Shown piece after piece: positions 1-64,000 of a DNA stretch of 64,000 nucleotides. This DNA comes from Antedon mediterranea. Lineage: Eukaryota > Animalia > Echinodermata. The stretch covers positions 2,728,001 to 2,792,000 of the forward strand of contig NC_092680.1 in assembly GCF_964355755.1 (NCBI RefSeq), written 5' to 3'. The notes beneath the pieces are model-generated. The model was not told the origin of the DNA and ran no database searches. It worked only from the letters and a program-made list of their open reading frames with translations. How positions within the stretch are numbered: the first letter of the stretch is position 1; each line of letters begins with the position of its first letter. Made by a program: the position numbers and the translations under genes.

Positions 1-12
1 GGGTTCCCTTAC

Positions 13-504
13 CTTGTAGTACATTCCAAGCGCTCTCTGAAATGTCGCGCCGACGCCTTTTGTAAAAACCAGGACTTGTCGTTGGCGAGTTTACTTGAGT
101 TCTTTCTTTCTCCAATATATCTCCGATAATGTGTTCAAGTTCGTTAACTGTAATCTAAAATATATATTAATTATAAGTGGAGCAAAGATATTAAAAAAAA
201 ATTAACAAACATGGTTTTCAATTGTAGCTAAGGCTTGGTTCTGACTAGGATGTAACGCAAGGACGTAAGCGTAACGTCATTATGTCATTATGTGTGTAAT
301 ACATTGTAAGTTATAAGTTACCTTTAAATCAGCGACGCTTTTTTCCAAGTCAGAAATTCGATGCAGATGTTCATTTCTGGTGTAGATCTGCATCAATGAA
401 AATGCGAACGTCAGGGACACAACGAGAACGCCTACAAATACGGTGAGTCGACACACAGACAGTCGAGACTTGTCGTCTGCATTTGTCTCCATAATCTGCT
501 TCAT
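13..504 (-). CDS. 5' part of a type II single-pass membrane protein gene (exons 504-322 and 154-13; continues left of the window)
   Basis: Exon 1 encodes a hydrophobic segment (LTVFVGVLVVSLTFAFSLM) and a coiled-coil-like stretch. It splices GT-AG in frame to exon 2, which has a basic KRRRR/D furin-like site and ends LQ-G at a GTAAGG donor. This layout resembles shed transmembrane collagens or TNF/EDA-like proteins; the family cannot be fixed. Confidence 0.6.
231..280. mobile_element. Fragment of MITE family B (TIR GCTTGGTTCCCACTAG)
   Basis: ggcttggttctgactag...gtaacgcaaggacgtaag matches the end of the complete copies at 5939-6100 and 20342-20521. Confidence 0.55.
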
Positions 505-1329
505 TTTAATTTATACAGACAATAATATCGTAATATTTAATTTCTGAAACTGTTATTTAAGTATATACTTAACAGCCTCAGGGTTCTTTAAGCACTAAAC
601 CGGCATTTACGGAGTTTAGACATCTTATTAATATCACGTGATTAGTAATAAAAAGATGATACCCTGGAATTTTTGGGGGAAATTTTAGGTTTCAAATTAT
701 ATTTTGAAACTAATCGCGTGCAATATTGTTTCCTTATTGATATTCACATTTACTTTTTCCCATTAATTGTATATGCATAATATTATGATATCCAATGACA
801 TTATAGCAACAGTACACTTTAGTCGCATTGCCATATTTCCGATTTCAGGAACCTGTCCACTTGAGTGGTTTTATGGTGGAAGGAAAACATCATGATTCGA
901 TATAGATAGACAGAGGGCAAAATCATACGAAGTATTGAAATGAAAGGTCAGTAAGCCGACTCATAGCAACAACAAAATAATAAATATTATTTTTATATTA
1001 TTTTATAAAATTAAGTTATTATGACTTATGCTGGTTATTTTGCTCTGTATAATTTTGTTTATTCTGCAAATCTAAATTTCAGTAAATAAAAAAAAGATAG
1101 AAATTAATGTACAACACTGTTAATTGTAGGCCTTCACGCCATAATGTACACTCCCAGTCCTTCGATCCGCATGTCCTGGGAGAAAGTAAGCTGTGTGCGA
1201 CATACCTAGCTTCACGAGCCCAGCACAGGAAAACCAAAACATAATCTCTGTACCATTGTACTGATAACTTCATTTTTCAACCGAACATAACAGATGTATC
1301 TGTTTGTTATATTCTCACCCATCCATCTA

Positions 1330-1743
1330 GATTTTACATCTGTTGATAAAGTAAGTATTCAAATACCACGTGTTTCATGTTGACAAAAAAAAAACGATAT
1401 AAAAATAGCCCTTTGCCATACCTAATTAACCTGTTTAATAATATAGAATAATTACATTTAGCCAACGTTGCCGTCATCAACCAATGTGAAATAATAAACA
1501 AATAATACATAAGTTTTAATACAGATATTTTATTAGGCCATGATTCGTAACAATGTCTTTGATTTTTCAATGTTTTTCTCATTTTCATATTATGTACTTT
1601 ATCTAATTCCATTTTGATATAAGATGTTCTTTTTATGTGATAACTTTTTTATATGTGCAATATTTTGTAAAATTTTACACAATTTAGCCTTTGGCTACAA
1701 TGTAAATTTTCATTTTATTGAATAAAAACCTTGAATTGAATTG
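1330..1743 (+). mobile_element. Decayed LINE (L2/CR1-group) 3' end
   Basis: Small hairpin tagcctttggcta, then AATAAA and a (TTGAA)n tail at ~1730-1743. The 5' boundary is uncertain. Confidence 0.4.
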
Positions 1744-1767
1744 ACAACCCTATGAGAACGAAGCATT

Positions 1768-1905
1768 AAGCTCTGTCTACACTATCATCAAATCATCGGC
1801 AAATCAGTGTGATGTGCCCAAATATGGTAGTAATATACACAAATATAGAAGTGATATGACATCATCATGTCCATATATGGGCACACAACATTTTTATGTC
1901 AAATA
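1768..1905. mobile_element. MITE family A (TIR GCTCTGTCTACACTATCAAA, TAA/TTA flanks, PIF/Harbinger-like); about 13 copies in the window
   Basis: The same TIR and core (gtgatgtgcccaaatatggtagtgatatgacatcatcatgtccatatatgggcac) recur at ~8520-8655, 11661-11771, 19502-19660, 23004-23125, 23332-23460, 25255-25402, 32080-32186, 33009-33110, 35854-35960, 37580-37714, 38990-39270 and 62465-62570. Confidence 0.8.
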
Positions 1906-2434
1906 AAGAGATTTATACTGTATCATGACATTGCATGTGAATAAATACGAATTAACAAAAACATTATGTATACATTATAACATACTATTATTGAATTAAA
2001 CGAACATGAATAATGTATCTAAATATGTTTCTACTAAGATAAGCACACAAAGATCAATATTTTACCGACCAATAGATTTATAGTTATTTCTCTTAACTCC
2101 GTTAACATTCAGGTAATTCATGCTAATAGTCATATGTATTCAAATTCATAAGATGAGTTTACGACAGCGATATGAGAAATAGTGGGCGTGGCTCTATCGG
2201 CTGTTTACATTAATAGTGCATGGATACACAAATTATGATAGAAAAACGACAGACGTATTAAACATCTAATTAAACAACGTTGGATCCATGAACGTATAGT
2301 TGGAAAAGACTGTATATTCTCCGACACAAATTAATAGTCGAAGACGTGAATTTGATATTTTGTGCTGTAAACTCTAAGCCTCTGTTTCTAGTGTCTGACG
2401 ACGTACGTCATCAGGAGGACTGGGTGTGTTGGAC

Positions 2435-5235
2435 ATGACGACGATAGCGGCTGATTACCAGGCTAAAGCCGACAAATTATGTCAAACAGTCGACGATCTA
2501 ATGACAAGAGAAAATTGGGAGGTTGTAGAGGATAAGGTACGTATATGTTCACTCGTCAGTGATATGAGATCAGTAGATATTATGATGATCTATGGAAATG
2601 ATTATGATGATAATGATGGTGATGTTGATGATGCTGACGATGATGATGTCATGATAATAGTGAGGATGATGATGATGATCATAATAAGGGTAATGAGGAT
2701 GATGATTCTGCTGATGATGTCATGATACATAGTGATGATAATGAGGGTGATGACAATGATGGTGAGGATGATGGTGATGTTGATGATGCTGACGATGATG
2801 ATGTCATGATAATAGTGAGGATGATGATGATGATAATGAGGGTGATGAGGATGATGATGCTGATGACGATGATGTCATGATAATGTGAGGATGATGATGA
2901 TAATGAGGGTGATGATTATGATGGTGACGCTGCTGATGATGATGTCATGTTAATGGTGATGATGATAATGATGATAGTGAGGGTGATGACGATGGTGATG
3001 CTTCTGATGATGATTTTATATAGTAGGTATAGTATAGTAATGATAATGAGGATGATGTTTATGAGGATTGTGATTATGATGATGATGGTGATAATGTCAT
3101 GATGATAAGGTCATGTTTTAAATTGTTATTGATTTTATTTAACAGAATGGTGTTCTTATTGAGCGAATGAATTCTTCAAATTATGATGGCTACATGTAAG
3201 TATCTATGTTATAGTGTACTATATTGTTAATGTGAATGCTAAAATAGCTATTCATAGCCCGCATGATATGCTCGTGTTTTTTTCGTGTAAAGTTGAACTC
3301 GCGATGCAATTATAGATTAGTTATAAAACAATAAAGAAAAAAAAATCCCTTTAAAGCTATCTATTTCGTTTGTATAGTGAAATATGTTGGTGTGAAAATA
3401 AATACTCTAACGATATTTTATTTACTCTAGGTTCAAGATGACTTTTACGACAGATATGTCTATGAATGATTTTATGCTAGTAACCCAGCCGAGGGTGCTT
3501 GGAGGGGAGAGAGAAAAATGGGATACTGAAATGAAAAAGGTATCCATGGTAGAGGAAGTTACAGAGGTAATAAACACTGATATTTTTAAACAAAAATGAT
3601 GATGATGATAATGATGATGATGATGATGATAATGATGATGATGATAATGATGTATGATGAATGATGATGATGATGATAATGATGATGATAATGATGATGA
3701 TGATGATGTATGATGATGATCATGATGATGATGATGATTACGATGATAATCATGATAATAATGATGATAATAATAATGATGATGCTTTACATGCATATGA
3801 CGACGATAAAAACTGTGATTACAACGACAACATATTGATGACGAAACATGATCAATGACCAATGGAACATGTCGACAAACGGCATAAATAAAGTCATTTA
3901 ATGAATATAATTTGTTCTATTGTTAAAACTAGAATCTTAAAATTATTCGACAAGAGACGAATAAATTTGGTGTCGGTCTAGTTTCACCAAGAGAGTTCGT
4001 TGTGATGGCGTACAAGAAGACCATTCCAGAATCAAACACTTTAGTTCACGTGATGGAATCAGTAGAACATAATGAGTGTTCGGAAAAAGAAGACATCATT
4101 AGGGCGACCCGCTACCCTACTGGCATGCACATGTCAGTTGTTGATAATGGGTAAGTCGCTCGGTCATCTCTCTGTCTGGGTACCCTTCATGAAACGTCAC
4201 GAAATTAACATGAATATTCATTATGATGTGTGACGTAAGAATTTATCTAATTACAATTTAGGCCTTATTTATTTACTGCACATGTCAGTGGTTGATAATG
4301 GGTAAGTCTGTCGGTCATCTCTCTGTCTGGGTACCCTTCATGAAACGTCACGAAATTAACATGAATATTCATTATGATGTGTGACGTAAGAATTTATCTA
4401 ATTACAATTTAGGCCTTATTTATTTACTGCACATGTCAGTGGTTGATAATGGGTAAGTCTGTCCGGTCATCTCAGTCTTGGGACTCCTCATGAGACGTCA
4501 CAAAATAAACATGAATACTCATTATGAAGTGTGACGTAAGAATTGATCTAATTACAATTTAGGCCTTATTTATTTACTGCACATGTCAGTGGTTGATAAT
4601 GGGTAAGTCTGTCGGTCATCTCAGTCTGGGGACTCCTCATGAAATATCACAACTTACACATGAATATTCATTACGGAGTGTGACGTAAGGTGTGCAGATG
4701 GGTATATTGATAGCATTTCCATGCCATTAAATGACCCTTCAATAATCAATAAGTTAAAGTATCGGATTTCAAAAAAACACATTTGTTATCTTCTGTTATT
4801 ATTATGTTATAGGTCACTTACTACAGTAAAACTATTTTACATTTTTTAATTATTATTAGTACAAATGACTCCCCATGTGTATTTTGAAATATAAAAACAT
4901 GAAATGAAATCATTTTTATTATGATTCTGTATTTCTTTTTTTGCTTTTTTTGGTCTTCTGCGTTCTTTTTGTTGTTGTTTTAGTTGTTGACATTATCATA
5001 TTATCAAAGAAGAACATTTTTACTTGAAATGAAAGAGAATTAATTTGTTTCTCTAGCTTCTCTTTTTTTCTCTTTTAACAGTGGGACATCGTCTTTGAAA
5101 GTGGTTCAACTAAGTCAGGTGGACATGGGTGGACTTATTCCAATGTCTTTCTTCACGACACTTCTACCATTTATGGTCGTTGGCTTTCCAGAAGATCTAC
5201 GAAAATATCTAAAGATTATAAAGGGTCAAGCTTAA
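2435..5235 (+). CDS. START-domain lipid transfer protein, STARD4/5/6-like (exons 2435-2536, 3146-3195, 3431-3566, 3933-4150, 5082-5235)
   Basis: In-frame GT-AG splicing gives START motifs: ENWEVVED, REKWD, VSPREFV, SVEH..C...IIRA and QVDMGGLIP. TAA stop at 5233-5235. Confidence 0.85.
2580..3110. repeat. Degenerate (GAT)n microsatellite in START gene intron 1
   Basis: Long imperfect gatgatgat tract with internal higher-order duplications. Confidence 0.9.
3596..3790. repeat. (GAT/AAT)n microsatellite in START gene intron 3
   Basis: Visible trinucleotide tract. Confidence 0.9.
4127..4690 (+). repeat. ~151-bp tandem repeat (about 3.7 units) spanning the exon 4 / intron 4 boundary
   Basis: gcacatgtcagt(t/g)gttgataatgg|gtaagtc recurs at ~4127, 4278, 4429 and 4579. 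Confidence 0.9.
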
Positions 5236-5938
5236 ATCATGCTAGATGCTATGTGATGTGGTGCATGTAGGAGACTACAAACTACGCTGCAGTCCCAACG
5301 TTTGTTGTAGACCTAGTAGGCCTAGGCATGGGCCTGAAGAGGCCTTACACTTTGATATTTTCTCGCTTCATCAATTATTTGCTAGCCTATAAATGATGGT
5401 AATCTAAAGTCTAAATCCAAACCTCGTGTTTCAATAGGCCTGGAGTGATCAATATATTAAAGTTTAACTTCTCTTTATTACGTGTACTCATAAGAGCACC
5501 GTCCGATACTGTTGCAAGTTAGCGTCATGTTTAAAATGAAAAAAAAAATCTTTTTTTTTTCAAAACTGTTTTAACACTTTTAGCCATACTAATACTAGTT
5601 TAAAATAAATATCCAGTCCGAACACCAATGTACCATTTCACAGTTATCGGTACTCATCGAATAGCTATGATTAAAGCTATTGTTTCGGGCAAACCCTTGA
5701 TTAATGTTGGTGTTACTTGGAATATACGTTATATAATATACAATTCATTCTTTATTGTCAAAATATATTATTGCTTGGATTTTGCTAAAAAAATATAGTG
5801 GAGTTGTATATCGTCTTTTAAAACACTTAAAATACACTGCCAAAATAGAACTTGAAGTTGACTGTGAATATAACAATACGTAAGAATTAATGTTTAATTC
5901 ATTATTACAATGACGTACAAAGAAGTTTGAAGGCATTA

Positions 5939-6100
5939 TGCTTGGTTCCCACTAGAGAGGCGAAACACAATGACGTAACGCAACGTAAGGGATTTGGCCA
6001 ATCACAAGTGATATATTATTCGAAGCTGTCGCTTGTCATTGGTCAGCTCTTGCGTTGCGTCTATGTCCTTGCGTTCGTACGTCTACTAGTGGGAACCAAC
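5939..6100. mobile_element. MITE family B, palindromic (TIR GCTTGGTTCCCACTAG); other copies at 20342-20521, 61086-61289, 61952-62070
   Basis: gcttggttcccactag...ctagtgggaaccaa with internal acgcaacgcaag / cttgcgttgcgt inverted repeats; TAA/TTA-type flanks. Confidence 0.8.
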
Positions 6101-6247
6101 TAAGAGATTCCTTATCTATAAAAATAATCCATAATTTAATCGGCTATTAATTTAGCTAAGTTTGTAAATATGTTATTTACGTTTTTTATATACAAGTTTA
6201 TTCACTGTTTATATAGTTTAACGCTTCAAACATTCCAGATGTTTTAC

Positions 6248-6480
6248 TTGATTACTGATTACTATTATCGATTACTATTGATTGGTTGCTATTGATTAAT
6301 ATTTATTGATTACTATTGATTGGTTGCTTGCTATTGATTACTATTTATTTATTACTATTGATTGGTTGCCATGGATTACTATATTGATTACTATTGATTG
6401 GTTGCTTGCTATTGATTACTATTTATTTATTACTATTGATTGGTTGCTATTGATTAATATATTGATTACTATTGATTAGC
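6248..6480. repeat. ATTGATTACT-based minisatellite
   Basis: Repeated tattgattactattgattggttgc units. Confidence 0.85.
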
Positions 6481-7183
6481 ATTTTGTACATTTTTTATTC
6501 GTTTCTAGTTATCGTATATATTATCGTATTATATTACATAAACCAAAAAGGCCTAATATAAATGTTTCATATAGCTTATTTTATTGGTATTTATTATTTT
6601 ATTGTAAATTAAATTTCTTAATATATTAATTATTTTGCTATGGTTAGTTGGGGAATCGGTTGATGGGCAGTGGGCAGTGTGAAAGCTCCGTTTGAAACGT
6701 GTCTCATTAATTAATCAGAATGAACAATTTAATTCTAAAATTTGTATACAGTAATATATTTTAACTGTAATGTAGCCCTGTTGATTAGTTTATGGAAGCA
6801 TAATTATTGTAGACGTGTGCTTTTGCATAGTAAAAAACTGTGGCTATACGTATTAGCCGATATCTTGTTCCAAAGCTTTTTTTTGCTTCATGATACCGTT
6901 TTTTGAATACAATAAAAGAGAATGTATTAACCATTTGGTTTTTTACTGTTGTAAAGATAATTATATATCTGGAAAAACCTCGTACTGAAATATTATAATT
7001 TGTACTGTGCTTTTTCAGCCAATGAAGCCATCGTTTAGATAAAACTTATCAACGCCTACTCGCCATAGTATGGCGTTTGTAATTGGTCTACATTCCCGCT
7101 TGCGATACCGCCATTTTGGAATAATACAAAAGTCTTCAACGTGTGTTTTCGGTATTAATTGAAGTGTGTATAAAAATCTAGAT

Positions 7184-10100
7184 ATGGCTGACGAGGATAA
7201 TTCTACTAGTATCAAGGTTTGTTGGAAATTTAGAGAACATGTATTTATAGTAGTTAGCCATTTTCGTACATGAATTTCCAATTGTTAAACATGTTTTTGG
7301 CTGTGCGTGTCCCTCTAGCCGGCTGCATGTTGTTTTCGTCGACGGGCGGACAAGTAAGTTTGCACCGGGTACGCTGGTGGCGTACAGAGAGTAATCATAG
7401 GCTAGCCTCTAGTCACTAGTGGTACTTTATTAATATTATGAATCCGAGAATTGAATTGGCTATATTAATGCTAATATGGGATCCAAGCTACGATTGCCTA
7501 CGCATTATGGTTATTTAATATTTAATATAATTTTATTATTGATTTTATTTTTAATTTTATTTGGGTTTATTTAGAGAAAGAGGCTACTAGGCCTATATAG
7601 GCTAGTACTATCTAGTAAAAAAAGCCTATTCCATAGCATAGCCTACTGTAGTAGTAGCCAAACTAGGCTAGATCTACATATAGTTATGTAATTGTAGTGT
7701 AGGCCGAGTTTTGTAATGACATTTAATTTGTTGGCAAAAAATGTCATAGGCCTATTTATTTAATTTTTTTATTATATTACTTAGGTTGATGAAATCAAAT
7801 CACAAAATACAACTGATTTAAAAACAAATGGTGAAAATCCAGAAAAAGTTGTTACAAAGTCACCAGTAAAACAGTCGCCCATCAAACAAACGTCAGAAGC
7901 ATCAAAAGAGATACAATCAGAGCGGCATAAAGAAGAAGAAATACGAGATAAAGATAAAATGGAGGACCAGAATGTTGAGGAGGAAGAGGATGAAGAAAGT
8001 GACAGTGATGAAGAACTTCCATGTAACATTCATTTTATTGTACATTTTTTTAATAAAGAAACTTAAAGATGTATTGTTTCCCAAAATCATAAAAAAATTA
8101 AGTGAAGTCAGACTTTGAATAGGCCATTTTGCAGTGTTCAGGAAAAAAACGGAAACAAATTATGATTTCACTAAAACAACATAAACAGATTATTTTGTTT
8201 AATTTTCATAACAAAATAAATATGAATGAAAAGGAGGAAATGATCCTTGGCTAACCAGCTAGCTAGTTTCAAATTTGTTTAAGTAGCAATTGAACTGGAT
8301 GTATTGTACAGTATTGTTTTTATCTTGTGTTCAACAAAACATATTTTTTTGGTATTTCTAGTGGGATCTCTTGAAGGACCAGTCCAGATATTGGAAGGAA
8401 AACGAGAAAGAAAGAAAGTTGAGCGTTTAAGTTTAGAACAGAAAGAAACGACAGAAAAAAAGAAATTTGAAATAGTTGACGGCCAAGGGACAAAACTAGG
8501 TGAAATGGAAAGAGGTTAGTAAAACAGTGTGATGTGCCCATATATGGACGTGATGATGTCATATCACTACCATATTTGGGAATATCACTACCATATTTGG
8601 GCACATCACACTTTTTTTTTCTCAAAAACTAGTTTGATAGTGTAGACAGAGCTTAACATTGTGGCTAGCTTGATTTTGTAATTGCCAAATGTACATTAAA
8701 TCAGTTTTCTTACTTGGACGAGGTTACCAACATTATAGTTTGTCTGTAAAACCACTTTTCAAATTTGTTCATTGTTAGGTTGTCTTGCAGTGTTGCTATC
8801 AATGTGTACTGTATTTATACTAGAATAGTTTATTTTTTAAGCAGGCTAGCAAAATGGTAGAGAACTAGTCTATTACATACAGTACCTACTGTAGCTTACC
8901 TGGATAAACCAATATTAGCCCTTCTCTATGGAGTGAGAGAACAATATGAATACTTGTTCATTGAACGCCCCCTACTTAAACCCTACTTATTTATGTATTA
9001 CAGAAGATTAATTTGACTTATTTTTTTACAGTTGAAATGATCTTGGGAAAGACAAATGCAGATCAGTTGAAGCTATTCTACAGATTTTTATTTGGTAAAA
9101 CAGGCAAGGTAATATATAGTACCACACATTACTTATTGATAAATTTCATATTGGTCATTATTGCAAAATTTATCATAATATAACGTAGCCCGAAGGCTAA
9201 AACAACAATATTTACATAATTGATAAAGCATTATACAAGTATATAAAACATCAAAGTTAAGAAGCCATACCATACAAAAAATAAGCTAAAATTTGGGAGC
9301 ATGTCAATAATATTATACTGCATTTATTATATTTTGCTCTTTAACCTTTTTATGCAGTTAAATTTGTTTCAGTAATCAGTAATTTTTATTCTAACAACCT
9401 CTATAAAGCACACTTATTGTCCACTTGTCTAGCTAGGCTAGGCCTGCTATTGTGGCCTACAGTATCACTCACTCAGCATCATAGCCTATGGTAGTAGTAG
9501 TAGTAGTAGTAGGCCTAGCTAATGTACACTATGTAACAAACAATCGTATGATTTTCTTAATTTATGTGTCTTTATTCAGAGGTTTCGAATAAATAAACTT
9601 GATTTTTAAGCACTATACATATTTGATTTAACCCAATGTTTAAAAAAAAGTCTTTAAATGAATGGACCTTTTATAGATGTTTAATTTTTCTTTAGCTAAC
9701 AGAAATAAAGAAACACATTCGACTCTTTTCTGGATTCAATTTTATTGAGGACGATTCTGAATATAACAAAAAAGAACAGTACCTTGTGCGGTAAGTTTGA
9801 CTTTTGCTACTTTTTCCCCCCGAAAAATCAATGAAGCATGTAGTGTTGAAATTGAAATCATACATCAAATATTTATTAGGAACTAGATGCATTTATTAAA
9901 CTTTACTTGTTTACCTAGTGATATGAGAATATTTACTAACATTACAATTAGATGTATTTCTTTAATTGATTAATATTTTAAATAATTATTATTATTATTA
10001 TTCACTTTTATTTCAAATATCAAAAAATTGACCAAAATTACAACTCGTGGCTAAGAGCCAAATTGCGTGTAAAATATATGTCATATCAAAAATATAAATA

Positions 10101-13100
10101 TATATAAAAAAATATGAAAAAAAAAAAAAAAAAACAACAAAGAAGGGGAGAGCAGTCGCAAACTAGCAGGGGAGAAAATTAAGAATTCAGTAATTTGATG
10201 AAGTAGGGTATAGGGCTATTGGTAAATCTGGATGTTTTAGACGCTAGCTGGGTAATTTTGTTTTTATTTCTTAAATTCCTACCATGACAGCTATGTCTGG
10301 TCGGTGGGATTAAATCAGCTGTTTGTTTAATTTTGGGGAGATACTCAGCGAACTTGCGACAATGCTCCACCCTTCTTTGAGCCAAAGTCTCTAATTTAAG
10401 AAATTCAAGGGCACCAGAGTAAGAAAAGTAATCATTGCCTAACATTATACGGCAAGCCCTCTTTTGAACATTTTCAATACAATCGCTTAATCTACTAGAC
10501 AGGCCAGAATGCCAAACAACATCAGCATACTCAACAACTGGTCTAATGTAACCACAAAAGGTCAATTTAAGCTCTTCAATGTTAAAACCAAATCGTTTTA
10601 GTGATCGTAAAAAGAAAAGTTTCCTGGAAGCTTTAGTGATGATGGAATCAAATAAATATTTATTTATAAGAAAAATACATCAAATTACCAAAGGCAATGT
10701 TAAAATACTAATAAAATATTGCGAACGTTTTGAAATATTAATGATTTTGTTTTGTGTATACATTTTCTTTGTTTAGCTTGACGATGACAGCATTAAGAGA
10801 CTTTTGCAGTTATCTTGATTTAGAACGAGGCGGTAACAAAGAGATAGTTATGAAAAGGATAATGGATTTCTGTCTGAACCCCACACCATCTGGTAAAAAA
10901 ATACCAAAAAGTAAGTATTGGTTCAAAACACAATAGTAGAACCATTCCTTTGTTACACCCTTTCCAGTGAAACGTACGAATATGATTTAACACTTCAGCT
11001 AACCAATATTAAGATGACACCCCTAGTTGTGTCCCAAATGTTTCCCCTTAATAGGGGTCCTACATCTGCCATAAGAGCAGAGGAAAAAATGGTTCCTCAA
11101 ATTATGTGTTGCTAATATATATGATAACCCTTCATATTTGACGATCTTCATGAAAAAAAATGTATTTCAGGTTTCCATTGGAAAATAAGATTTAAACAAA
11201 AATTATTTTCTTTATGTCGTTTTTCTAACTTTGGTTTATCAGTCAGAGGAAAAATGGCAAAAGGCTTCCTACTTTCTAGGAGTTTTATCAGATAATCTAT
11301 ATTGTTTTAACAACTCTTGTAGCATGACCACAGTGCTGATTTTGATAGTAATTGGTTTTTCTTTTTCTTTTAGAAAAGAAGGCTCAGAAACGAAAGCGTT
11401 TATCATCTGGCAAGGAGAAAGCTGAAAAGAAGCCCAAAAAACAGAAAAAAGAAAAACCAGCAAAGACAGCAGAAGTAGTAGATGATGGAGATGTTAGTGA
11501 TATCAGTAGTATAAGTAGTATTAGCAGTGACAGTGAAGATGAAGAGAAGCCAACAGAAATAAAGAAACCTGAAAAGGCAGCTAAAAAGGTGGATAGTGAG
11601 GATGAAGAAGAAGTTAAGGTATTTGAAGATGTAACATAATAGAAAATATTATTATTGTCTAAAGCTCTGTCTACACTATCAAACAAGTTTGACAAAAAAA
11701 AGTGTGATGTGCCCAAATATGGTAGTGATATGATATCAACATTCGTTGTTACATAAAGTTAGACAGAGCTTAAAAAATACTATATGTTTAATTTATTATT
11801 TTCTAACAGCATGGTTGACTGTACATCTAATGTAAAGTTTTCTATCAGCATAGTTGACTGTGTGCCTACTTCTCTGTCCCGATAGACATTAATAATATAT
11901 TTATGTTTTTTTGTATTTTCACTTTGCAGTCTCCTAAAAAGAAAAAGGCCAAAGAAATGCCAAAAAAACCTACAACTCCCAAGAAAAAGGAGAAAGTAGA
12001 GAAAAAGAAACCTAAAGAGGAAAAGAAGAAGTCGCCCAAGAAACTAGAGACGCCGAAGAAGTCAGCATCGCCAAAGAAAGCTAAGAAGGTCAAAAAGAAG
12101 GAAGTTGGTATGTACAGTGGGCATGTTTATATAATACAGTATATCCTCGAGTATAATCCCACCCCCTACTTTATGTCTGATTTCACAAACAGACATATCC
12201 CCAGGTATAGTCCCAGTATTGACTTTTTGTCTGGATGTAGGCCTCTCTCTAGCTAGTTCAAATGAGTTTTTACAAGAAATGCTTACCAATCATTTTTTTT
12301 CCTGAACCAGGCTTTCCCTGGGTATAGTCCCACCGATTGACAAAATGATTTACTGTCATTTCCTCGTCCTTTGGATGGGATGTAAAGGCGTTGGTCCTGT
12401 GTAAATATAGTGCACGTGAAACAGCTACTGTAGGTAAACTATTCAAAAGGAGTAGTGGGTTGTTTCCTAGTGTGCTGTAAATGCCTGTTTGTTGCCTTTC
12501 AAACACAAACTTAACTTTGTTAATTTAATTATCTCTTTTCAGTGTCTTCAGACTCGGATAGTTCTGACAGTGAGCCAATTATTAAGAAGAAGAAAGCACC
12601 AACAGTAAGTATGCAAATGAGACAGAATTTTTTTAGAAACAATTTATCTTTTGCGTTTTAGTTCATTCTTAGTTTTGATTAATAACAAACCTGACCCTTG
12701 TATGTTTAGGGAACTAGCAATGAAGTGGAGTTGGTGGTTATGATGCTTGGCTACCAATCTGAAGGTCCTGGGTTCAAATCCTGTCATATATCAGGATTTT
12801 TTATAATGATAAATTACAACTCCACTCCCAAAGACTTGTAATAAGACTTTGTTTATGTAGAGCATCTTGTGTATATGTGAACGGTATTGCCACCTTTAAG
12901 AAGGATAGTGAATAAATTTGATCATGGTTATCCTTGGAAATTTAGGCGGTAGAGCTCTGACAACCTATATTGTAGAAATGTTATTGTACATTTTTTAAAT
13001 ACAACTAATAATTTTCCAATGTATATTTTGATAGGATAGTGAACTGAAAATAAAAATAGAAACGCTATTAGAAAATGCCAATCTTGAAGAAATAACGATG

Positions 13101-13624
13101 AAGGCTTTTTGCAAGCAAGTGTATGCTGAGTATCCAGACTTTGATTTAAAACACAAGAAAGAGTTTATAAAGACAACAGTAAAGACTGTAAGTTTGTATT
13201 TAAAATAGATATTTCATTAAAGATGTATTGTTCCCCCAAAACATGAAAAATGAAGAATAATAAAAATCAGACTTTAAATAGGACATTTTGCAGTTTTAAT
13301 ATAATTATTCACTTCTGTAAAAAAAAAAAAAAATTATTATTTTACATGTAAAAAGACAAAGAAACAATTAATTTTAACCAAAAAAGATTGTCTGACAATT
13401 TAAGTATTTTTTGCTTTGAATTCAATTTTTTTTCAGGTAAATATTTTCTTTAAATCCAGTGTTTGGTCAAAGTGAAAAACTGTTATATGACATTAAAATC
13501 GCATATTCAACATAAAATGTAAAAAAAAAATTGTAGGGGGATAATATATCTTTAAGCAATTTTCAATATTTGTTTTATTACTCATTTGTTATACTTTTTA
13601 TTCTATTTGCAGATTGTATCATGA
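7184..13624 (+). CDS. DEK: Chromatin protein DEK (exons ~7184-7216, 7785-8022, 8362-8514, 9032-9108, 9696-9790, 10777-10910, 11373-11618, 11930-12107, 12543-12604, 13035-13187, 13613-13624)
   Basis: ILEGKRERKKVERL motif, IKKHIRLFSGF, SAP-like LRDFCSYLDLERGGNKEIVMKRIMDF, K/E-rich linker, and DEK_C domain LLENANLEEITMKAFCKQVYAEYPDFDLKHKKEFIKTTVK. Confidence 0.93.
9985..10640 (-). mobile_element. 5'-truncated LINE (L2/CR1 group), RT C-terminus and 3' UTR, in a DEK intron
   Basis: ORF 10179-10565 has IRPVVEYADVVWH...IENVQKRACRI, typical of the region after the RT domain. The 3' end has a hairpin (tggctcttagcca), AATAAA and an (AAT)n tail. Confidence 0.85.
12345..12490 (+). mobile_element. SINE central-domain fragment (Deu/Nin-like)
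   Basis: ggatgggatgtaaag...ggtcctgtg...gcacgtgaaa...ctattcaaaaggagtag resembles the core of the SINE at 16115-16420. Confidence 0.5.
12718..12965 (+). mobile_element. tRNA-derived SINE (related fragment on the - strand at ~35530-35665)
   Basis: A-box-like tggagttggtgg and B-box ggttcaaatcc followed by a non-tRNA body; no acceptor stem. Confidence 0.6.
13221..13551. mobile_element. TTAA-flanked MITE (Kolobok-like); partial copy at ~8066-8230
   Basis: ttaa|agatgtattgttcccc ... ggggataatatatct|ttaa. Confidence 0.65.
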
Positions 13625-15298
13625 TAACACAGTAGTCTGGTTTGAGTAAAGAATTCTGAAGGTCAAGCAGTATATGTTGCCCTGGCAACCATGTCAACTG
13701 ATACACTGGGTCAGGTCAAAGAGGTCAATTTAGTAGGGCACAAAAAAAATGGTTTACCACCTAACCTTGCTTAATAGTGACAAACAAATCCATGTGGTAG
13801 GCTATGTTTTATACTAGATATGAATTATGGATTAATTGTTTAAAATTGTATAATTGTGGTATGAATTTAATTAATTTTTATTGATTTTTTTAAAAATCAT
13901 TTATTGACAGATTGTATGAACATGCCACTTGAATGAGATGTTTTAGATTGAAAATAATCATTAGTAATATCATTGATTGTAATTGTATTAATGTAAATAT
14001 CATATGTATCCGTTGAAACTAAAGAATACAAAGGCCTACACCAACCAACAAATGTCAGTTGACTTGGACTAATGATTGAAACAAAATAATGTGTGTTTTT
14101 TTAATGTACATTACTTTGTAATCACTTGCCTGGTTGTACATACAATGATCATGTAAATTAACAATAATTACTCGTCATGATTAAGCAGATCTAAGCTAGA
14201 AAAATGGAGGACAGAGACAGACGCGGAAGTCTTACAGTGAAATTGATGCTCTGTCTTGTAGTGGTTAGATCTATTTTTGTACGCGTTTCCTTCAACTTAT
14301 GACGTAACCTCTCACGAGCTGGCCTGTAATACTCTGTATGCGGAATATCAAGTTTTCAGAATATATTTTAAAGAATGAGAGAAAAAAAAGAGGGCATTTA
14401 AATGAATTTTAGGATATTGTTGGGTTCTAGTTTGAAGAGTTACTTGTTTGAAATTAGCTTTGTCACGATTGTTTTTAATTGTTTTTTATTTATGAATATT
14501 TTATTTTTTTAGCCTTGTATTTTTATGCCGCTTTTATTTTTCTGTAAGTGGTGCTTTAGAGTTGATATTATTTGTAGGTGTGTATGTGTGCCAGTTTAAG
14601 TTAAACCTACAGCAGTGTTATTTTTGTTTACATCCAGTTTATCTCATTACCAATTATACATACTGTCTACAGCTATGTATGTACCACTTGAATTGAATTT
14701 TAACAATAGGTTATCTTTTGTAAATGTATGCTTGTCCTAAGGTAATTGTCTTGTATATTTTAAGCTGCCCATTATAATAATTTAGCCCCAAGACAGCATA
14801 AAATGACATTTTAATTCAAAATGACTGAATTAATGTATAATTATTATGTAGTTTCTATTGTTTGTCATTCCAGACTATGTAAATGTTTTGGAATTTTGAA
14901 ATTAAATTTTGTATAGATAAATTGTATTATTGTTGTTTTATTATGATGAATATGTGAGTGCAGCTCCAAAGTTTGAATACTACTTTGTCATTCTTTCGCA
15001 GTAAAACGACAAAAACCAATTAACAAATAAATTGTATTGGAACACATGTGTTTATTGAATGCAGTGTCGATAAATGGATAATAAAAAGACTGGAACGAAA
15101 TAGAAGATTGTCAAGAACAGCGCCTCCAATTGTGGAAATTCAATTTTGTGGCGATTAGAAATAGAACAAACAAACTGGATGAATGAGCAACTTTTCTTTT
15201 TCACACACAAAAAATCGAAACCGGGTTGTGAAGATTTGACTTAATTTACATTAATTAAACACTCGATTTTATATCGTAGTATCCACCTGACCTGAAAT

Positions 15299-18200
15299 AT
15301 GGTAAGTTTATAATGTATGTAAAGATGAAACTCAGAAAATAATTGTTTATACGATTCTTGCAAACAAAATGTTAGGCCTTTCTCATTCTGACTGTTCCAC
15401 ACATGTTGGGGTAGCCGAACATAACAGATGTGACCGGGCATAAGATCGGTAGAAATAGGCCTAACTAGGGCCTAGGCCTAGCCGGCAGAACATTTTTTGT
15501 GATGCAAAGCAAAATAACTTTAGATAAATCACAAGTAAACATTTATACGTGTGGAAAGTAACAGTTTATGGTGGCCCAGTTTATTTCAAAATAAAATAAG
15601 TTCCTCTAGCCTATTCTATATACTGTACTAGGCCTAGCCTAAAAAACTAAGGCTAAGCTTACTAACTAAGGCCTAGCTAGCTAGGGCTAGGCCTAGGCCT
15701 AGATACAGTCTGCTAGATAGTAGGGCCGGCCTAACCTCCTCCTAGACTAGAGGCTAGCACAGTAACTTAGTACTAGTAGAAGGCCCTAGCTAGCTAGCCT
15801 CATATTCTTCTTTAAAAAAGGAATGAATAAATTATAAATTCTGTTTTTTTTTAATCAAGTCTCGGCGTTATGATTCAAGGACGACCATCTTCTCACCAGA
15901 AGGTAAGTGAATACTTGGTCCTTATAAACCATGATTGCAACTACCTGTTTTATTAATAGTGTAGGACAACGTTGGACGTACAGATACCACAGAGCTATTA
16001 CTACAAATGTTAAAGATTCAAATTGTTTTCTTATAAATTTAAACAAATATTTTCTACTAGTGTATGCCTATTCCAATAATATGTTAATACACTATGTCAA
16101 ATACAATATGAATGATTGATTGATTGAAATTTTTATACTGGGTAACCTCTTCAGTCAAAGACTGGTCTCCCAGAGGGCCCAGTTTGTGATCAGTGGTTGT
16201 GTTGTACTAATACACCAGGGTAACCCCCTACTCGTCTCGAAAGATGGTTCTTTAAAGTGCACACGAGCTAGATGTGTACACTGGACCTACGGTTTATAGT
16301 CCTTATCCGAGAAGACTCGTTCTACCACCAGAACCATGGAGTGAGTGAGCCTCGAACCCCTGCCGATGTTATGGCTACGTAATTATGGTTACACTGTCTT
16401 AACCGCTCTGTCACTCACTCATTCACTCACTTACAGGTCGATTATACCAAGTAGAATATGCAATGGAAGCTATAGGACATGCCGGTACCTGTTTAGGGAT
16501 CTTGGCTAGCGACGGTGTAGTACTTGCTGCAGAGAGAAGGAACACGCACAAACTACTTGACGAGGTCGTATTCTCTGAAAAAATTTATAAACTAGACAAG
16601 TATGTTCTATTTTTACTTGCTCGATAAACTTTAATTGCCAAACAATAACAAGAAATTAACAATAAGTATGGTAATAGAAGGATAAAAAACTACATTGAGA
16701 ATTTGGAGAAAAAGGACATTGTAATTATTACATATACTATCACCCAGTCTTTTATCAATAATGACATAATGGTAATTGATTTCTTTTTTTTATAGTAATA
16801 TTGCTTGCAGTGTTGCTGGAATTACTTCTGATGCCAATATTCTCACAAATGAATTAAGGCTTACAGCTCAAAGGTTTCTTATGTTTTTTTATAATTTATA
16901 ACTAAACTAAAATTTGATATTAATGCCAACTTGTTTTAGGAAACTATATTTAGGTAGTTACACATTTTTAAGTTAAGTTTTAATTACCTGATCCTTGAAT
17001 ATTATATCAAATTTTCATCATTCAAATCAATGATCAATGAAGTTACAGTAAAAAAATGTCCCCTTGATTAATAGGTGCGTCCCCTGAATAGAGCTCTCCC
17101 TGTCCCCTTGATTAATAGGTGCGTCCCCTGAATAGAGCTCTCCCTGTCTCCTTGATTAATAGGGGCGTCCACTGAATAGAGCTCTCCCTGTCTCCTTGAT
17201 TAATAGGGGCGTCCCCTGAATAGAGCTCTCCCTGTCTCCTTGATTAATAGGGGCGTCCCCTGAATAGAGCTCTCCCTGTCCCCTTGATTAATAGGTGCGT
17301 CCCCTGAATAGAGCTCTCCCTGTCTCCTTGATTAATAGGGGCGTCCACTGAATAGAGCTCTCCCTGTCTCCTTGATTATAATAGGTGCGTCCCCTGAATA
17401 GAGCTCTCCCTGTCCCCTTGATTAATAGGTGCGTCCCCTGAATAGAGCTCTCCCTGTCTCCTTGATTAATAGGGGCGTCCCCTGAATAGAGCTCTCCCTG
17501 TCCCCTTGATTAATAGGTGCGTCCCCTGAATAGAGCTCTCCCTGTCTCCTTGATTAATAGGGGCGTCCACTGAATAGAGCTCTCCCTGTCTCCTTGATTA
17601 ATAGGGGCGTCCCCTGAATAGAGCTCTCCCTGTCTCCTTGATTAATAGGGGCGTCCCCTGAATAGAGCTCTCCCTGTCCCCTTGATTAATAGGTGCGTCC
17701 CCTGAATAGAGCTCTCCCTGTCTCCTTGATTAATAGGGGCGTCCACTGAATAGAGCTCTCCCTGTCTCCTTGATTAATAGGTGCGTCCCCTGAATAGAGC
17801 TCTCCCTGTCTCCTTGATTAATAGGGGCGTCCACTGAATAGAGCTCTCCCTGTCTCCTTGATTAATAGGGGCGTCCACTGAATAGAGCTCTCCCTGTCTC
17901 CTTGATTAATAGGGGCGTCCCCTGAATAGAGCTCTCCCTGTCCCCTTGATTAATAGGTGCGTCCCCTGAATAGAGCTCTCCCTGTCTCCTTGATTAATAG
18001 GGGCGTCCACTGAATAGAGCTCTCCCTGTCTCCTTGATTAATAGGTGCGTCCCCTGAATAGAGCTCTCCCTGTCTCCTTGATTAATAGGGGCGTCCCCTG
18101 AATAGAGCTCTCCCTGTCTCCTTGATTAATAGGGGCGTCCACTGAATAGAGCTCTCCCTGTCTCCTTGATTAATAGGGGCGTCCACTGAATAGAGCTCTC

Positions 18201-20877
18201 CCTGTCCCCTTGATTAATAGGGGCGTCCCCTGAATAGAGCTCTCCCTGTCCCCTTGATTAATAGGGGCGTCCACTGAATAGAGCTCTCCCTGTCCCCTTG
18301 ATTAATAGGGGCGTCCCCTGAATAGAGCTCGACCTGTCTCCTTGATTAATAGGGGCGTCCCCTGAATAGAGCTCTCCCTGTCCCCTTGATTAATAGGGGC
18401 GTCCACTGAATAGAGCTCTCCCTGTCCCCTTGATTAATAGGGGCGTCCCCTGAATAGAGCTCGACCTGTCTCCTTGATTAATAGGGGCGTCCCCTGAATA
18501 GAGCTCGACCTGTCTCCTTGATTAATAGGGGCGTCCACTGAATAGAGCTCTCCCTGTCTCCTTGATTAATAGGGGCGTCCCCTGAATAGAGCTCTCCCTG
18601 TCTCCTTGATTAATAGGGGCGTCCACTGAATAGAGCTCGACCATAGTGTTAAAACATATTTCCCCTTGTTCATTTTACGAACAAATCGTTCTGCCTACTT
18701 TAGAAGAAAGAAGCAAGGAATCAGATTTGGTGGAGGTATACAAATATATACCTATCGTTACAAATCACCACCCTCACAATTTTTTCTCTTCCACATAGAG
18801 AAGGTTTGAGGGGCCAAAAATTGACAAAAGGCAGGCAAAAACAGAAGTTGTAAAACAATTTTTCGGCAATAGAATTATTTCTGATTGGAAAAAATTACCA
18901 GAAGATATAATTTCTGCACAAACGGTGGTATCCTTCAATGAAAAATTGAGGGCCCTTCCTCAAGGACTACAGGGCGTATCTACCAAGTAAAGTAATTTAA
19001 TAGGATATAAATAGAGATGTCCCAAATGTGAGGTTGTACTGTATTTGTATTTGTGTTGATAATAACTTATGTTTAACCTTAGGTATTTACTACAATATCA
19101 GGAGCCAATGCCATGTGAGCAACTTGTCAGCTCGTTGTGTGACCTCAAACAAATTTACACACAAAATGGAGGTAGGTTCAAATCTATTTTCAGATTTTAG
19201 AACAAGTATTGTTTTTTTATCTTGGTGGTTGTTATTGCTATTTGTTGTCATTTTTGCAACCACGCCCTCATTGTTACTATTGAGTGCATGATGGTATGCC
19301 AAAGATTAGAAAAAGAATGCAAAAAAAAAAGTAATTTTGTTTCTGTTGACAGGTTTACGTCCTTTTGGTGTGTCCATTCTATACATGGGTTGGGATAAAT
19401 ATTATGGATTCCAATTGTATCACAGTGATCCATCTGGCAACTATGGAGGCTGGAAAGCTACTTGTATTGGCAACAATAGTTCAGTAAGTATTTATGTATC
19501 CTTAAGATCTTTCTACACTATCAAACTAGTGTAACAGAATAAGTGCCCAAATATGGTAGTGATATGCTTAAATATGGTAGTGATATGACATCATCATGTC
19601 CATATATGGGCACATCACACTTTTTTGTCCCATAAAGTTTGATAGTGTAGATAGAGCTTTAAAAATTTGTAAACAAACAAAGCATAATCAACCTAAATTA
19701 AGTCTTAATGAACTGTTTGCACACTATTGTTTTGCATGCATGAGTGATTTCAATGGCAACTTTATTTTTAGTTATACTGATGCTGTTGCTTAGACAGCTT
19801 ACTGTGTATATATATTTTTTTCCGTTTTAGCCCTTATTTGTAATATACATATATATATATATATATCCAATCTGCAGACAGTACTGTTTCGATCTTATTA
19901 GATCTCGTCAGTGCAGCTCAGGTTTCGAAATGAAATGTACCGCAGAACTGGCACAATATATAGGCTGAGCCAGGTATGCGGGACATGGTACACTGATTAT
20001 GAACACAAAGAGTATATATATATATAATTTTTTTAGGCTGCAGTTTCTATGTTAAAACAAGAATACAAGGAAGATGAGACGTCGCTGGATGCTGCCCTCG
20101 CCCTATCCGTCAGAGTTCTCAGCAAAACCTTGGACATGACGAAACTAACACCAGAAAAATGTAAATATAAATGATTTCCTTAATACTTATACATTGCCAT
20201 GGGAAATTTATATTATGCATTATGTGTAAATTGTCATGAGGAATAACATAGATTCTATATTTTTATTACCGTCTGTGTAAATTGGCCTTGACCCATGGCT
20301 AACCCCTATTTATGCGACAAAGTGTACACTCCGCTTGTCTTAAGCGTGGTTCCCACTAGCGACGCAACACAAGGACGTAACGCAATGCAAGTGAATTGAC
20401 CAATCACAAGCGATGGCTTATTTGCTTGTGATTGCTAACCGTCTATAACTTCGCTTGTCATTGGTTAAAACGCTTGCGTTGCGTTCACGTCCTTGCGTTA
20501 CGTTCTAGTGGGAACCAAGCTTTAAAGGTGTCCCTATTAGAGGTTGTACTGTAGACTTTACTAATGAATGGAATACATTCTCTAATATAAAATAAAAATA
20601 CCAAGCTCATAAATATACTTTTATTCACATTTTCCTACTCTTTTTTATTTTTTTGTAAAATAAGTTTAAAATCCCCATGTAGCCTTTCAAATTGAACTGT
20701 TTTTTTTGTACTATTGTATTTTCAGTCGAACTTGCGACGTTAACGAGAGAAAATGGAAAAACAAAGATAAGCATTCTACCAGAGAAGCAAGTAGCAGCGC
20801 TCATAAAAGATTTTGAAGCGGATGAAGCAAAGAAAGAAGCGGAGAGGAAAGAAAAGGAGAAGAAAGAAAAGAAATAA
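15299..20877 (+). CDS. PSMA4: 20S proteasome subunit alpha type-4 (exons 15299-15301, 15860-15902, 16437-16599, 16796-16873, 19083-19171, 19353-19483, 20037-20160, 20726-20877)
   Basis: M|[78 protein letters not shown] and a KEKE C-terminal tail. The ATG lies alone at the end of exon 1. Confidence 0.97.
16112..16420 (-). mobile_element. Full-length tRNA-derived SINE with Deu/Nin-like core and (ATCA)n tail
   Basis: On the - strand: A box tgacagagcggttaa, B box ggttcgaggc, core ggataaggactataaaccgtaggtcc...gcactttaaagaacc...gagtagggg, tail (atca)n. Confidence 0.8.
17057..18640. repeat. 44-bp tandem satellite, about 36 near-identical units, in PSMA4 intron 4
   Basis: Unit tgt(c/t)ccttgattaatagg(t/g)gcgtcc(c/a)ctgaatagagctctccc; units are head to tail with no unique spacers. 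Confidence 0.97.
18641..18995 (+). mobile_element. CR1-type LINE 3' fragment
   Basis: Translates to [18 protein letters not shown] and [32 protein letters not shown], the typical CR1 ORF2 C-terminus. Confidence 0.75.
19872..19916 (-). ncRNA. Minimal type I hammerhead ribozyme within a (TA)n-flanked, probably Penelope-like fragment (~19848-20025)
   Basis: - strand reads CTGCA-CTGACGA-GATCT(AATA)AGATC-GAAA-CAG(TA)CTG-TC-TGCAG: complete catalytic core, stems I, II and III, and a GUC cleavage triplet. Confidence 0.88.
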
Positions 20878-21439
20878 TTTAAATGCATAACAATTCAATA
20901 ACCTCCTTTCTTCTGTCATTAAAACAATCCTTTCTCATAAGATATTAACATTTTCAAAAATAGATGGATACATTTCAGAATTGTTTAATATACAATACTA
21001 TTATTAGATTTTTTGTTATTAAAATGATTGGCTGGTTTAAGATTGTAAATTAATTTTTATATATGTTGTAGGTGCAGTAGTGTTTGCAACTCGATCATAC
21101 CATGTACTCACCAGTCACACTAAGGCTAAGGGAAACGGCTTAAAATTAAAAAAATCTTCCTATCTAAGTGAATTCCTTTAATATTATATTAACTTTAGTG
21201 AGATTGATGAATTCGGCCACAAGAGATTCATCTTAAAAAGAACCTTTGTCATATAAAAACTAATAGCTATTGTGACTGAAATAAAGTTTACAAACACAGT
21301 TTTGCAAATTAATTTTGTCAATTTAATTAAATTGGTTGCAGAATATGGATTGGATTTTCGACATTTGGCAATATTTAAAACATTTCCCTGTACTAATATT
21401 ACAGAATTGTTTTTAAAAAATGTTATTCTTATTTTTCGA

Positions 21440-21820
21440 CAAAACTAGTTACTATGGCTCTATAAGATGATGATAACACAATATATGCGCATATAGGGCA
21501 ATATTATCGCATAATTATTGAATTTTAAAAAGTGGATATTTCTCGAAAAAATCCCTGTACTATAGTACAGGGAAATTTTCGAAAAATACCCAAATTTCGA
21601 CCCTTTTATTTTTCAACATAACTGGTTACTATGGCTCTATAAGATGACGATAACACAATATGTATATGCGAATATAGGGCAATATTATCGCATAATTATT
21701 GAATTTTAAAAAGTGGATATTTCTCGAAAAAATCCCTGTACTATATATAGTACAGGGAAATTTTCGAAAAATGCCCAAATTGCCAATTTTTTATTATTTT
21801 CGACATAACTGCTTACTATA
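21440..21820. repeat. ~185-bp tandem duplication with internal palindrome (ccctgtactatagtacaggg)
   Basis: gttactatggctctataagatga...aaaagtggatatttctcgaaaaaatccctgtac occurs twice. Confidence 0.8.
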
Positions 21821-24800
21821 TTAGTTATCACTGACCAATACTAATAATACAAAATGATAACACAAGCTATAACAATAAAAACAATTAATTTTTAACCATT
21901 TTATTTTTTTTTTCATAGCCTTCTTTCTTTTTTTTTTAAACATTTAAATTGATAAATATATAACAGTGGTTTTCATTGTGTTTACTAAATGAATACAACT
22001 ACGTCTAGAAAATCTATAGCACTTAAGTATGCAAGAAAAAAAATAGCACAGGAGAAAAAAAGATGATGAATTCATATAAATTTCATCTAATGAGTATTAA
22101 ATATTAATTAGGTTAATATAACATGTTATATTATATTTAATAATTCAGTGTTCCTGCCACTTAATTAGACAAATTTTTACTTACAAAATTCTTCAACTAA
22201 ACACATGCTGTTTCATTATAACAAAAATACTGTATCAAAATGTATACAAAATTAACAAAAACAAAATCAAAAGATTAATGTTGGACCCTTTGTTTATATA
22301 TAAAATATCCTACCTGTACTTGATTAATAACAATGAAATATGTATTTAAATTTAAATATTTCAACAAAAATTACCCGATTTTTAAAAGTTTACTCCATAC
22401 AAAACTGTAAGAAATCATGTTTATTTACTTGTTAAATATATAAAAAACTAATCATATGAAAATTAATTTTAGTTCATACAGTATTATATCTGAATTTCAC
22501 AGATAGCATACTAATCTTAAATAAACAAAGCAAGACTGATGGTACCTTTCAAGTTTAAGTACAAGTCAGTAATGTATAGTTTGTAAAAAAAACCAAACAC
22601 ATTTAACATTATTAAACAAATTGTTTTTGATTACATTCATCCTATTCTATACATAATTCAATCATTTTTATTTATATTACCAAGCTAAATACAAAATGAT
22701 TCTATAAATGAAAGAATTTGTACAATAGGAGTTAACTAACCCCTTTCGGACTTTACAAAAAAGTTCAGAATGCCGGATTTTATCTAAATCCATACCCGAG
22801 TTAAATTACCTAAATTATGCCGTCAGTTTATTTGCCTGTTCTCTACGAAACTTTTAACAGTATTGAACATTATGCCCAAATATATACATGAGGGAATCAA
22901 ATTTATTTTAATTCCGTCATGATATAAATAAGAAAACCACACACTATGCTGAGTAACTACTACTGTACACTGGTCTATACAAACATATTTTCTTAAATGT
23001 ATAAAGCTCTGTCTACACTATCAAACTTTATGTGATCATATATGGACACGATGATGTCATCACTACCATATTTGGGCACATCAGACTTTTTTGTCAAACT
23101 AGTTTAATACTGTAGACAGAGCTTTAAGACGCATCGATTGTTAATAAATAAAATAGACAATTTACTGTAAAAATCTGTATGTACTCCAGTACCACAGTGT
23201 TAATAAACACATTGTATTGTGTATATTAACACCATTTCATTACTCAACTTCAAACTTGTTTGTTTTTTTTTGCACGAGTCAATGATAAACTTCAAAATTG
23301 TATGAACTATTTATTTTAAACAACACTTCTAAAGCTCTGTCTACACTATCAAATTAGTTAGCAGTGATATAAATATAGTAGTGATATGACATCACCATGT
23401 CCATATATGGGTACAGCACATTTTGTTGCCACATAAAGTTTGATAGTGTAGACAGAGCTATATTTACAGTATACACATTTAAAACACACTGAAGATCCAG
23501 TACAAATTTTAAATACATTAATACATAACAATCTGGCTTTTCTATCACAAATTCTAACAAATTAATACACTTTTGATGTAAAAAACTTACAAAATACACT
23601 ATATGGGCATAACATATGGTAGGGGCGGCAAACAAAGAGCAGCATACAGTACTGTATATAACAATATAAAACCACACTATGCTGTATACCAGTACAAATA
23701 TACAGCACCATACAGTTTGCAATACTTTAAAATATTACTGAAAGCGGGGGAAATATCAAAAGAGGTAATTCAACCCTGAGTTGATAATAAATGCATTTTA
23801 TTTCAAGGAAATTTTTTTTCTTAATATATGAAAAAAATTCACATTAAAGTGTGAGGAGTATAAGAGAATACAATTTTATGTACACTTATTGGCGTTAAAC
23901 TCACTGTTAGGGATTTTGAAAGTGACTTTGAAAGTGACTAGTATTGGAGACAAATTTAAATTAAGAGACCTTATTTATAATAATAAGGTTAAACAGATAA
24001 TCCAATCACTACCAACAATATTAGCTGTTCACAATAATGCCATCAATCAAGGTCAAATGGAAATGTTGCTGGCAAAATTTCACTATGAACATGGCATATA
24101 AAAAAAATGTAGTATGTAAAATGGTACAAAAAAACTTAGTTATTAATAATATGCAGGTTGATAATGTAATCTTTTGCATTTTCATTTTATATGCAGCAGT
24201 TATATATTATTATATAACACCTAAATAAATTCCTGTCATTTGATTGGACGAATGTGGGTCACATGGCGTGCAATAGTACGCACTATTCAACGATCGTTAA
24301 ATAGTACTTTTTGAAACATTTTTGTGTACGAAAAAAAACGTCTAGATGTTATATAAAACAAATAATGAATGTTTTGTATTCGTGTATTTTTTGTGTGGTG
24401 ATTTTTTTTAAATGTAAATTTCAAGCCATTTTCATGAGTAAAAAAATAAAATAAATTAGTTCCAACAACTTGAAAAGAATATGCAGATTCTGAGTAAAAA
24501 GGTCAAATTAAAAAGTCAAATGCAAGCAAAACTTTAATGAGCTTTCAGTATGCAGTGTTTGAATAAATATTTATTCAATAAATTTATTAAACCCAGGCAT
24601 TTTTAAACTAGACTCAAATATATTATAACAATGGATGAACTCCCTATTCCAATATTGCACAACTATACTGATTATAATAACCTTATCTCTTCAATAATAC
24701 CTTTCATAAATCATAATTAAAATACAATTATTTTACAAATATTTGTTTGTGACTTTTTTTACATAGAACAATGTTTTTTTTTCTTTATAAAAAGTGGGGT

Positions 24801-24972
24801 GTTTTCATATTAAGTAAAAATACCAAATGAACAAAAAAAAAGAAGAAATCACAAATAATGCAATGTACAGTAAGACTGTTATTATTGTACATGCTATTTA
24901 CATGTAGAAGCTCCTACTATTAACTAACAAAATTAGCAATGCTTAGACTGTCTGTGATTTATGTATAATATA

Positions 24973-27900
24973 CTATACTTGTTGTACAATCATAGATTTC
25001 TGTTCCGCCATGTCTGTCAGTCGCGTCACCTCTAATTGCCAATTCGGTATCTTCTTTGCCGTCATGTGACGACGTGCATGCTTCGTCAGGTGGTCGCTAC
25101 GCATGAATCGACGGGAACAGATCGGGCATTCAAATTTCTTCTCACCGGTGTGAGTTCGTCTGTGCCGAGATAATTCGTCTGATCTGGCAAATCGTTTATC
25201 ACAGGCTTCCCATGTACATTCAAATGGCTTCTCACCTGCAAGAAAATAATGATTACACTTGATGATGTCATATCACTACCAGATTTCGTCATATCACTAA
25301 CATATTTGGTCATATCACTAACATATTTGGTCATATCACTACCATATTTGTGCACATCATACTTTGTTTTGTCAAACTAGTTTCATAGTGTGGACAGAGC
25401 TAAATACATCTTCCTTCAATCAAAGGAGGAGGACTATGGGGGCCGCTAATGAATAAATCGTTACATGTATGAGAATAATAGTGAAAAAGTATAAAGATAC
25501 ATTTTTTTTAAATGAAGAAGAATGATAATTAAAATGCATAAATAAATTGAACACATAAACCTACCTGTATGTGTCCTGATATGCGCCTTGAGATGTGAGC
25601 TTTTGAAATATGTTTTCCCGCATCCGTCATAACTGCAAATATGATTTCTGCGACGCAACGTCTCCGCTCCCGTTGACGGTGAGATAGGTCTTGTTGTTGT
25701 CGGGTTGTTGACTGAAGGGGCGGGCGCCAAAGGACACATTTTAGGTGGACCCGAGTCCGATTTTGGGTTGTTCATAACAAACACAACGTTTGAAGGCAAA
25801 ATAAAGTTCCCAGGCAAGAGAATAGCTTTCATTGTGGGTAGTATTGCCCGGTTCACTGTTGTCCCATCATTAGTGGTAACGTTAACGGTGTGCATCGTGC
25901 TTGTTCTGGCCGCGGTACGGCAACCCACTGTGGTAGATGCAACAGTAGTAACAGGTGCTCTGTTTTCACTATTGTGTCCATTATTTTCTGAAGAGACAGT
26001 CTTTTCTGTTGAATGATGCGCTGGAACTGCTGTTATCACTGGTACATGATTGTTGAGAGGTAAAGTAGAACTACCAACATTACTTGAAACAGGTTTGTCA
26101 ACTACCTTGCTAGATATTGGACTGTTTGGAGGTGATGCAACAGATGCTACACTGAGTGGTTGTGGGCATGACGGCACATGTGTGACCAGCGCACTCTGAG
26201 ACACTGAACTGGACATAAGGCTTGGAGTGGCTTTTACGAGATTGCAGTCGTTGTTGATAAAAGTTGACATGACGTTTGTTGATGTGAAGACGGCCTTATT
26301 GCTGGGCAGATTTCGAAATGACAGCGATGAGAAACTCGGCAAATTTGACTTTGGTGGTGGCGTCAATGGCGGTGTTTCTAGACCCTGATTAAAAACAATT
26401 ATTTGGTTATAAAGCTATTTTTTACTTACGTAATAGTAAAACATACAAATTCATCATTATATATCTTATCATTTATAAATGTGCCAACCATTATTCTATA
26501 ATTTGTAAACTAAAATAAGAAATTCTTCTTGGAGGATTTATTTTTACACTTGTCAAATAAACTTCATTTTTATACAATCACATGACCATCATTTTTCTTT
26601 TCTTTTACTGTGTAAAATCTTGGACACATGCCTACTGTACATATCATTTTCATTAAACAATAAATGCTTTCAACATGAAAAAAAGAGACTGTTAATCTAG
26701 TTTACCTGTGACGTTGATGTTTTCTGCCTGTTTTGCTGACAATCTTGGCAAGAATCTTCTGACGGCAAACTCTCTGGAGAGGCTGGATAATTCATCGAAT
26801 AATCCGGTTTCTGTTGTTTTTCCATTTTGTTGAAAGACAAAAGTGTCTCTACAGCTGACCGTTCTATCTTTGACCGTTTAGCGGGAGATTCTGCCTTGCT
26901 GCACTCTTCCAAATTAATACTACCGCAGCAATCACTATCCTGTTTACAAAATTAAATGAGAAAAACATTTATAGTCTAACTAAAAATATATAATACTATA
27001 TTGAAACTTTTAAAGTACTATTTTTAATGGTACTGTAGAATAGAATTACCATCATAGCATTAAATTCAAGCACTGTATAATTTAATAACTGTTCATGAAG
27101 CCTCGTCACTATTTTATAAACAATTCTCTTTCTCTTTTTAAATGTAGTGAATTAAAAAAAATTACCTCAGATTTATTAATAGAATTGGAATTACCACTTT
27201 TTTTTACAATAGTAGTATTTATATAATCTTGTATTGTAAATATTTTCTAAAAATAGTTACCTATAGTTACCTATATACATAAAATATGTACTGATATGAA
27301 TTTCTCTAATAATTGTTCAAATTTACAACAAATTACAATATAACTTTGTCACAGTCACACAGTATTAATATAATTTATTTATATTGAATCATGGATAAGC
27401 CATATGTACTATAGAAATTATTGCATTACTGTGTACTTTGTATGCTTATGATCACACCTTCACTGAATGGTTACAGACAAGCTTCCGATTTGTCAATTGT
27501 TCAACCAATCAGAACACAGGATTACTCACACCTTCAGCAGAATGCTTGTTATTATTGTCAACAAAGGGCATGCCTCTCTCTCATCCTTGTCATTATTCAT
27601 AAGGTCGCAATGAGGTCAATGGCATTGAATTGTTGTTAAGAGCATGAATTGACTGCATGATATTATCAAATATAATGATGATGACATCATTCTTTCTAAT
27701 ATTGATTATGCAATAACTAGGCTAGGCAGTAAAATTTCTTATAAATTAATATCGAATATTTGGTTAAGAAGATCTTTGTTAAAAATAATAACATTTTGTT
27801 AATTTTATATTAACGTTTAAGATCTGTTAAAAATTAAATTTATGCTTTAGGTTTAGTTTTACACCTCTTATTTTTGTTGCACTTTAAAATTTATTTATAC

Positions 27901-28895
27901 TAGTGTGGCATGGACAGTACTGTACATGATGGCACCACCAAAGCAAAAGCTACGCGGCGGAAAATAGATAACTTGAATAAAAGCCATAAGGTTTAGAGCA
28001 AATAGCATGCACATGCCCGTGGTGGGAAGGATTTGGGAGAAAACATCAAGATGATGCCTACATGATCTTTTGTTTGTACATACAAGGGATGAAGGAGGCA
28101 TGATTACAACTGATAAGCTGTCAGAGTTAGCCAAGGACCGTTGTGGCTGGAGAAAGCTTGTAGTCGCCTGCTCCGCAGCCGACTGATGATGATGACAACA
28201 CATCATGACATTTGCTCCTAGACCCTTCCTATCAAGCATTGTGCAATGACATTTCTTGAGATATCAAGCTATTTGCGATATCTTATTACACATTTTTTAA
28301 GTAAATGAAAGATAATTAAATTATAATTACTTACTAAAATTAATATTTTGTTTAATAATTGTTTACAAAATAAAATATTTGAACTTAAAAGAAGATACTA
28401 GGCCCAATAAAATGTAGTTTACTCCCCCCACCAACCAGGTGGATGAATTATGTTCTTACCTGCCTGGCCTAGGCTAGTACTACTAGTACTAGGCCTAGGT
28501 AGGTAGGCCTACTAGGCCTCTAGCTAGGCTAGGCTAGTTAGGCCTAGTATTAGCCTGGCCCTAGCCTAGGCCTAGGCTAGTAGTAGTAGTGGGAGTAGGC
28601 CTAGTAGGCTAGCCTTTAGTACTACTAGGTCTAGGCCCAGCTAGGCTAATATGACCAGGCAGGGGCCTAGCCTACTAGACTAGACTACTTACTAGCCTAG
28701 GCTAGACTACTTACTAGCCTAGTAGGCTAGCCTACTTACTAGCCTAGTAGGCTAGCCTACCTGTCCTAGGCCTAGCCCTAGAGGGTAGGCTAGGCCTAGC
28801 CTAACCTAGCTAGAATGCAATTAACTTACATCAATAAACAGTCTTCCTGAGGGTGAAGCTGGAGGTGAAAAATAGGTACAAACTGGTGAAGCCAT
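24973..28895 (-). CDS. KLF11: Krueppel-like factor, KLF10/KLF11 (TIEG) ortholog (exons 28895-28830, 26939-26706, 26385-25565, 25236-24973)
   Basis: Sin3-interaction-like [15 protein letters not shown], three C2H2 fingers ([24 protein letters not shown]; [21 protein letters not shown]; [16 protein letters not shown]) and the KLF10/11-type tail [10 protein letters not shown]. It is a co-ortholog of KLF10 and KLF11. Confidence 0.93.
28075..28196 (+). mobile_element. RTE-clade LINE 3' end in KLF intron 1
   Basis: Encodes [22 protein letters not shown] followed directly by a (TGA)n tail. Confidence 0.7.
28460..28815. repeat. CTAG/AGGCCT-rich low-complexity tract at the start of KLF intron 1
   Basis: Dense ctaggcctag, gctagc and tagtacta words. 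Confidence 0.85.
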
Positions 28896-28959
28896 TGTAT
28901 GGCTCTGGAAACAACATAAAACGTTACTTGATATACACACTGGCCAGATCCTGCTACTT

Positions 28960-29300
28960 CTAAGTTCTATTATTACGACGTGCAGCAAACATATGATTAC
29001 TTGTTTCGGAAACGATAACCATCACGTTGGGCGTGAAAATGTCTCTGCCATTTCAAAACAAAAACATAAGCAGATGTAGGCGGGTCAAGGGGTCTAACCA
29101 ATCGGAGTAACCCATTATGGGGGCTTGCCCAATCAGCGACAAGCAGGCATTGAGATCATGCCTAGCATGCATGTTGCTGGGATGAATTGTGCATGATCTG
29201 GTAGTAAAGTGTCGTACTTAAAAAGCCACACACTGGCGTTTGATGTTTGCGCGCCACTCTTGTATGGATCAAAGTTTACGTCAGTTAAATCCCATGACTT
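28960..29300 (-). promoter_or_regulatory. Probable KLF10/11 proximal promoter
   Basis: Just upstream of exon 1: GC-box-like gggcgtg and aggcgggt, two CCAAT boxes (~29098, ~29129) and a CRE-like ttacgtca (~29276). Confidence 0.45.
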
Positions 29301-31411
29301 CCCATTAACAAAAATTACCTTCCTTTTTGTGTTTAGGCTTAGATCCATTGCCTTGTGGAAATATCAATCACTTTATTTTGTCCTCAACAGGAAACTATTT
29401 TTAGTATATTTTATAGTATACAAATATTATTATTATATATACATTACAATATTTAACACTATATATAAAACACTTTACTTTAAAATATGAAAGTCACAAA
29501 TTAGTAACTATAATTTAGATTTAGGTTCATGTTAAAAATATTAGCCCTGCGCATCATACCTCCTTTTTTTTCAATAAAAACTGAAATTGATAAAGTACGG
29601 TATATAGTTGTTTTATATTTTTGTATTATACGAAAAGAAGCCCATATTTTTTTAGTACTATTAAGTGGGCTTTTTTGTGAGATTGGATACTTTTCGAGAC
29701 TACTTTTGCAAACTAAATGACTGCTGTAAATTTTGTGAACTGCTAGCTACTAGAATAATAGAATTTTTGGGACATTACCTGCCATTTATGCATTTGAGAA
29801 GCCCATATTATCTTGAAAAGAAGTGGGCTTCATTTCGAGATTAATTTTGTCGACTAAAAGAGGGGAGATTTTTTTCGAAAACAAGCCCAGGGGACTTTCT
29901 TTTCCAGGTTTTACTAACGTCTTTGTTTTACATTGTTTGTTGTTAAATGAATTGAAAAATACATCACTCCTTTGGCTTCAGTATCCAGGGTGATCCATGA
30001 TTTTGGATTTTTGGGGACAGGGGTAGGCAGTATATAGTGAGATATTTCCCTCTCATATACCAAGTATTGTATCGTTTTATGTACAAGAAGTGCTTTAAAA
30101 ATGACTGCATGAAGCCGTTTAAGCTGTACAGTACAACTTTATTTAACATACATTAAGCCAACATATTTTCATTAACATTCAGCGAACGGTACACCGTGAT
30201 TGGTCACTTTGGTGTCCCTGTATGCAACACATGATACAGTTTTGCTGGTTTATTGGCAAATATCACTAATTATTGAGAAAAACATTTTATAATAATGATC
30301 GACGATGATAGTAAACATACTCTACAGTAATAACATTATTTACTAGTTGTGCTATCAACAATGCATTGGTAACGTGCACTTTAAGAAATTCTTCAACAAT
30401 TCAACTAGAGTCCAGTGCTTTTAAAAGAGGCTAATAGTAAAACAATTATTCATTTGGTTCTTGGGCAGTGACTCAAAATTTCAGCAAATGTTTAAATCAA
30501 ATGCAATACGGTTTACATTAATGTTTTCATTTTAGGGCCGTACCAACAAACAAAGTGGTGCGTTGCAGGTGAGATCTAGGAACCTGGTACCCCCTGTAAT
30601 ATATAATTTTATCGTACTGTACTATATACTGTATAATTAAAAATGTATTCGATTTGTAATGTTAGATTTCTCAGTGGTAAAGAGTAATGTGTATATAAAG
30701 TATAGGTGGACCTCTTTGATGTGTGGCTACAGCCCTGCAATGCTTAAAATAGACATTGTTTTCATATCCATCACGGTTTTAAGTTTGATGCAATTTTATT
30801 CACTCGGAGTAATAGTAATTGACAATGACATGCTAATTTATAATCGGAATTCAATCCAACTTGCTGTATAGTGCTAAAATAATAAAAGACAAAACTAAAC
30901 AACCGCCTATATAATTGTTACTATACCTTAAATACTTTTGAACTACCTAATATGTATTATACATTAATTGTATCAGCTGCAGTATAACATATATATGCAG
31001 ACCCAGGTATAAGTTAATAATCATACACAGTATAGACTAGTGTTAAAGTGGTTTTAATTTTTGTAAAATATATTAAAGATCCCAAATACATAGATTAACT
31101 ATACTATATACCACAGTATAATACCAAGTCTGTTCAAATTCATTAATGTTTTTAACATTTCGGAAGTTTAAAGTGTTTGGTAAAATCACTGCAACGATTG
31201 AAAAAAGAAATAATACTATCAAATAAGATTTCAAAAATATTAACTATTCCAAGGATGAATTTGTAAATTCGTCGGTGGAATGCTACATCATAAATACCTA
31301 GCTCTTGGATTCGAATAAACTCAAAACCACACTCATATATAATTATACTTTGTACAAGAAAAAAAACCCCAAAAATTAAGAATAGACTATGTTATTGTTG
31401 ATAATCAGCTA

Positions 31412-34400
31412 TTAGGCCCTAATATGATTAGTAGGCGATTGGCATAAAAGGCGTTCATCCTCAAAAGCAAAGCTGATGCCGCCTTCGTCGCCGTCCGCTG
31501 TGAGGCGTTTGTGGTACTTGATGGCTTGTTTCTTGGCAAATTCCTTGTTTTCTTGTTGTAACATCTCCTGCATTGATGATCTGTTGTAGAAAACAATGCC
31601 ACAATTAACTTCGTTTGTAATTTTTATTGCTCTCCAAAACAAAGCAGACAAAAAAAATCAATGTGGTTCCCAATAGAGTCCCACACAACCAAGTTCCACC
31701 CATGACAAGACATTGTATGTAAAGTGTGGACAAAAAATAAAAAGGGCACTATTAAAAACTATTGTAAACAATGGGTATTTCAGGCAATTTCTGTGTTACA
31801 TACCAATGTGCATAATTGGGATATTTTGGTAAACCAAAACAATTTTGAGAAATTGCATCTTTAGCGGTCAATCGAAATATCAATTATTGGTAAGTCTGAA
31901 TATATTGCCATGTTGTTTTCATGAGAACCAAGAAGTTGTGCTAGTATGCCGGTATTTGGGCAATAGTGTTAACATAAATTACACATTCTCAATACCAGAC
32001 ATATTTGGCCAGCCTAAAGGTGTCCGGTATTAGGGGAGTTGACCAATGTTTCTGGGTTATTTAAGCATTTTGAAACATCTTATGGTAGTGATGTGCCAAA
32101 ATACGGTAGTGATATGACATCATGTCATATATGGGCACATAACATTTGTTTTGTCACATAAAGTTTGATAGTGTAGACAGAGCTTTATAGCTATATACAG
32201 AAAAAGTGTACACATAATTTGTAGGCCTGCTTTAGTTCACTTCCCTGTGGTAACGTATGGGTCGTGAGTGGAATCAGGCCAGGTTACTCTTCCCTCTTGT
32301 ATTGCAGACTGGTAAACATATCTACCAGCCTGCCTTTGTGGAGAGGGTGAAAGAATAAATGGTGCATGAACTTTGACATGTCGCTTACCTCAACTTATTT
32401 GGGAGCACATAATACAACACAGGTCGCTTGAAACCATTGAACTCCGACCCTGCACACACAGTGTAAGCTCCCATATCTAAAATAAATAAATAACAAAACA
32501 TGACGCTCAATCATAACTGTATATTGTGGGTGCAAAGATCTTGTATATATATATAAACAGTGTTACATAATTTGCATTTTTGTAGGCCTGCTTTAGTTCA
32601 CTTCCCTGTGGTAACGTATGGGTCGTGAGTGGAATCAGGCCAGGTTACTCTTCCCTCTTGTATTGCAGACCGGTAAACATATCTACCAGCCTGCCTTTGT
32701 GGAGAGGGTGAAAGTAAAATGTACTGTAAATATTCTTACCTTTGAATATAATCCATTCGCCAACCTGAAGCTCAGCCATGGTTGTGTGTTCGATGATTCT
32801 GTCCAGGCCATCACAAGACGGACCCCAGATGCTAGTGAAGTATTCCAGCTCATCAGTATGATCCTAAAATAAATTATGAAATAATCCTAAACTCAAGAAA
32901 AATGACCCGAGTGCAGTCAAGAACTGTGGTAAAAAGTCTTAAACACTACCTAAATATCAATCCAATATAACATTATTAAGGAATATCAAATACATTAAAA
33001 GATGGTTAAAGCTCTGTCTACGCTATCAAAAAATGTAATGTGCCCATATGGACATGATGTCATATCACTACCATATTTGGGCATACAACTCCCATATTTG
33101 GGTACATCATCAATTTTCATTTAAGAATTGGGTCACCCCACTGAAACGGTTGCATGAACTTTCCAGTCTGCCATTAAGTTTCAGATAGACACTCCAAACC
33201 ACTCGGCGAATGCTTATTGCATAAATATTTACACTCCAACTATAAATGTATTATCATTAGTAAGCAATTGAATTAATAAAACAATATGGTTGTGTATTTT
33301 TTTTTATATATTGCAACTTAATCTATCCAATCCTAACAGATTGGCTAAATTTCTATCTTGCCATTTTATAGTGCCACGTTATATTTTGTGGTTCTATTGC
33401 AAAAATCATGTTCAGAATTTGGCGAGGGGCTGGTGACTGGGGCATTCAAAAACCAATTTGTAATGTGTTCCATCTACAATCTGTTCTACATCTAAAATGA
33501 AACGCATTAGCCCATTCTTCTTAGTTTAAATGTATGTGTATTGTTTCTGGGGTCTTTCTCGAGACCAGAAACTTGTTTTCTTCTATGTTTACATTTATGT
33601 ACACACCTATAATTATATGTGACCCGATCTGGCAAAACCCTCTCTTTGTCGGCAATTCAAAATTCACGTAATCAGTCAAAATACGTCCAAATCGACTACC
33701 CTGGCAGATTACATGTTTTTGCATTTTCGAAATATTTCACTATCTAAGAATACGTCTACCTGATTTAAACTCCCGAAATTTAACTAAAATTATGAAAAAA
33801 GAGAGTTTTAAAAACATGTATTTTCCTCAAGCCTAACAATTTATTCACGATCTACGCTAAAATTTTGCGTAAATTCAGTTGAAAGTTGCCGAGTTTTACG
33901 ACATTTTGATCGCCAGTTCGCTGCACAATGTTGAAAGGTCACACATCAAAATAAAGCTCATCCATTTGACATTCCAAATATGGAAGTTTTAGGGCGGAGT
34001 TTAAAGAAGGAACCAATGAAAACTTTGATTTACTATGACATCATTTCAGAAAATTCGGTTCTTCGAAGTTTCTGGAACAGCGAACTGCGTGTGTTGCTAT
34101 GGCGCATCATCGCAATAACAAACGTTATTGGTCAACGCGCTAGATGTTATACGCTCTACGCGCGGAAATAAAAAGTTGTTTACATTTTTGTGAGGTTATT
34201 TTTATTGTACACACAGCATGTCGTAAATTGGAATAAAAACGATTTTAATATTCAAAGTAAAGTGTTCTGCAATAGCTGTAGTGTGTATTTGTTTATTCCA
34301 TAGTAAAATAGACAAGTCAAAAACAATTCACGTCATAAATTCAATTGTATTTTCTATATTTTTTTGGGCTAGTAGGCCTAATTTTATTATGTTGTAGGCC

Positions 34401-37400
34401 TACTACTACTGGGCCTAGCTTTATATTATTGTCAATAGTTTTATTTATACATTTTATATATCCAATCGGCTCTTAATCATTTATTTAATTTATTGTCCAT
34501 TCCTTTCATATTAAATGTTTTTTTAAATCATTGGATTCAAGCCCAAACATCACAGCGAATCTTCCACGTTATAAAAAAAAACAAATGTAATCGTCAATAC
34601 AGTGTAATGTTAGCTTGCAATTAGCTGTGACTCTGCAAGGCGCCTAACTTGTCTAGACTAACGCTAGCCCCCGTGTCGATGCACCGCTGCCATACACGGC
34701 CTGATGAACACCCATCATCAGTAGGTCTTAATACAGGCGATGACGGCGAAAATCTGAATAGGCGCGCCTAGGCCTAGGCCTGCTTGGTTTTTTGCCGTTG
34801 ATATCGTAAACACTTCCGAAACCAGTTAACATTAGCTTGGTAGTTATAATGCTGCTTTTCAATAGTGCAAAATAGTTAATTCGAGTGACTAAATAGGTTA
34901 AAACGGCGTCTGAAATCAGTCAAATTGACCATAGTGTCCACGCTGCTGCTATATCGCACACACTTCCTGGTATGACGTCATTGTGCCTTAGACCAAAATA
35001 GCGCGTTGCTACGGAGTGAGTTTTCAGCGCGTATCAAAAAGAATTTCATTGCAAACTTCAAACGCGATTTTCTCGTAAACTAATTGAATGATTTGTAAGT
35101 TTTTAAAATATAATAACTTTTTAAATATTTACTCAATTTTTATGAAATAAACACCATTGCAAAGCTTATGATTCAAATAATCCAAATATATAAAAAAATA
35201 CAAAATGAATATTTCCGACAAAAGTAGGGTTTTGCCAGATCGGGTCACATATTATACTGTATAATGCTATTGTGGAATAAATAAATGTTTTTTGAACTTG
35301 AACTTGAACTGCTTTAAAAACTCGTAAATATTCATTTCTTTCTACACTTACAGTTAAAGTGATTGGTTCAACAACTGCGTGATCGTAGAGTAGACAGTTG
35401 AAAGATCCGTATACCCCGTCGTTCACATAGTACATGTAAGCAGGTTCCTCGCATTTGTTTGGCGCAACAGTGTTGGAAACAAGGTCTGGAAAAGAGCAAT
35501 AACACAATGATTATTATTTATTCGACATGTACATATGAGAGGGTTCATTCGATGTTCATTTCAAGGTGGTAACCCTGTTCACAAGCTTGACTAACATTAT
35601 CATAAAAATCTGGAATCATACAAGATTCAAACCCAAGTGTCTGGGATCAGTAGGAGAGTTCTAAGCAAGATATAATTTGGCTTTGTTTGGCTCAGCTAGA
35701 TATTGAGTACATTTGTGACTTTATCATCAATCATATCAGATAGGGCAAGTCAAATATCTCATCATTGCACAAACTAGGGTATAGTAACATGCAGGCATAA
35801 CTAAAGTTTTAGATCTGGATTTATATATGTATTATTCATTATCTAATGTACTTAAGCTCTGTCTGCACTATCAAACTGGATGTGACAATATATGGACATG
35901 ATGATGTCATCAGGACCACACTTTTTTTGTCAAACTAGTTTGTTAGTGTATATATAGCTTTAGATTCTGCTAAGAATGGGATAAATTAAAATTATTTTGT
36001 GTGGGATTTCGACTCTTTAATTGTTGCATAATCTTAATGAGCCTAGTCTTAAATAGTCAAAAAAAAAAAAAAAATGACTGATTATCTAAAATGTCATACC
36101 TTTTGATTCAGGCACTTCAAATGTTTTGATGTCACGGGAAACAATACGCTTAGCAGTGACGTTCACAGCGAGAGTGAAGGCAGATGCCACAAAGTAACGA
36201 CCAGGCTCAGCGATCACACGGACGCCACAGTCGTTAGGGAAATACTCGCCCAAGGCACAGTTGATTACGTCTGCAAACTGAATTAAATTATTCCATTATA
36301 GTTTTCATTTTCAAAACTTTTTATTTATATGGGGATAATTTAGAATTATTCAGAATAATAAGAAACAGAGCTATTGCCTCCTAAACACAACAAAAACTTG
36401 CACTATTTAAGCTGGCCACATTTTAATACATGTTTCACCATACACCTATTTTATAATGTATTTTTTAGACCAATTTATGTTGACGATCACAGATAATATT
36501 TATAGTCGGCATGCATTGTGTATCATTCCTTTAAATAAAAAACCTGCTGTACCTCTTCAAAAGCTATCGGAGCACTTGCTTGACCTGGAAATCCGCCGCC
36601 AATGTCTAGCAAATCCATGTGATAACCCATGTAATCAGCGATATCAAATATTTCACGAGCTGATGCAATTGCTTTTGTGTAAGCACTAGAATCGCGACAG
36701 CCACTGCCAACGTGAAAGCTGAAATAAAAACGGGAAATTAATACAATGGTTTATCTACACAGACAAAATGAAACGAAAATTGGAAATGAAACAATCGGAC
36801 CTATCCTGTATTATCGCTGGCCTAATTTTGAATACACAACATTTTGCTTCATGGTGCCACAGCTGATATTCCCATAAGCAGCAAACATCACATAATGTCT
36901 TAACTAAAATTGTCATCAATTTCAAGGCTAAAATAGAACCGTAACACCAATCATTTTAACAGCTTACTAATTATCTAGTTTGTTTGGCTCAGATAAATTA
37001 TGAGTACATTTGTGACTTTATCTTCAATTAAATCAGATAGGGCAAGTCAAATATATCATCACAGCTCAAACGCCAAAGAAAGAATTTTTAAATGTTTAAA
37101 ATAAATGCTGAATTTAAATATAATATTCAAATTAGAATTGTTAATTTTATATATACAATTATAATAAATAATTTTATTTTTCAGTCAAATAAATATTTTT
37201 ATATAACTGAATATGGAAAAAAACAAAAATATTTTACCTAACGCCAATAACATTGAGATCAAGCTGCATGGCAACCTGTAGTAGATAGCGAGCATGCTTA
37301 GGGTGGCAGCCATATTTTAGGCCTAGCTGGCATTGAGCTGTAGTGTCGTCAGTTAAAATGCGAAGCACTAATCTGCAAGATAAAACACACATGTCAGCAT

Positions 37401-39660
37401 TATTAATGCATGTCAACTTTGTTGAATCAATAATTTATGCTTATAATATTTCTTGGCTCAGCTAGATATTTGAGTACATTTGTGACTTTATCATCAACAA
37501 AATACAGATAGGGCAAGTCAAATATCTCATCACAGCTCAAACACTATCAAAATAATTTGTAATACTTTGTCTGGCTATTAAACTCTGTATGCACTATCAA
37601 ACTAGTTTAACAGTGTCATGTGCCCAAATATAGTAGTGATATGACATCATGTCCATATATGGGCACATCACGTTTTTTTTGTTACATGAAGTTTGATCGT
37701 GTAGACAGAGCTTTATTCAAGTCTAGTGGTCTAGTGAAAAAAAAATTGGCAAGGACAATGTCATTCATAAAGTTACGTACTTTGCAGCTGGATACACCCT
37801 TTTTATCTTGTGCAGCTCGTCTTCATTGTCAAAGGTCATCATTGAAACGTTGGTGTCACAAGCGTACTTTAGATGAGATTTCTGCTTGCAAGGGTTTGCA
37901 AAGATGATACGCGATGGAGACACACTCAACTCCAGCATAGTTTTAATTTCATTCTAAAAATAAAATTATTTTTGTTAAATGACGATAAATATTTTGTAGT
38001 GAAAAAAATGTTTCATAAAAGCATCATCACAAGTGAACGACGTAAATTATCATTCAAGCGACAAAACTAGAATTGGACAATCTGCTGCGACGATTAGGAG
38101 AATTGAGATCTTGCAGTCAAGAACTTTTTAAACAATTTGTCTAGAGTTAACAAAGTTCTAAAGAAAGTTCAGTTTCAGAGATGACTTATCTTATGTATAT
38201 CTAAAGTTTAATGGTATTGTTTGTGGCTCAGAAAAGATTTGAGGTTAGACTTTATCATCATAGAATAACAGTTAGGGCAAGTCAAATCTATCATCAACGC
38301 TACTGTAAGCACAATCACGGTTTGATCATTTTTTATGACTAAAACCATTGGCTCCTAATCACGCAGGCAAATTATCTATGCAATATTTATGGCGCTGTGA
38401 CTATTACCTTGCTGGCACAGTCAAATCCAGTTCCAAGTGCTGCCAGTGTGGCCAGAACCGCAGGATCTGGGTTACATTTCACAGCTAAAAAAAAAACACA
38501 CATAAATATAACACTATAATAAAAATTTTATGAAGCCAGAACTCATTATATGGCGATAATCTACATTTACGTCAGAAGCTACTATTCGTGTCATTGACAT
38601 TTTTTTTATCAAAATCAAACAAATAATAAATTAATACAATGGAATACATAATAAGCATGATTGCCTTAAACATGTAATGTATATATATGATTAGTTAGTA
38701 AGCAATAACCCAATCAATTTAATTTTTATATAGATGAAAAGAAAACCAATATAGCTATTTACCATAATGTGGCTCTACCCGAGGAAGTAGTCTCCTCCAG
38801 CGGGTAAATTTTTTAATGACATCACCCATGTCACAGATGAAAAATGGATCGTCTTGGTCCTAAAAACATAAAAATACAAAAGTAGATTTAATGTAAAAAT
38901 TGCAAACATTTTGTTTTTTTTTAAACTAATATATAACTAACTATAAATAAATTCACAAAATACTGATGTCTAATGTCCTTTTAAACTACAGACAAAAAAG
39001 TGTAATGAGCTCAAATATGGTAGTGATATACTCAAATATGGTAGTGATATGCTCAAATATGCTAGTGATATGCTCAAATATGGTAGTGATATGCTCAAAT
39101 ATGGTAGTGATATGCTCAAATATGGTAGTGATATGCTCAAATATGGTAGTGATATGCTCAAATATGGTAGTGATATGCTCAAATATGGTAGTGATATGCT
39201 CAAATATGGTAGTGATATGCTCAAATATGGTAGCAATATGACATGATTGTGTTCATATATCGGCATATCACATATTGTTATAATACGATGACAAAATTAG
39301 AATATTTTTCATTTTTTATTTTAAAGACATAATAAATTTATTTATTATAATAATTAATTAAGGAAAGTTGTTTAATAAACCAAAATTTAAGGAAAAAAAA
39401 TGTCGACCAGAACTTGTCTGGAAGGATGTTTTTTTATTACTATTTTTAAAAAAGAAATAATTATTTTTACAGCATCAAAACTACAAAATGATTTTAAATT
39501 AATTAACCCTTTTTTCTGACATTATATCTTTACTTGTTATATAATACATATAATTTACCTCTCTGTCATCATGGTTGTGAACCATTTCACTGACTATTTG
39601 GCGAATAGTTTTACGACTATCATGAGTCTTGATTGAAAATGATGCAGTGGTCAAATCCAT
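31412..39660 (-). CDS. ODC1: Ornithine decarboxylase (coding exons 39660-39559, 38859-38763, 38484-38408, 37953-37781, 37372-37238, 36718-36553, 36277-36100, 35485-35352, 32863-32740, 32476-32389, 31580-31412)
   Basis: PHYAVKCN (PLP lysine), [68 protein letters not shown] and MGAYT; the frame is open across all GT-AG junctions. Confidence 0.95.
32217..32350 (-). ncRNA. Intronic H/ACA snoRNA, copy 1 (last ODC intron)
   Basis: Hairpin 1 (ccctct...agaggg; upper stem gcaggctggta/taccagtctgc), H box AGAGTA, hairpin 2 (ggcctg...caggcc), then ACA plus 3 nt; sense to the host gene. Confidence 0.82.
32578..32711 (-). ncRNA. Intronic H/ACA snoRNA, copy 2 (penultimate ODC intron)
   Basis: Nearly identical to copy 1; the one internal change I can see converts a U-A pair to U-G. 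Confidence 0.82.
33618..35249. mobile_element. Non-autonomous DNA transposon with TIRs, TA-flanked, in an ODC intron
   Basis: ta|tgtgacccgatctggcaaaaccct ... agggttttgccagatcgggtcaca|ta; no coding capacity seen; superfamily unassigned. Confidence 0.8.
35685..35774 (-). ncRNA. C/D box snoRNA, SNORD103/SNORD85-like, copy A
   Basis: - strand: terminal stem gtttg/caaac, C box ATGATGA, guide GACTTGCCCT, D' CTGA, C' TGATGA, D CTGA. Confidence 0.88.
36982..37071 (-). ncRNA. C/D box snoRNA, SNORD103/SNORD85-like, copy B
   Basis: C box GTGATGA, same guide, D' CTGA, D CTGA, terminal stem. Confidence 0.88.
37453..37541 (-). ncRNA. C/D box snoRNA, SNORD103/SNORD85-like, copy C
   Basis: C box GTGATGA, same guide, D' CTGT, D CTGA; ends about 80 nt from the 3' splice site. 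Confidence 0.86.
38223..38303 (-). ncRNA. C/D box snoRNA, SNORD103/SNORD85-like, diverged copy D
   Basis: C box TTGATGA, guide GACTTGCCCT kept, D' CTGT, C' ATGATGA, D CTGA, terminal stem gtagc/gccac. Confidence 0.8.
39008..39240. repeat. 21-bp tandem expansion (gctcaaatatggtagtgatat, about 11 units) inside a family A MITE
   Basis: Directly visible; the unit equals the MITE core motif. Confidence 0.92.
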
Positions 39661-39899
39661 TATTACACTAAATTCACAATAAATGCACAAAGTGGCTAAA
39701 CACAGTTACAGATAATAGGGCCTACTAGCTAATACGCAAAAGCCTGCAAAACAAACAAAAATAACAATAAATTATTAGCATTTGCCATCTAGAACACTAG
39801 ACTTACAGAATTACATTTTTATATAATGTATATATTTATGATCTTATAAAAAAACTGGCGACATGGTAAACATCAATTTATTTGCGAGACATAAAGTTG

Positions 39900-40055
39900 A
39901 ACATCATGATATGATCAATAGTTGACCATCATAATATGGTCAGTAGTTGACCATCATGATTTGGTCAGTAGTTGACCACCATGATTTGGTCAGTAGATGA
40001 CAGTCATGATATGGTCTGTAGTTGTTGACCATCATGATATAGTCTGCAGTTGACC
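39900..40055. repeat. ~22-bp degenerate tandem repeat (catcatgatatggtcagtagttgac)
   Basis: About 7 imperfect units in ODC intron 2. Confidence 0.75.
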
Positions 40056-40567
40056 TATAAGAGCGTGAAATGGTACTCTGCTATTTCATTTGCAAGTTCA
40101 AAATTTCATGTCTTCATATGGAAATCTACCTCCTAGCAGGCATTATTAATCTTTGCAGGTGGGCCATATATATTATTTTTAATTATCATACAACCAAGTG
40201 CTAGGTGTTCAAATGCAATAACTCCTTAGTGAGAATATACAGACTTAAATAAAATCTGAAAACAAATAAATACATAAAATGTCTCGCTTATCAAAAAATA
40301 CAGAATATAAAAACACGACATTTAATAATTAGGCACAACTTTGTATGCCGTTAAAAAAAAAACAACAAAGAAATTGACATTCTATCAGACGAAAAAAATC
40401 ATATTAAGCATCACCAATTTATTTTAAAAATAATTTGAAGGTTGATGTTTAAGTATTTATATGCTTTGGTCTTTGTAGCACAATTATGATTAATTTTTTT
40501 TGCACTATATTAATACTAATTGCTATACTTACACTGCAAAGTGAAAAATCTGATCCTTTAGCAAATA

Positions 40568-43500
40568 TCAGCTAGGGTCCCACTCTGGTTCAAAGTTGAT
40601 GTCCACAACCCCAGTTGCTCCTTCTGGTTCTACAGCCCAGTAGATGTTACAATGCCCGCCCTAGAATCAAACAGTTTTTTTTCCATTAAAATAATGCCAC
40701 AACCCTAATCAAAGAGATCTTGGTTAAAATGGAGAAAAAATAAAAAAGAAATTATTTCTGCATTAAAACACCAGGCCTCGAATTTTACCGCGGCCAGTGC
40801 CGTCGGTGCCCTCCCAGTTGGCCTCAATGCCCTCGAAAATAAATAGCACCCACGGCCACTACTGGCCTGCCCTTTTTTTTGCGTTGGCCGCGAGTGCCCT
40901 TTCCGAGTTTTACCACAATAAAAACCACTGAATTAGATAGAAAATAATGTCAAGAAGATTTGTTTACACGACTCGGACGAGACGCAAAACTATCGCCTGT
41001 CTTCGTTGCAAGGGGATTTCCCTAAACGCATTTATTAATACACACAAACAGTAAACAAAACATCGAACATTGCAATAGGGTAACCAAAACAATATCATCC
41101 CGGCCGCCGTGCGTGGTAAATCATGGTATAGATAGTACATTAAAATACAGGGGTGTAAACTTTTAATAATCAAGCTAAAAACGTTCCTCGATCGGAGGTT
41201 ACTGAAAGTATTAAAGTCGCACAATAATCGAGCTAGCCGCCTTCGATAAAAAAAATTACATGCACTCCTAGCTAGCCTAGCCTATCCTCTCCCGCCGCCG
41301 ATCCGGTCGAACACACGCAATTCAATGCATTGGGAAAACAATTCTATTTGACGCACACGCACCCTCTGATAAGAAATTTCACACACTACTAGACTACTCA
41401 CAACGTCGTGTGTGAGAGTACGCGCGAAGGATCGGATCGTTGGAAAAACAATTCCTTTTGACGTACACGCACCCTCTGAGAAGAAAATACCATGTGCGTT
41501 CCTGCATGGTGTAGTCCATTATACGTGTAAAATTAGGGGTGTTTACCTTTAGCACCAAAGTTAAACCTGCACCTCAACCCGAAGATCGTTGGAAGTATAT
41601 CATATTTATATTTTATCGCACCCACCTCAATCCAGCAGACAGATCATCGAAAAATCTTGTTTAACAACGTCGTACACTAAATTACCAAACGCGTTTTTAC
41701 CGAATTCAAGGAAATGGTATAGTCCAGAATACACGTGCCGAAGGCTAAACAGAGAGAGAGAAAGGGGTCGGTGTCCGTCCGTGTTTTGAATTCTTATACA
41801 TATGGGTTATACAGTACTAACAAAAAAGCTTCAGAAATCGAAACTCGGAAAATAACTATAATTTATATTCTACTACATAATGTCATTGGCTTGATTTTTA
41901 CCGTGGTTAACACTCTGTGTATGAATAGTTGTAGGTAAGGCCTACAAACATATTGTTTTTGTATCATGTTTTCTCCGTCGGCTGTTAGCTAAGTAAGGCT
42001 GAGTAGCTTGCTGTTATAAGGGTTTTTATACCTGTTCCGGGCCTTACTTGGTTGGCTTCACATGCCTTTTTATCGCATTATTTGAAACTAAACGAAACAT
42101 TCAACACAGGACTGTAAACTATAAACGCTGAACATCGTACCTATTTATTATTTATATGGATCGTAAATACACGTAATATTTATATGAAATACAAAAAGAT
42201 GTATTGTAGACAGTCCTACTACTACTCCGCGATCTGATGAATAGGGGGAAATCTCCAAAACATTTTGCGGTTAGAATTTTTTTTTTTTTTTGGAAAAAAA
42301 TTCCACCGGAAACAAGCTATTTTTAAATTTTGGCCTAGTTATTAAAATATTTTTTGATTTTGGCCTTGGTGCCCCTTTGATTTAAAACAAATGGCCTTGG
42401 TGCCCCTAAAATCAATGAAAACCGGAGGCCAAATGGCCTTGCCCCTAAAATCCCCAAATTCGAGGCCTGAAACACACTATTTTGTATCAAGTACTGTACT
42501 CAACTAAAATTAAAGTATCAAGTTTTATTTATTTAAAAAAAAATCATTTGCTAATTTATTCATGGTATAGTTGCAGGTAAATGTAAGTGATCTTAAGTAC
42601 ATACAAGTGGCCATTAGGACTGCTAATATTTATTACCCAAGTACTAAGGGCAGAAACAAAAAGTTAATACATACAATACAAGAAAAAAAATGGAAGGAAA
42701 AGGGCTTTTAAAAAAAAATTCTGAAAGACAATGTTTTAACGTTAAAAAAAACAAGCTGTTTAATAATATGTAAAGACACAGCCTGCAGGACCTCGGCATT
42801 TCCGAATGCCGAGGTAAATGCCGAGGTCCTGCTAGCTTACCACGGCATTGATTTGCCGAGGCTCTTTTTATTGATTTAGGCCTTGGGAGTAAAATCAAGG
42901 CTACCACATACACAGCAAATAAATAGTTTTATGCCTATTACAGTTTTTACAAATTTACCTTCCTTACAAGTGAATTAAATATATCTTAACATTTGTACGT
43001 TGGAGTTATTATTAGGCCTACACTGGTTTTATTTTACACACAAGATAGGGCCGGAGAGAGAGGCGAGGCCAGCGACCGCTCCGGCGTTTACAACAACGAC
43101 GAACCACGCTCAGCTCTATCGTTGTGTGATGCGAGTTTAGTGAGGCATGACAAATCACATGACTTATTGTTACTTGGTAGATTCCGGTTTTTCTGCTGTG
43201 ATCATTTTATTTCTTAAGAAGTCATACTACAATTCTTGATTACTTTTATCAATTTTTATATGAAAATGTAGCGTTTAAAGTTGTAATATGAATTAACAGT
43301 CAATAAATATTTAAAACATTATAGTTGTATTGTCAGTTTATTTCTTATTATTATGGTGTCCTGCTGAGAGAATGGAAGAGTCCAACTTGTATTGGTGATT
43401 GAAAACATTCTTGGTTTTGTATTTTTGTACACCAATTATAGGATTAATAAAATCCCAAACAGTACCTACATGTACCAACCTTGTGTTCATTTGACAATGA

Positions 43501-46172
43501 TTAAAAATATAAAAAGAAGTAAATATCAACGTTGTTCGTCTCTTTTTACACTCCGTTTCACAGTCGTGTGAAATACATGGTTGTCATGGTTCTATTATTA
43601 TTACAGCAGCCGCGTAATCGTCATTGGATGATGATCAGCAGATCCTTTTGTGATTGGCCACAAGGGTTCTTTTGTTTGTGTGGTTATTATTAGAGAGCAA
43701 GCCGCGCCGCAAATGCGCTGTACATTTATCAACACAGCTATTTTTAGGTACAATACAGTTAATGTGTGTGATTGAATACTAAAAATAGCTTTGGGGGCTG
43801 AAAAAAAAAAATGCAGACGTGTTCAAGCCGAGGTGGGTTTCGTTTACGTCGGCATTTTTTGGCCGAGGTCATTTCGTCCCAATTTCGAGGGCTGAAGACA
43901 ATAAAAAAAAAATAAAAATATATCTTCTATAATTTTAAACATCATTTTATTTCTAGGCATAGCAAACAAATTTCATATACAGTACAGGACAGAATTATTG
44001 CAAAAATCCCAACGCATTCAACACGTTGTCGTTGCATTGAACGGCTTTCAACGTTTAGTTGTTTATTCAACTAAAGTCATTATCAGCATGTCAAGTAAAC
44101 AATGAGTTATTTCAACAGTTAACACCGTACTGTAGGCCTTCCGGGGGAAAACATGATCTCACGTCGTAAAATCTAACAACGTGGAAATTACGGACATCAA
44201 CACACGAGGCCGCCACCCCGGTTTCCTCAAGAAAAACATGTGTGTTATGACGTATTTAACGATCGTTAATGACGAAGTAATTAATTTTATTTAGGCCTAC
44301 ATTTTTTAGCAAGAGATAAAGTTAAAATATTGTTTCTCTATTTTGGTTTTTATTTTATAATAGTCCCATTGCTTGTTGTAATGTAATTTGAAAGAACTAA
44401 AAAATTTGACGTGTCCGACACCATTACAACATTACATTTTTAAGTACAACAAGCGTTTTGAATACGTTAACAATAGAGCGTGTTGAACCTGTCGACCGTT
44501 CATTGACGACGTTATACAATTGAATTCCATAGCGTTGAACGAGTTGAAAACATTGCGCGTTTTGAAAAGCATCACACTGTAACTGTTTAAAATGTTGGCT
44601 GTTCGCTCGCATATTCTCGCAACTCCCATCCCAATACAGTTTTAGGAGGAGGCCAATATAATTATATTAAGAAACAATAGTATGTTAAAGAGAAAACGCC
44701 TAAACCTCGCCTATAATAATATATTGTCTTGCATCACAATAAAGTGGTTCTTTATTCTGAATTGTTTGGTTATTCAAATATTTGTGGGTTACACCTAGGC
44801 GTGAATAATATGGTATGGCACACGTTTTGATTTTAAAGAAAACGCCTAACATTGCCTATTGTCATCAGATTGGTCATTCCTATTTCTTGGTTATTATATT
44901 TAACACTTTTCTCTGCATGGGTTACGTTAGGCATCACAATAATTAATTTATAATATAATACATAACGATATATTTATGAATAATAAAACTAAACGATTTT
45001 TTCCCTTTTAATTACGTGTTATTTCATAATGAATGAACTTTTCACCTTTCGATCAGTTCGTCCCTCACGTCACGAAAAGCATGCGTGAAAAAGACGACCA
45101 TGCTGGATCGTTATGTTGGTGATGTATTGTTGCCTTCCACGGCGGCGGGTGTAGGCTACGTTGTTTTTATAAATAATCGAGAAAAATGTATTATAGTACT
45201 GCAAAGTTTTTAGTTTGGAAATAATTAATTACGATGTGACCTAGCCTCTAAGATTCACCGCCGCCTTAACTTTGGTATTTAATAGTAATACTACAGTTAA
45301 TATAGGCACACAGTGCGATGGCAGACGCGGCTCATTATACACACAGGGCCTACTCGTTAGTAGTAGGCCTAGTGTAATATATTAAGCTAGGTTTCCGCGG
45401 AAAAATACACATTATGTTTGTTTTCTTCATTATTTGTAATACTGTATTTTATACTATTACTACTACAAATACACACTCGCAATCTGTAATTACCATACGA
45501 ATCGATACGATTGTTCGTTATTTCAACGCAACACATTGTGTTGGTTGAATAACAGTTCAACGAACTCAACACTTTCAACGCCAACGGACAACGCAGTTTC
45601 AACGCGTTGAATGCGTTCAAAATCTGCAATAATTCTGTCCGGTACTGTACTTATAGCCTATTTAATTGTATTAGCCTAGGCCTATACTGTTTTAACATTA
45701 TGATGAAATTCATGAATCTAGGCCTATATTTATAAATTATATTTTCAATCATACATTCCTTTTCCCGATTCTCGACTCAATTACGTGCAAGATTTTGAAA
45801 TGCTAGAAACAAAATGTGAATTAAAAAAAATTGTAGGCTAGCCTAAAACTAATAGGACTTAAAAAAGCCTTGGTTTTACATTAATGTATGATCACGAGGA
45901 ATCGAACTTGGCAGAGGAACTAACAATACTGTATGTACATCAAGTATTGCACAAAAACAGTACACACACCACATGTGCCATATTGACAATGTCACATGCC
46001 GGGTTGCTTGCGTAGCCATCTCCTTCTATCAGCTAGGTTAGTCAGACGGTAATCCAGTCAGTCATGTGTAGGCCTACAAAAGTATTCATGTTTTATTGAA
46101 AAAAAGTAATATTTTACATACCTGGGCTGAAATTTCAGCAGACGATAACCGAATTAAGCTTTTAGGCGGAAT
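40568..46172 (-). CDS. AUU-initiated upstream conserved coding region (uCC) of ODC, 47 aa, split over leader exons (46172-46122 and 40660-40568)
   Basis: aaaATTCCGCCTAAA start, CAG|gtatgt donor, ttctag|GGC acceptor. Spliced peptide (M)PPKSLIRLSSAEISAQGGHCNIYWAVEPEGATGVVDINFEPEWDPS*; both ends match the AZIN1/ODC uCC pattern. Confidence 0.88.
40772..42469. mobile_element. Non-autonomous hAT-like element with 6-bp TSD in ODC intron 1
   Basis: aaacac|CAGGCCTCGAATTT ... AAATTCGAGGCCTG|aaacac; subterminal tgccc/ggcc repeats. Confidence 0.8.
42779..43894. mobile_element. Second hAT-like element with 6-bp TSD in ODC intron 1
   Basis: aagaca|CAGCC ... aatttcgagGGCTG|aagaca; subterminal gccgagg/cctcggc repeats; right end resembles that of 40772-42469. 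Confidence 0.7.
43980..45647. mobile_element. Tc1/mariner (pogo/Tigger-type) non-autonomous element, TA TSD, in ODC intron 1
   Basis: ta|cagtacaggacagaattattgca ... tgcaataattctgtccggtactg|ta; ttcaacg/cgttgaa subterminal repeats. Confidence 0.8.
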
Positions 46173-46259
46173 TTTGGCGGTTTTATTCTACGAAAGACCG
46201 ACAAAAATCAAGAAACTTCATGAGGAAAACTACTACAACACGATTCAATGGCGGGGAGA

Positions 46260-46440
46260 ACGTTAAAAAGAATTTCATTCACGAGGAGGCGGCGTTTACT
46301 CTTAATTCGTGTGTGGGATTACTACACCGCGCATGCGCACACTATATACTTCTTCTGAACACGACACGACGATCGCATCACAGAAATTTACTACGCACGG
46401 CAACAAATTAGTACATACTACGGGGCGCAATTGAGCAGAA
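46260..46440 (-). promoter_or_regulatory. Probable ODC core promoter / TSS region
   Basis: CpG-enriched; TATATA at ~46343-46348, NRF1-like GCGCATGCGC at ~46329-46338 and TCT-like TTCTTTTT at ~46272-46265, upstream of the exon carrying the uCC start. Confidence 0.45.
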
Positions 46441-46852
46441 TTAATTGTTGTATACACATTACGCTACAGTTTATTTTAGGTCAATTTATTTTAAATTTGT
46501 GTTTCTAAACTTTAAACATAAATTAGGCCTAAAAAAAATACAATCATTACCGATGACTATGTGCTTGTCCTTTCCGCGTTTGTGATCAAGCCCGTAGCCA
46601 GGATTTTTACAGGGGGGTTCTTTTTTCCCAAAAAGGCCCCTCTTATGGGAATTACCTCCGGTGTAACCAGCTTGATTTAATATCAAACGATCAAAACACC
46701 AATGATATTGGTCACCAGCCACAAGAGCACCCCCTCTCTCCTAAGAGTTTCCTGCCCCAGGACCTTGGCCTCATCATGGTTGGGGCTGAGGTAAGAAAAA
46801 TTTGAAAAGATAGAGCGCTAACAGGGGTCGCAGACTCGCAGGACTATTTTAA

Positions 46853-49800
46853 TAGCAGGGTTGCTAACTTCCATTTTTTATGAAGATTGTGCATTTTGTG
46901 ACAAAAGCACCAAATTTGGCACAAACCTTCTTTAGGGTATATCTAACCATCCTAGAAGGGGTGCCCGAAAATCGGAACAATTTAACGACGTCATTTGGAC
47001 CACGCCCTTTTTTTAGTATTACGTAATTAGGTGAAAACTTAAATCTTTGTATATACATACCAAGTTTGGTATCAAATTAAAACTCATGACATGTACATTG
47101 CAATACACACATAACAAATATATGATTTCTCTTCAGACGGAATATATAGGTCAAATAATGTAATTTTCTGTCATATTGAAGGGGATTTCAATCAAAACGC
47201 GCCAATATTGGGCTATGTTATGAACATTGTAGTTATAAGAACAACAACATTCATTTTTGTAATAGAACTACAGTACTAATATATATTTATCCTGTATCAG
47301 TTACTTTCCTTTAACATAATATTAGGAACCACTGAAAAAAAGTATATAAACATATACTGTATCAAACTTGGCTCAATAATCACTGGACTAAGTAAACAGA
47401 CAAAAGACCATTTGACTGACAATTATGGCGTTAGCATCCATAACAATACATGGAGGTGATTATCAACTTTACTTTATGAAATTATTTATCTGGAAACAAA
47501 CACTTATAATGAACAAGTTCCACGGCATGGGTAACAAAGACCAGTGCAAAAAAGACCTGCTGAACGGCACTTGCAGTTCCTTGAGCAATGCAGGCAACCC
47601 ATTCCTCGATAATTGTTCAGAACTTCTGGTCTTGGATGCTCGAGATTGTGCCAATGAAAGTGCAGTAGTGACAGTTCGTACAATTCAGGATGTAGGTACT
47701 ACCCAGTACCAAAAATATTTCAAGGAAGTTATTCTCGACAAGCCATCAAACAGAATAAGCTGCCGTTGTTCAACACACCATGGTCAAAATCAGTGTCCAA
47801 AACAAAGCAACAAGTTAAGAGTTTAAAAAGTGACTGCAGCCTATTCAGTCAACTGTATATTGCAAGTCAATCTAGTGATGGAGATTTGGAAGACTTCTTC
47901 ATGCATGAAAACCAGCCATGGCAACCCTCTTTGGCAGTAAATGGAAAGCTTCGACTACCAACTAAGAAGTCTGAGTTGCTACAGCATTTTGAGACTGAGG
48001 CCAGCCTGAACCTCCTACATATTTTGACGTAAAGGTGTTTGACAGAGCTGCTATTGTCCATGCCCTTTCCAGCAACCATGCATTTACATTTGATGACTAC
48101 GGTGATAAGGTGAGTACATTTCTTTGCATTCAGGATTGTATCTATTGTTTAACCACCACATAATTGGTCACTTCTATATGCGGATCGTTATTCTTGTATC
48201 ATTTGTATGACAGGTCTTTCTACCGTGGACCAGACAGCAGCTGCAGAATAGTAACAGAATTGATATAGTGTGGGACACTTACAGAACAGATAGTCTTAAG
48301 CAGTCTACAGGAGAAAAAAGAGGAAAAGGGGTCAAGAGGAAAGTTGGGGGACAAACAAAGATTCCAGGGAATTTTCCAGACTTTCTGAAAGATCCAGTAA
48401 ATAAAGAGGAGTTATTTAACTTTTTAACTACAAAGGTGTCTACCCATGATTACTCTGACTGCAAAGAAGTTTACATTACATCAGGTAAGTTTTATTATGA
48501 TACATACTAATTTATTTTGTTTGTAACCAAACGATTAATTTACTTATACAGTTTCATACCAATAATTAATTAAAAAGGCATATTAAATTAGTAAGTAATT
48601 CTTGATATATGTCCTGTAGGCAAGTCTGTTGTATGTTGACATCTACTCAACCTATGTCAATCTGCGACCATGAAGAGGCCGACTCCAGGATGTGCATTCA
48701 CATTGATGATGCCTTAAAGAAAGGTAGCAGGGTTATTTTGGTGCGTACAGTTGATACTGATGTCGTTGTTATCCTGGTTGGTATTTTCTGCAATCTAATA
48801 GCCTGTTATCTTGGTACGTGTATCTGGGTCGCATTTGGCATGCGTAAGCACTTCCAATATTTTAATATAAATACCATCTGCCATAACCTAGGAGAGGATA
48901 AGTCAAGAGGGCTGCCAGTTTTTCATGCATTTACTGGGTCCGATACTACATCCCAGTTCTTCGGAAAATCAAAACACTCCGCATGGGAGACGTGGAACTC
49001 ATTTCCAGCAGTCACAGAAGCCTTTCTTTTCATGGCACACCTTTCAAATTTCTAGGAGTCAACTCATCTCAATTCCAGTTGCTAGAGGAGTTTACATGTC
49101 ATCTATACGACAAGACAAGTACTTTAAGAAGTGTTACTAAGCTAAGACAAGATCTTTTTTCAAGAAAGGCACGGACAATGGACAACATTCCTCCTACACA
49201 GGTAAGGGGAGCTTCCATATAATTGTCAATTGTCGTTTAATAATTTATTATCAGATTCATGTTTTTCTTTCATTAAAAGGTAACACCAATCTTTAAATTG
49301 TTTATTGCAGGATGCACTTTTACAGCATTCCAACAGATCCATATACCAAGCAAGCATTTGGACCACCAGTCTACAGCCACAGCAGAATGCTCCATCACCA
49401 GAAGACTTTGGTTGGACTAAAACCGGCAGTACATGAACACCAGTCTGGACAATACTACCTGAAGCATCCAAGGCATGTAGGGAATTGCTAAAGTGTGGCT
49501 GCAAAAAGTTGCCTTTTTGCTCAGGGAACTGCAAGTGTCGTTCAGCAGTGCACTGGTCTTGTTACCCATGCCGTAGAACTTGTTCGTCATCTAGCAACTC
49601 TGTACCATTATAAGCGTTTGTTTCCAGATAAATAATTTCATAAAAGTAAAGTTGATAATCACCTCCATGTATTGTTATGGATGCTAACGCCATAATTGTC
49701 AGTCAAATGGTCTTTTGTCGGTTTATTAATAGTCCAGTGGTTATTGAGCCAAGTTTGATACAGTATATGTTTTAAATACTTTTTTTCAGTGGTTCCTAAT

Positions 49801-50250
49801 ATTATGTTAAAGGAAAGTAACTGGTACAGGATAAATATATATTAGTACTATTACAAAAATGAATGTTGTTGTTCTTATAACTACAATGTTCATAACATAG
49901 CACAATATTGGCACGTTTTGATTGAAATACCCTTCAATATGACAGAAAATTACATTATTTGACCTATATATTCCGTCTGAAGAGAAATCATATATTTTTT
50001 ATGTGTGTATTGCAATGTACATGTCATGAGTTTTTATTTGATACCAAACTTGGTATGTATATACGAAGATTTAAGTTTTCACCTAATTACGTAATACTAA
50101 AAAAAGGGCGTGGTCCAAATGACGTCGTTAAATTGTTCCGATTTTTGGGCACCCCTTCTAGGATTGTTAGATATACCCTAAAGAAGGTTTGTGCCAAATT
50201 TGGTGCTTTTGTCACAAAGTGCACAAAAAAAGTGCTAAGTTACCCTGCTA
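46853..50250 (+). mobile_element. Academ-type (AcademX) DNA transposon, internally deleted and frameshifted
   Basis: taa|TAGCAGGGT ... ACCCTGCTA|taa (3-bp TSD) with ~650-bp TIRs (46853-~47510 and ~49606-50250). Intron-containing coding remnants have FFMHENQPWQPSL, WDTY, DHEEADSR, TVDTDV, FHAFTGSDT (XPG/PIN-like nuclease) and a terminal CGCKK..C...C.C cluster. Confidence 0.85.
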
Positions 50251-50844
50251 TAAGAGGATTGCCCAAAGACTCCAGTGCTGTAGACAATGAGTATTTGAGC
50301 AAGAACATTGTTAAATGACACCCCTACATGGTACTCTCGCATGTAAAATTCATAATAAATTGCACCTCTAGTTCGACGGAAATGTCACTCACTCTATAGG
50401 CCTAGTGCGCTAGCAAACAGAAGATCGTAGCATAATGTTATTCGACCGGTATTAAAACATACGCGACTAACAATAGGCCTATAGGATAACATTTTTGTTT
50501 TCGTTCAATGCGAACGTCACGGGGAAGTTCCCGATGAAGGTAGCCTACTTCTGGTACGGTATTACATTCTAATAACTGTACTCAATTATTGTAAATTTAT
50601 TAGCAATTAATAATTTTAAAAAGTTATACAAAAAATATGAAGCTGCTGCTATAAATATTTTGCGCAAAACGTTAAAATGTGTTATTTTCAATTAAATGCT
50701 AAATAAAGTCAGATGTTAAAACCACAATTTCAAAAATTAATTTTTTATTTATCCACTATAAACTTTAAAAAAGTGTTGTTTAAACCACACTCCAAAATAA
50801 AACAAAGAAAATTATGATATGACATTTGCAGAAGGAAGAAAACT

Positions 50845-52985
50845 TTGCTCTACTACCGGTATAACACGGTTCAAATTTCGGAACGTCCATAAATTATTAC
50901 GGAAATTCGGCCTAATATTTACGGACGTATGGAAGTGAAGATAAATAGGGTACTACACGCATCGGAAAAAAAAAACTATACACACAATTATGATTTGCCC
51001 TAAAAATTGGCCTTAGATTATGGAAAACCCCCGGCAAAACGCAATAATTATGGACAAATCGATTATCAGCCTTGGTTTGTACTATTTATGTGTTTTTATG
51101 AATAAAAACCTATATATATATATATATATATATGTATTAGTCAAATACATGTAAATAACTCCACATTTTCTGTCCGATTTTTTAGGCTATCCCCTACCTA
51201 CTTTAGCTAGCCCAGCCAGGTCAAGTAGACCTAGTTGTCCAATGACTCCCAGCCAAGTTAGGCCATGGCCTTATTTCTTGTTTTATACTGTTGGACTGTA
51301 TCCTGCAGCCCCCACCCCGGGTGGTCAATATTATCATTATTTCCTCGAAAACACAAGGAGACGTGATGGACTGAAACATGCCAGGTGTGTGTAGGGCACA
51401 GTCATGTCGGACAGCAACAGTTTGGTTTGGTGCCGCGGTGCGGTGTACAGTATCAGGCATATTTTCTACCAACATCCTGATATTAGTTTCAATAACACTA
51501 ATTTCCAAGCATCCAGCGCAGGGGCGGACCCAGGGGTGTTGCCTTAGTGGCCCGGGCGCGATTTTTTTTTTTCGTACATATGTTGGGGACCCCCTCATGA
51601 AACGTCACAAAATAAACATGAATAATTCATCAGTTAAATTTGTTGTTCCGTGTGCACCCAAGCGTATAGCAACAAGAAGTGATCTGATTACACAACAACC
51701 GCGATGCGATTCTTTCTACAATAGGCCTAGGATTCTAGGTCAATTCACGTGATTGCCTTCGCGCACCTCTTCTTCACACACACGTCCACTATGCAAAATG
51801 TGTCGAGGCTAATCGACAGCTAGGCAAGACATTAAACTAAGTAGTAATTGGACATAGCCCAAAGAAAGCTTAGACCCACAAGAATAAAGAATGTGTATAA
51901 TTTGTGTACTGTAATTTTTTAATTCTGCTATTTTATTATCAAACAATATGCATGTACTCAAAGGAACTTTAAAAATGCGCGTATATGAACACATGAGATG
52001 GGAAGATTAGACCCACGAGAATAAAAAATGTATTTTTGTGTAATGTTTATTGTTTAATTTTGCTGACTTGTTACTCGGACTGTGTCATACCTAACTAACA
52101 CACACGTCACACACACCAACACAGCTACTACTAGAATAGACATGGGTTTAGAGACTAGTAATTAGGCCTAATAGTATCAATAGAAACTATAATTTTAACA
52201 CGTAATTCTTTAGTAATAAATTATATTAAAAACACCATAAACTAAAGGCTGATTACTTCGACAATCCACACAAAACGCCGCTATTCTATTATGAAACAAT
52301 GGCACGCGGCAACCACAGCGGAGATAGGCCTAGAATTGTACCGCATGTGTAAACTGTAATCACTTCGCTATACGCTTGGGTGCACACGGAACAAGAAAAT
52401 TTAACTGATGAATTATTCATGTTTATTTTGTGACGTTTCATGAGGGGGTCCCCAACTTAAGTACGAAAAAAAAAATCGCGGCCCGGGCAACACCCTTAAT
52501 TTCATACTAAATGTTGTTTCTGCCACTAAATTAAAATTGAGTACCATTTCTTCGTATACAATATCCATATTTATACGTTATAGAAGTCCAGTCTGAAAGA
52601 GAATATTTGTAAATTGGCACAGCAGTCACCAATAGGCCTACTATACCGCGCACAGTACAGATAAAGTAGATAAGTTTCTGAGCATACGCAGAACAAATTT
52701 CTGATTGACTAGTTTCTTGTGGTGCGCGCGTCAGACAGCAGGGAGATGTATCTCTCTCTTCATGAGAGGTACGAAAGGAGGCCAACACACACTGTGTTCG
52801 GGAAAAACCCGTCATATGGGTCGTCAATTTGTTCATAATTATTGCGTTTTTCCATAATTTAAGGCCAAATCATAGTTTTGCGTATAGTTTTATTTTTCCG
52901 TGTAGTACCCAGTTTATCTCCGTAATATTAGGGCGAATTTCAGAATTAACAGAGAATTATTATACCGCGTCGGTAGCTGAGCAAA
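50845..52985. mobile_element. Older diverged inverted-repeat element (arms ~50845-51065 and ~52820-52985) enclosing a younger TIR element
   Basis: gggtactacacg...aaaacgcaataattatggacaaat is mirrored by atttgttcataattattgcgtttt...cgtgtagtaccc. Confidence 0.5.
51533..52496. mobile_element. Non-autonomous TIR element (~140-bp TIRs; right end followed by TTAA, Kolobok-like)
   Basis: gggtgttgcc...ggggaccccctcatgaaacgtcacaaaataaacatgaataattcatcag...cccaagcgtatagc, with its reverse complement at ~52365-52496. Confidence 0.75.
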
Positions 52986-55732
52986 CTCGGAACTTGATAG
53001 ACTTAATAGTCATAGTTACAGAGTTTTACGGCATTTTATCATTGTTCAATGTTTTGTTGTTAGCTTATTGTTAAAATTGGTAAAAGAAGTAAGTCTGGCG
53101 CCAACGAATTTAGCGACCTTCACAACCAAAATATTTAAAAAGATTATTTTAAATGGAACGCTACAAAAACAATCCTCCGCTTCATCACTGCATAAATACC
53201 AGACAAGGTCGTATCTTTGTTACGTTTTAAATCAATCCATTTCGATATCACGCAATCCATTTTTCAACAATGGTAGTATAATAATTTTTGATTGAATAGT
53301 GAGGGATTAGTTACAGTGTGTTACCATTGGTAATTTACTGAAAATCCAAAATGAACTTGTGTTATAATACAAGCAATAAAAACTATCACAATTACCTCTA
53401 ATGGATCAAGCATTCACATATGAACTTTGCGACAAAACAAAAATAGCTTATAAATATATTCATTCCTTTTAAATATTAGGCATATTAACAGAAGGCAGCC
53501 AACGGCTGAACAATTCTGCAAACAACGTACGGTACACAGTAAAAAAATGTAAAAGACTCTAACAACAATATAATACAGTACAAATATAACAAAATATAGC
53601 AAAATAGTCAACAAAATATTGATAATAAAATACAATCATTTTAAAGTTAATATTGTGCCTTAAAAGGGGTTATTTGATTGTCAATTGGCTGTGTTTACAA
53701 AGGGCTGCCACACACGCTATGGCTATACCATATTCTTTGGCTATACTAGAAGAGCAGCAGCTGGAAAGATGACAGCACAAGTGAAGAATCTCTTTTTCTA
53801 ATTATTACACATTATTTAGGCCTACTATTAAATATTGTTTTTTTATTAACTATATTTTTTTACATAAAAATTGATTTGTTTAATAAAAGAAACCATTTGG
53901 TTTAGCGACGTTAATTGCTGGTTTGAGGAACGCGATCGCGCAGGCGATCCGTAAAAATGATGGACTGATCGCTTTCGGAAATTCCCTTTTATTGTGTAAA
54001 AAGAGTGATGGTCACAAATAGGAGACCTAGCTACGCAAGAAGGATCAAGTGATTAAGCAAGGAGTTCTTAATTAGAACTCCCTATGTAAGCAGGCCTAGA
54101 ACCATACCACACACCACAAGTGGCGAACGTCCCCTACGAAAAGCAACACGTGCGCAGTGTAACTAAAATGAACTAACTTTTTTTGCGGGGCTAATACTAA
54201 TAGAGACGGCAAATGATGTAAAATCACGAATTTTCTTTGTAAAATAAATTGAAAATACACTGGAAACGGCGGGATTACTAGCCTAGCTATTTTATGATAC
54301 GATCTTGCTATTTAGTAATAAAAGTAATATTTGCCTGCTGGCTATATACTACAGAAAATGCACAAAATCATCATATGGGCTAGGCCTATGCCTAGGCTAG
54401 TCTGGTTTGAAAGGGCACTTCAGGAAAAAGGGGGTTCGTTCGAACCCTACGAACCCCCCTGGCTACGGGCTTGATTTATCCTTTCCGACGGGGTGCAATC
54501 GATCCTCTCCGCATTTTTTACTTGTACTTTATTTTTTATTTTTAAAATTTTATTAAAACTATAATTCCATAACCTAACTCCAGTAAATATTGATAGATTT
54601 TTTTTACAAATGTTGGTAATGTAATTTATTTAGTCTTTATTTTATCGCTTAAAAAATCACTTATTACCATAGTGCGCATATTTTGTTTTTGTTCCAAAAA
54701 CCATCTGTTTTCCATGATAATGAAACAGGTGGAAGAGAAGTCTATTTATAAACAGTGTCCTTTCACAGTGACCGCCATCAGTAGCACAAATCACCATCTA
54801 CACATTACATAGGTCAGATATGAGTGGTGTTTTGGCGCCATTCATGTTGTGACGAGATCTTGCGAAATTCCACGTTTTATAATGTTTATAATGTCTGCGC
54901 TTAAAAATCATTACTATGCACTGTGTATTGTTATTGTTCTCAAAACAACCATCTGTTGCCCATGGTAATGAAATCAGATTTGCCAAAATTATTTGAAACA
55001 TAAAAAATACTTTAAAAACTCCAATATTTGTTATGGTCCAAAACTTTGGAATTCTTTAGAATCCTCCCTCCTGGCTACTCAATGTTGAACACATTCAGTT
55101 AGGTCTCTCCATCTCTATTTCAGTGTATTGCAGGTAAAAAGTTTAACATTTTTGTATTGTTTTGTTCTTTTCTCATGCCATAATGTACTTGTATCTTAAT
55201 TTAAGTTCATTTATATTTCGTGTGTGGAGAATAACATTAACAAAGATAGCATATAGGCCTAGCTGTAAAGATATCTCTATAATTCAAACTAAACTTTCTA
55301 GTTAAAACTGATTAATCTGTCTAGTTAAAACTAAATATCTCTCTAGACATCGTTCTAGAAAAACATATCTATTTAAAAACAACAAGCATTCTCTCCAAAT
55401 AGGCAGTTGTTTGGCTCGCCATATGAATCTCTTACGTCTGTATTTGTTGTTGTCTTTCGTGTGAACCCACCTTTATTATTTCCACTCTTTTTCTTCTTTT
55501 TTTTCTACTTCTTACAAATAAGTTGAAACCAATAATAAGAATATGTTAAAATGTTAAAAGGTTTAAATACTTAATTTATAGAAATTGTATTCTGGGCCTA
55601 TACCCATGACTTTAAACAATGCATTAAAATAATGTTTTATACATAAACAAACAATAAAAATTTGGCTTCAACGATACAAATTGTAACCATAACAAATATA
55701 TTTAAAACAAATTGTAAATTGGTTCAGAGCCA

Positions 55733-56945
55733 TCGGGTTGGTGAACATCAGTCCAAAATACGCAGATTTTTTTCCAAAATACGTCAAGTTGAGGGCGCTA
55801 TACTAATCCAAAATACGCGAGTCTTTCCAAAATACGTTGACTTGAGGGCGCTATTCATTTTCCAAAATACGCGAATTGTCCAAAATACGTCAAGTTGAGG
55901 GCGCTATAAATTATCCCAAATACATGAATTGTCCAAAATACGTCAAATTGAGGGCGCTATTTATTTCCAAAATACGCGATTTGTCCAAAATACGTCAATT
56001 TGCAATTTGGGACCGCTAGTAATTTTCCAAAATACGTCAACTTGAGGGCGGCAAACTTTTTTTCCAAAATACTAGAGCCTTTCCAAATGTATCATATTGA
56101 GAGTGTAAGGTAAAATTACAGTTTAATGTATTAAAAAAATGTTTCTTGGAATAAAACAAACAAGTACATTTTAGTTATAAATGAAAGTATTAGAAGGCAT
56201 ATTTTTTTGTAAATAAAATGTCATAGAGTAGGCAATTATTATTTTTCAATGTAATCATTTATTACTGAAAAACAACAAATATATGCCAACATCAGTCAAT
56301 AGACAGTGCCTATAATATACGTTAATAATGTCTGAACGATGTACGATTGCATTGCCAGACGTAGCTAGTTTAAATGCGGCATAAACCGGCTACAAAACCA
56401 GCATGTACGTATATAGTATTTAAGTATAGTCATAGGTATGTGTTATATATTTGGTGATCTACAAAATCGATATTTTTTCCGAGCTCGACAGGCCAACATC
56501 GCTTTCAATTTAATGTACAGTACTTATGGTCTAATAAGTTACCTAATCTGAAATCTAACATAATAATTATTTCATATAATATATAATAATAAAAAGCATG
56601 GTATTGTGATTAAAATAATATCAATAATTAATTGGTTAGAAGAAGTAAAGGAGTTATTTAAATTGCGTATTTTGGAAAATGAATAGCGCTCTCAAGTTGA
56701 CGTATTTTGGAAAATTACAAGTGGTTCCCAATTGACGTATTTTGGACAAATCGCGTATTTTGGAAAATGACTAGCGCCCTCAACTTGACGTATTTTGGAC
56801 AATTCGCGTATTTTGGAAAATGAATAGCGCCCCCAAGTCGACATATTTTGGAAAGACTCGCGTATTTTGGATTAGTATAGCGCCCTCAACTTGACGTATT
56901 TTGGAAAAAATTCTGCGTATTTTGGACTGAATTTCACCAACCCTA
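55733..56945. mobile_element. hAT-like MITE with arrays of subterminal CCAAAATACG repeats just upstream of XDH
   Basis: TIR gggttggtgaa..cagtccaaaatacgcaga and its complement; ~300-bp mirrored arms of ccaaaatacgtcaagttgagggcgcta; no TSD evident. Confidence 0.75.
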
Positions 56946-57081
56946 TTGCGTATGAATTTGGTTTGTAGTACAGCGCCGCCAACGAATTAGCGCATTGGAA
57001 AACCATATGATAGATAATACGTTGAGCACAAGAATCATTCATATTTGTGTATTGACCTAGACGAGTTAAATATCCAAAAAA

Positions 57082-60000
57082 ATGTCAAAAAAGGAGGAGA
57101 CAGAGTTCATTTTCTTTTGTAATGGACGGAAGGTGGGTAAAACTTATAAGTAAAATAACTTTAACTTATTGTAATTATTCAATGTGGATCCTTTTTTAAG
57201 GAATTATTTGTCATTTCAATTTCTTTATCTATAATTTTCAGATTGTTGACCTAAATATTGATCCCAGTATGACGTTACTCAGTTACCTGCGTCGAAAATG
57301 TATCCTTATTACAACAAAATCGTAACCCAACTAATAACATATTTTGTATATACATAAATATTAGTAACAACTATTAGGTTTCACATTTAAACAGATATAT
57401 ACTGTACATATACTATTGTTTTTACTACTTTGCGGAATTTGTTTCATGAATGCATGTATTATAAGGGACCCTTGCACTTTATTTATATACACGTGTTATA
57501 ATTTCATTTTCATTTTATAGTTGTAGTCTCTCGACTATATATTATATGTCAACCAATATATGTCAATTGTTAATGTTATGATATAATATTTTTGGTCAAT
57601 AAATGTTTCTTGAATGAATGAATGAATTTGACCAACAAACCATAAGATAAAATATACAGAGATAAATTGATAAAGGACTGTTAAAATAAATAAGATTACT
57701 GTAACTACAAGAGTAGCAGTCCCTCTGAATAATAGTCTAAGGACAATGCTACAGTGTATTTAGAGCAACCAAGCGTATCCGTCGTTGTCCACTATCAAGT
57801 AAGTTTGACCAGACCACTATCAAGCCATGACCATACTTGACCATACAAAATATAATACAGTACATAATACAAAAACATTGGCACAGGGCAGAGCAGAGCA
57901 ACACATTACCCTTTGCAGCAAATTAAACAAAAACAATAACAGAACAAAAAAAAAACATTTTACGGAATATATCATTATTATCTGTTGGATCACTGAGTTT
58001 ATTGTATATTAGACCAGTGTGAGAGATAGCACTTTTTAAGGTTGACTAAGTCGTGACAATTGTTTAGACCTTAATTACTTTTCAGTGGGGCTAACAGGAT
58101 CCAAGCTAGGTTGTGGTGAAGGAGGATGCGGTGCATGTACTGTTATGGTGTCTAGTTATAATAAATTGACAACAAATATAACGTAAGACAACTACAACTA
58201 GTAGACTGGCCAAATAACTATATGTAGTATTTTGTATTTGTATTCAAAGAAATATATCAAATATGGCTAATTGTGGCCTACGTCTTTTCAACGTTATATT
58301 TTAACTAAGGTTACAGTAGTGATAATAAGAAAAGTTTTTTAAGATTATATCAGCATAGTAAATCAGAATAAAAATCGTTGATTTGACGGAAATAATCAGT
58401 AAGGTCACGCAATGTAACAAATTAATAATTATTATAATGGACCAGAATGGACACTTGCCAGTTAAACCCCACTTATTTTTTATACAGTACCGGTATATAA
58501 AATGTAAAATGAACAATTGTATTAATTTGGCAACCATCTCGCTGTGACTGACATTAAAAATTAATTACTAGAATATACGCGTGAACTACTACTGGTCAGT
58601 AACAGTATCTTTAAGATCTAGGCCTTCACAAAGCCGCAATAAAGCTAAAACGGTTGAAAAAGTCATTCAAGAATAAATTAGAAAATACAATTAATTAGGG
58701 ATTAGGGTGAAGATATAATCTGTAGGCCTACACTACACCAAATACACACTGCACAATAATGGGAAATGCATTAGTGTAGGCCTACTAAAGTTGAATGACA
58801 ATTAATTATTATTGAATTACAGTCGACTCCGCCTAAGTCGAATTCGCGTAAGTCGAAAAATCGCGAAAGTCGAATGTTTATGAAAGTCCCAATTCTTTCC
58901 TATACATTACACTCATTTTCAACGTATCTACGATGCATGGTCAAGTTGGTAAGTCACGGTCAATGTGCATTGAACCGTATAGGACAATTTATTTTTGCAG
59001 TCACGTAGCCGTAAACGCATGTTTGACAACAGTATGCCAAGTGTACCTGACGTCAGTAACAACTGTAGAGGGGATTGGAAGTATAGAAGACGGATTACAT
59101 CCAGTTCAGGTGTTTGTAAATGCTAATACTATTATAAAACTTTTAAACCAATATTTGCTTTAAAAAGCGTGAATCACTCTTTTTTTCGTTGTGGACAACC
59201 ACTGCAATTTGTTTATTCTACGTAAAATACTATTTTTATTTGTTTTCACATTTATACATCCAACAGCCAAGGACAATAGCAGGCTTTCTTAAAGACACAT
59301 TACAAATATATATTTAAAAAAAAACACAGAACAACAACAACAAGACGAAAACAACAGGCAGAAAAGTTACGAATAAAAACGGTTAAAATTTTAAAAATTA
59401 AAAGTTATATACACATACAGTATTTATTCAATTTAAATTAATAAAGGTTTTGACCATTGCAGCATCTGGATGATGGTGTGTTCCCATTCTCATTGTTAGA
59501 CTATGTTTTACAGTAGTATCATAAAATTAATCGTACATACATGTAATTCATGTTTTATGTAAAGGAAAGGATAGCAAAAGCACATGGTTCTCAGTGTGGC
59601 TTCTGTACCTCTGGCATCGTCATGTCTATGTACACCCTCCTGAGAAACAACGATCAACCATGTATGCCAGACATTGAAGACGCCTTTCAGGGCAACTTAT
59701 GCAGATGTACTGGTTACCGACCAATCTTGGAGGGATACAGAACTTTTACAAAGGTAATATCATTAAAAAATAAAATGGAATCGAAATCTGGCTAGCAACT
59801 ATTGCTGATAACGTGATATTTTGGTTTGCCTATTTAAACAGAAGGAATTCGTTCTTTTGTTCATTTGTTACCATTTTTACAAAACACCGAATTTTCCTAT
59901 TTTATATTTTCTATAGAATAAATAATTGTCCCTACCAATGATCCTATATAAGATCATCAATCATATGAACACTGAGCGTTAACATTGTAGTGTTTTTGTA

Positions 60001-63000
60001 TTCATCTGTGGAAAATTACTTCCATTTATTGTCATATGCATATAAAATATACATAGAAATCTGACTGAACAATACTTTTATAGATTTAATCGGTTTGTAA
60101 AATTATTGTTTATGCTAATCTTCATGAGTGTGTGTTATCGTTAATAATATTTTGTTTTAAACCAAGCCCTTTGTAATTTGTAACTGTATTGTTTTCATTA
60201 ATTTCATAACGTCGCAATCAAATTAAGGTTTTTAATTCCAAAGGAATCAGAAATTAATGGTATTGGATGCAAAACGAATTGCAAAACATGTTGTCAGAAC
60301 AAAAAAGGATCGAAAAAAGTTTGTGCAAATGGAAACACACAAAGCTGTAAATCCAACAGTGGAATCAATGGAGTAAGTATCATTGATAAGTGACAACTGT
60401 AAAAACAAGAATTTTTTCTTACTATAACAACCTTCTACATGCATCTCAATATTTATCAGCAAAAGTTTTCATAGAATCTCTTTTCCCAGACGTGGTTTGG
60501 GGTGTGCCCAGCCTGAGTTTCCAAATACCCATTTTTTCAGCCGTAGTAAACTTTAAGCTACCGCATGATAACTGTTTCCTAATGTTTCCATTCTCTTGAA
60601 TATACCTGCCTAAAGGAGCTATATATAATTGTTTATAATAACAGTCTAGCCCATGAAGGCGTGTTTAGTAAGTTTGTAATGTCTTGAGTTCAATTACTCC
60701 AGGCCTACTATGTGAATTACGATAACGGCTTTAGAACGTAAAAATACCCCTTATTTATAAGCAAAACAACTATCCCATATTAAAGGTTGGTTTAGTGTTA
60801 TGGTACGAATAGTTCTAGAATAAGATAAGATCTAATAAATGTTTTTTCCTTCTACACATGTTTTGCACAAAGAAGAAGAAGAAACTTGATTAATCCATGG
60901 GTCAAACTTTGAAGGTTAACTTTCTTAAAAGATTATACAATGTTCGGCAAATAAAACAATACGCTTTCTTTTACAGATTTCAACAACTTTGTTTCAACCA
61001 TCTGAATTTACATCGTATGACTCTACAAAAGATATCATGTTTCCACAAGAGCTTATTTTGGTAAATATCAAACCTTTATTGTATAAAGCTTGTTTCTCAC
61101 TAGCGACGCAACGTAACGCAACCTACGTAACGTAAGAAAATGCCCTTCCAATAATTGTGTTTGTCCCTGCCTGCGTGAAATCAAACCTGCGATGTTTGTA
61201 GCATGCACTGTTGCGTCGTCGGTTCCCACTTGTGATTACGCAATACGCAATACATCGCTGCGTTGCGTCGCTAGTGGGAACCACACTTTAGATTATGTAT
61301 GACGTCTCCTCAATCATGTTTTTGTTTCCATTTCAATTTCCTCAAGATGATAGAAAATGAAAAGCCAATGCCTGTGCGCTTTACGTGTAATGACGCCACA
61401 TGGTTACGACCCGTAAATCTTCAACAGATGCTAGATATGAGAAAACGGTTTCCAGACGCAAAAATTGTTGCAGGAAATACGGAAGTTGGTTAGTATCAAA
61501 TTCTGCATATGTCATTGATTGTACTGACTATACTGACAATCATCTAGGTTCGATGTACGTGGTGTTTTAATGCATTTTATTTCTGTTACTAGGTTTGTAC
61601 AGTATGTAGAGACAATGTATAAAATCCCACTTAAAATCCGTATTTCACACTGGCATATTCGGATATTTTTGTATATTAGGAGTTGAAATACAACAGAGAA
61701 AAATGATATATCCCGTAACAGTTTCGGTTGCCCACGTGACTGAATTAAACATTATTGAGTTGTATGACGAAGGTGTAAGAATTGGAGCATCTGTAACGCT
61801 GTCACGAATCGACACATTCCTAAGAGACACGATAAAGAAGACCCCAGGTATTAATATTATGCATAAAATATCCAGGTGACTATGTACAGTGGCGTACAAT
61901 GGTTGTGCTGGGACGGGGTGGTTAAGAATTGCTATACTGTGTGCAAGATAAAGCTTGGTTCCCACTAGCGACGCAATCTACACAACGTAAGAAAATGTCC
62001 TTCCAATAATTGTGTTTTCCTCCGCCTGCGTGAAATCAAACCCCTTTGCGTTCTAGTGGGACCCGTACGCTTTAGAATTATGACGTCGACGATCTATATT
62101 TTATAAAATGCTGAACCAGACATTTGAATGAAAACTCTAATAATAATAATTTAACATTATTATTATACCTCAAGACTTAAGAAACTACAAAATAAATTAA
62201 CCACAAACTCAATTGTTTGTGTTTGTTGAATTCTTCTACTTTACAGATTACAAATGTAAATCGTTAGTTGCAATTGTCGATATGCTTCACTGGTTTGCTG
62301 GACAGCAAATTAGGAACGTTGCAGTAAGTTTATCCGCGGAAATAAAAAGTGTCTTTTGCGCTTGCGTATTCATATCCCACTTTTTGCAATACGTAAAACT
62401 TCACAAAACCAATCACAGGATTATGAGTATGCTACTCGCTCTCTGCAAATATTTGTGTATCTCTTAAGCTCTGTTTATCACATTTTATGGACATGATGTC
62501 ATATCACTAATATATTTGGGAATATCAATACCATATTCAAACTAGTTTGATAAGTGTAGACAGAGCTTTAGTGTCTCCTGTTCTCTTTTCTTTTTGAATA
62601 TTTTCATCAACAAACCATGCCTTAAATATTTATTTTAGGCTGTTGGTGGAAATATAATTACCGGAAGTCCAATATCTGATTTAAATCCAATATTCATGGC
62701 TGCCGGGAGTACGCTCGAGTTTGCTGACACCGATGGTAATGTTCCAATATTGTTCGGCTAATGTTTTTTTTAATTATTATTATTCTGGCCCTTCCTTTAA
62801 TAATAATAATTCATGCTTATATTATTCAATTCCACGTACAAAAGCCTATTGATGAAACATATGAAGCCTACTAATTAGCATAAATTATAATTATTTCATG
62901 ATACACATTCAAATGTTATTAGGAGTTCGGCGTATGGTCTCAATCAAAAATGATTTTTTTACTGGCTATCGGAAGAATTCTATGAAGGAAAATGAAACTC

Positions 63001-63712
63001 TGATTTCAATTACTGTACCTTTTACAAAGCAAGTAAGTTTTTTCGAAAGAAATCATAGTTCGACTTAATTATTCTATACAAACTTACAACCAAGGGATAC
63101 TGTTCATATTAAGATCGTTTTATAGATCTTTTTCTCTTTCTTTAGCTAATATTTTATTAAGGTCTAACGAAAATATTATTTCTTAGATATGATCTTGTAG
63201 GCCTATTTGAAGTCCATAAGCCTTTTTCAAAGTGTTACATTGTCAATTATTCTGTAAAGGTTTCATCTCTGTTGACTAATGCAGTATCTGTATTGTGTTT
63301 CTAATGAAATGCAAAAACAAAACCCCAAAAACTCTGGATTATAATTGTAGTGTGATTAGCAATAAAGAGAATAGTCTTCATCTACAGCATAACATAAATA
63401 ACTACTATCGTGATACGAATGATTAAAGATGGCTCATAGGTATGGGGCGCCGAACATGTCACCACAATGTTTATAGAGTTCAACCATACACAATTTACAT
63501 ATATTTGTTATTTTTCTTTTTCACAAAATAAAGACAGAATATTTTAAGGCGTTTAAACAAGCACATCGACGCGATGACGACATAGCAATTGTCAATGCTG
63601 CATTCAGAGTGGACTTCGACGAGAATACCATTAGAGACTGCACACTCGCATTCGGTGGAATGGCACCAACAACAAAACTTGCAGAGGAAACCATGAAATT
63701 GATGATTGGAAG
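57082..63712 (+). CDS. XDH: Xanthine dehydrogenase/oxidase, 5' part with Fe-S and FAD domains (exons ~57082-57132, 57242-57299, 58086-58182, 59001-59109, 59565-59753, 60244-60373, 60977-61060, 61347-61488, 61680-61847, 62248-62323, 62639-62736, 62923-63032, 63534-63712); continues right of the window
   Basis: [84 protein letters not shown] and RRDDDIA; the last motifs favour XDH over aldehyde oxidase. Confidence 0.92.
57300..58085 (+). other. U12-type (minor spliceosome) GT-AG intron, XDH intron 2
   Basis: Donor GTATCCTT; branch sequence CCTTAAT at 58069-58075, about 10 nt before the AG; short pyrimidine tract. Confidence 0.88.
58818..58910. mobile_element. Tc1/mariner-type terminal fragment
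   Basis: ta|cagtcgactccgcctaagtcgaa with repeated aagtcgaa motifs. Confidence 0.5.
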
Positions 63713-64000
63713 GTACGACAGGGATCATAATAATAATAGTTTATTTTTAGCACATAAGCAAGCTGTCAATGCACTGCACATAATTACACCAGTCATTTTG
63801 GATTATACACATATGGAAACATACTCCCATAATTATGTCAATAACATCAAGGTGTGCATATCGCAATAATTATTTTATTAGACCATTAGACTAAAATCTT
63901 TAAAAATAATTATACAAAGTGAATTTACAAGTTTTAAAATGTTACTGATGAAGTTGATCAAAATTTAAAAAAATGTAATAATAATGAATTATGATGATGA

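Follow-up and report, generated by a model that had tools for sequence, protein, structure and literature searches.

The window, a 64-kb stretch of Antedon mediterranea DNA, contains an intact ornithine decarboxylase (ODC) gene on the reverse strand, whose coding span (31412–39660) is divided into 11 coding exons and encodes 480 amino acids. The exons lie at 39743–39559 (with the ATG at 39660), 38859–38763, 38484–38408, 37953–37781, 37372–37238, 36718–36553, 36277–36100, 35485–35352, 32863–32740, 32476–32389, and 31580–31412. All ten introns follow the GT-AG rule, and the predicted product is identical to the annotated P0001, ‘ornithine decarboxylase-like’, of this species. A cassette exon considered near 35620–35560 proved superfluous, as the direct exon join yields the annotated protein. 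Each of the seven exons scanned matched PF02784 or PF00278 above the cut-off, and exon 36717–36553 scored better against solved ODCs (E about 1e-14) than against antizyme inhibitor (1e-9 to 1e-10). All six ODC motifs are present, including the PLP lysine motif, the glycine loop, and the catalytic cysteine motif, which we take to be the marks that distinguish an active ODC from antizyme inhibitor; judged by these motifs, the crinoid gene is predicted to encode an active ornithine decarboxylase and not an antizyme inhibitor. The host is spliced in a sequencing run of organism B, with at least four pieces among those listed.

Six of the ten introns between ODC coding exons carry a snoRNA, all encoded on the same reverse strand as the host. 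Four of these are box C/D RNAs: copy D (38224–38302; box C at 38297, guide 38283–38274, D’ CTGT, box D 38231–38228) in intron 38407–37954; copy C (37454–37538; box C at 37533, guide 37519–37510, D’ CTGT, box D 37461–37458) in intron 37780–37373; copy B (36985–37067; box C at 37062, guide 37048–37039, D’ CTGA, box D 36992–36989) in intron 37237–36719; and copy A (35688–35770; box C at 35765, guide 35751–35742, D’ CTGA, box D 35695–35692) in intron 36099–35486. All four host introns are of the GT-AG type, and the intron between those of copies B and A has no snoRNA. The preliminary description had proposed four paralogs in four separate ODC introns, sense to the gene, and this arrangement is borne out by the intron boundaries and by the 10-nt guide, whose exact minus-strand occurrences are at 35742, 37039, 37510, and 38274. 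When one mismatch is allowed, the guide has five matches, four of them exact, against 1.43 expected, a count reached in 1 of 100 shuffles.

Each copy has box C near its 5’ end and box D near its 3’ end, within the 60–150 nt of box C/D snoRNAs, with 70–76 nt from box C to box D and ~80–90 nt with the stems, and carries a D’/C’ motif preceded by an antisense element of at least 10 nt, as judged against non-crinoid 18S rRNA. The cores are 72–92% identical in pairwise comparisons versus 44–52% for the 70-nt flanks, in keeping with the conserved cores and differing flanks first reported. The guide (10/10 columns) and box D (CTGA, 4/4) are invariant in all four copies; the earlier claim that all boxes are conserved needs correction: copies C and D have CTGT as D’, box C is perfect in three copies and TTGATGA in copy D, and the C’ box of copy B is TTGAAGA. 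Similarly, the terminal stems described earlier exist, but they are short (-3.5 to -4.4 kcal/mol), and the C/D copies fold no better than shuffled sequences (z -0.5 to -1.7). It is the invariance of boxes and guide, while the flanks stay at background identity, that favors the C/D snoRNA reading. A model built from the four copies found no fifth C/D copy in the 64-kb window, and the ODC introns, scanned de novo with the limits of the 5’ UTR intron read from the sequence by the analyst, yielded neither another convincing RNA of the C/D or H/ACA class nor one resembling SNORA80.

The D’ guide is directed at the equivalent of 18S G601. In four of four copies, it is the second G of AGGG that pairs with the nucleotide five positions before D’, exactly as the preliminary description had reasoned from the D’+5 rule, and the register is that drawn for human U103. 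SNORD103/85 guides human Gm601, as the preliminary description stated. The 18S numbering was cross-checked with a metagenome contig, L062, whose U54-type guide lands on 644. Each 18S match is weak on its own: shuffling the copies still yields a 10-bp match anywhere in 18S 13–16% of the time, and one of 8 bp close to the target about 5% of the time.

Copies A–C share a second antisense element, TGTACTCA, invariant before box D, which would form 8–9 bp (9 bp in copy B) with three of three animal-like, non-crinoid 18S loci. The guide site and this extra site are 28 nt apart in 18S, as in the 8-bp extra pairing of human U103 printed in Fig. S6 of van Nues et al. 2011 (PMC3116282), where U103 is among the listed human cases. 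That figure also vindicates the human pairing cited in the preliminary description, and it means that the accessory pairing, offered there as a possible element, is already published. Copy D was said to lack the element; it retains 5/8 columns, so its arm is degenerate rather than absent, with a pairing energy to 18S of -5.2 versus -10.7 to -11.7 for A–C. The crinoid arm differs from the human one by a single base, T where human has G, a difference that would be compensatory if crinoid 18S has A at 567. An A is found at this site in a salmon 18S primer and in three animal-like 18S loci, which points to A as a widespread animal state, although the loci cannot give its frequency because they were retrieved with a pattern containing both pairing sites, and the crinoid’s own 18S is not among them. 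All four copies also keep a possible 6-nt extension of the arm to 18S 569–574, which among 45 loci fits just the 3 animal-like ones and may instead pair within the snoRNA.

The last two ODC introns each contain an H/ACA snoRNA, a pair absent from the preliminary description. Copy 1 (32578–32711, reverse strand, intron 32739–32477) consists of a hairpin, an H box (AGAGTA), a second hairpin, and ACA; copy 2 (32217–32350, reverse strand, intron 32388–31581) differs from it by one substitution (99.2% identity over 133 nt). Both have the hairpin-hinge (ANANNA)-hairpin-ACA order, the 120–150 nt length, and the pockets 14–16 nt from the boxes that characterize the class, and both fold better than chance (z -4.98, with 0/200 shuffles, for copy 1; z -5.31 for copy 2). 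The 3’ pocket of copy 1 forms 11–12 bp with 18S, 14 nt from ACA, equaled by 1 of 300 shuffled pockets, and is predicted to guide the equivalent of 18S U1347, the SNORA4/snR83 site, a conserved U of helix 35 corresponding to human U1347 and yeast U1290. The match recurs in eight of the nine rDNA loci scanned, the ninth stopping short of the site, which lies 743–749 nt from the G601 equivalent in chicken, Xenopus, human, and L035. For the 5’ pocket, no target was found in the nine rDNA loci scanned; the best matches (6–9 bp) were rejected as they fall mostly in U-rich flanks.

At gathering thresholds, Rfam returns no match in the 64-kb window. Below them, SNORD103 has the lowest E-value among 32 matches in the region and ranks first for copy D alone (28.5 bits, E 0.0049); the Rfam check proposed in the preliminary description gave only sub-threshold matches. 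Copies A (21.8 bits) and B (19.4 bits) also match SNORD103, with snoU30 scoring higher for both (28.9 bits for B); for copy C, the matches up to E 10 include other C/D families but not SNORD103. SnoU30, snoZ221, and the other C/D families were rejected on mismatched guide columns. The SNORD103 consensus and the crinoid copies have the same 5’-guide layout and CUGAGCC end. With a best score of 28.5 against the 45-bit gathering threshold of RF00188, the crinoid RNA is no formal member of the Rfam family but a likely true homolog of SNORD103/85. For the H/ACA copies, SNORA4 is absent from the Rfam matches up to E 10. All six copies thus escape the Rfam thresholds, an indication that invertebrate snoRNA sets are under-annotated.

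Outside the window, a search of metagenomes for the combination of box C, guide, D’, and C’ returned 20 loci. One of them, L062, holds a complete snoRNA, which lies in an intron of RPL8 and combines the same D’ guide with a U54-type D guide for G644, without the extra arm; the other 19 were dropped as chance matches without a fitting box D or stem. A viral scan of 41 loci gave nothing beyond partial matches of at most 15 bits.

The boxes, the intron positions, and the complementarity to the 18S of other eukaryotes are direct observations, and the ODC snoRNAs are new members of known families. We consider it probable that ODC introns host four C/D and two H/ACA snoRNAs that guide methylation at the equivalent of G601 and pseudouridylation at that of U1347, the C/D RNA being a likely SNORD103/85 homolog. 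The six snoRNAs would be excised from the ODC pre-mRNA: from what is established about snoRNPs, the spliced and debranched intron would be trimmed until the protein-bound k-turn of the C/D RNA is reached. With the guide paired to 18S 599–608, fibrillarin would then methylate the base opposite the nucleotide five positions before D’. In copies A–C, the 8–9 nt arm would pair 28 nt upstream, with 18S 562–569, in the manner of the U103 ‘extra base-pairing’; it probably anchors the snoRNP and makes methylation more efficient, without guiding a second methyl. The H/ACA pair would direct pseudouridylation at the U1347 equivalent. The C/D RNA was presumably copied from intron to intron, with copy D diverging first. 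Counting against this reading is the distance from box D to the 3’ splice site, which is 85 nt in copy C but 206–274 nt in A, B, and D, outside the human optimum of 65–100 nt.

A more ambitious version, which we regard as improbable, has ODC hosting snoRNAs ever since the deuterostome ancestor and exchanging its passengers under selection for a growth-coupled supply of 18S guides. In this version, the U103 arm would have persisted from the echinoderm–chordate split onward, with a compensatory change, and would extend into a bipartite 13-bp clamp on 18S 562–574, the stretch where SNORA80B, the passenger of vertebrate ODC1, binds at U572. Vertebrate ODC1 does host an H/ACA RNA in intron 1, ACA67B/SNORA80B, which targets 18S U572 and U109 and is kept in 11 genomes (Weber 2006, PMC1687206). 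The same retention, together with the six occupied introns of the crinoid gene, could suggest that snoRNAs moved to and multiplied in ODC so that rRNA modification increases in step with growth-induced polyamine synthesis. ODC is growth-induced. We hold this coupling for rather unlikely: chicken carries this guide in PUM1 and L062 in RPL8, the ODC passengers of vertebrates and crinoid belong to different families, and, according to Hoeppner and Poole, the main requirement for a host is broad expression, host change being a documented general process. The polyamine–ribosome link first put forward is unsupported, and the host switch with local amplification loses its special character, as SNORD103/85 normally occurs in several copies within a single host (chicken 3, in PUM1; Xenopus 5; human 3), snoRNA host changes are common, making a host other than that of vertebrates an ordinary pattern, and human ODC1 is a known snoRNA host. 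The crinoid gene probably serves as a host simply through its broad expression (‘constrained drift’).

Equally doubtful is a separate origin, in which the crinoid RNA is a functional analog that came to guide G601 by guide shuffling or convergence. The sub-threshold Rfam scores and the non-vertebrate host fit this view, and L062, with the same D’ guide in another architecture, implies that guide modules recombine. However, the crinoid RNA has two separate antisense elements, in the human U103 order and for the same two rRNA sites, and the second by itself would turn up by chance in about 5% of cases within a loose window and more rarely at the exact site. Least probable is a structural 3’ arm that pairs within the snoRNA, or decay of some copies, notably D: the spacer after box C pairs with bases before box D (A -4.1, C -8.8, D -7.3, but B -0.2 kcal/mol), copy D has a matched shortening and the weak arm–18S pairing given above, and RNAalifold pairs the post-C’ block with the 5’ end of the guide, so part of the 3’-arm conservation could be explained by internal pairings, yet the internal stem takes only the last three bases of an 8-nt element that is invariant in A–C and published as rRNA pairing in human, 0/14 consensus pairs show a two-sided change, the folds do not exceed shuffles, and copy D retains every box and the full guide.

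The homology favored here extends SNORD103/85 and, by target, SNORA4, guides defined in vertebrates, to echinoderms, and one guide in three hosts (PUM1, ODC, and RPL8) is a clean example of known snoRNA mobility; the ODC snoRNAs open no new mechanism. A U1668 guide role of the U103 3’ region was rejected by RiboMeth-seq, and an A at 567 of crinoid 18S would give evolutionary support to the extra pairing over that role.

Compared with known systems, SNORD103A/B and SNORD85 (U103, HBII-251; RF00188) resemble the crinoid C/D copies in that a single guide, placed before D’, is aimed at 18S G601 in an identical register and that several copies occupy introns of one host. They differ in that host, PUM1 in vertebrates versus ODC, in the D’-to-arm distance (31 nt in human U103 versus 24–25 nt), and in the CTGT D’ box of crinoid copies C and D. 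The extra-pairing elements of van Nues et al. (PMC3116282), like the crinoid arm, are short conserved complements near a methylation site that lie in the second guide region without contact to box D; the crinoid arm adds an invertebrate case with a likely compensatory change, and the published U103 drawing lacks its 6-nt extension. SNORA4 (ACA4) and yeast snR83 also have a 3’ pocket that fits the conserved U of helix 35, with the same 3’-hairpin geometry (7+5 nt) in chicken ACA4, whereas SNORA4 resides in EIF4A2 and its crinoid counterpart in ODC, as two near-identical copies. Finally, vertebrate ODC1 (PMC1687206) and crinoid ODC both carry intronic snoRNAs, a single H/ACA RNA in the former and passengers of other families in the latter.

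ODC lies on the minus strand of the window (39743 to 31412), with 11 coding exons and 10 introns between them, every one GT-AG. The spliced gene encodes 480 aa identical to P0001, a protein record named ornithine decarboxylase-like, Antedon mediterranea (crinoid), by its source; an exon used as a protein-search query gave matches of 100% to P0001 and 89% to Anneissia japonica. All seven exons scanned matched PLP-dependent decarboxylase families above cut-off, and one exon tested matched antizyme inhibitor less well than solved ODCs. A 1973-nt contig from X9, a sequencing run of organism B (a relative), covers four listed ODC exon pieces and thus looks like spliced ODC mRNA. Likely 5' UTR exons, with acceptor and donor motifs, lie at about 40660-40535 and about 43100-42961 (minus strand). 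Both regions also lie under organism B contigs, as does an intronic stretch at 40065-40358, in which scans for H/ACA and C/D structure passed no candidate. A dispersed, MITE-like high-copy repeat with inverted arms, under very high contig depth, occupies ODC introns at about 32150-32190, 33030-33085, 35850-35940, 37570-37720, and 39010-39230; a related unit, about 21 nt long, is arrayed in tandem.

Six of the 10 introns carry a snoRNA (four C/D and two H/ACA). The exact C/D guide, a 10-nt element before the D' box, occurs four times in the window, sense to ODC and one per intron as the preliminary description had it: copy D after coding exon 3, C after exon 4, B after exon 5, and A after exon 7. 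No fifth C/D copy was found across the 64 kb. All four copies have boxes C, D', C', and D; the conservation first described needs correcting at D', which reads CTGT in copies C and D. Core identity is 72-92% (88-92% within A-C, 72-74% for A-C versus D) against 44-52% in the flanks, in line with the divergent flanks first noticed. This pattern points to purifying selection acting on the snoRNA rather than to a recent block duplication. In folding, none of the copies does better than shuffled sequences, as is usual for C/D RNAs. The 3' splice site is 85 nt away in copy C alone; A, B, and D, at 206-274 nt, exceed the human distance optimum and would therefore depend on their terminal stems.

To the anatomy, intron positions, and complementarity observed here, established snoRNP biology adds steps that we infer: the snoRNAs would be released from the spliced, debranched ODC intron and trimmed back to their protein-bound ends, copies A-D would methylate 18S at D'+5 with an accessory arm assisting, and the H/ACA RNAs would direct dyskerin-catalysed pseudouridylation.

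The guide is complementary over 10 bp to 18S 599-608 in non-crinoid loci (human numbering via an anchor). In 4/4 copies, the second G of AGGG sits opposite the fifth nucleotide upstream of D', upholding the proposed equivalence to human Gm601, whose assigned guides are SNORD85/103A/103B (PMC11550049, in part). Searching prokaryote assemblies for sequence complementary to the guide and 3' arm gave at least 59 loci; 46 of the 59 listed have the same 29-nt gap between the sites, and 45 of those 46 continue as eukaryotic 18S among the matches listed. Since the search pattern required both sites, this shows that they occur together in real 18S, not how frequently. SSU_rRNA_eukarya was confirmed in 3/3 loci tested. 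These eukaryotic 18S contigs, 45 of the 59 loci listed, are contamination of bacterial assemblies. When each copy was shuffled 5000 times, 13-16% of shuffles gave a 10-bp match anywhere in 18S, and about 5% gave an 8-bp match of the 3' arm no more than about 60 nt from the target; either match alone is weak support, and the target is argued from box position, four-copy conservation, and agreement with the human U103 drawing.

The Rfam check proposed initially gave a divided answer. At gathering scores nothing matched in the whole window, and copies A-D all fail formal SNORD103 membership (45 bits). In E-value mode, the 3.1-kb region listed 32 matches, the lowest E-value, 0.0049, being that of SNORD103 on copy D (28.5 bits against the cut-off of 45); SNORD103 scores 21.8 bits on A and 19.4 on B and has no entry for C. 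For copies A and B, snoU30 outscores SNORD103 through the boxes only; the guide columns agree with SNORD103 alone among the families matched.

Van Nues et al. 2011 (PMC3116282, in part) count U103 among the human cases of conserved extra base-pairing. Fig. S6 there prints the U103 pairing that the preliminary description gave: rRNA UGAGUCCA, which lies upstream of the guide site by 28 nt, with U103 arm UGGACUCA; its text labels the site '28S rRNA 601', which other papers put in 18S. The crinoid arm TGTACTCA is complementary to UGAGUACA in non-crinoid 18S loci, at the same place and spacing; the suggested accessory element thus has a candidate rRNA site but was already published for U103. The human G:C pair would be U:A in the crinoid, a two-sided change only if crinoid 18S has A. 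Three animal-like loci (selected for A) and an Atlantic salmon 18S primer (PMC1314898, in part) carry A, and C is therefore likely a derived state of some vertebrates. No methylation was found by Krogh et al. 2016 (PMC5027482, in part) at U1668, a position formerly attributed to the D guide of SNORD103; an accessory role of that part of the RNA would agree with this. Copy D, described as lacking the arm, pairs weakly (predicted -5.2 kcal/mol versus -10.7 to -11.7 for A-C) but keeps 5/8 columns. Following C', 4/4 copies share an invariant 6-nt block that could extend the pairing to 18S 569-574, the complement being present in only 3 animal-like of 45 loci among the matches listed; equally, the block may pair with the 5' end of the guide itself instead of rRNA. 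An internal stem beside the C/D motif in copies A, C, and D could account for part of their conservation.

Absent from the preliminary description are two 134-nt H/ACA RNAs in the last two introns (32711-32578 and 32350-32217, minus strand), which differ at one base and have fold z-scores of -5.0 and -5.3. In 8/9 loci scanned, a conserved 18S motif pairs over 11-12 bp with their 3' pocket on both sides of its U; the pocket lies 14 nt from ACA, and 1/300 shuffled pockets did as well. Spacing from G601 places the predicted target at human U1347/yeast U1290, guided by ACA4/SNORA4 and snR83, respectively (PMC9715914, in part); chicken ACA4, in EIF4A2, shares the 7+5 nt geometry of the 3' hairpin (PMC2653536, in part). 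Rfam gave no SNORA4 match to either copy, and no 5' pocket target was found among the 18S loci scanned. Intron 1 of human ODC1 hosts ACA67B, which is conserved across 11 vertebrate genomes (PMC1687206, in part).

A metagenome search matched 20 loci, one of which (L062) is an animal RPL8 gene (Pfam Ribosomal_L2_C) whose closest named proteins are annelid and mollusc (86%). One intron holds two C/D copies (3985-3914 and 3585-3514, minus strand) with the same D' guide as copies A-D, SNORD103 scores of 37.5 and 34.5 bits, no extra arm, and a U54-type D guide landing on G644 in 38/45 loci among the matches listed. This RNA joins the SNORD103 (G601) and SNORD54/U54 (G644) guides, which vertebrates keep on separate RNAs. 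Further C/D-like candidates lie in its RPL8 introns at about 4660-4600, 4444-4365, and 2644-2577 (minus strand). Rfam matches them weakly to SNORD34/37 and SNORD95 (E 0.5-0.8), apart from one picked out by visual inspection alone.

In chicken, PUM1 introns host three U103 copies, and within-host duplication accounts for nearly all of that species' snoRNA paralogs. The human U103 locus is likewise PUM1. A single 5-kb locus in Xenopus contains five U103 copies, and human has three (PMC6984369, in part). With PUM1, ODC, and RPL8, the G601 guide thus has at least three hosts; this fits the host switch and local amplification first envisaged, whichever way the guide moved. A tie between polyamine synthesis and these rRNA modifications is unsupported here. 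Searches of the literature on SNORD103/G601, the ODC host, echinoderm snoRNAs, and mobility, with most subscription papers and automatic annotation outside their reach, returned no report of these crinoid RNAs. Mobility of this kind, with broad expression as the main host need, is described by Hoeppner and Poole 2012 (PMC3511168, in part), and sponge snoRNAs also duplicate into neighbouring introns (PMC3412847, in part). The crinoid ODC snoRNAs are well anchored as real, and every component is of an already known kind.

Follow-up and report, generated by a model that had tools for sequence, protein, structure and literature searches.

A PPW-less uCC frame and its conserved in-frame tail beyond UGA in the ornithine decarboxylase leader of a feather star

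The ornithine decarboxylase (ODC) leader of the feather star Antedon mediterranea contains a 47-codon frame on the minus strand that is joined in phase 0 from two exons and ends in EPEWDPS-stop. Its sequence gives a slight preference to a reading in which this crinoid ODC uCC likely starts at an AUU codon, likely represses ODC at high polyamines, and ends at a leaky UGA that is followed by 17 codons predicted to hold a second pause. For ribosome queuing the uCC serves as the model case, with a mechanism built on the PPW motif; a natural allele that lacks PPW and is otherwise intact provides a direct test of whether the response can be borne by PS-stop or by WDP/DPS. If an echinoderm and lophotrochozoans both keep a coding tail past the stop, the queuing model would, in addition, gain a step.

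Results

The window, the 64-kb stretch of genomic DNA analysed here, holds the frame as two parts on the minus strand: 46122..46172, comprising the AUU and 16 further codons up to a phase-0 donor, and 40568..40660, which is preceded by AG and comprises 30 codons and the UGA. Between them lies a GT-AG intron of 5461 nt (leader intron 1, 40661..46121), and a second GT-AG intron of 789 nt (leader intron 2, 39744..40532) interrupts codon 12 of the sequence beyond the UGA. The first-pass annotation had drawn an AUU-to-UGA frame across this 5.5-kb intron and proposed an RNA check of the 46122/40660 junction; the phase-0 joining of 46172-46122 to 40660-40568 confirms the frame, and the junction is present in X1, a run from a separate study. 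We presume X1 to be RNA on the strength of GT-AG joins that have no counterpart in the DNA-like run X4, no run being on record as RNA. A 57-nt X1 contig (depth 142) covers 40633-40662 and continues in letters that map only to 46124-46150; it joins 46122 to 40660, and the junction is therefore transcribed. The unspliced contig at this intron has a depth of 13 in the same run, versus 142 for the spliced one. The junction contig reaches 46150, and the AUU at 46172 lies outside the listed contigs. Intron 2 (40532-39744) is skipped by an X1 contig of depth 121 and remains unjoined in X4, and a candidate small exon near 40255 is likewise skipped in X1. Both ODC leader splice junctions are present in RNA-like contigs. 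Exon 40568..40660 is covered by X1 contigs and matched by relatives.

Spliced contigs connect the uCC frame with the ODC exons, which places the uCC in the 5' leader of an ODC homologue. The coding sequence (31412..39660, minus strand) consists of 11 matched exons encoding 480 amino acids, retains Lys69 and the GPSCD cysteine, matches Pfam PF02784 and PF00278, and begins at 39660, where the named ODC P0001 (480 aa) also starts. A likely core promoter, recognised from its letters alone, lies at 46329..46348 on the minus strand and combines a TATA-like hexamer with the palindrome GCGCATGCGC, which we take to be NRF1-like. Upstream of the AUU lies an AUG uORF of 31 codons (46183..46278, minus strand), in which a second in-frame AUG at 46221 gives 12 codons. 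Both AUGs are in poor context, the first may be part of the mRNA, and the uORF stop ends 10 nt 5' of the AUU; L004, a related transcript, likewise has an AUG uORF ending 10 nt 5' of its AUU. The earlier account of the leader stands for the stretch from the AUU to the ODC AUG at 39660, which is free of AUG in the spliced leader, and had overlooked the uORF upstream with its two in-frame AUGs.

The AUU at 46172 lies in the context GCCAAA ATT C, with A at -3, and is the first near-cognate codon 3' of the in-frame stop in the leader. Orthologues share the AUU with A at -3, QGG, PEG, and N.EP.WDPS-stop, and all six related transcripts that hold the entire frame carry both the start context and the shared motifs. 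The peptide ends in Pro-Ser-stop, as family members do, and a six-frame search of the window finds the pattern EP.W.PS-stop a single time. To judge from these motifs, the frame is almost certainly the crinoid orthologue of the animal ODC uCC. This agrees with the earlier identification of a uCC on an intact ODC, and frame conservation in relatives, for which an alignment had been suggested, was found in 6/6 full-length transcripts. When the 30-aa exon was run through phmmer against a set of 1.84 billion representatives, three matches came back, the two examined being unrelated repeat proteins, and Pfam contains no family matching this exon.

In the C-terminal motif EPEWDPS-stop (40568..40591, minus strand, read from the sequence and compared with relatives), Glu at 40585-40583 replaces the first Pro of PPW. 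PPW was found in 53/53 related proteins and 7/7 related transcripts with this C-terminus and PEW in none, a sample that contains no other echinoderm uCC; P0135, a gyrase listed in the P0126 cluster, was removed before the proteins were counted. One locus, L034, has LPW at this place, and two prolines are described for 'almost all' uCCs (PMC2811004). PPW is the mapped pause site in AZIN1 (PMC9082881). The feather star uCC is also three residues shorter than its relatives between PEG and the C-terminal motif. The Glu codon is GAG, two changes away from a Pro codon, and since X1 and X4 are identical to the window over 40532-40662 it is no assembly error. The frame is an orthologue by descent, yet it is not a PPW-type sensor: EPEW, without two adjacent prolines, is found in the window, X1, and X4. 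The first-pass annotation had treated PEW-DPS as a whole as a variant; the Pro-to-Glu change is indeed unusual, but Asp is what relatives usually carry at its place in DPS.

Beyond the UGA the frame stays open for 17 codons, through intron 2, up to a tandem UAG UAG. The first 35 nt of this tail (40533..40567, minus strand) start with YLLK, and its last 16 nt, which end in RIS, occupy 39722..39743 (minus strand) together with the tandem stops; both segments were delimited from the sequence and relatives. A matching tail is also present past the UGA of two lophotrochozoan transcripts (L001 and L004) and in one protein pair (P0126 and P0138), which is called with the stop as Trp and shows the opening 11 to 12 tail residues in yet another version. 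All tail carriers have UGA, as deduced in the case of P0126 and P0138. In the uCC frame the tail is identical at 13/17 residues to L001 and at 12/17 to L004, versus 2 to 6 of 17 in other frames. The differences fall at codon positions 1, 2, and 3 in the numbers 5/1/9 (L001) and 8/1/12 (L004), and include a Leu-Leu codon swap and an AGC/TCC/TCA serine switch, both synonymous; random placement of the same changes matched the tail score in 1 (L001) and 0 (L004) of 20000 trials. Three-way invariance by codon position is 8/17, 16/17, and 5/17 within the tail and 1/8, 3/8, and 1/8 beyond the second stop. Among 670,646 17-mers of 80 loci, only the L001 and L004 tails score 64-65, the next best scoring 33. 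Protein-like in-frame conservation up to a common second stop was thus found in one protein pair and in three DNA sequences, the window, L001, and L004 being the full DNA-level sample. L001 against L004 alone is a weak comparison (p 0.02), in which the +1 frame is also identical at 13/17 residues, with a stop there.

The tail is not in frame in 5/7 related transcripts. L003 and L006 have the UGA and lack the tail; in L002, L005, and L008 the stop is UAG or UAA and the frame is broken, yet part of the nucleotide motif is kept, which points to some RNA-level constraint. Nine fish-like proteins without the tail end one residue past the read-through stop. UGA-UAU is the stop context in all three DNA tail carriers and is not among the leaky contexts named in the available portion of PMC9272376. 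We also considered a +1 frameshift of the antizyme type at the stop and rejected it, since the Ser codon is AGC and, in the window as in L001 and L004, the +1 frame runs into a stop in no more than 3 codons.

The conserved in-frame tail suggests a leaky PS-stop and not a simple terminus. The first-pass annotation had closed the frame at UGA and overlooked the tail beyond. Judged by its pattern of codon changes, the conservation is best explained by UGA readthrough, which we regard as fairly probable; that the tail itself is an arrest peptide is a tentative proposal, on balance somewhat doubtful.

Discussion

The post-stop bases might instead matter as RNA. On this account, which we consider unlikely, the uCC ends at UGA and senses polyamines by slow PS-stop termination, as HOL1 does, and what follows is a hairpin that buries the stop rather than a peptide. 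PS-stop is retained in EPEWDPS-stop, and a hairpin from the Pro codon to tail codon 11 is the minimum-energy fold in L001, L002, L004, and L005, that of L001 being strong (z -3.9). Three bivalve-like loci retain the motif, with their 2-nt loss falling in the predicted loop, and the spliced window sequence gives a different predicted stem over the stop (z -3.07, 0/300 shuffles). However, 0/13 consensus hairpin pairs are changed on both sides, hairpin covariation is no higher than in shuffles (431 of 500), no covariation was found for a tail RNA stem, and single folds are no better than shuffles in 7/8 cases, the window exon among them. Moreover, synonymous swaps and the common stop extend to the last six tail codons, which the hairpin does not reach.

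Far less probable is translation of the tail by another route, whether through splicing to an inner CAG acceptor (40552-40550), initiation at a near-cognate codon of its own, conversion of UGA to Trp by A-to-I editing, or selenocysteine insertion. The window, L001, L004, and L005 all retain the CAG, with AUU or GUG following it, and exon 1 spliced there would stay in frame; the five tail codons 5' of it also vary synonymously, and the acceptor is used by no contig, contigs being the only material searched. No near-cognate codon stands at one common site with good context. In the window and L001 the stop is predicted to fall within a stem, but UGA is unchanged at the transcript level. Rfam detected no SECIS element in 7 loci or in window positions 29800-31800, a span that the 3' UTR may exceed and a method that divergent elements can escape; it returned chance-level matches only, and a crude SECIS pattern had no match in the window or L004.

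It is equally improbable that the crinoid uCC is weak or decaying, PPW loss having ended sensing and the frame persisting as a constitutive dampener or by inertia, a scenario that draws on the constancy of PPW (53/53 proteins, 7/7 transcripts), its position at the AZIN1 pause mapped in PMC9082881, and the shortening by 3 residues, but that sits poorly with an AUU, context, frame, W, DPS, UGA, and tail all intact across two introns, with the agreement of two studies on the exon, and with the 'almost all' of PMC2811004 and the LPW of L034.

Returning to readthrough at the end of a functional uCC, polyamine-responsive repression of ODC is, by analogy with known uCCs, highly probable. At low polyamines, most scanning subunits would bypass both the weak AUGs and the AUU to initiate at ODC; at high polyamines, inhibition of eIF5A would make ribosomes linger at the uCC end, and the resulting queue would raise AUU initiation, both steps being extrapolated from AZIN1 and HOL1. 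Without Pro-Pro, the pause would most likely fall on W-D-P-S-UGA, through elongation at WDP/DPS and slow termination. WDP and DPS are both among the yeast eIF5A-dependent pause motifs (PMC5499558 Fig. S4), and, as the peptide retains them, an elongation pause may remain; the earlier proposal that sensing had shifted to termination stays a conjecture. PEW and EPE do not figure in that list, and the crinoid uCC may thus be no more than a weaker element. Slow termination together with polyamine-enhanced near-cognate decoding might then let part of the ribosomes pass UGA and reach UAG UAG, which lies 61 nt 5' of the ODC AUG. Such effects have precedents: UGA readthrough at OPRL1 rises more than 20-fold with spermidine (PMC9841425), and in AMD1, ribosomes that read through then stall at the next stop (PMC13025110).

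A broader proposal, which we hold to be doubtful, is that the ancestral bilaterian ODC uCC was a two-stage sensor in which polyamines promote UGA readthrough into a 17-residue arrest peptide, and that this became the main switch in the PPW-less feather star. If true, it would represent regulated stop-codon readthrough within a non-AUG uORF that serves as a metabolite sensor. The polyamine pathway is already known for antizyme frameshifting, non-AUG queuing, and AMD1 readthrough; readthrough here would bring its kinds of recoding to four.

Animal ODC/AZIN1 uCCs resemble the feather star frame in their ODC-homologue leader, AUU in good context, length of about 47 codons, C-terminal W and PS-stop, and extra AUG uORFs. 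They differ in having PPW for PEW, and the vertebrate AZIN1 uCC precedes an antizyme inhibitor, whereas that of the feather star precedes an enzyme with intact active-site motifs. A conserved tail past UGA goes unmentioned for known uCCs in the accessible parts of PMC2811004, PMC9082881, PMC11550727, PMC11818727, and 10.1101/710061; the alignments of Ivanov 2008/2018 may show PEW or the tail. Vertebrate AMD1 (PMC13025110) is alike in its readthrough and C-tail, a likeness by description only: its tail is 384 nt after a main ORF, whereas that of the feather star is 51 nt after a non-AUG uORF and its stall is predicted. Finally, the yeast HOL1 uORF and the plant AdoMetDC small uORF share the PS-stop end, according to PMC11550727 and PMC2811004, and by this analogy eIF5A-sensitive termination is a plausible sensor in the feather star uCC too. 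These are separate, unrelated uORFs, whereas the feather star frame has an AUU start and a stop that is apparently passed.

Results

The upstream conserved coding frame (uCC) of the Antedon mediterranea ornithine decarboxylase (ODC) leader lies on the minus strand in two pieces, 46172-46122 and 40660-40568, which carry GT and AG ends and join, as the first-pass annotation had proposed, into a 47-codon frame that begins with AUU and ends EPEWDPS*. The predicted junction is present in RNA-like contigs from another study (run X1), where 40660 and 46122 are adjacent in a contig of depth 142 (depth 13 for the unspliced form) whose loose end maps uniquely to 46124-46150. A further X1 contig, of depth 121, skips the second intron (40532-39744) and continues into ODC exon sequence at 38859. 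X1 and the DNA-like run X4, which is contiguous across 39260-40780 and from which the window sequence may derive, show no differences over the uCC exon, and thus the reported exchange of PPW for PEW with retention of the Pro-Ser-stop end holds in two studies. The spliced leader contains no AUG from the uCC AUU to the ODC AUG at 39660, also as claimed; the latter lies 118 nt past the uCC UGA in a different frame. Further upstream is a uORF (46278-46183, minus strand), opened by two in-frame AUGs that both have a poor context, that ends 10 nt short of the uCC AUU, and the metagenome locus L004 has an AUG uORF (L004:60-95) with the same 10-nt gap. Both peptides contain LDF, possibly by chance. 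Upstream AUG uORFs occur in L002, L003 and L005 as well, and are known in uCC leaders (PMC2811004).

The downstream gene encodes a complete enzyme of the ODC family: P0001, a 480-residue ornithine decarboxylase named for the crinoid A. mediterranea, matches one window ODC exon at 100%, and mapping the protein to the window accounts for it in 11 exons from 39660 to 31415 (minus strand), four of which match Pfam PF02784 or PF00278. P0001 retains Lys69, HVGS, GGGF, EPGR and GPSCD, the marks of an active ODC. A very high-copy short repeat occurs in ODC introns near 32150, 33050, 35920, 37650 and 39000-39250. Directly downstream, at about 29700-24976 (minus strand), is a gene with C-terminal C2H2 zinc fingers, which resembles a KLF10/11-type factor. 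Plus-strand exons at 16403-19531 and 59547-63866 resemble those of a proteasome alpha subunit and of xanthine dehydrogenase, respectively, and transposon-like ORF remnants lie at 47416-49219 (plus) and 10679-10182 (minus).

Orthologous leaders were sought by an ODC-alignment scan of metagenome contigs, in which the best 80 of 588 confirmed matches were kept, leaders were screened in 39 and 14 loci were examined in full. Seven of these (L001-L006, L008) have EPPW three residues ahead of the stop, and six of the seven contain the whole frame of 47 to 50 codons, each with AUU and an A at -3. Placement by tree and by BLAST against 20 named proteins groups L002, L005 and L008 with a bivalve (support 98/100), and puts L001 and L004, whose best match is an annelid, in a lophotrochozoan group with weak support (86/78). 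L056 has a PPW frame of a different type. Another natural loss of PPW is seen at L034:140-290, where a divergent uCC-like frame of an animal carries IQG and ELPW and terminates in GPLR-stop. Additionally, 53 distinct uCC-like proteins were assembled from two profile searches (11 hits among 20 candidates; 49 among 53) and two cluster members; every one has EPPW, and most have a DPS end. Since the sample was gathered via shared words, is dominated by fish-like sequences with some redundancy and includes no named echinoderm, we regard PEW as uncommon, not as proven unique. The uCC-like calls P0133 and P0137 end DPSR, one residue past the usual stop.

The reading frame extends 17 codons beyond the UGA without a stop (40567-40533 and 39743-39722, minus strand, the latter including the stops), beginning YLLK, crossing the second intron at codon 12 and finishing RIS before a tandem UAG UAG; the two X1 differences in the exon after this intron, at 39692 and 39697, lie past the tandem stop. 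Only L001 and L004 approach this tail among 670,646 17-mers from the best 80 of 588 loci (scores 65 and 64; next 33), and both have a tail of equal length with UGA-UAU ahead and UAG after. Window and L001 codons are identical at 7, synonymous at 6 and changed at 4; for L004 the counts are 4, 8 and 5. The amino-acid changes are D/E, I/V, H/Q, F/L, V/I and R/C, and the differences at codon positions 1/2/3 number 5/1/9 (L001) and 8/1/12 (L004). When an equal number of changes of like kind was placed at random, the observed score was matched in 1/20000 (L001) and 0/20000 (L004) trials, with p 0.019 for L001 against L004. Across all three, pS is 0.53-0.93 versus a pN of 0.08-0.26, and positions 1, 2 and 3 are invariant in 8/17, 16/17 and 5/17 codons, dropping past the second stop to 1/8, 3/8 and 1/8.

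P0126 and P0138, from large contigs with the stop called as Trp, bear a further version of the tail that breaks off at the position of the window intron. Against generality, L003 and L006 have the UGA and no tail, and in L002, L005 and L008 the stop is UAG or UAA and the tail frame is closed. Nine fish-like uCC proteins (P0139-P0142, P0149, P0159, P0161, P0162, P0164) end PS-W, one residue past the read-through codon, these protein calls suggesting a UGA followed by an immediate second stop.

Discussion

RNA structure over the stop may contribute to the conservation of the tail: a hairpin is predicted there in several relatives, and L002:474-520, L005:253-300 and L008:66-110 keep the hairpin/tail nucleotide motif minus 2 nt of the loop. 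Although L002 and L005 have lost the tail frame, QVF.LA persists in a different frame of both. However, only 1 of 8 single folds was better than shuffles, 0 of 13 consensus pairs covaried, a hand-drawn 15-pair version scored no better than shuffled columns, and the window exon does not form the relatives' hairpin. Spliced window RNA has a predicted long stem of its own between the PS-UGA and RIS-UAG regions (40579-40533 with 39743-39719, minus strand; z -3.07, 0/300 shuffles as good), which is not common to L001 or L004. Structure leaves the synonymous pattern unaccounted for, above all in the final six tail codons.

Translation of the tail would require only that a near-cognate tRNA read the UGA, with no extra element. 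Such readthrough would fit the polyamine pathway, since spermidine is reported to have raised OPRL1 UGA readthrough >20-fold, to >25% (PMC9841425), and AMD1 ribosomes to pass their stop and then stall at the next one (PMC13025110). By analogy with AMD1, and given its constraint and position, the tail might stall ribosomes. Selenocysteine is disfavoured, as no SECIS was found by Rfam in seven loci and window 29800-31800 or by a crude pattern in the window and L004. An alternative acceptor leaves the five first tail codons unexplained, and frameshifting meets a closed +1 frame.

In the machine-read text of PMC5499558 Fig. S4, the yeast eIF5A-dependent pause motifs include PPW, EPP, WDP and DPS, and PEW and EPE are absent, so that two of the listed motifs are gone from the crinoid uCC and two remain. 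Pausing may occur at W-D-P-S, and termination at PS-stop may be slow, as described for HOL1 (PMC11550727). The transfer of sensing to termination proposed in the first-pass annotation is plausible.

Full-text searches of the literature and the sections consulted of PMC9082881, PMC5009743, PMC7530721, PMC13578949, PMC9272376, 10.1101/710061, PMC11818727 and PMC8892498 yielded neither a PEW uCC nor uCC readthrough, either of which the alignments of the primary uCC papers may contain. According to PMC2811004, nearly every uCC contains two prolines, and in animals the uCCs from six phyla end Pro-Ser. The uCC is a known element, of which the window copy is a variant; what is new is a deuterostome carrier of the tail, backed by transcripts and lacking PPW.
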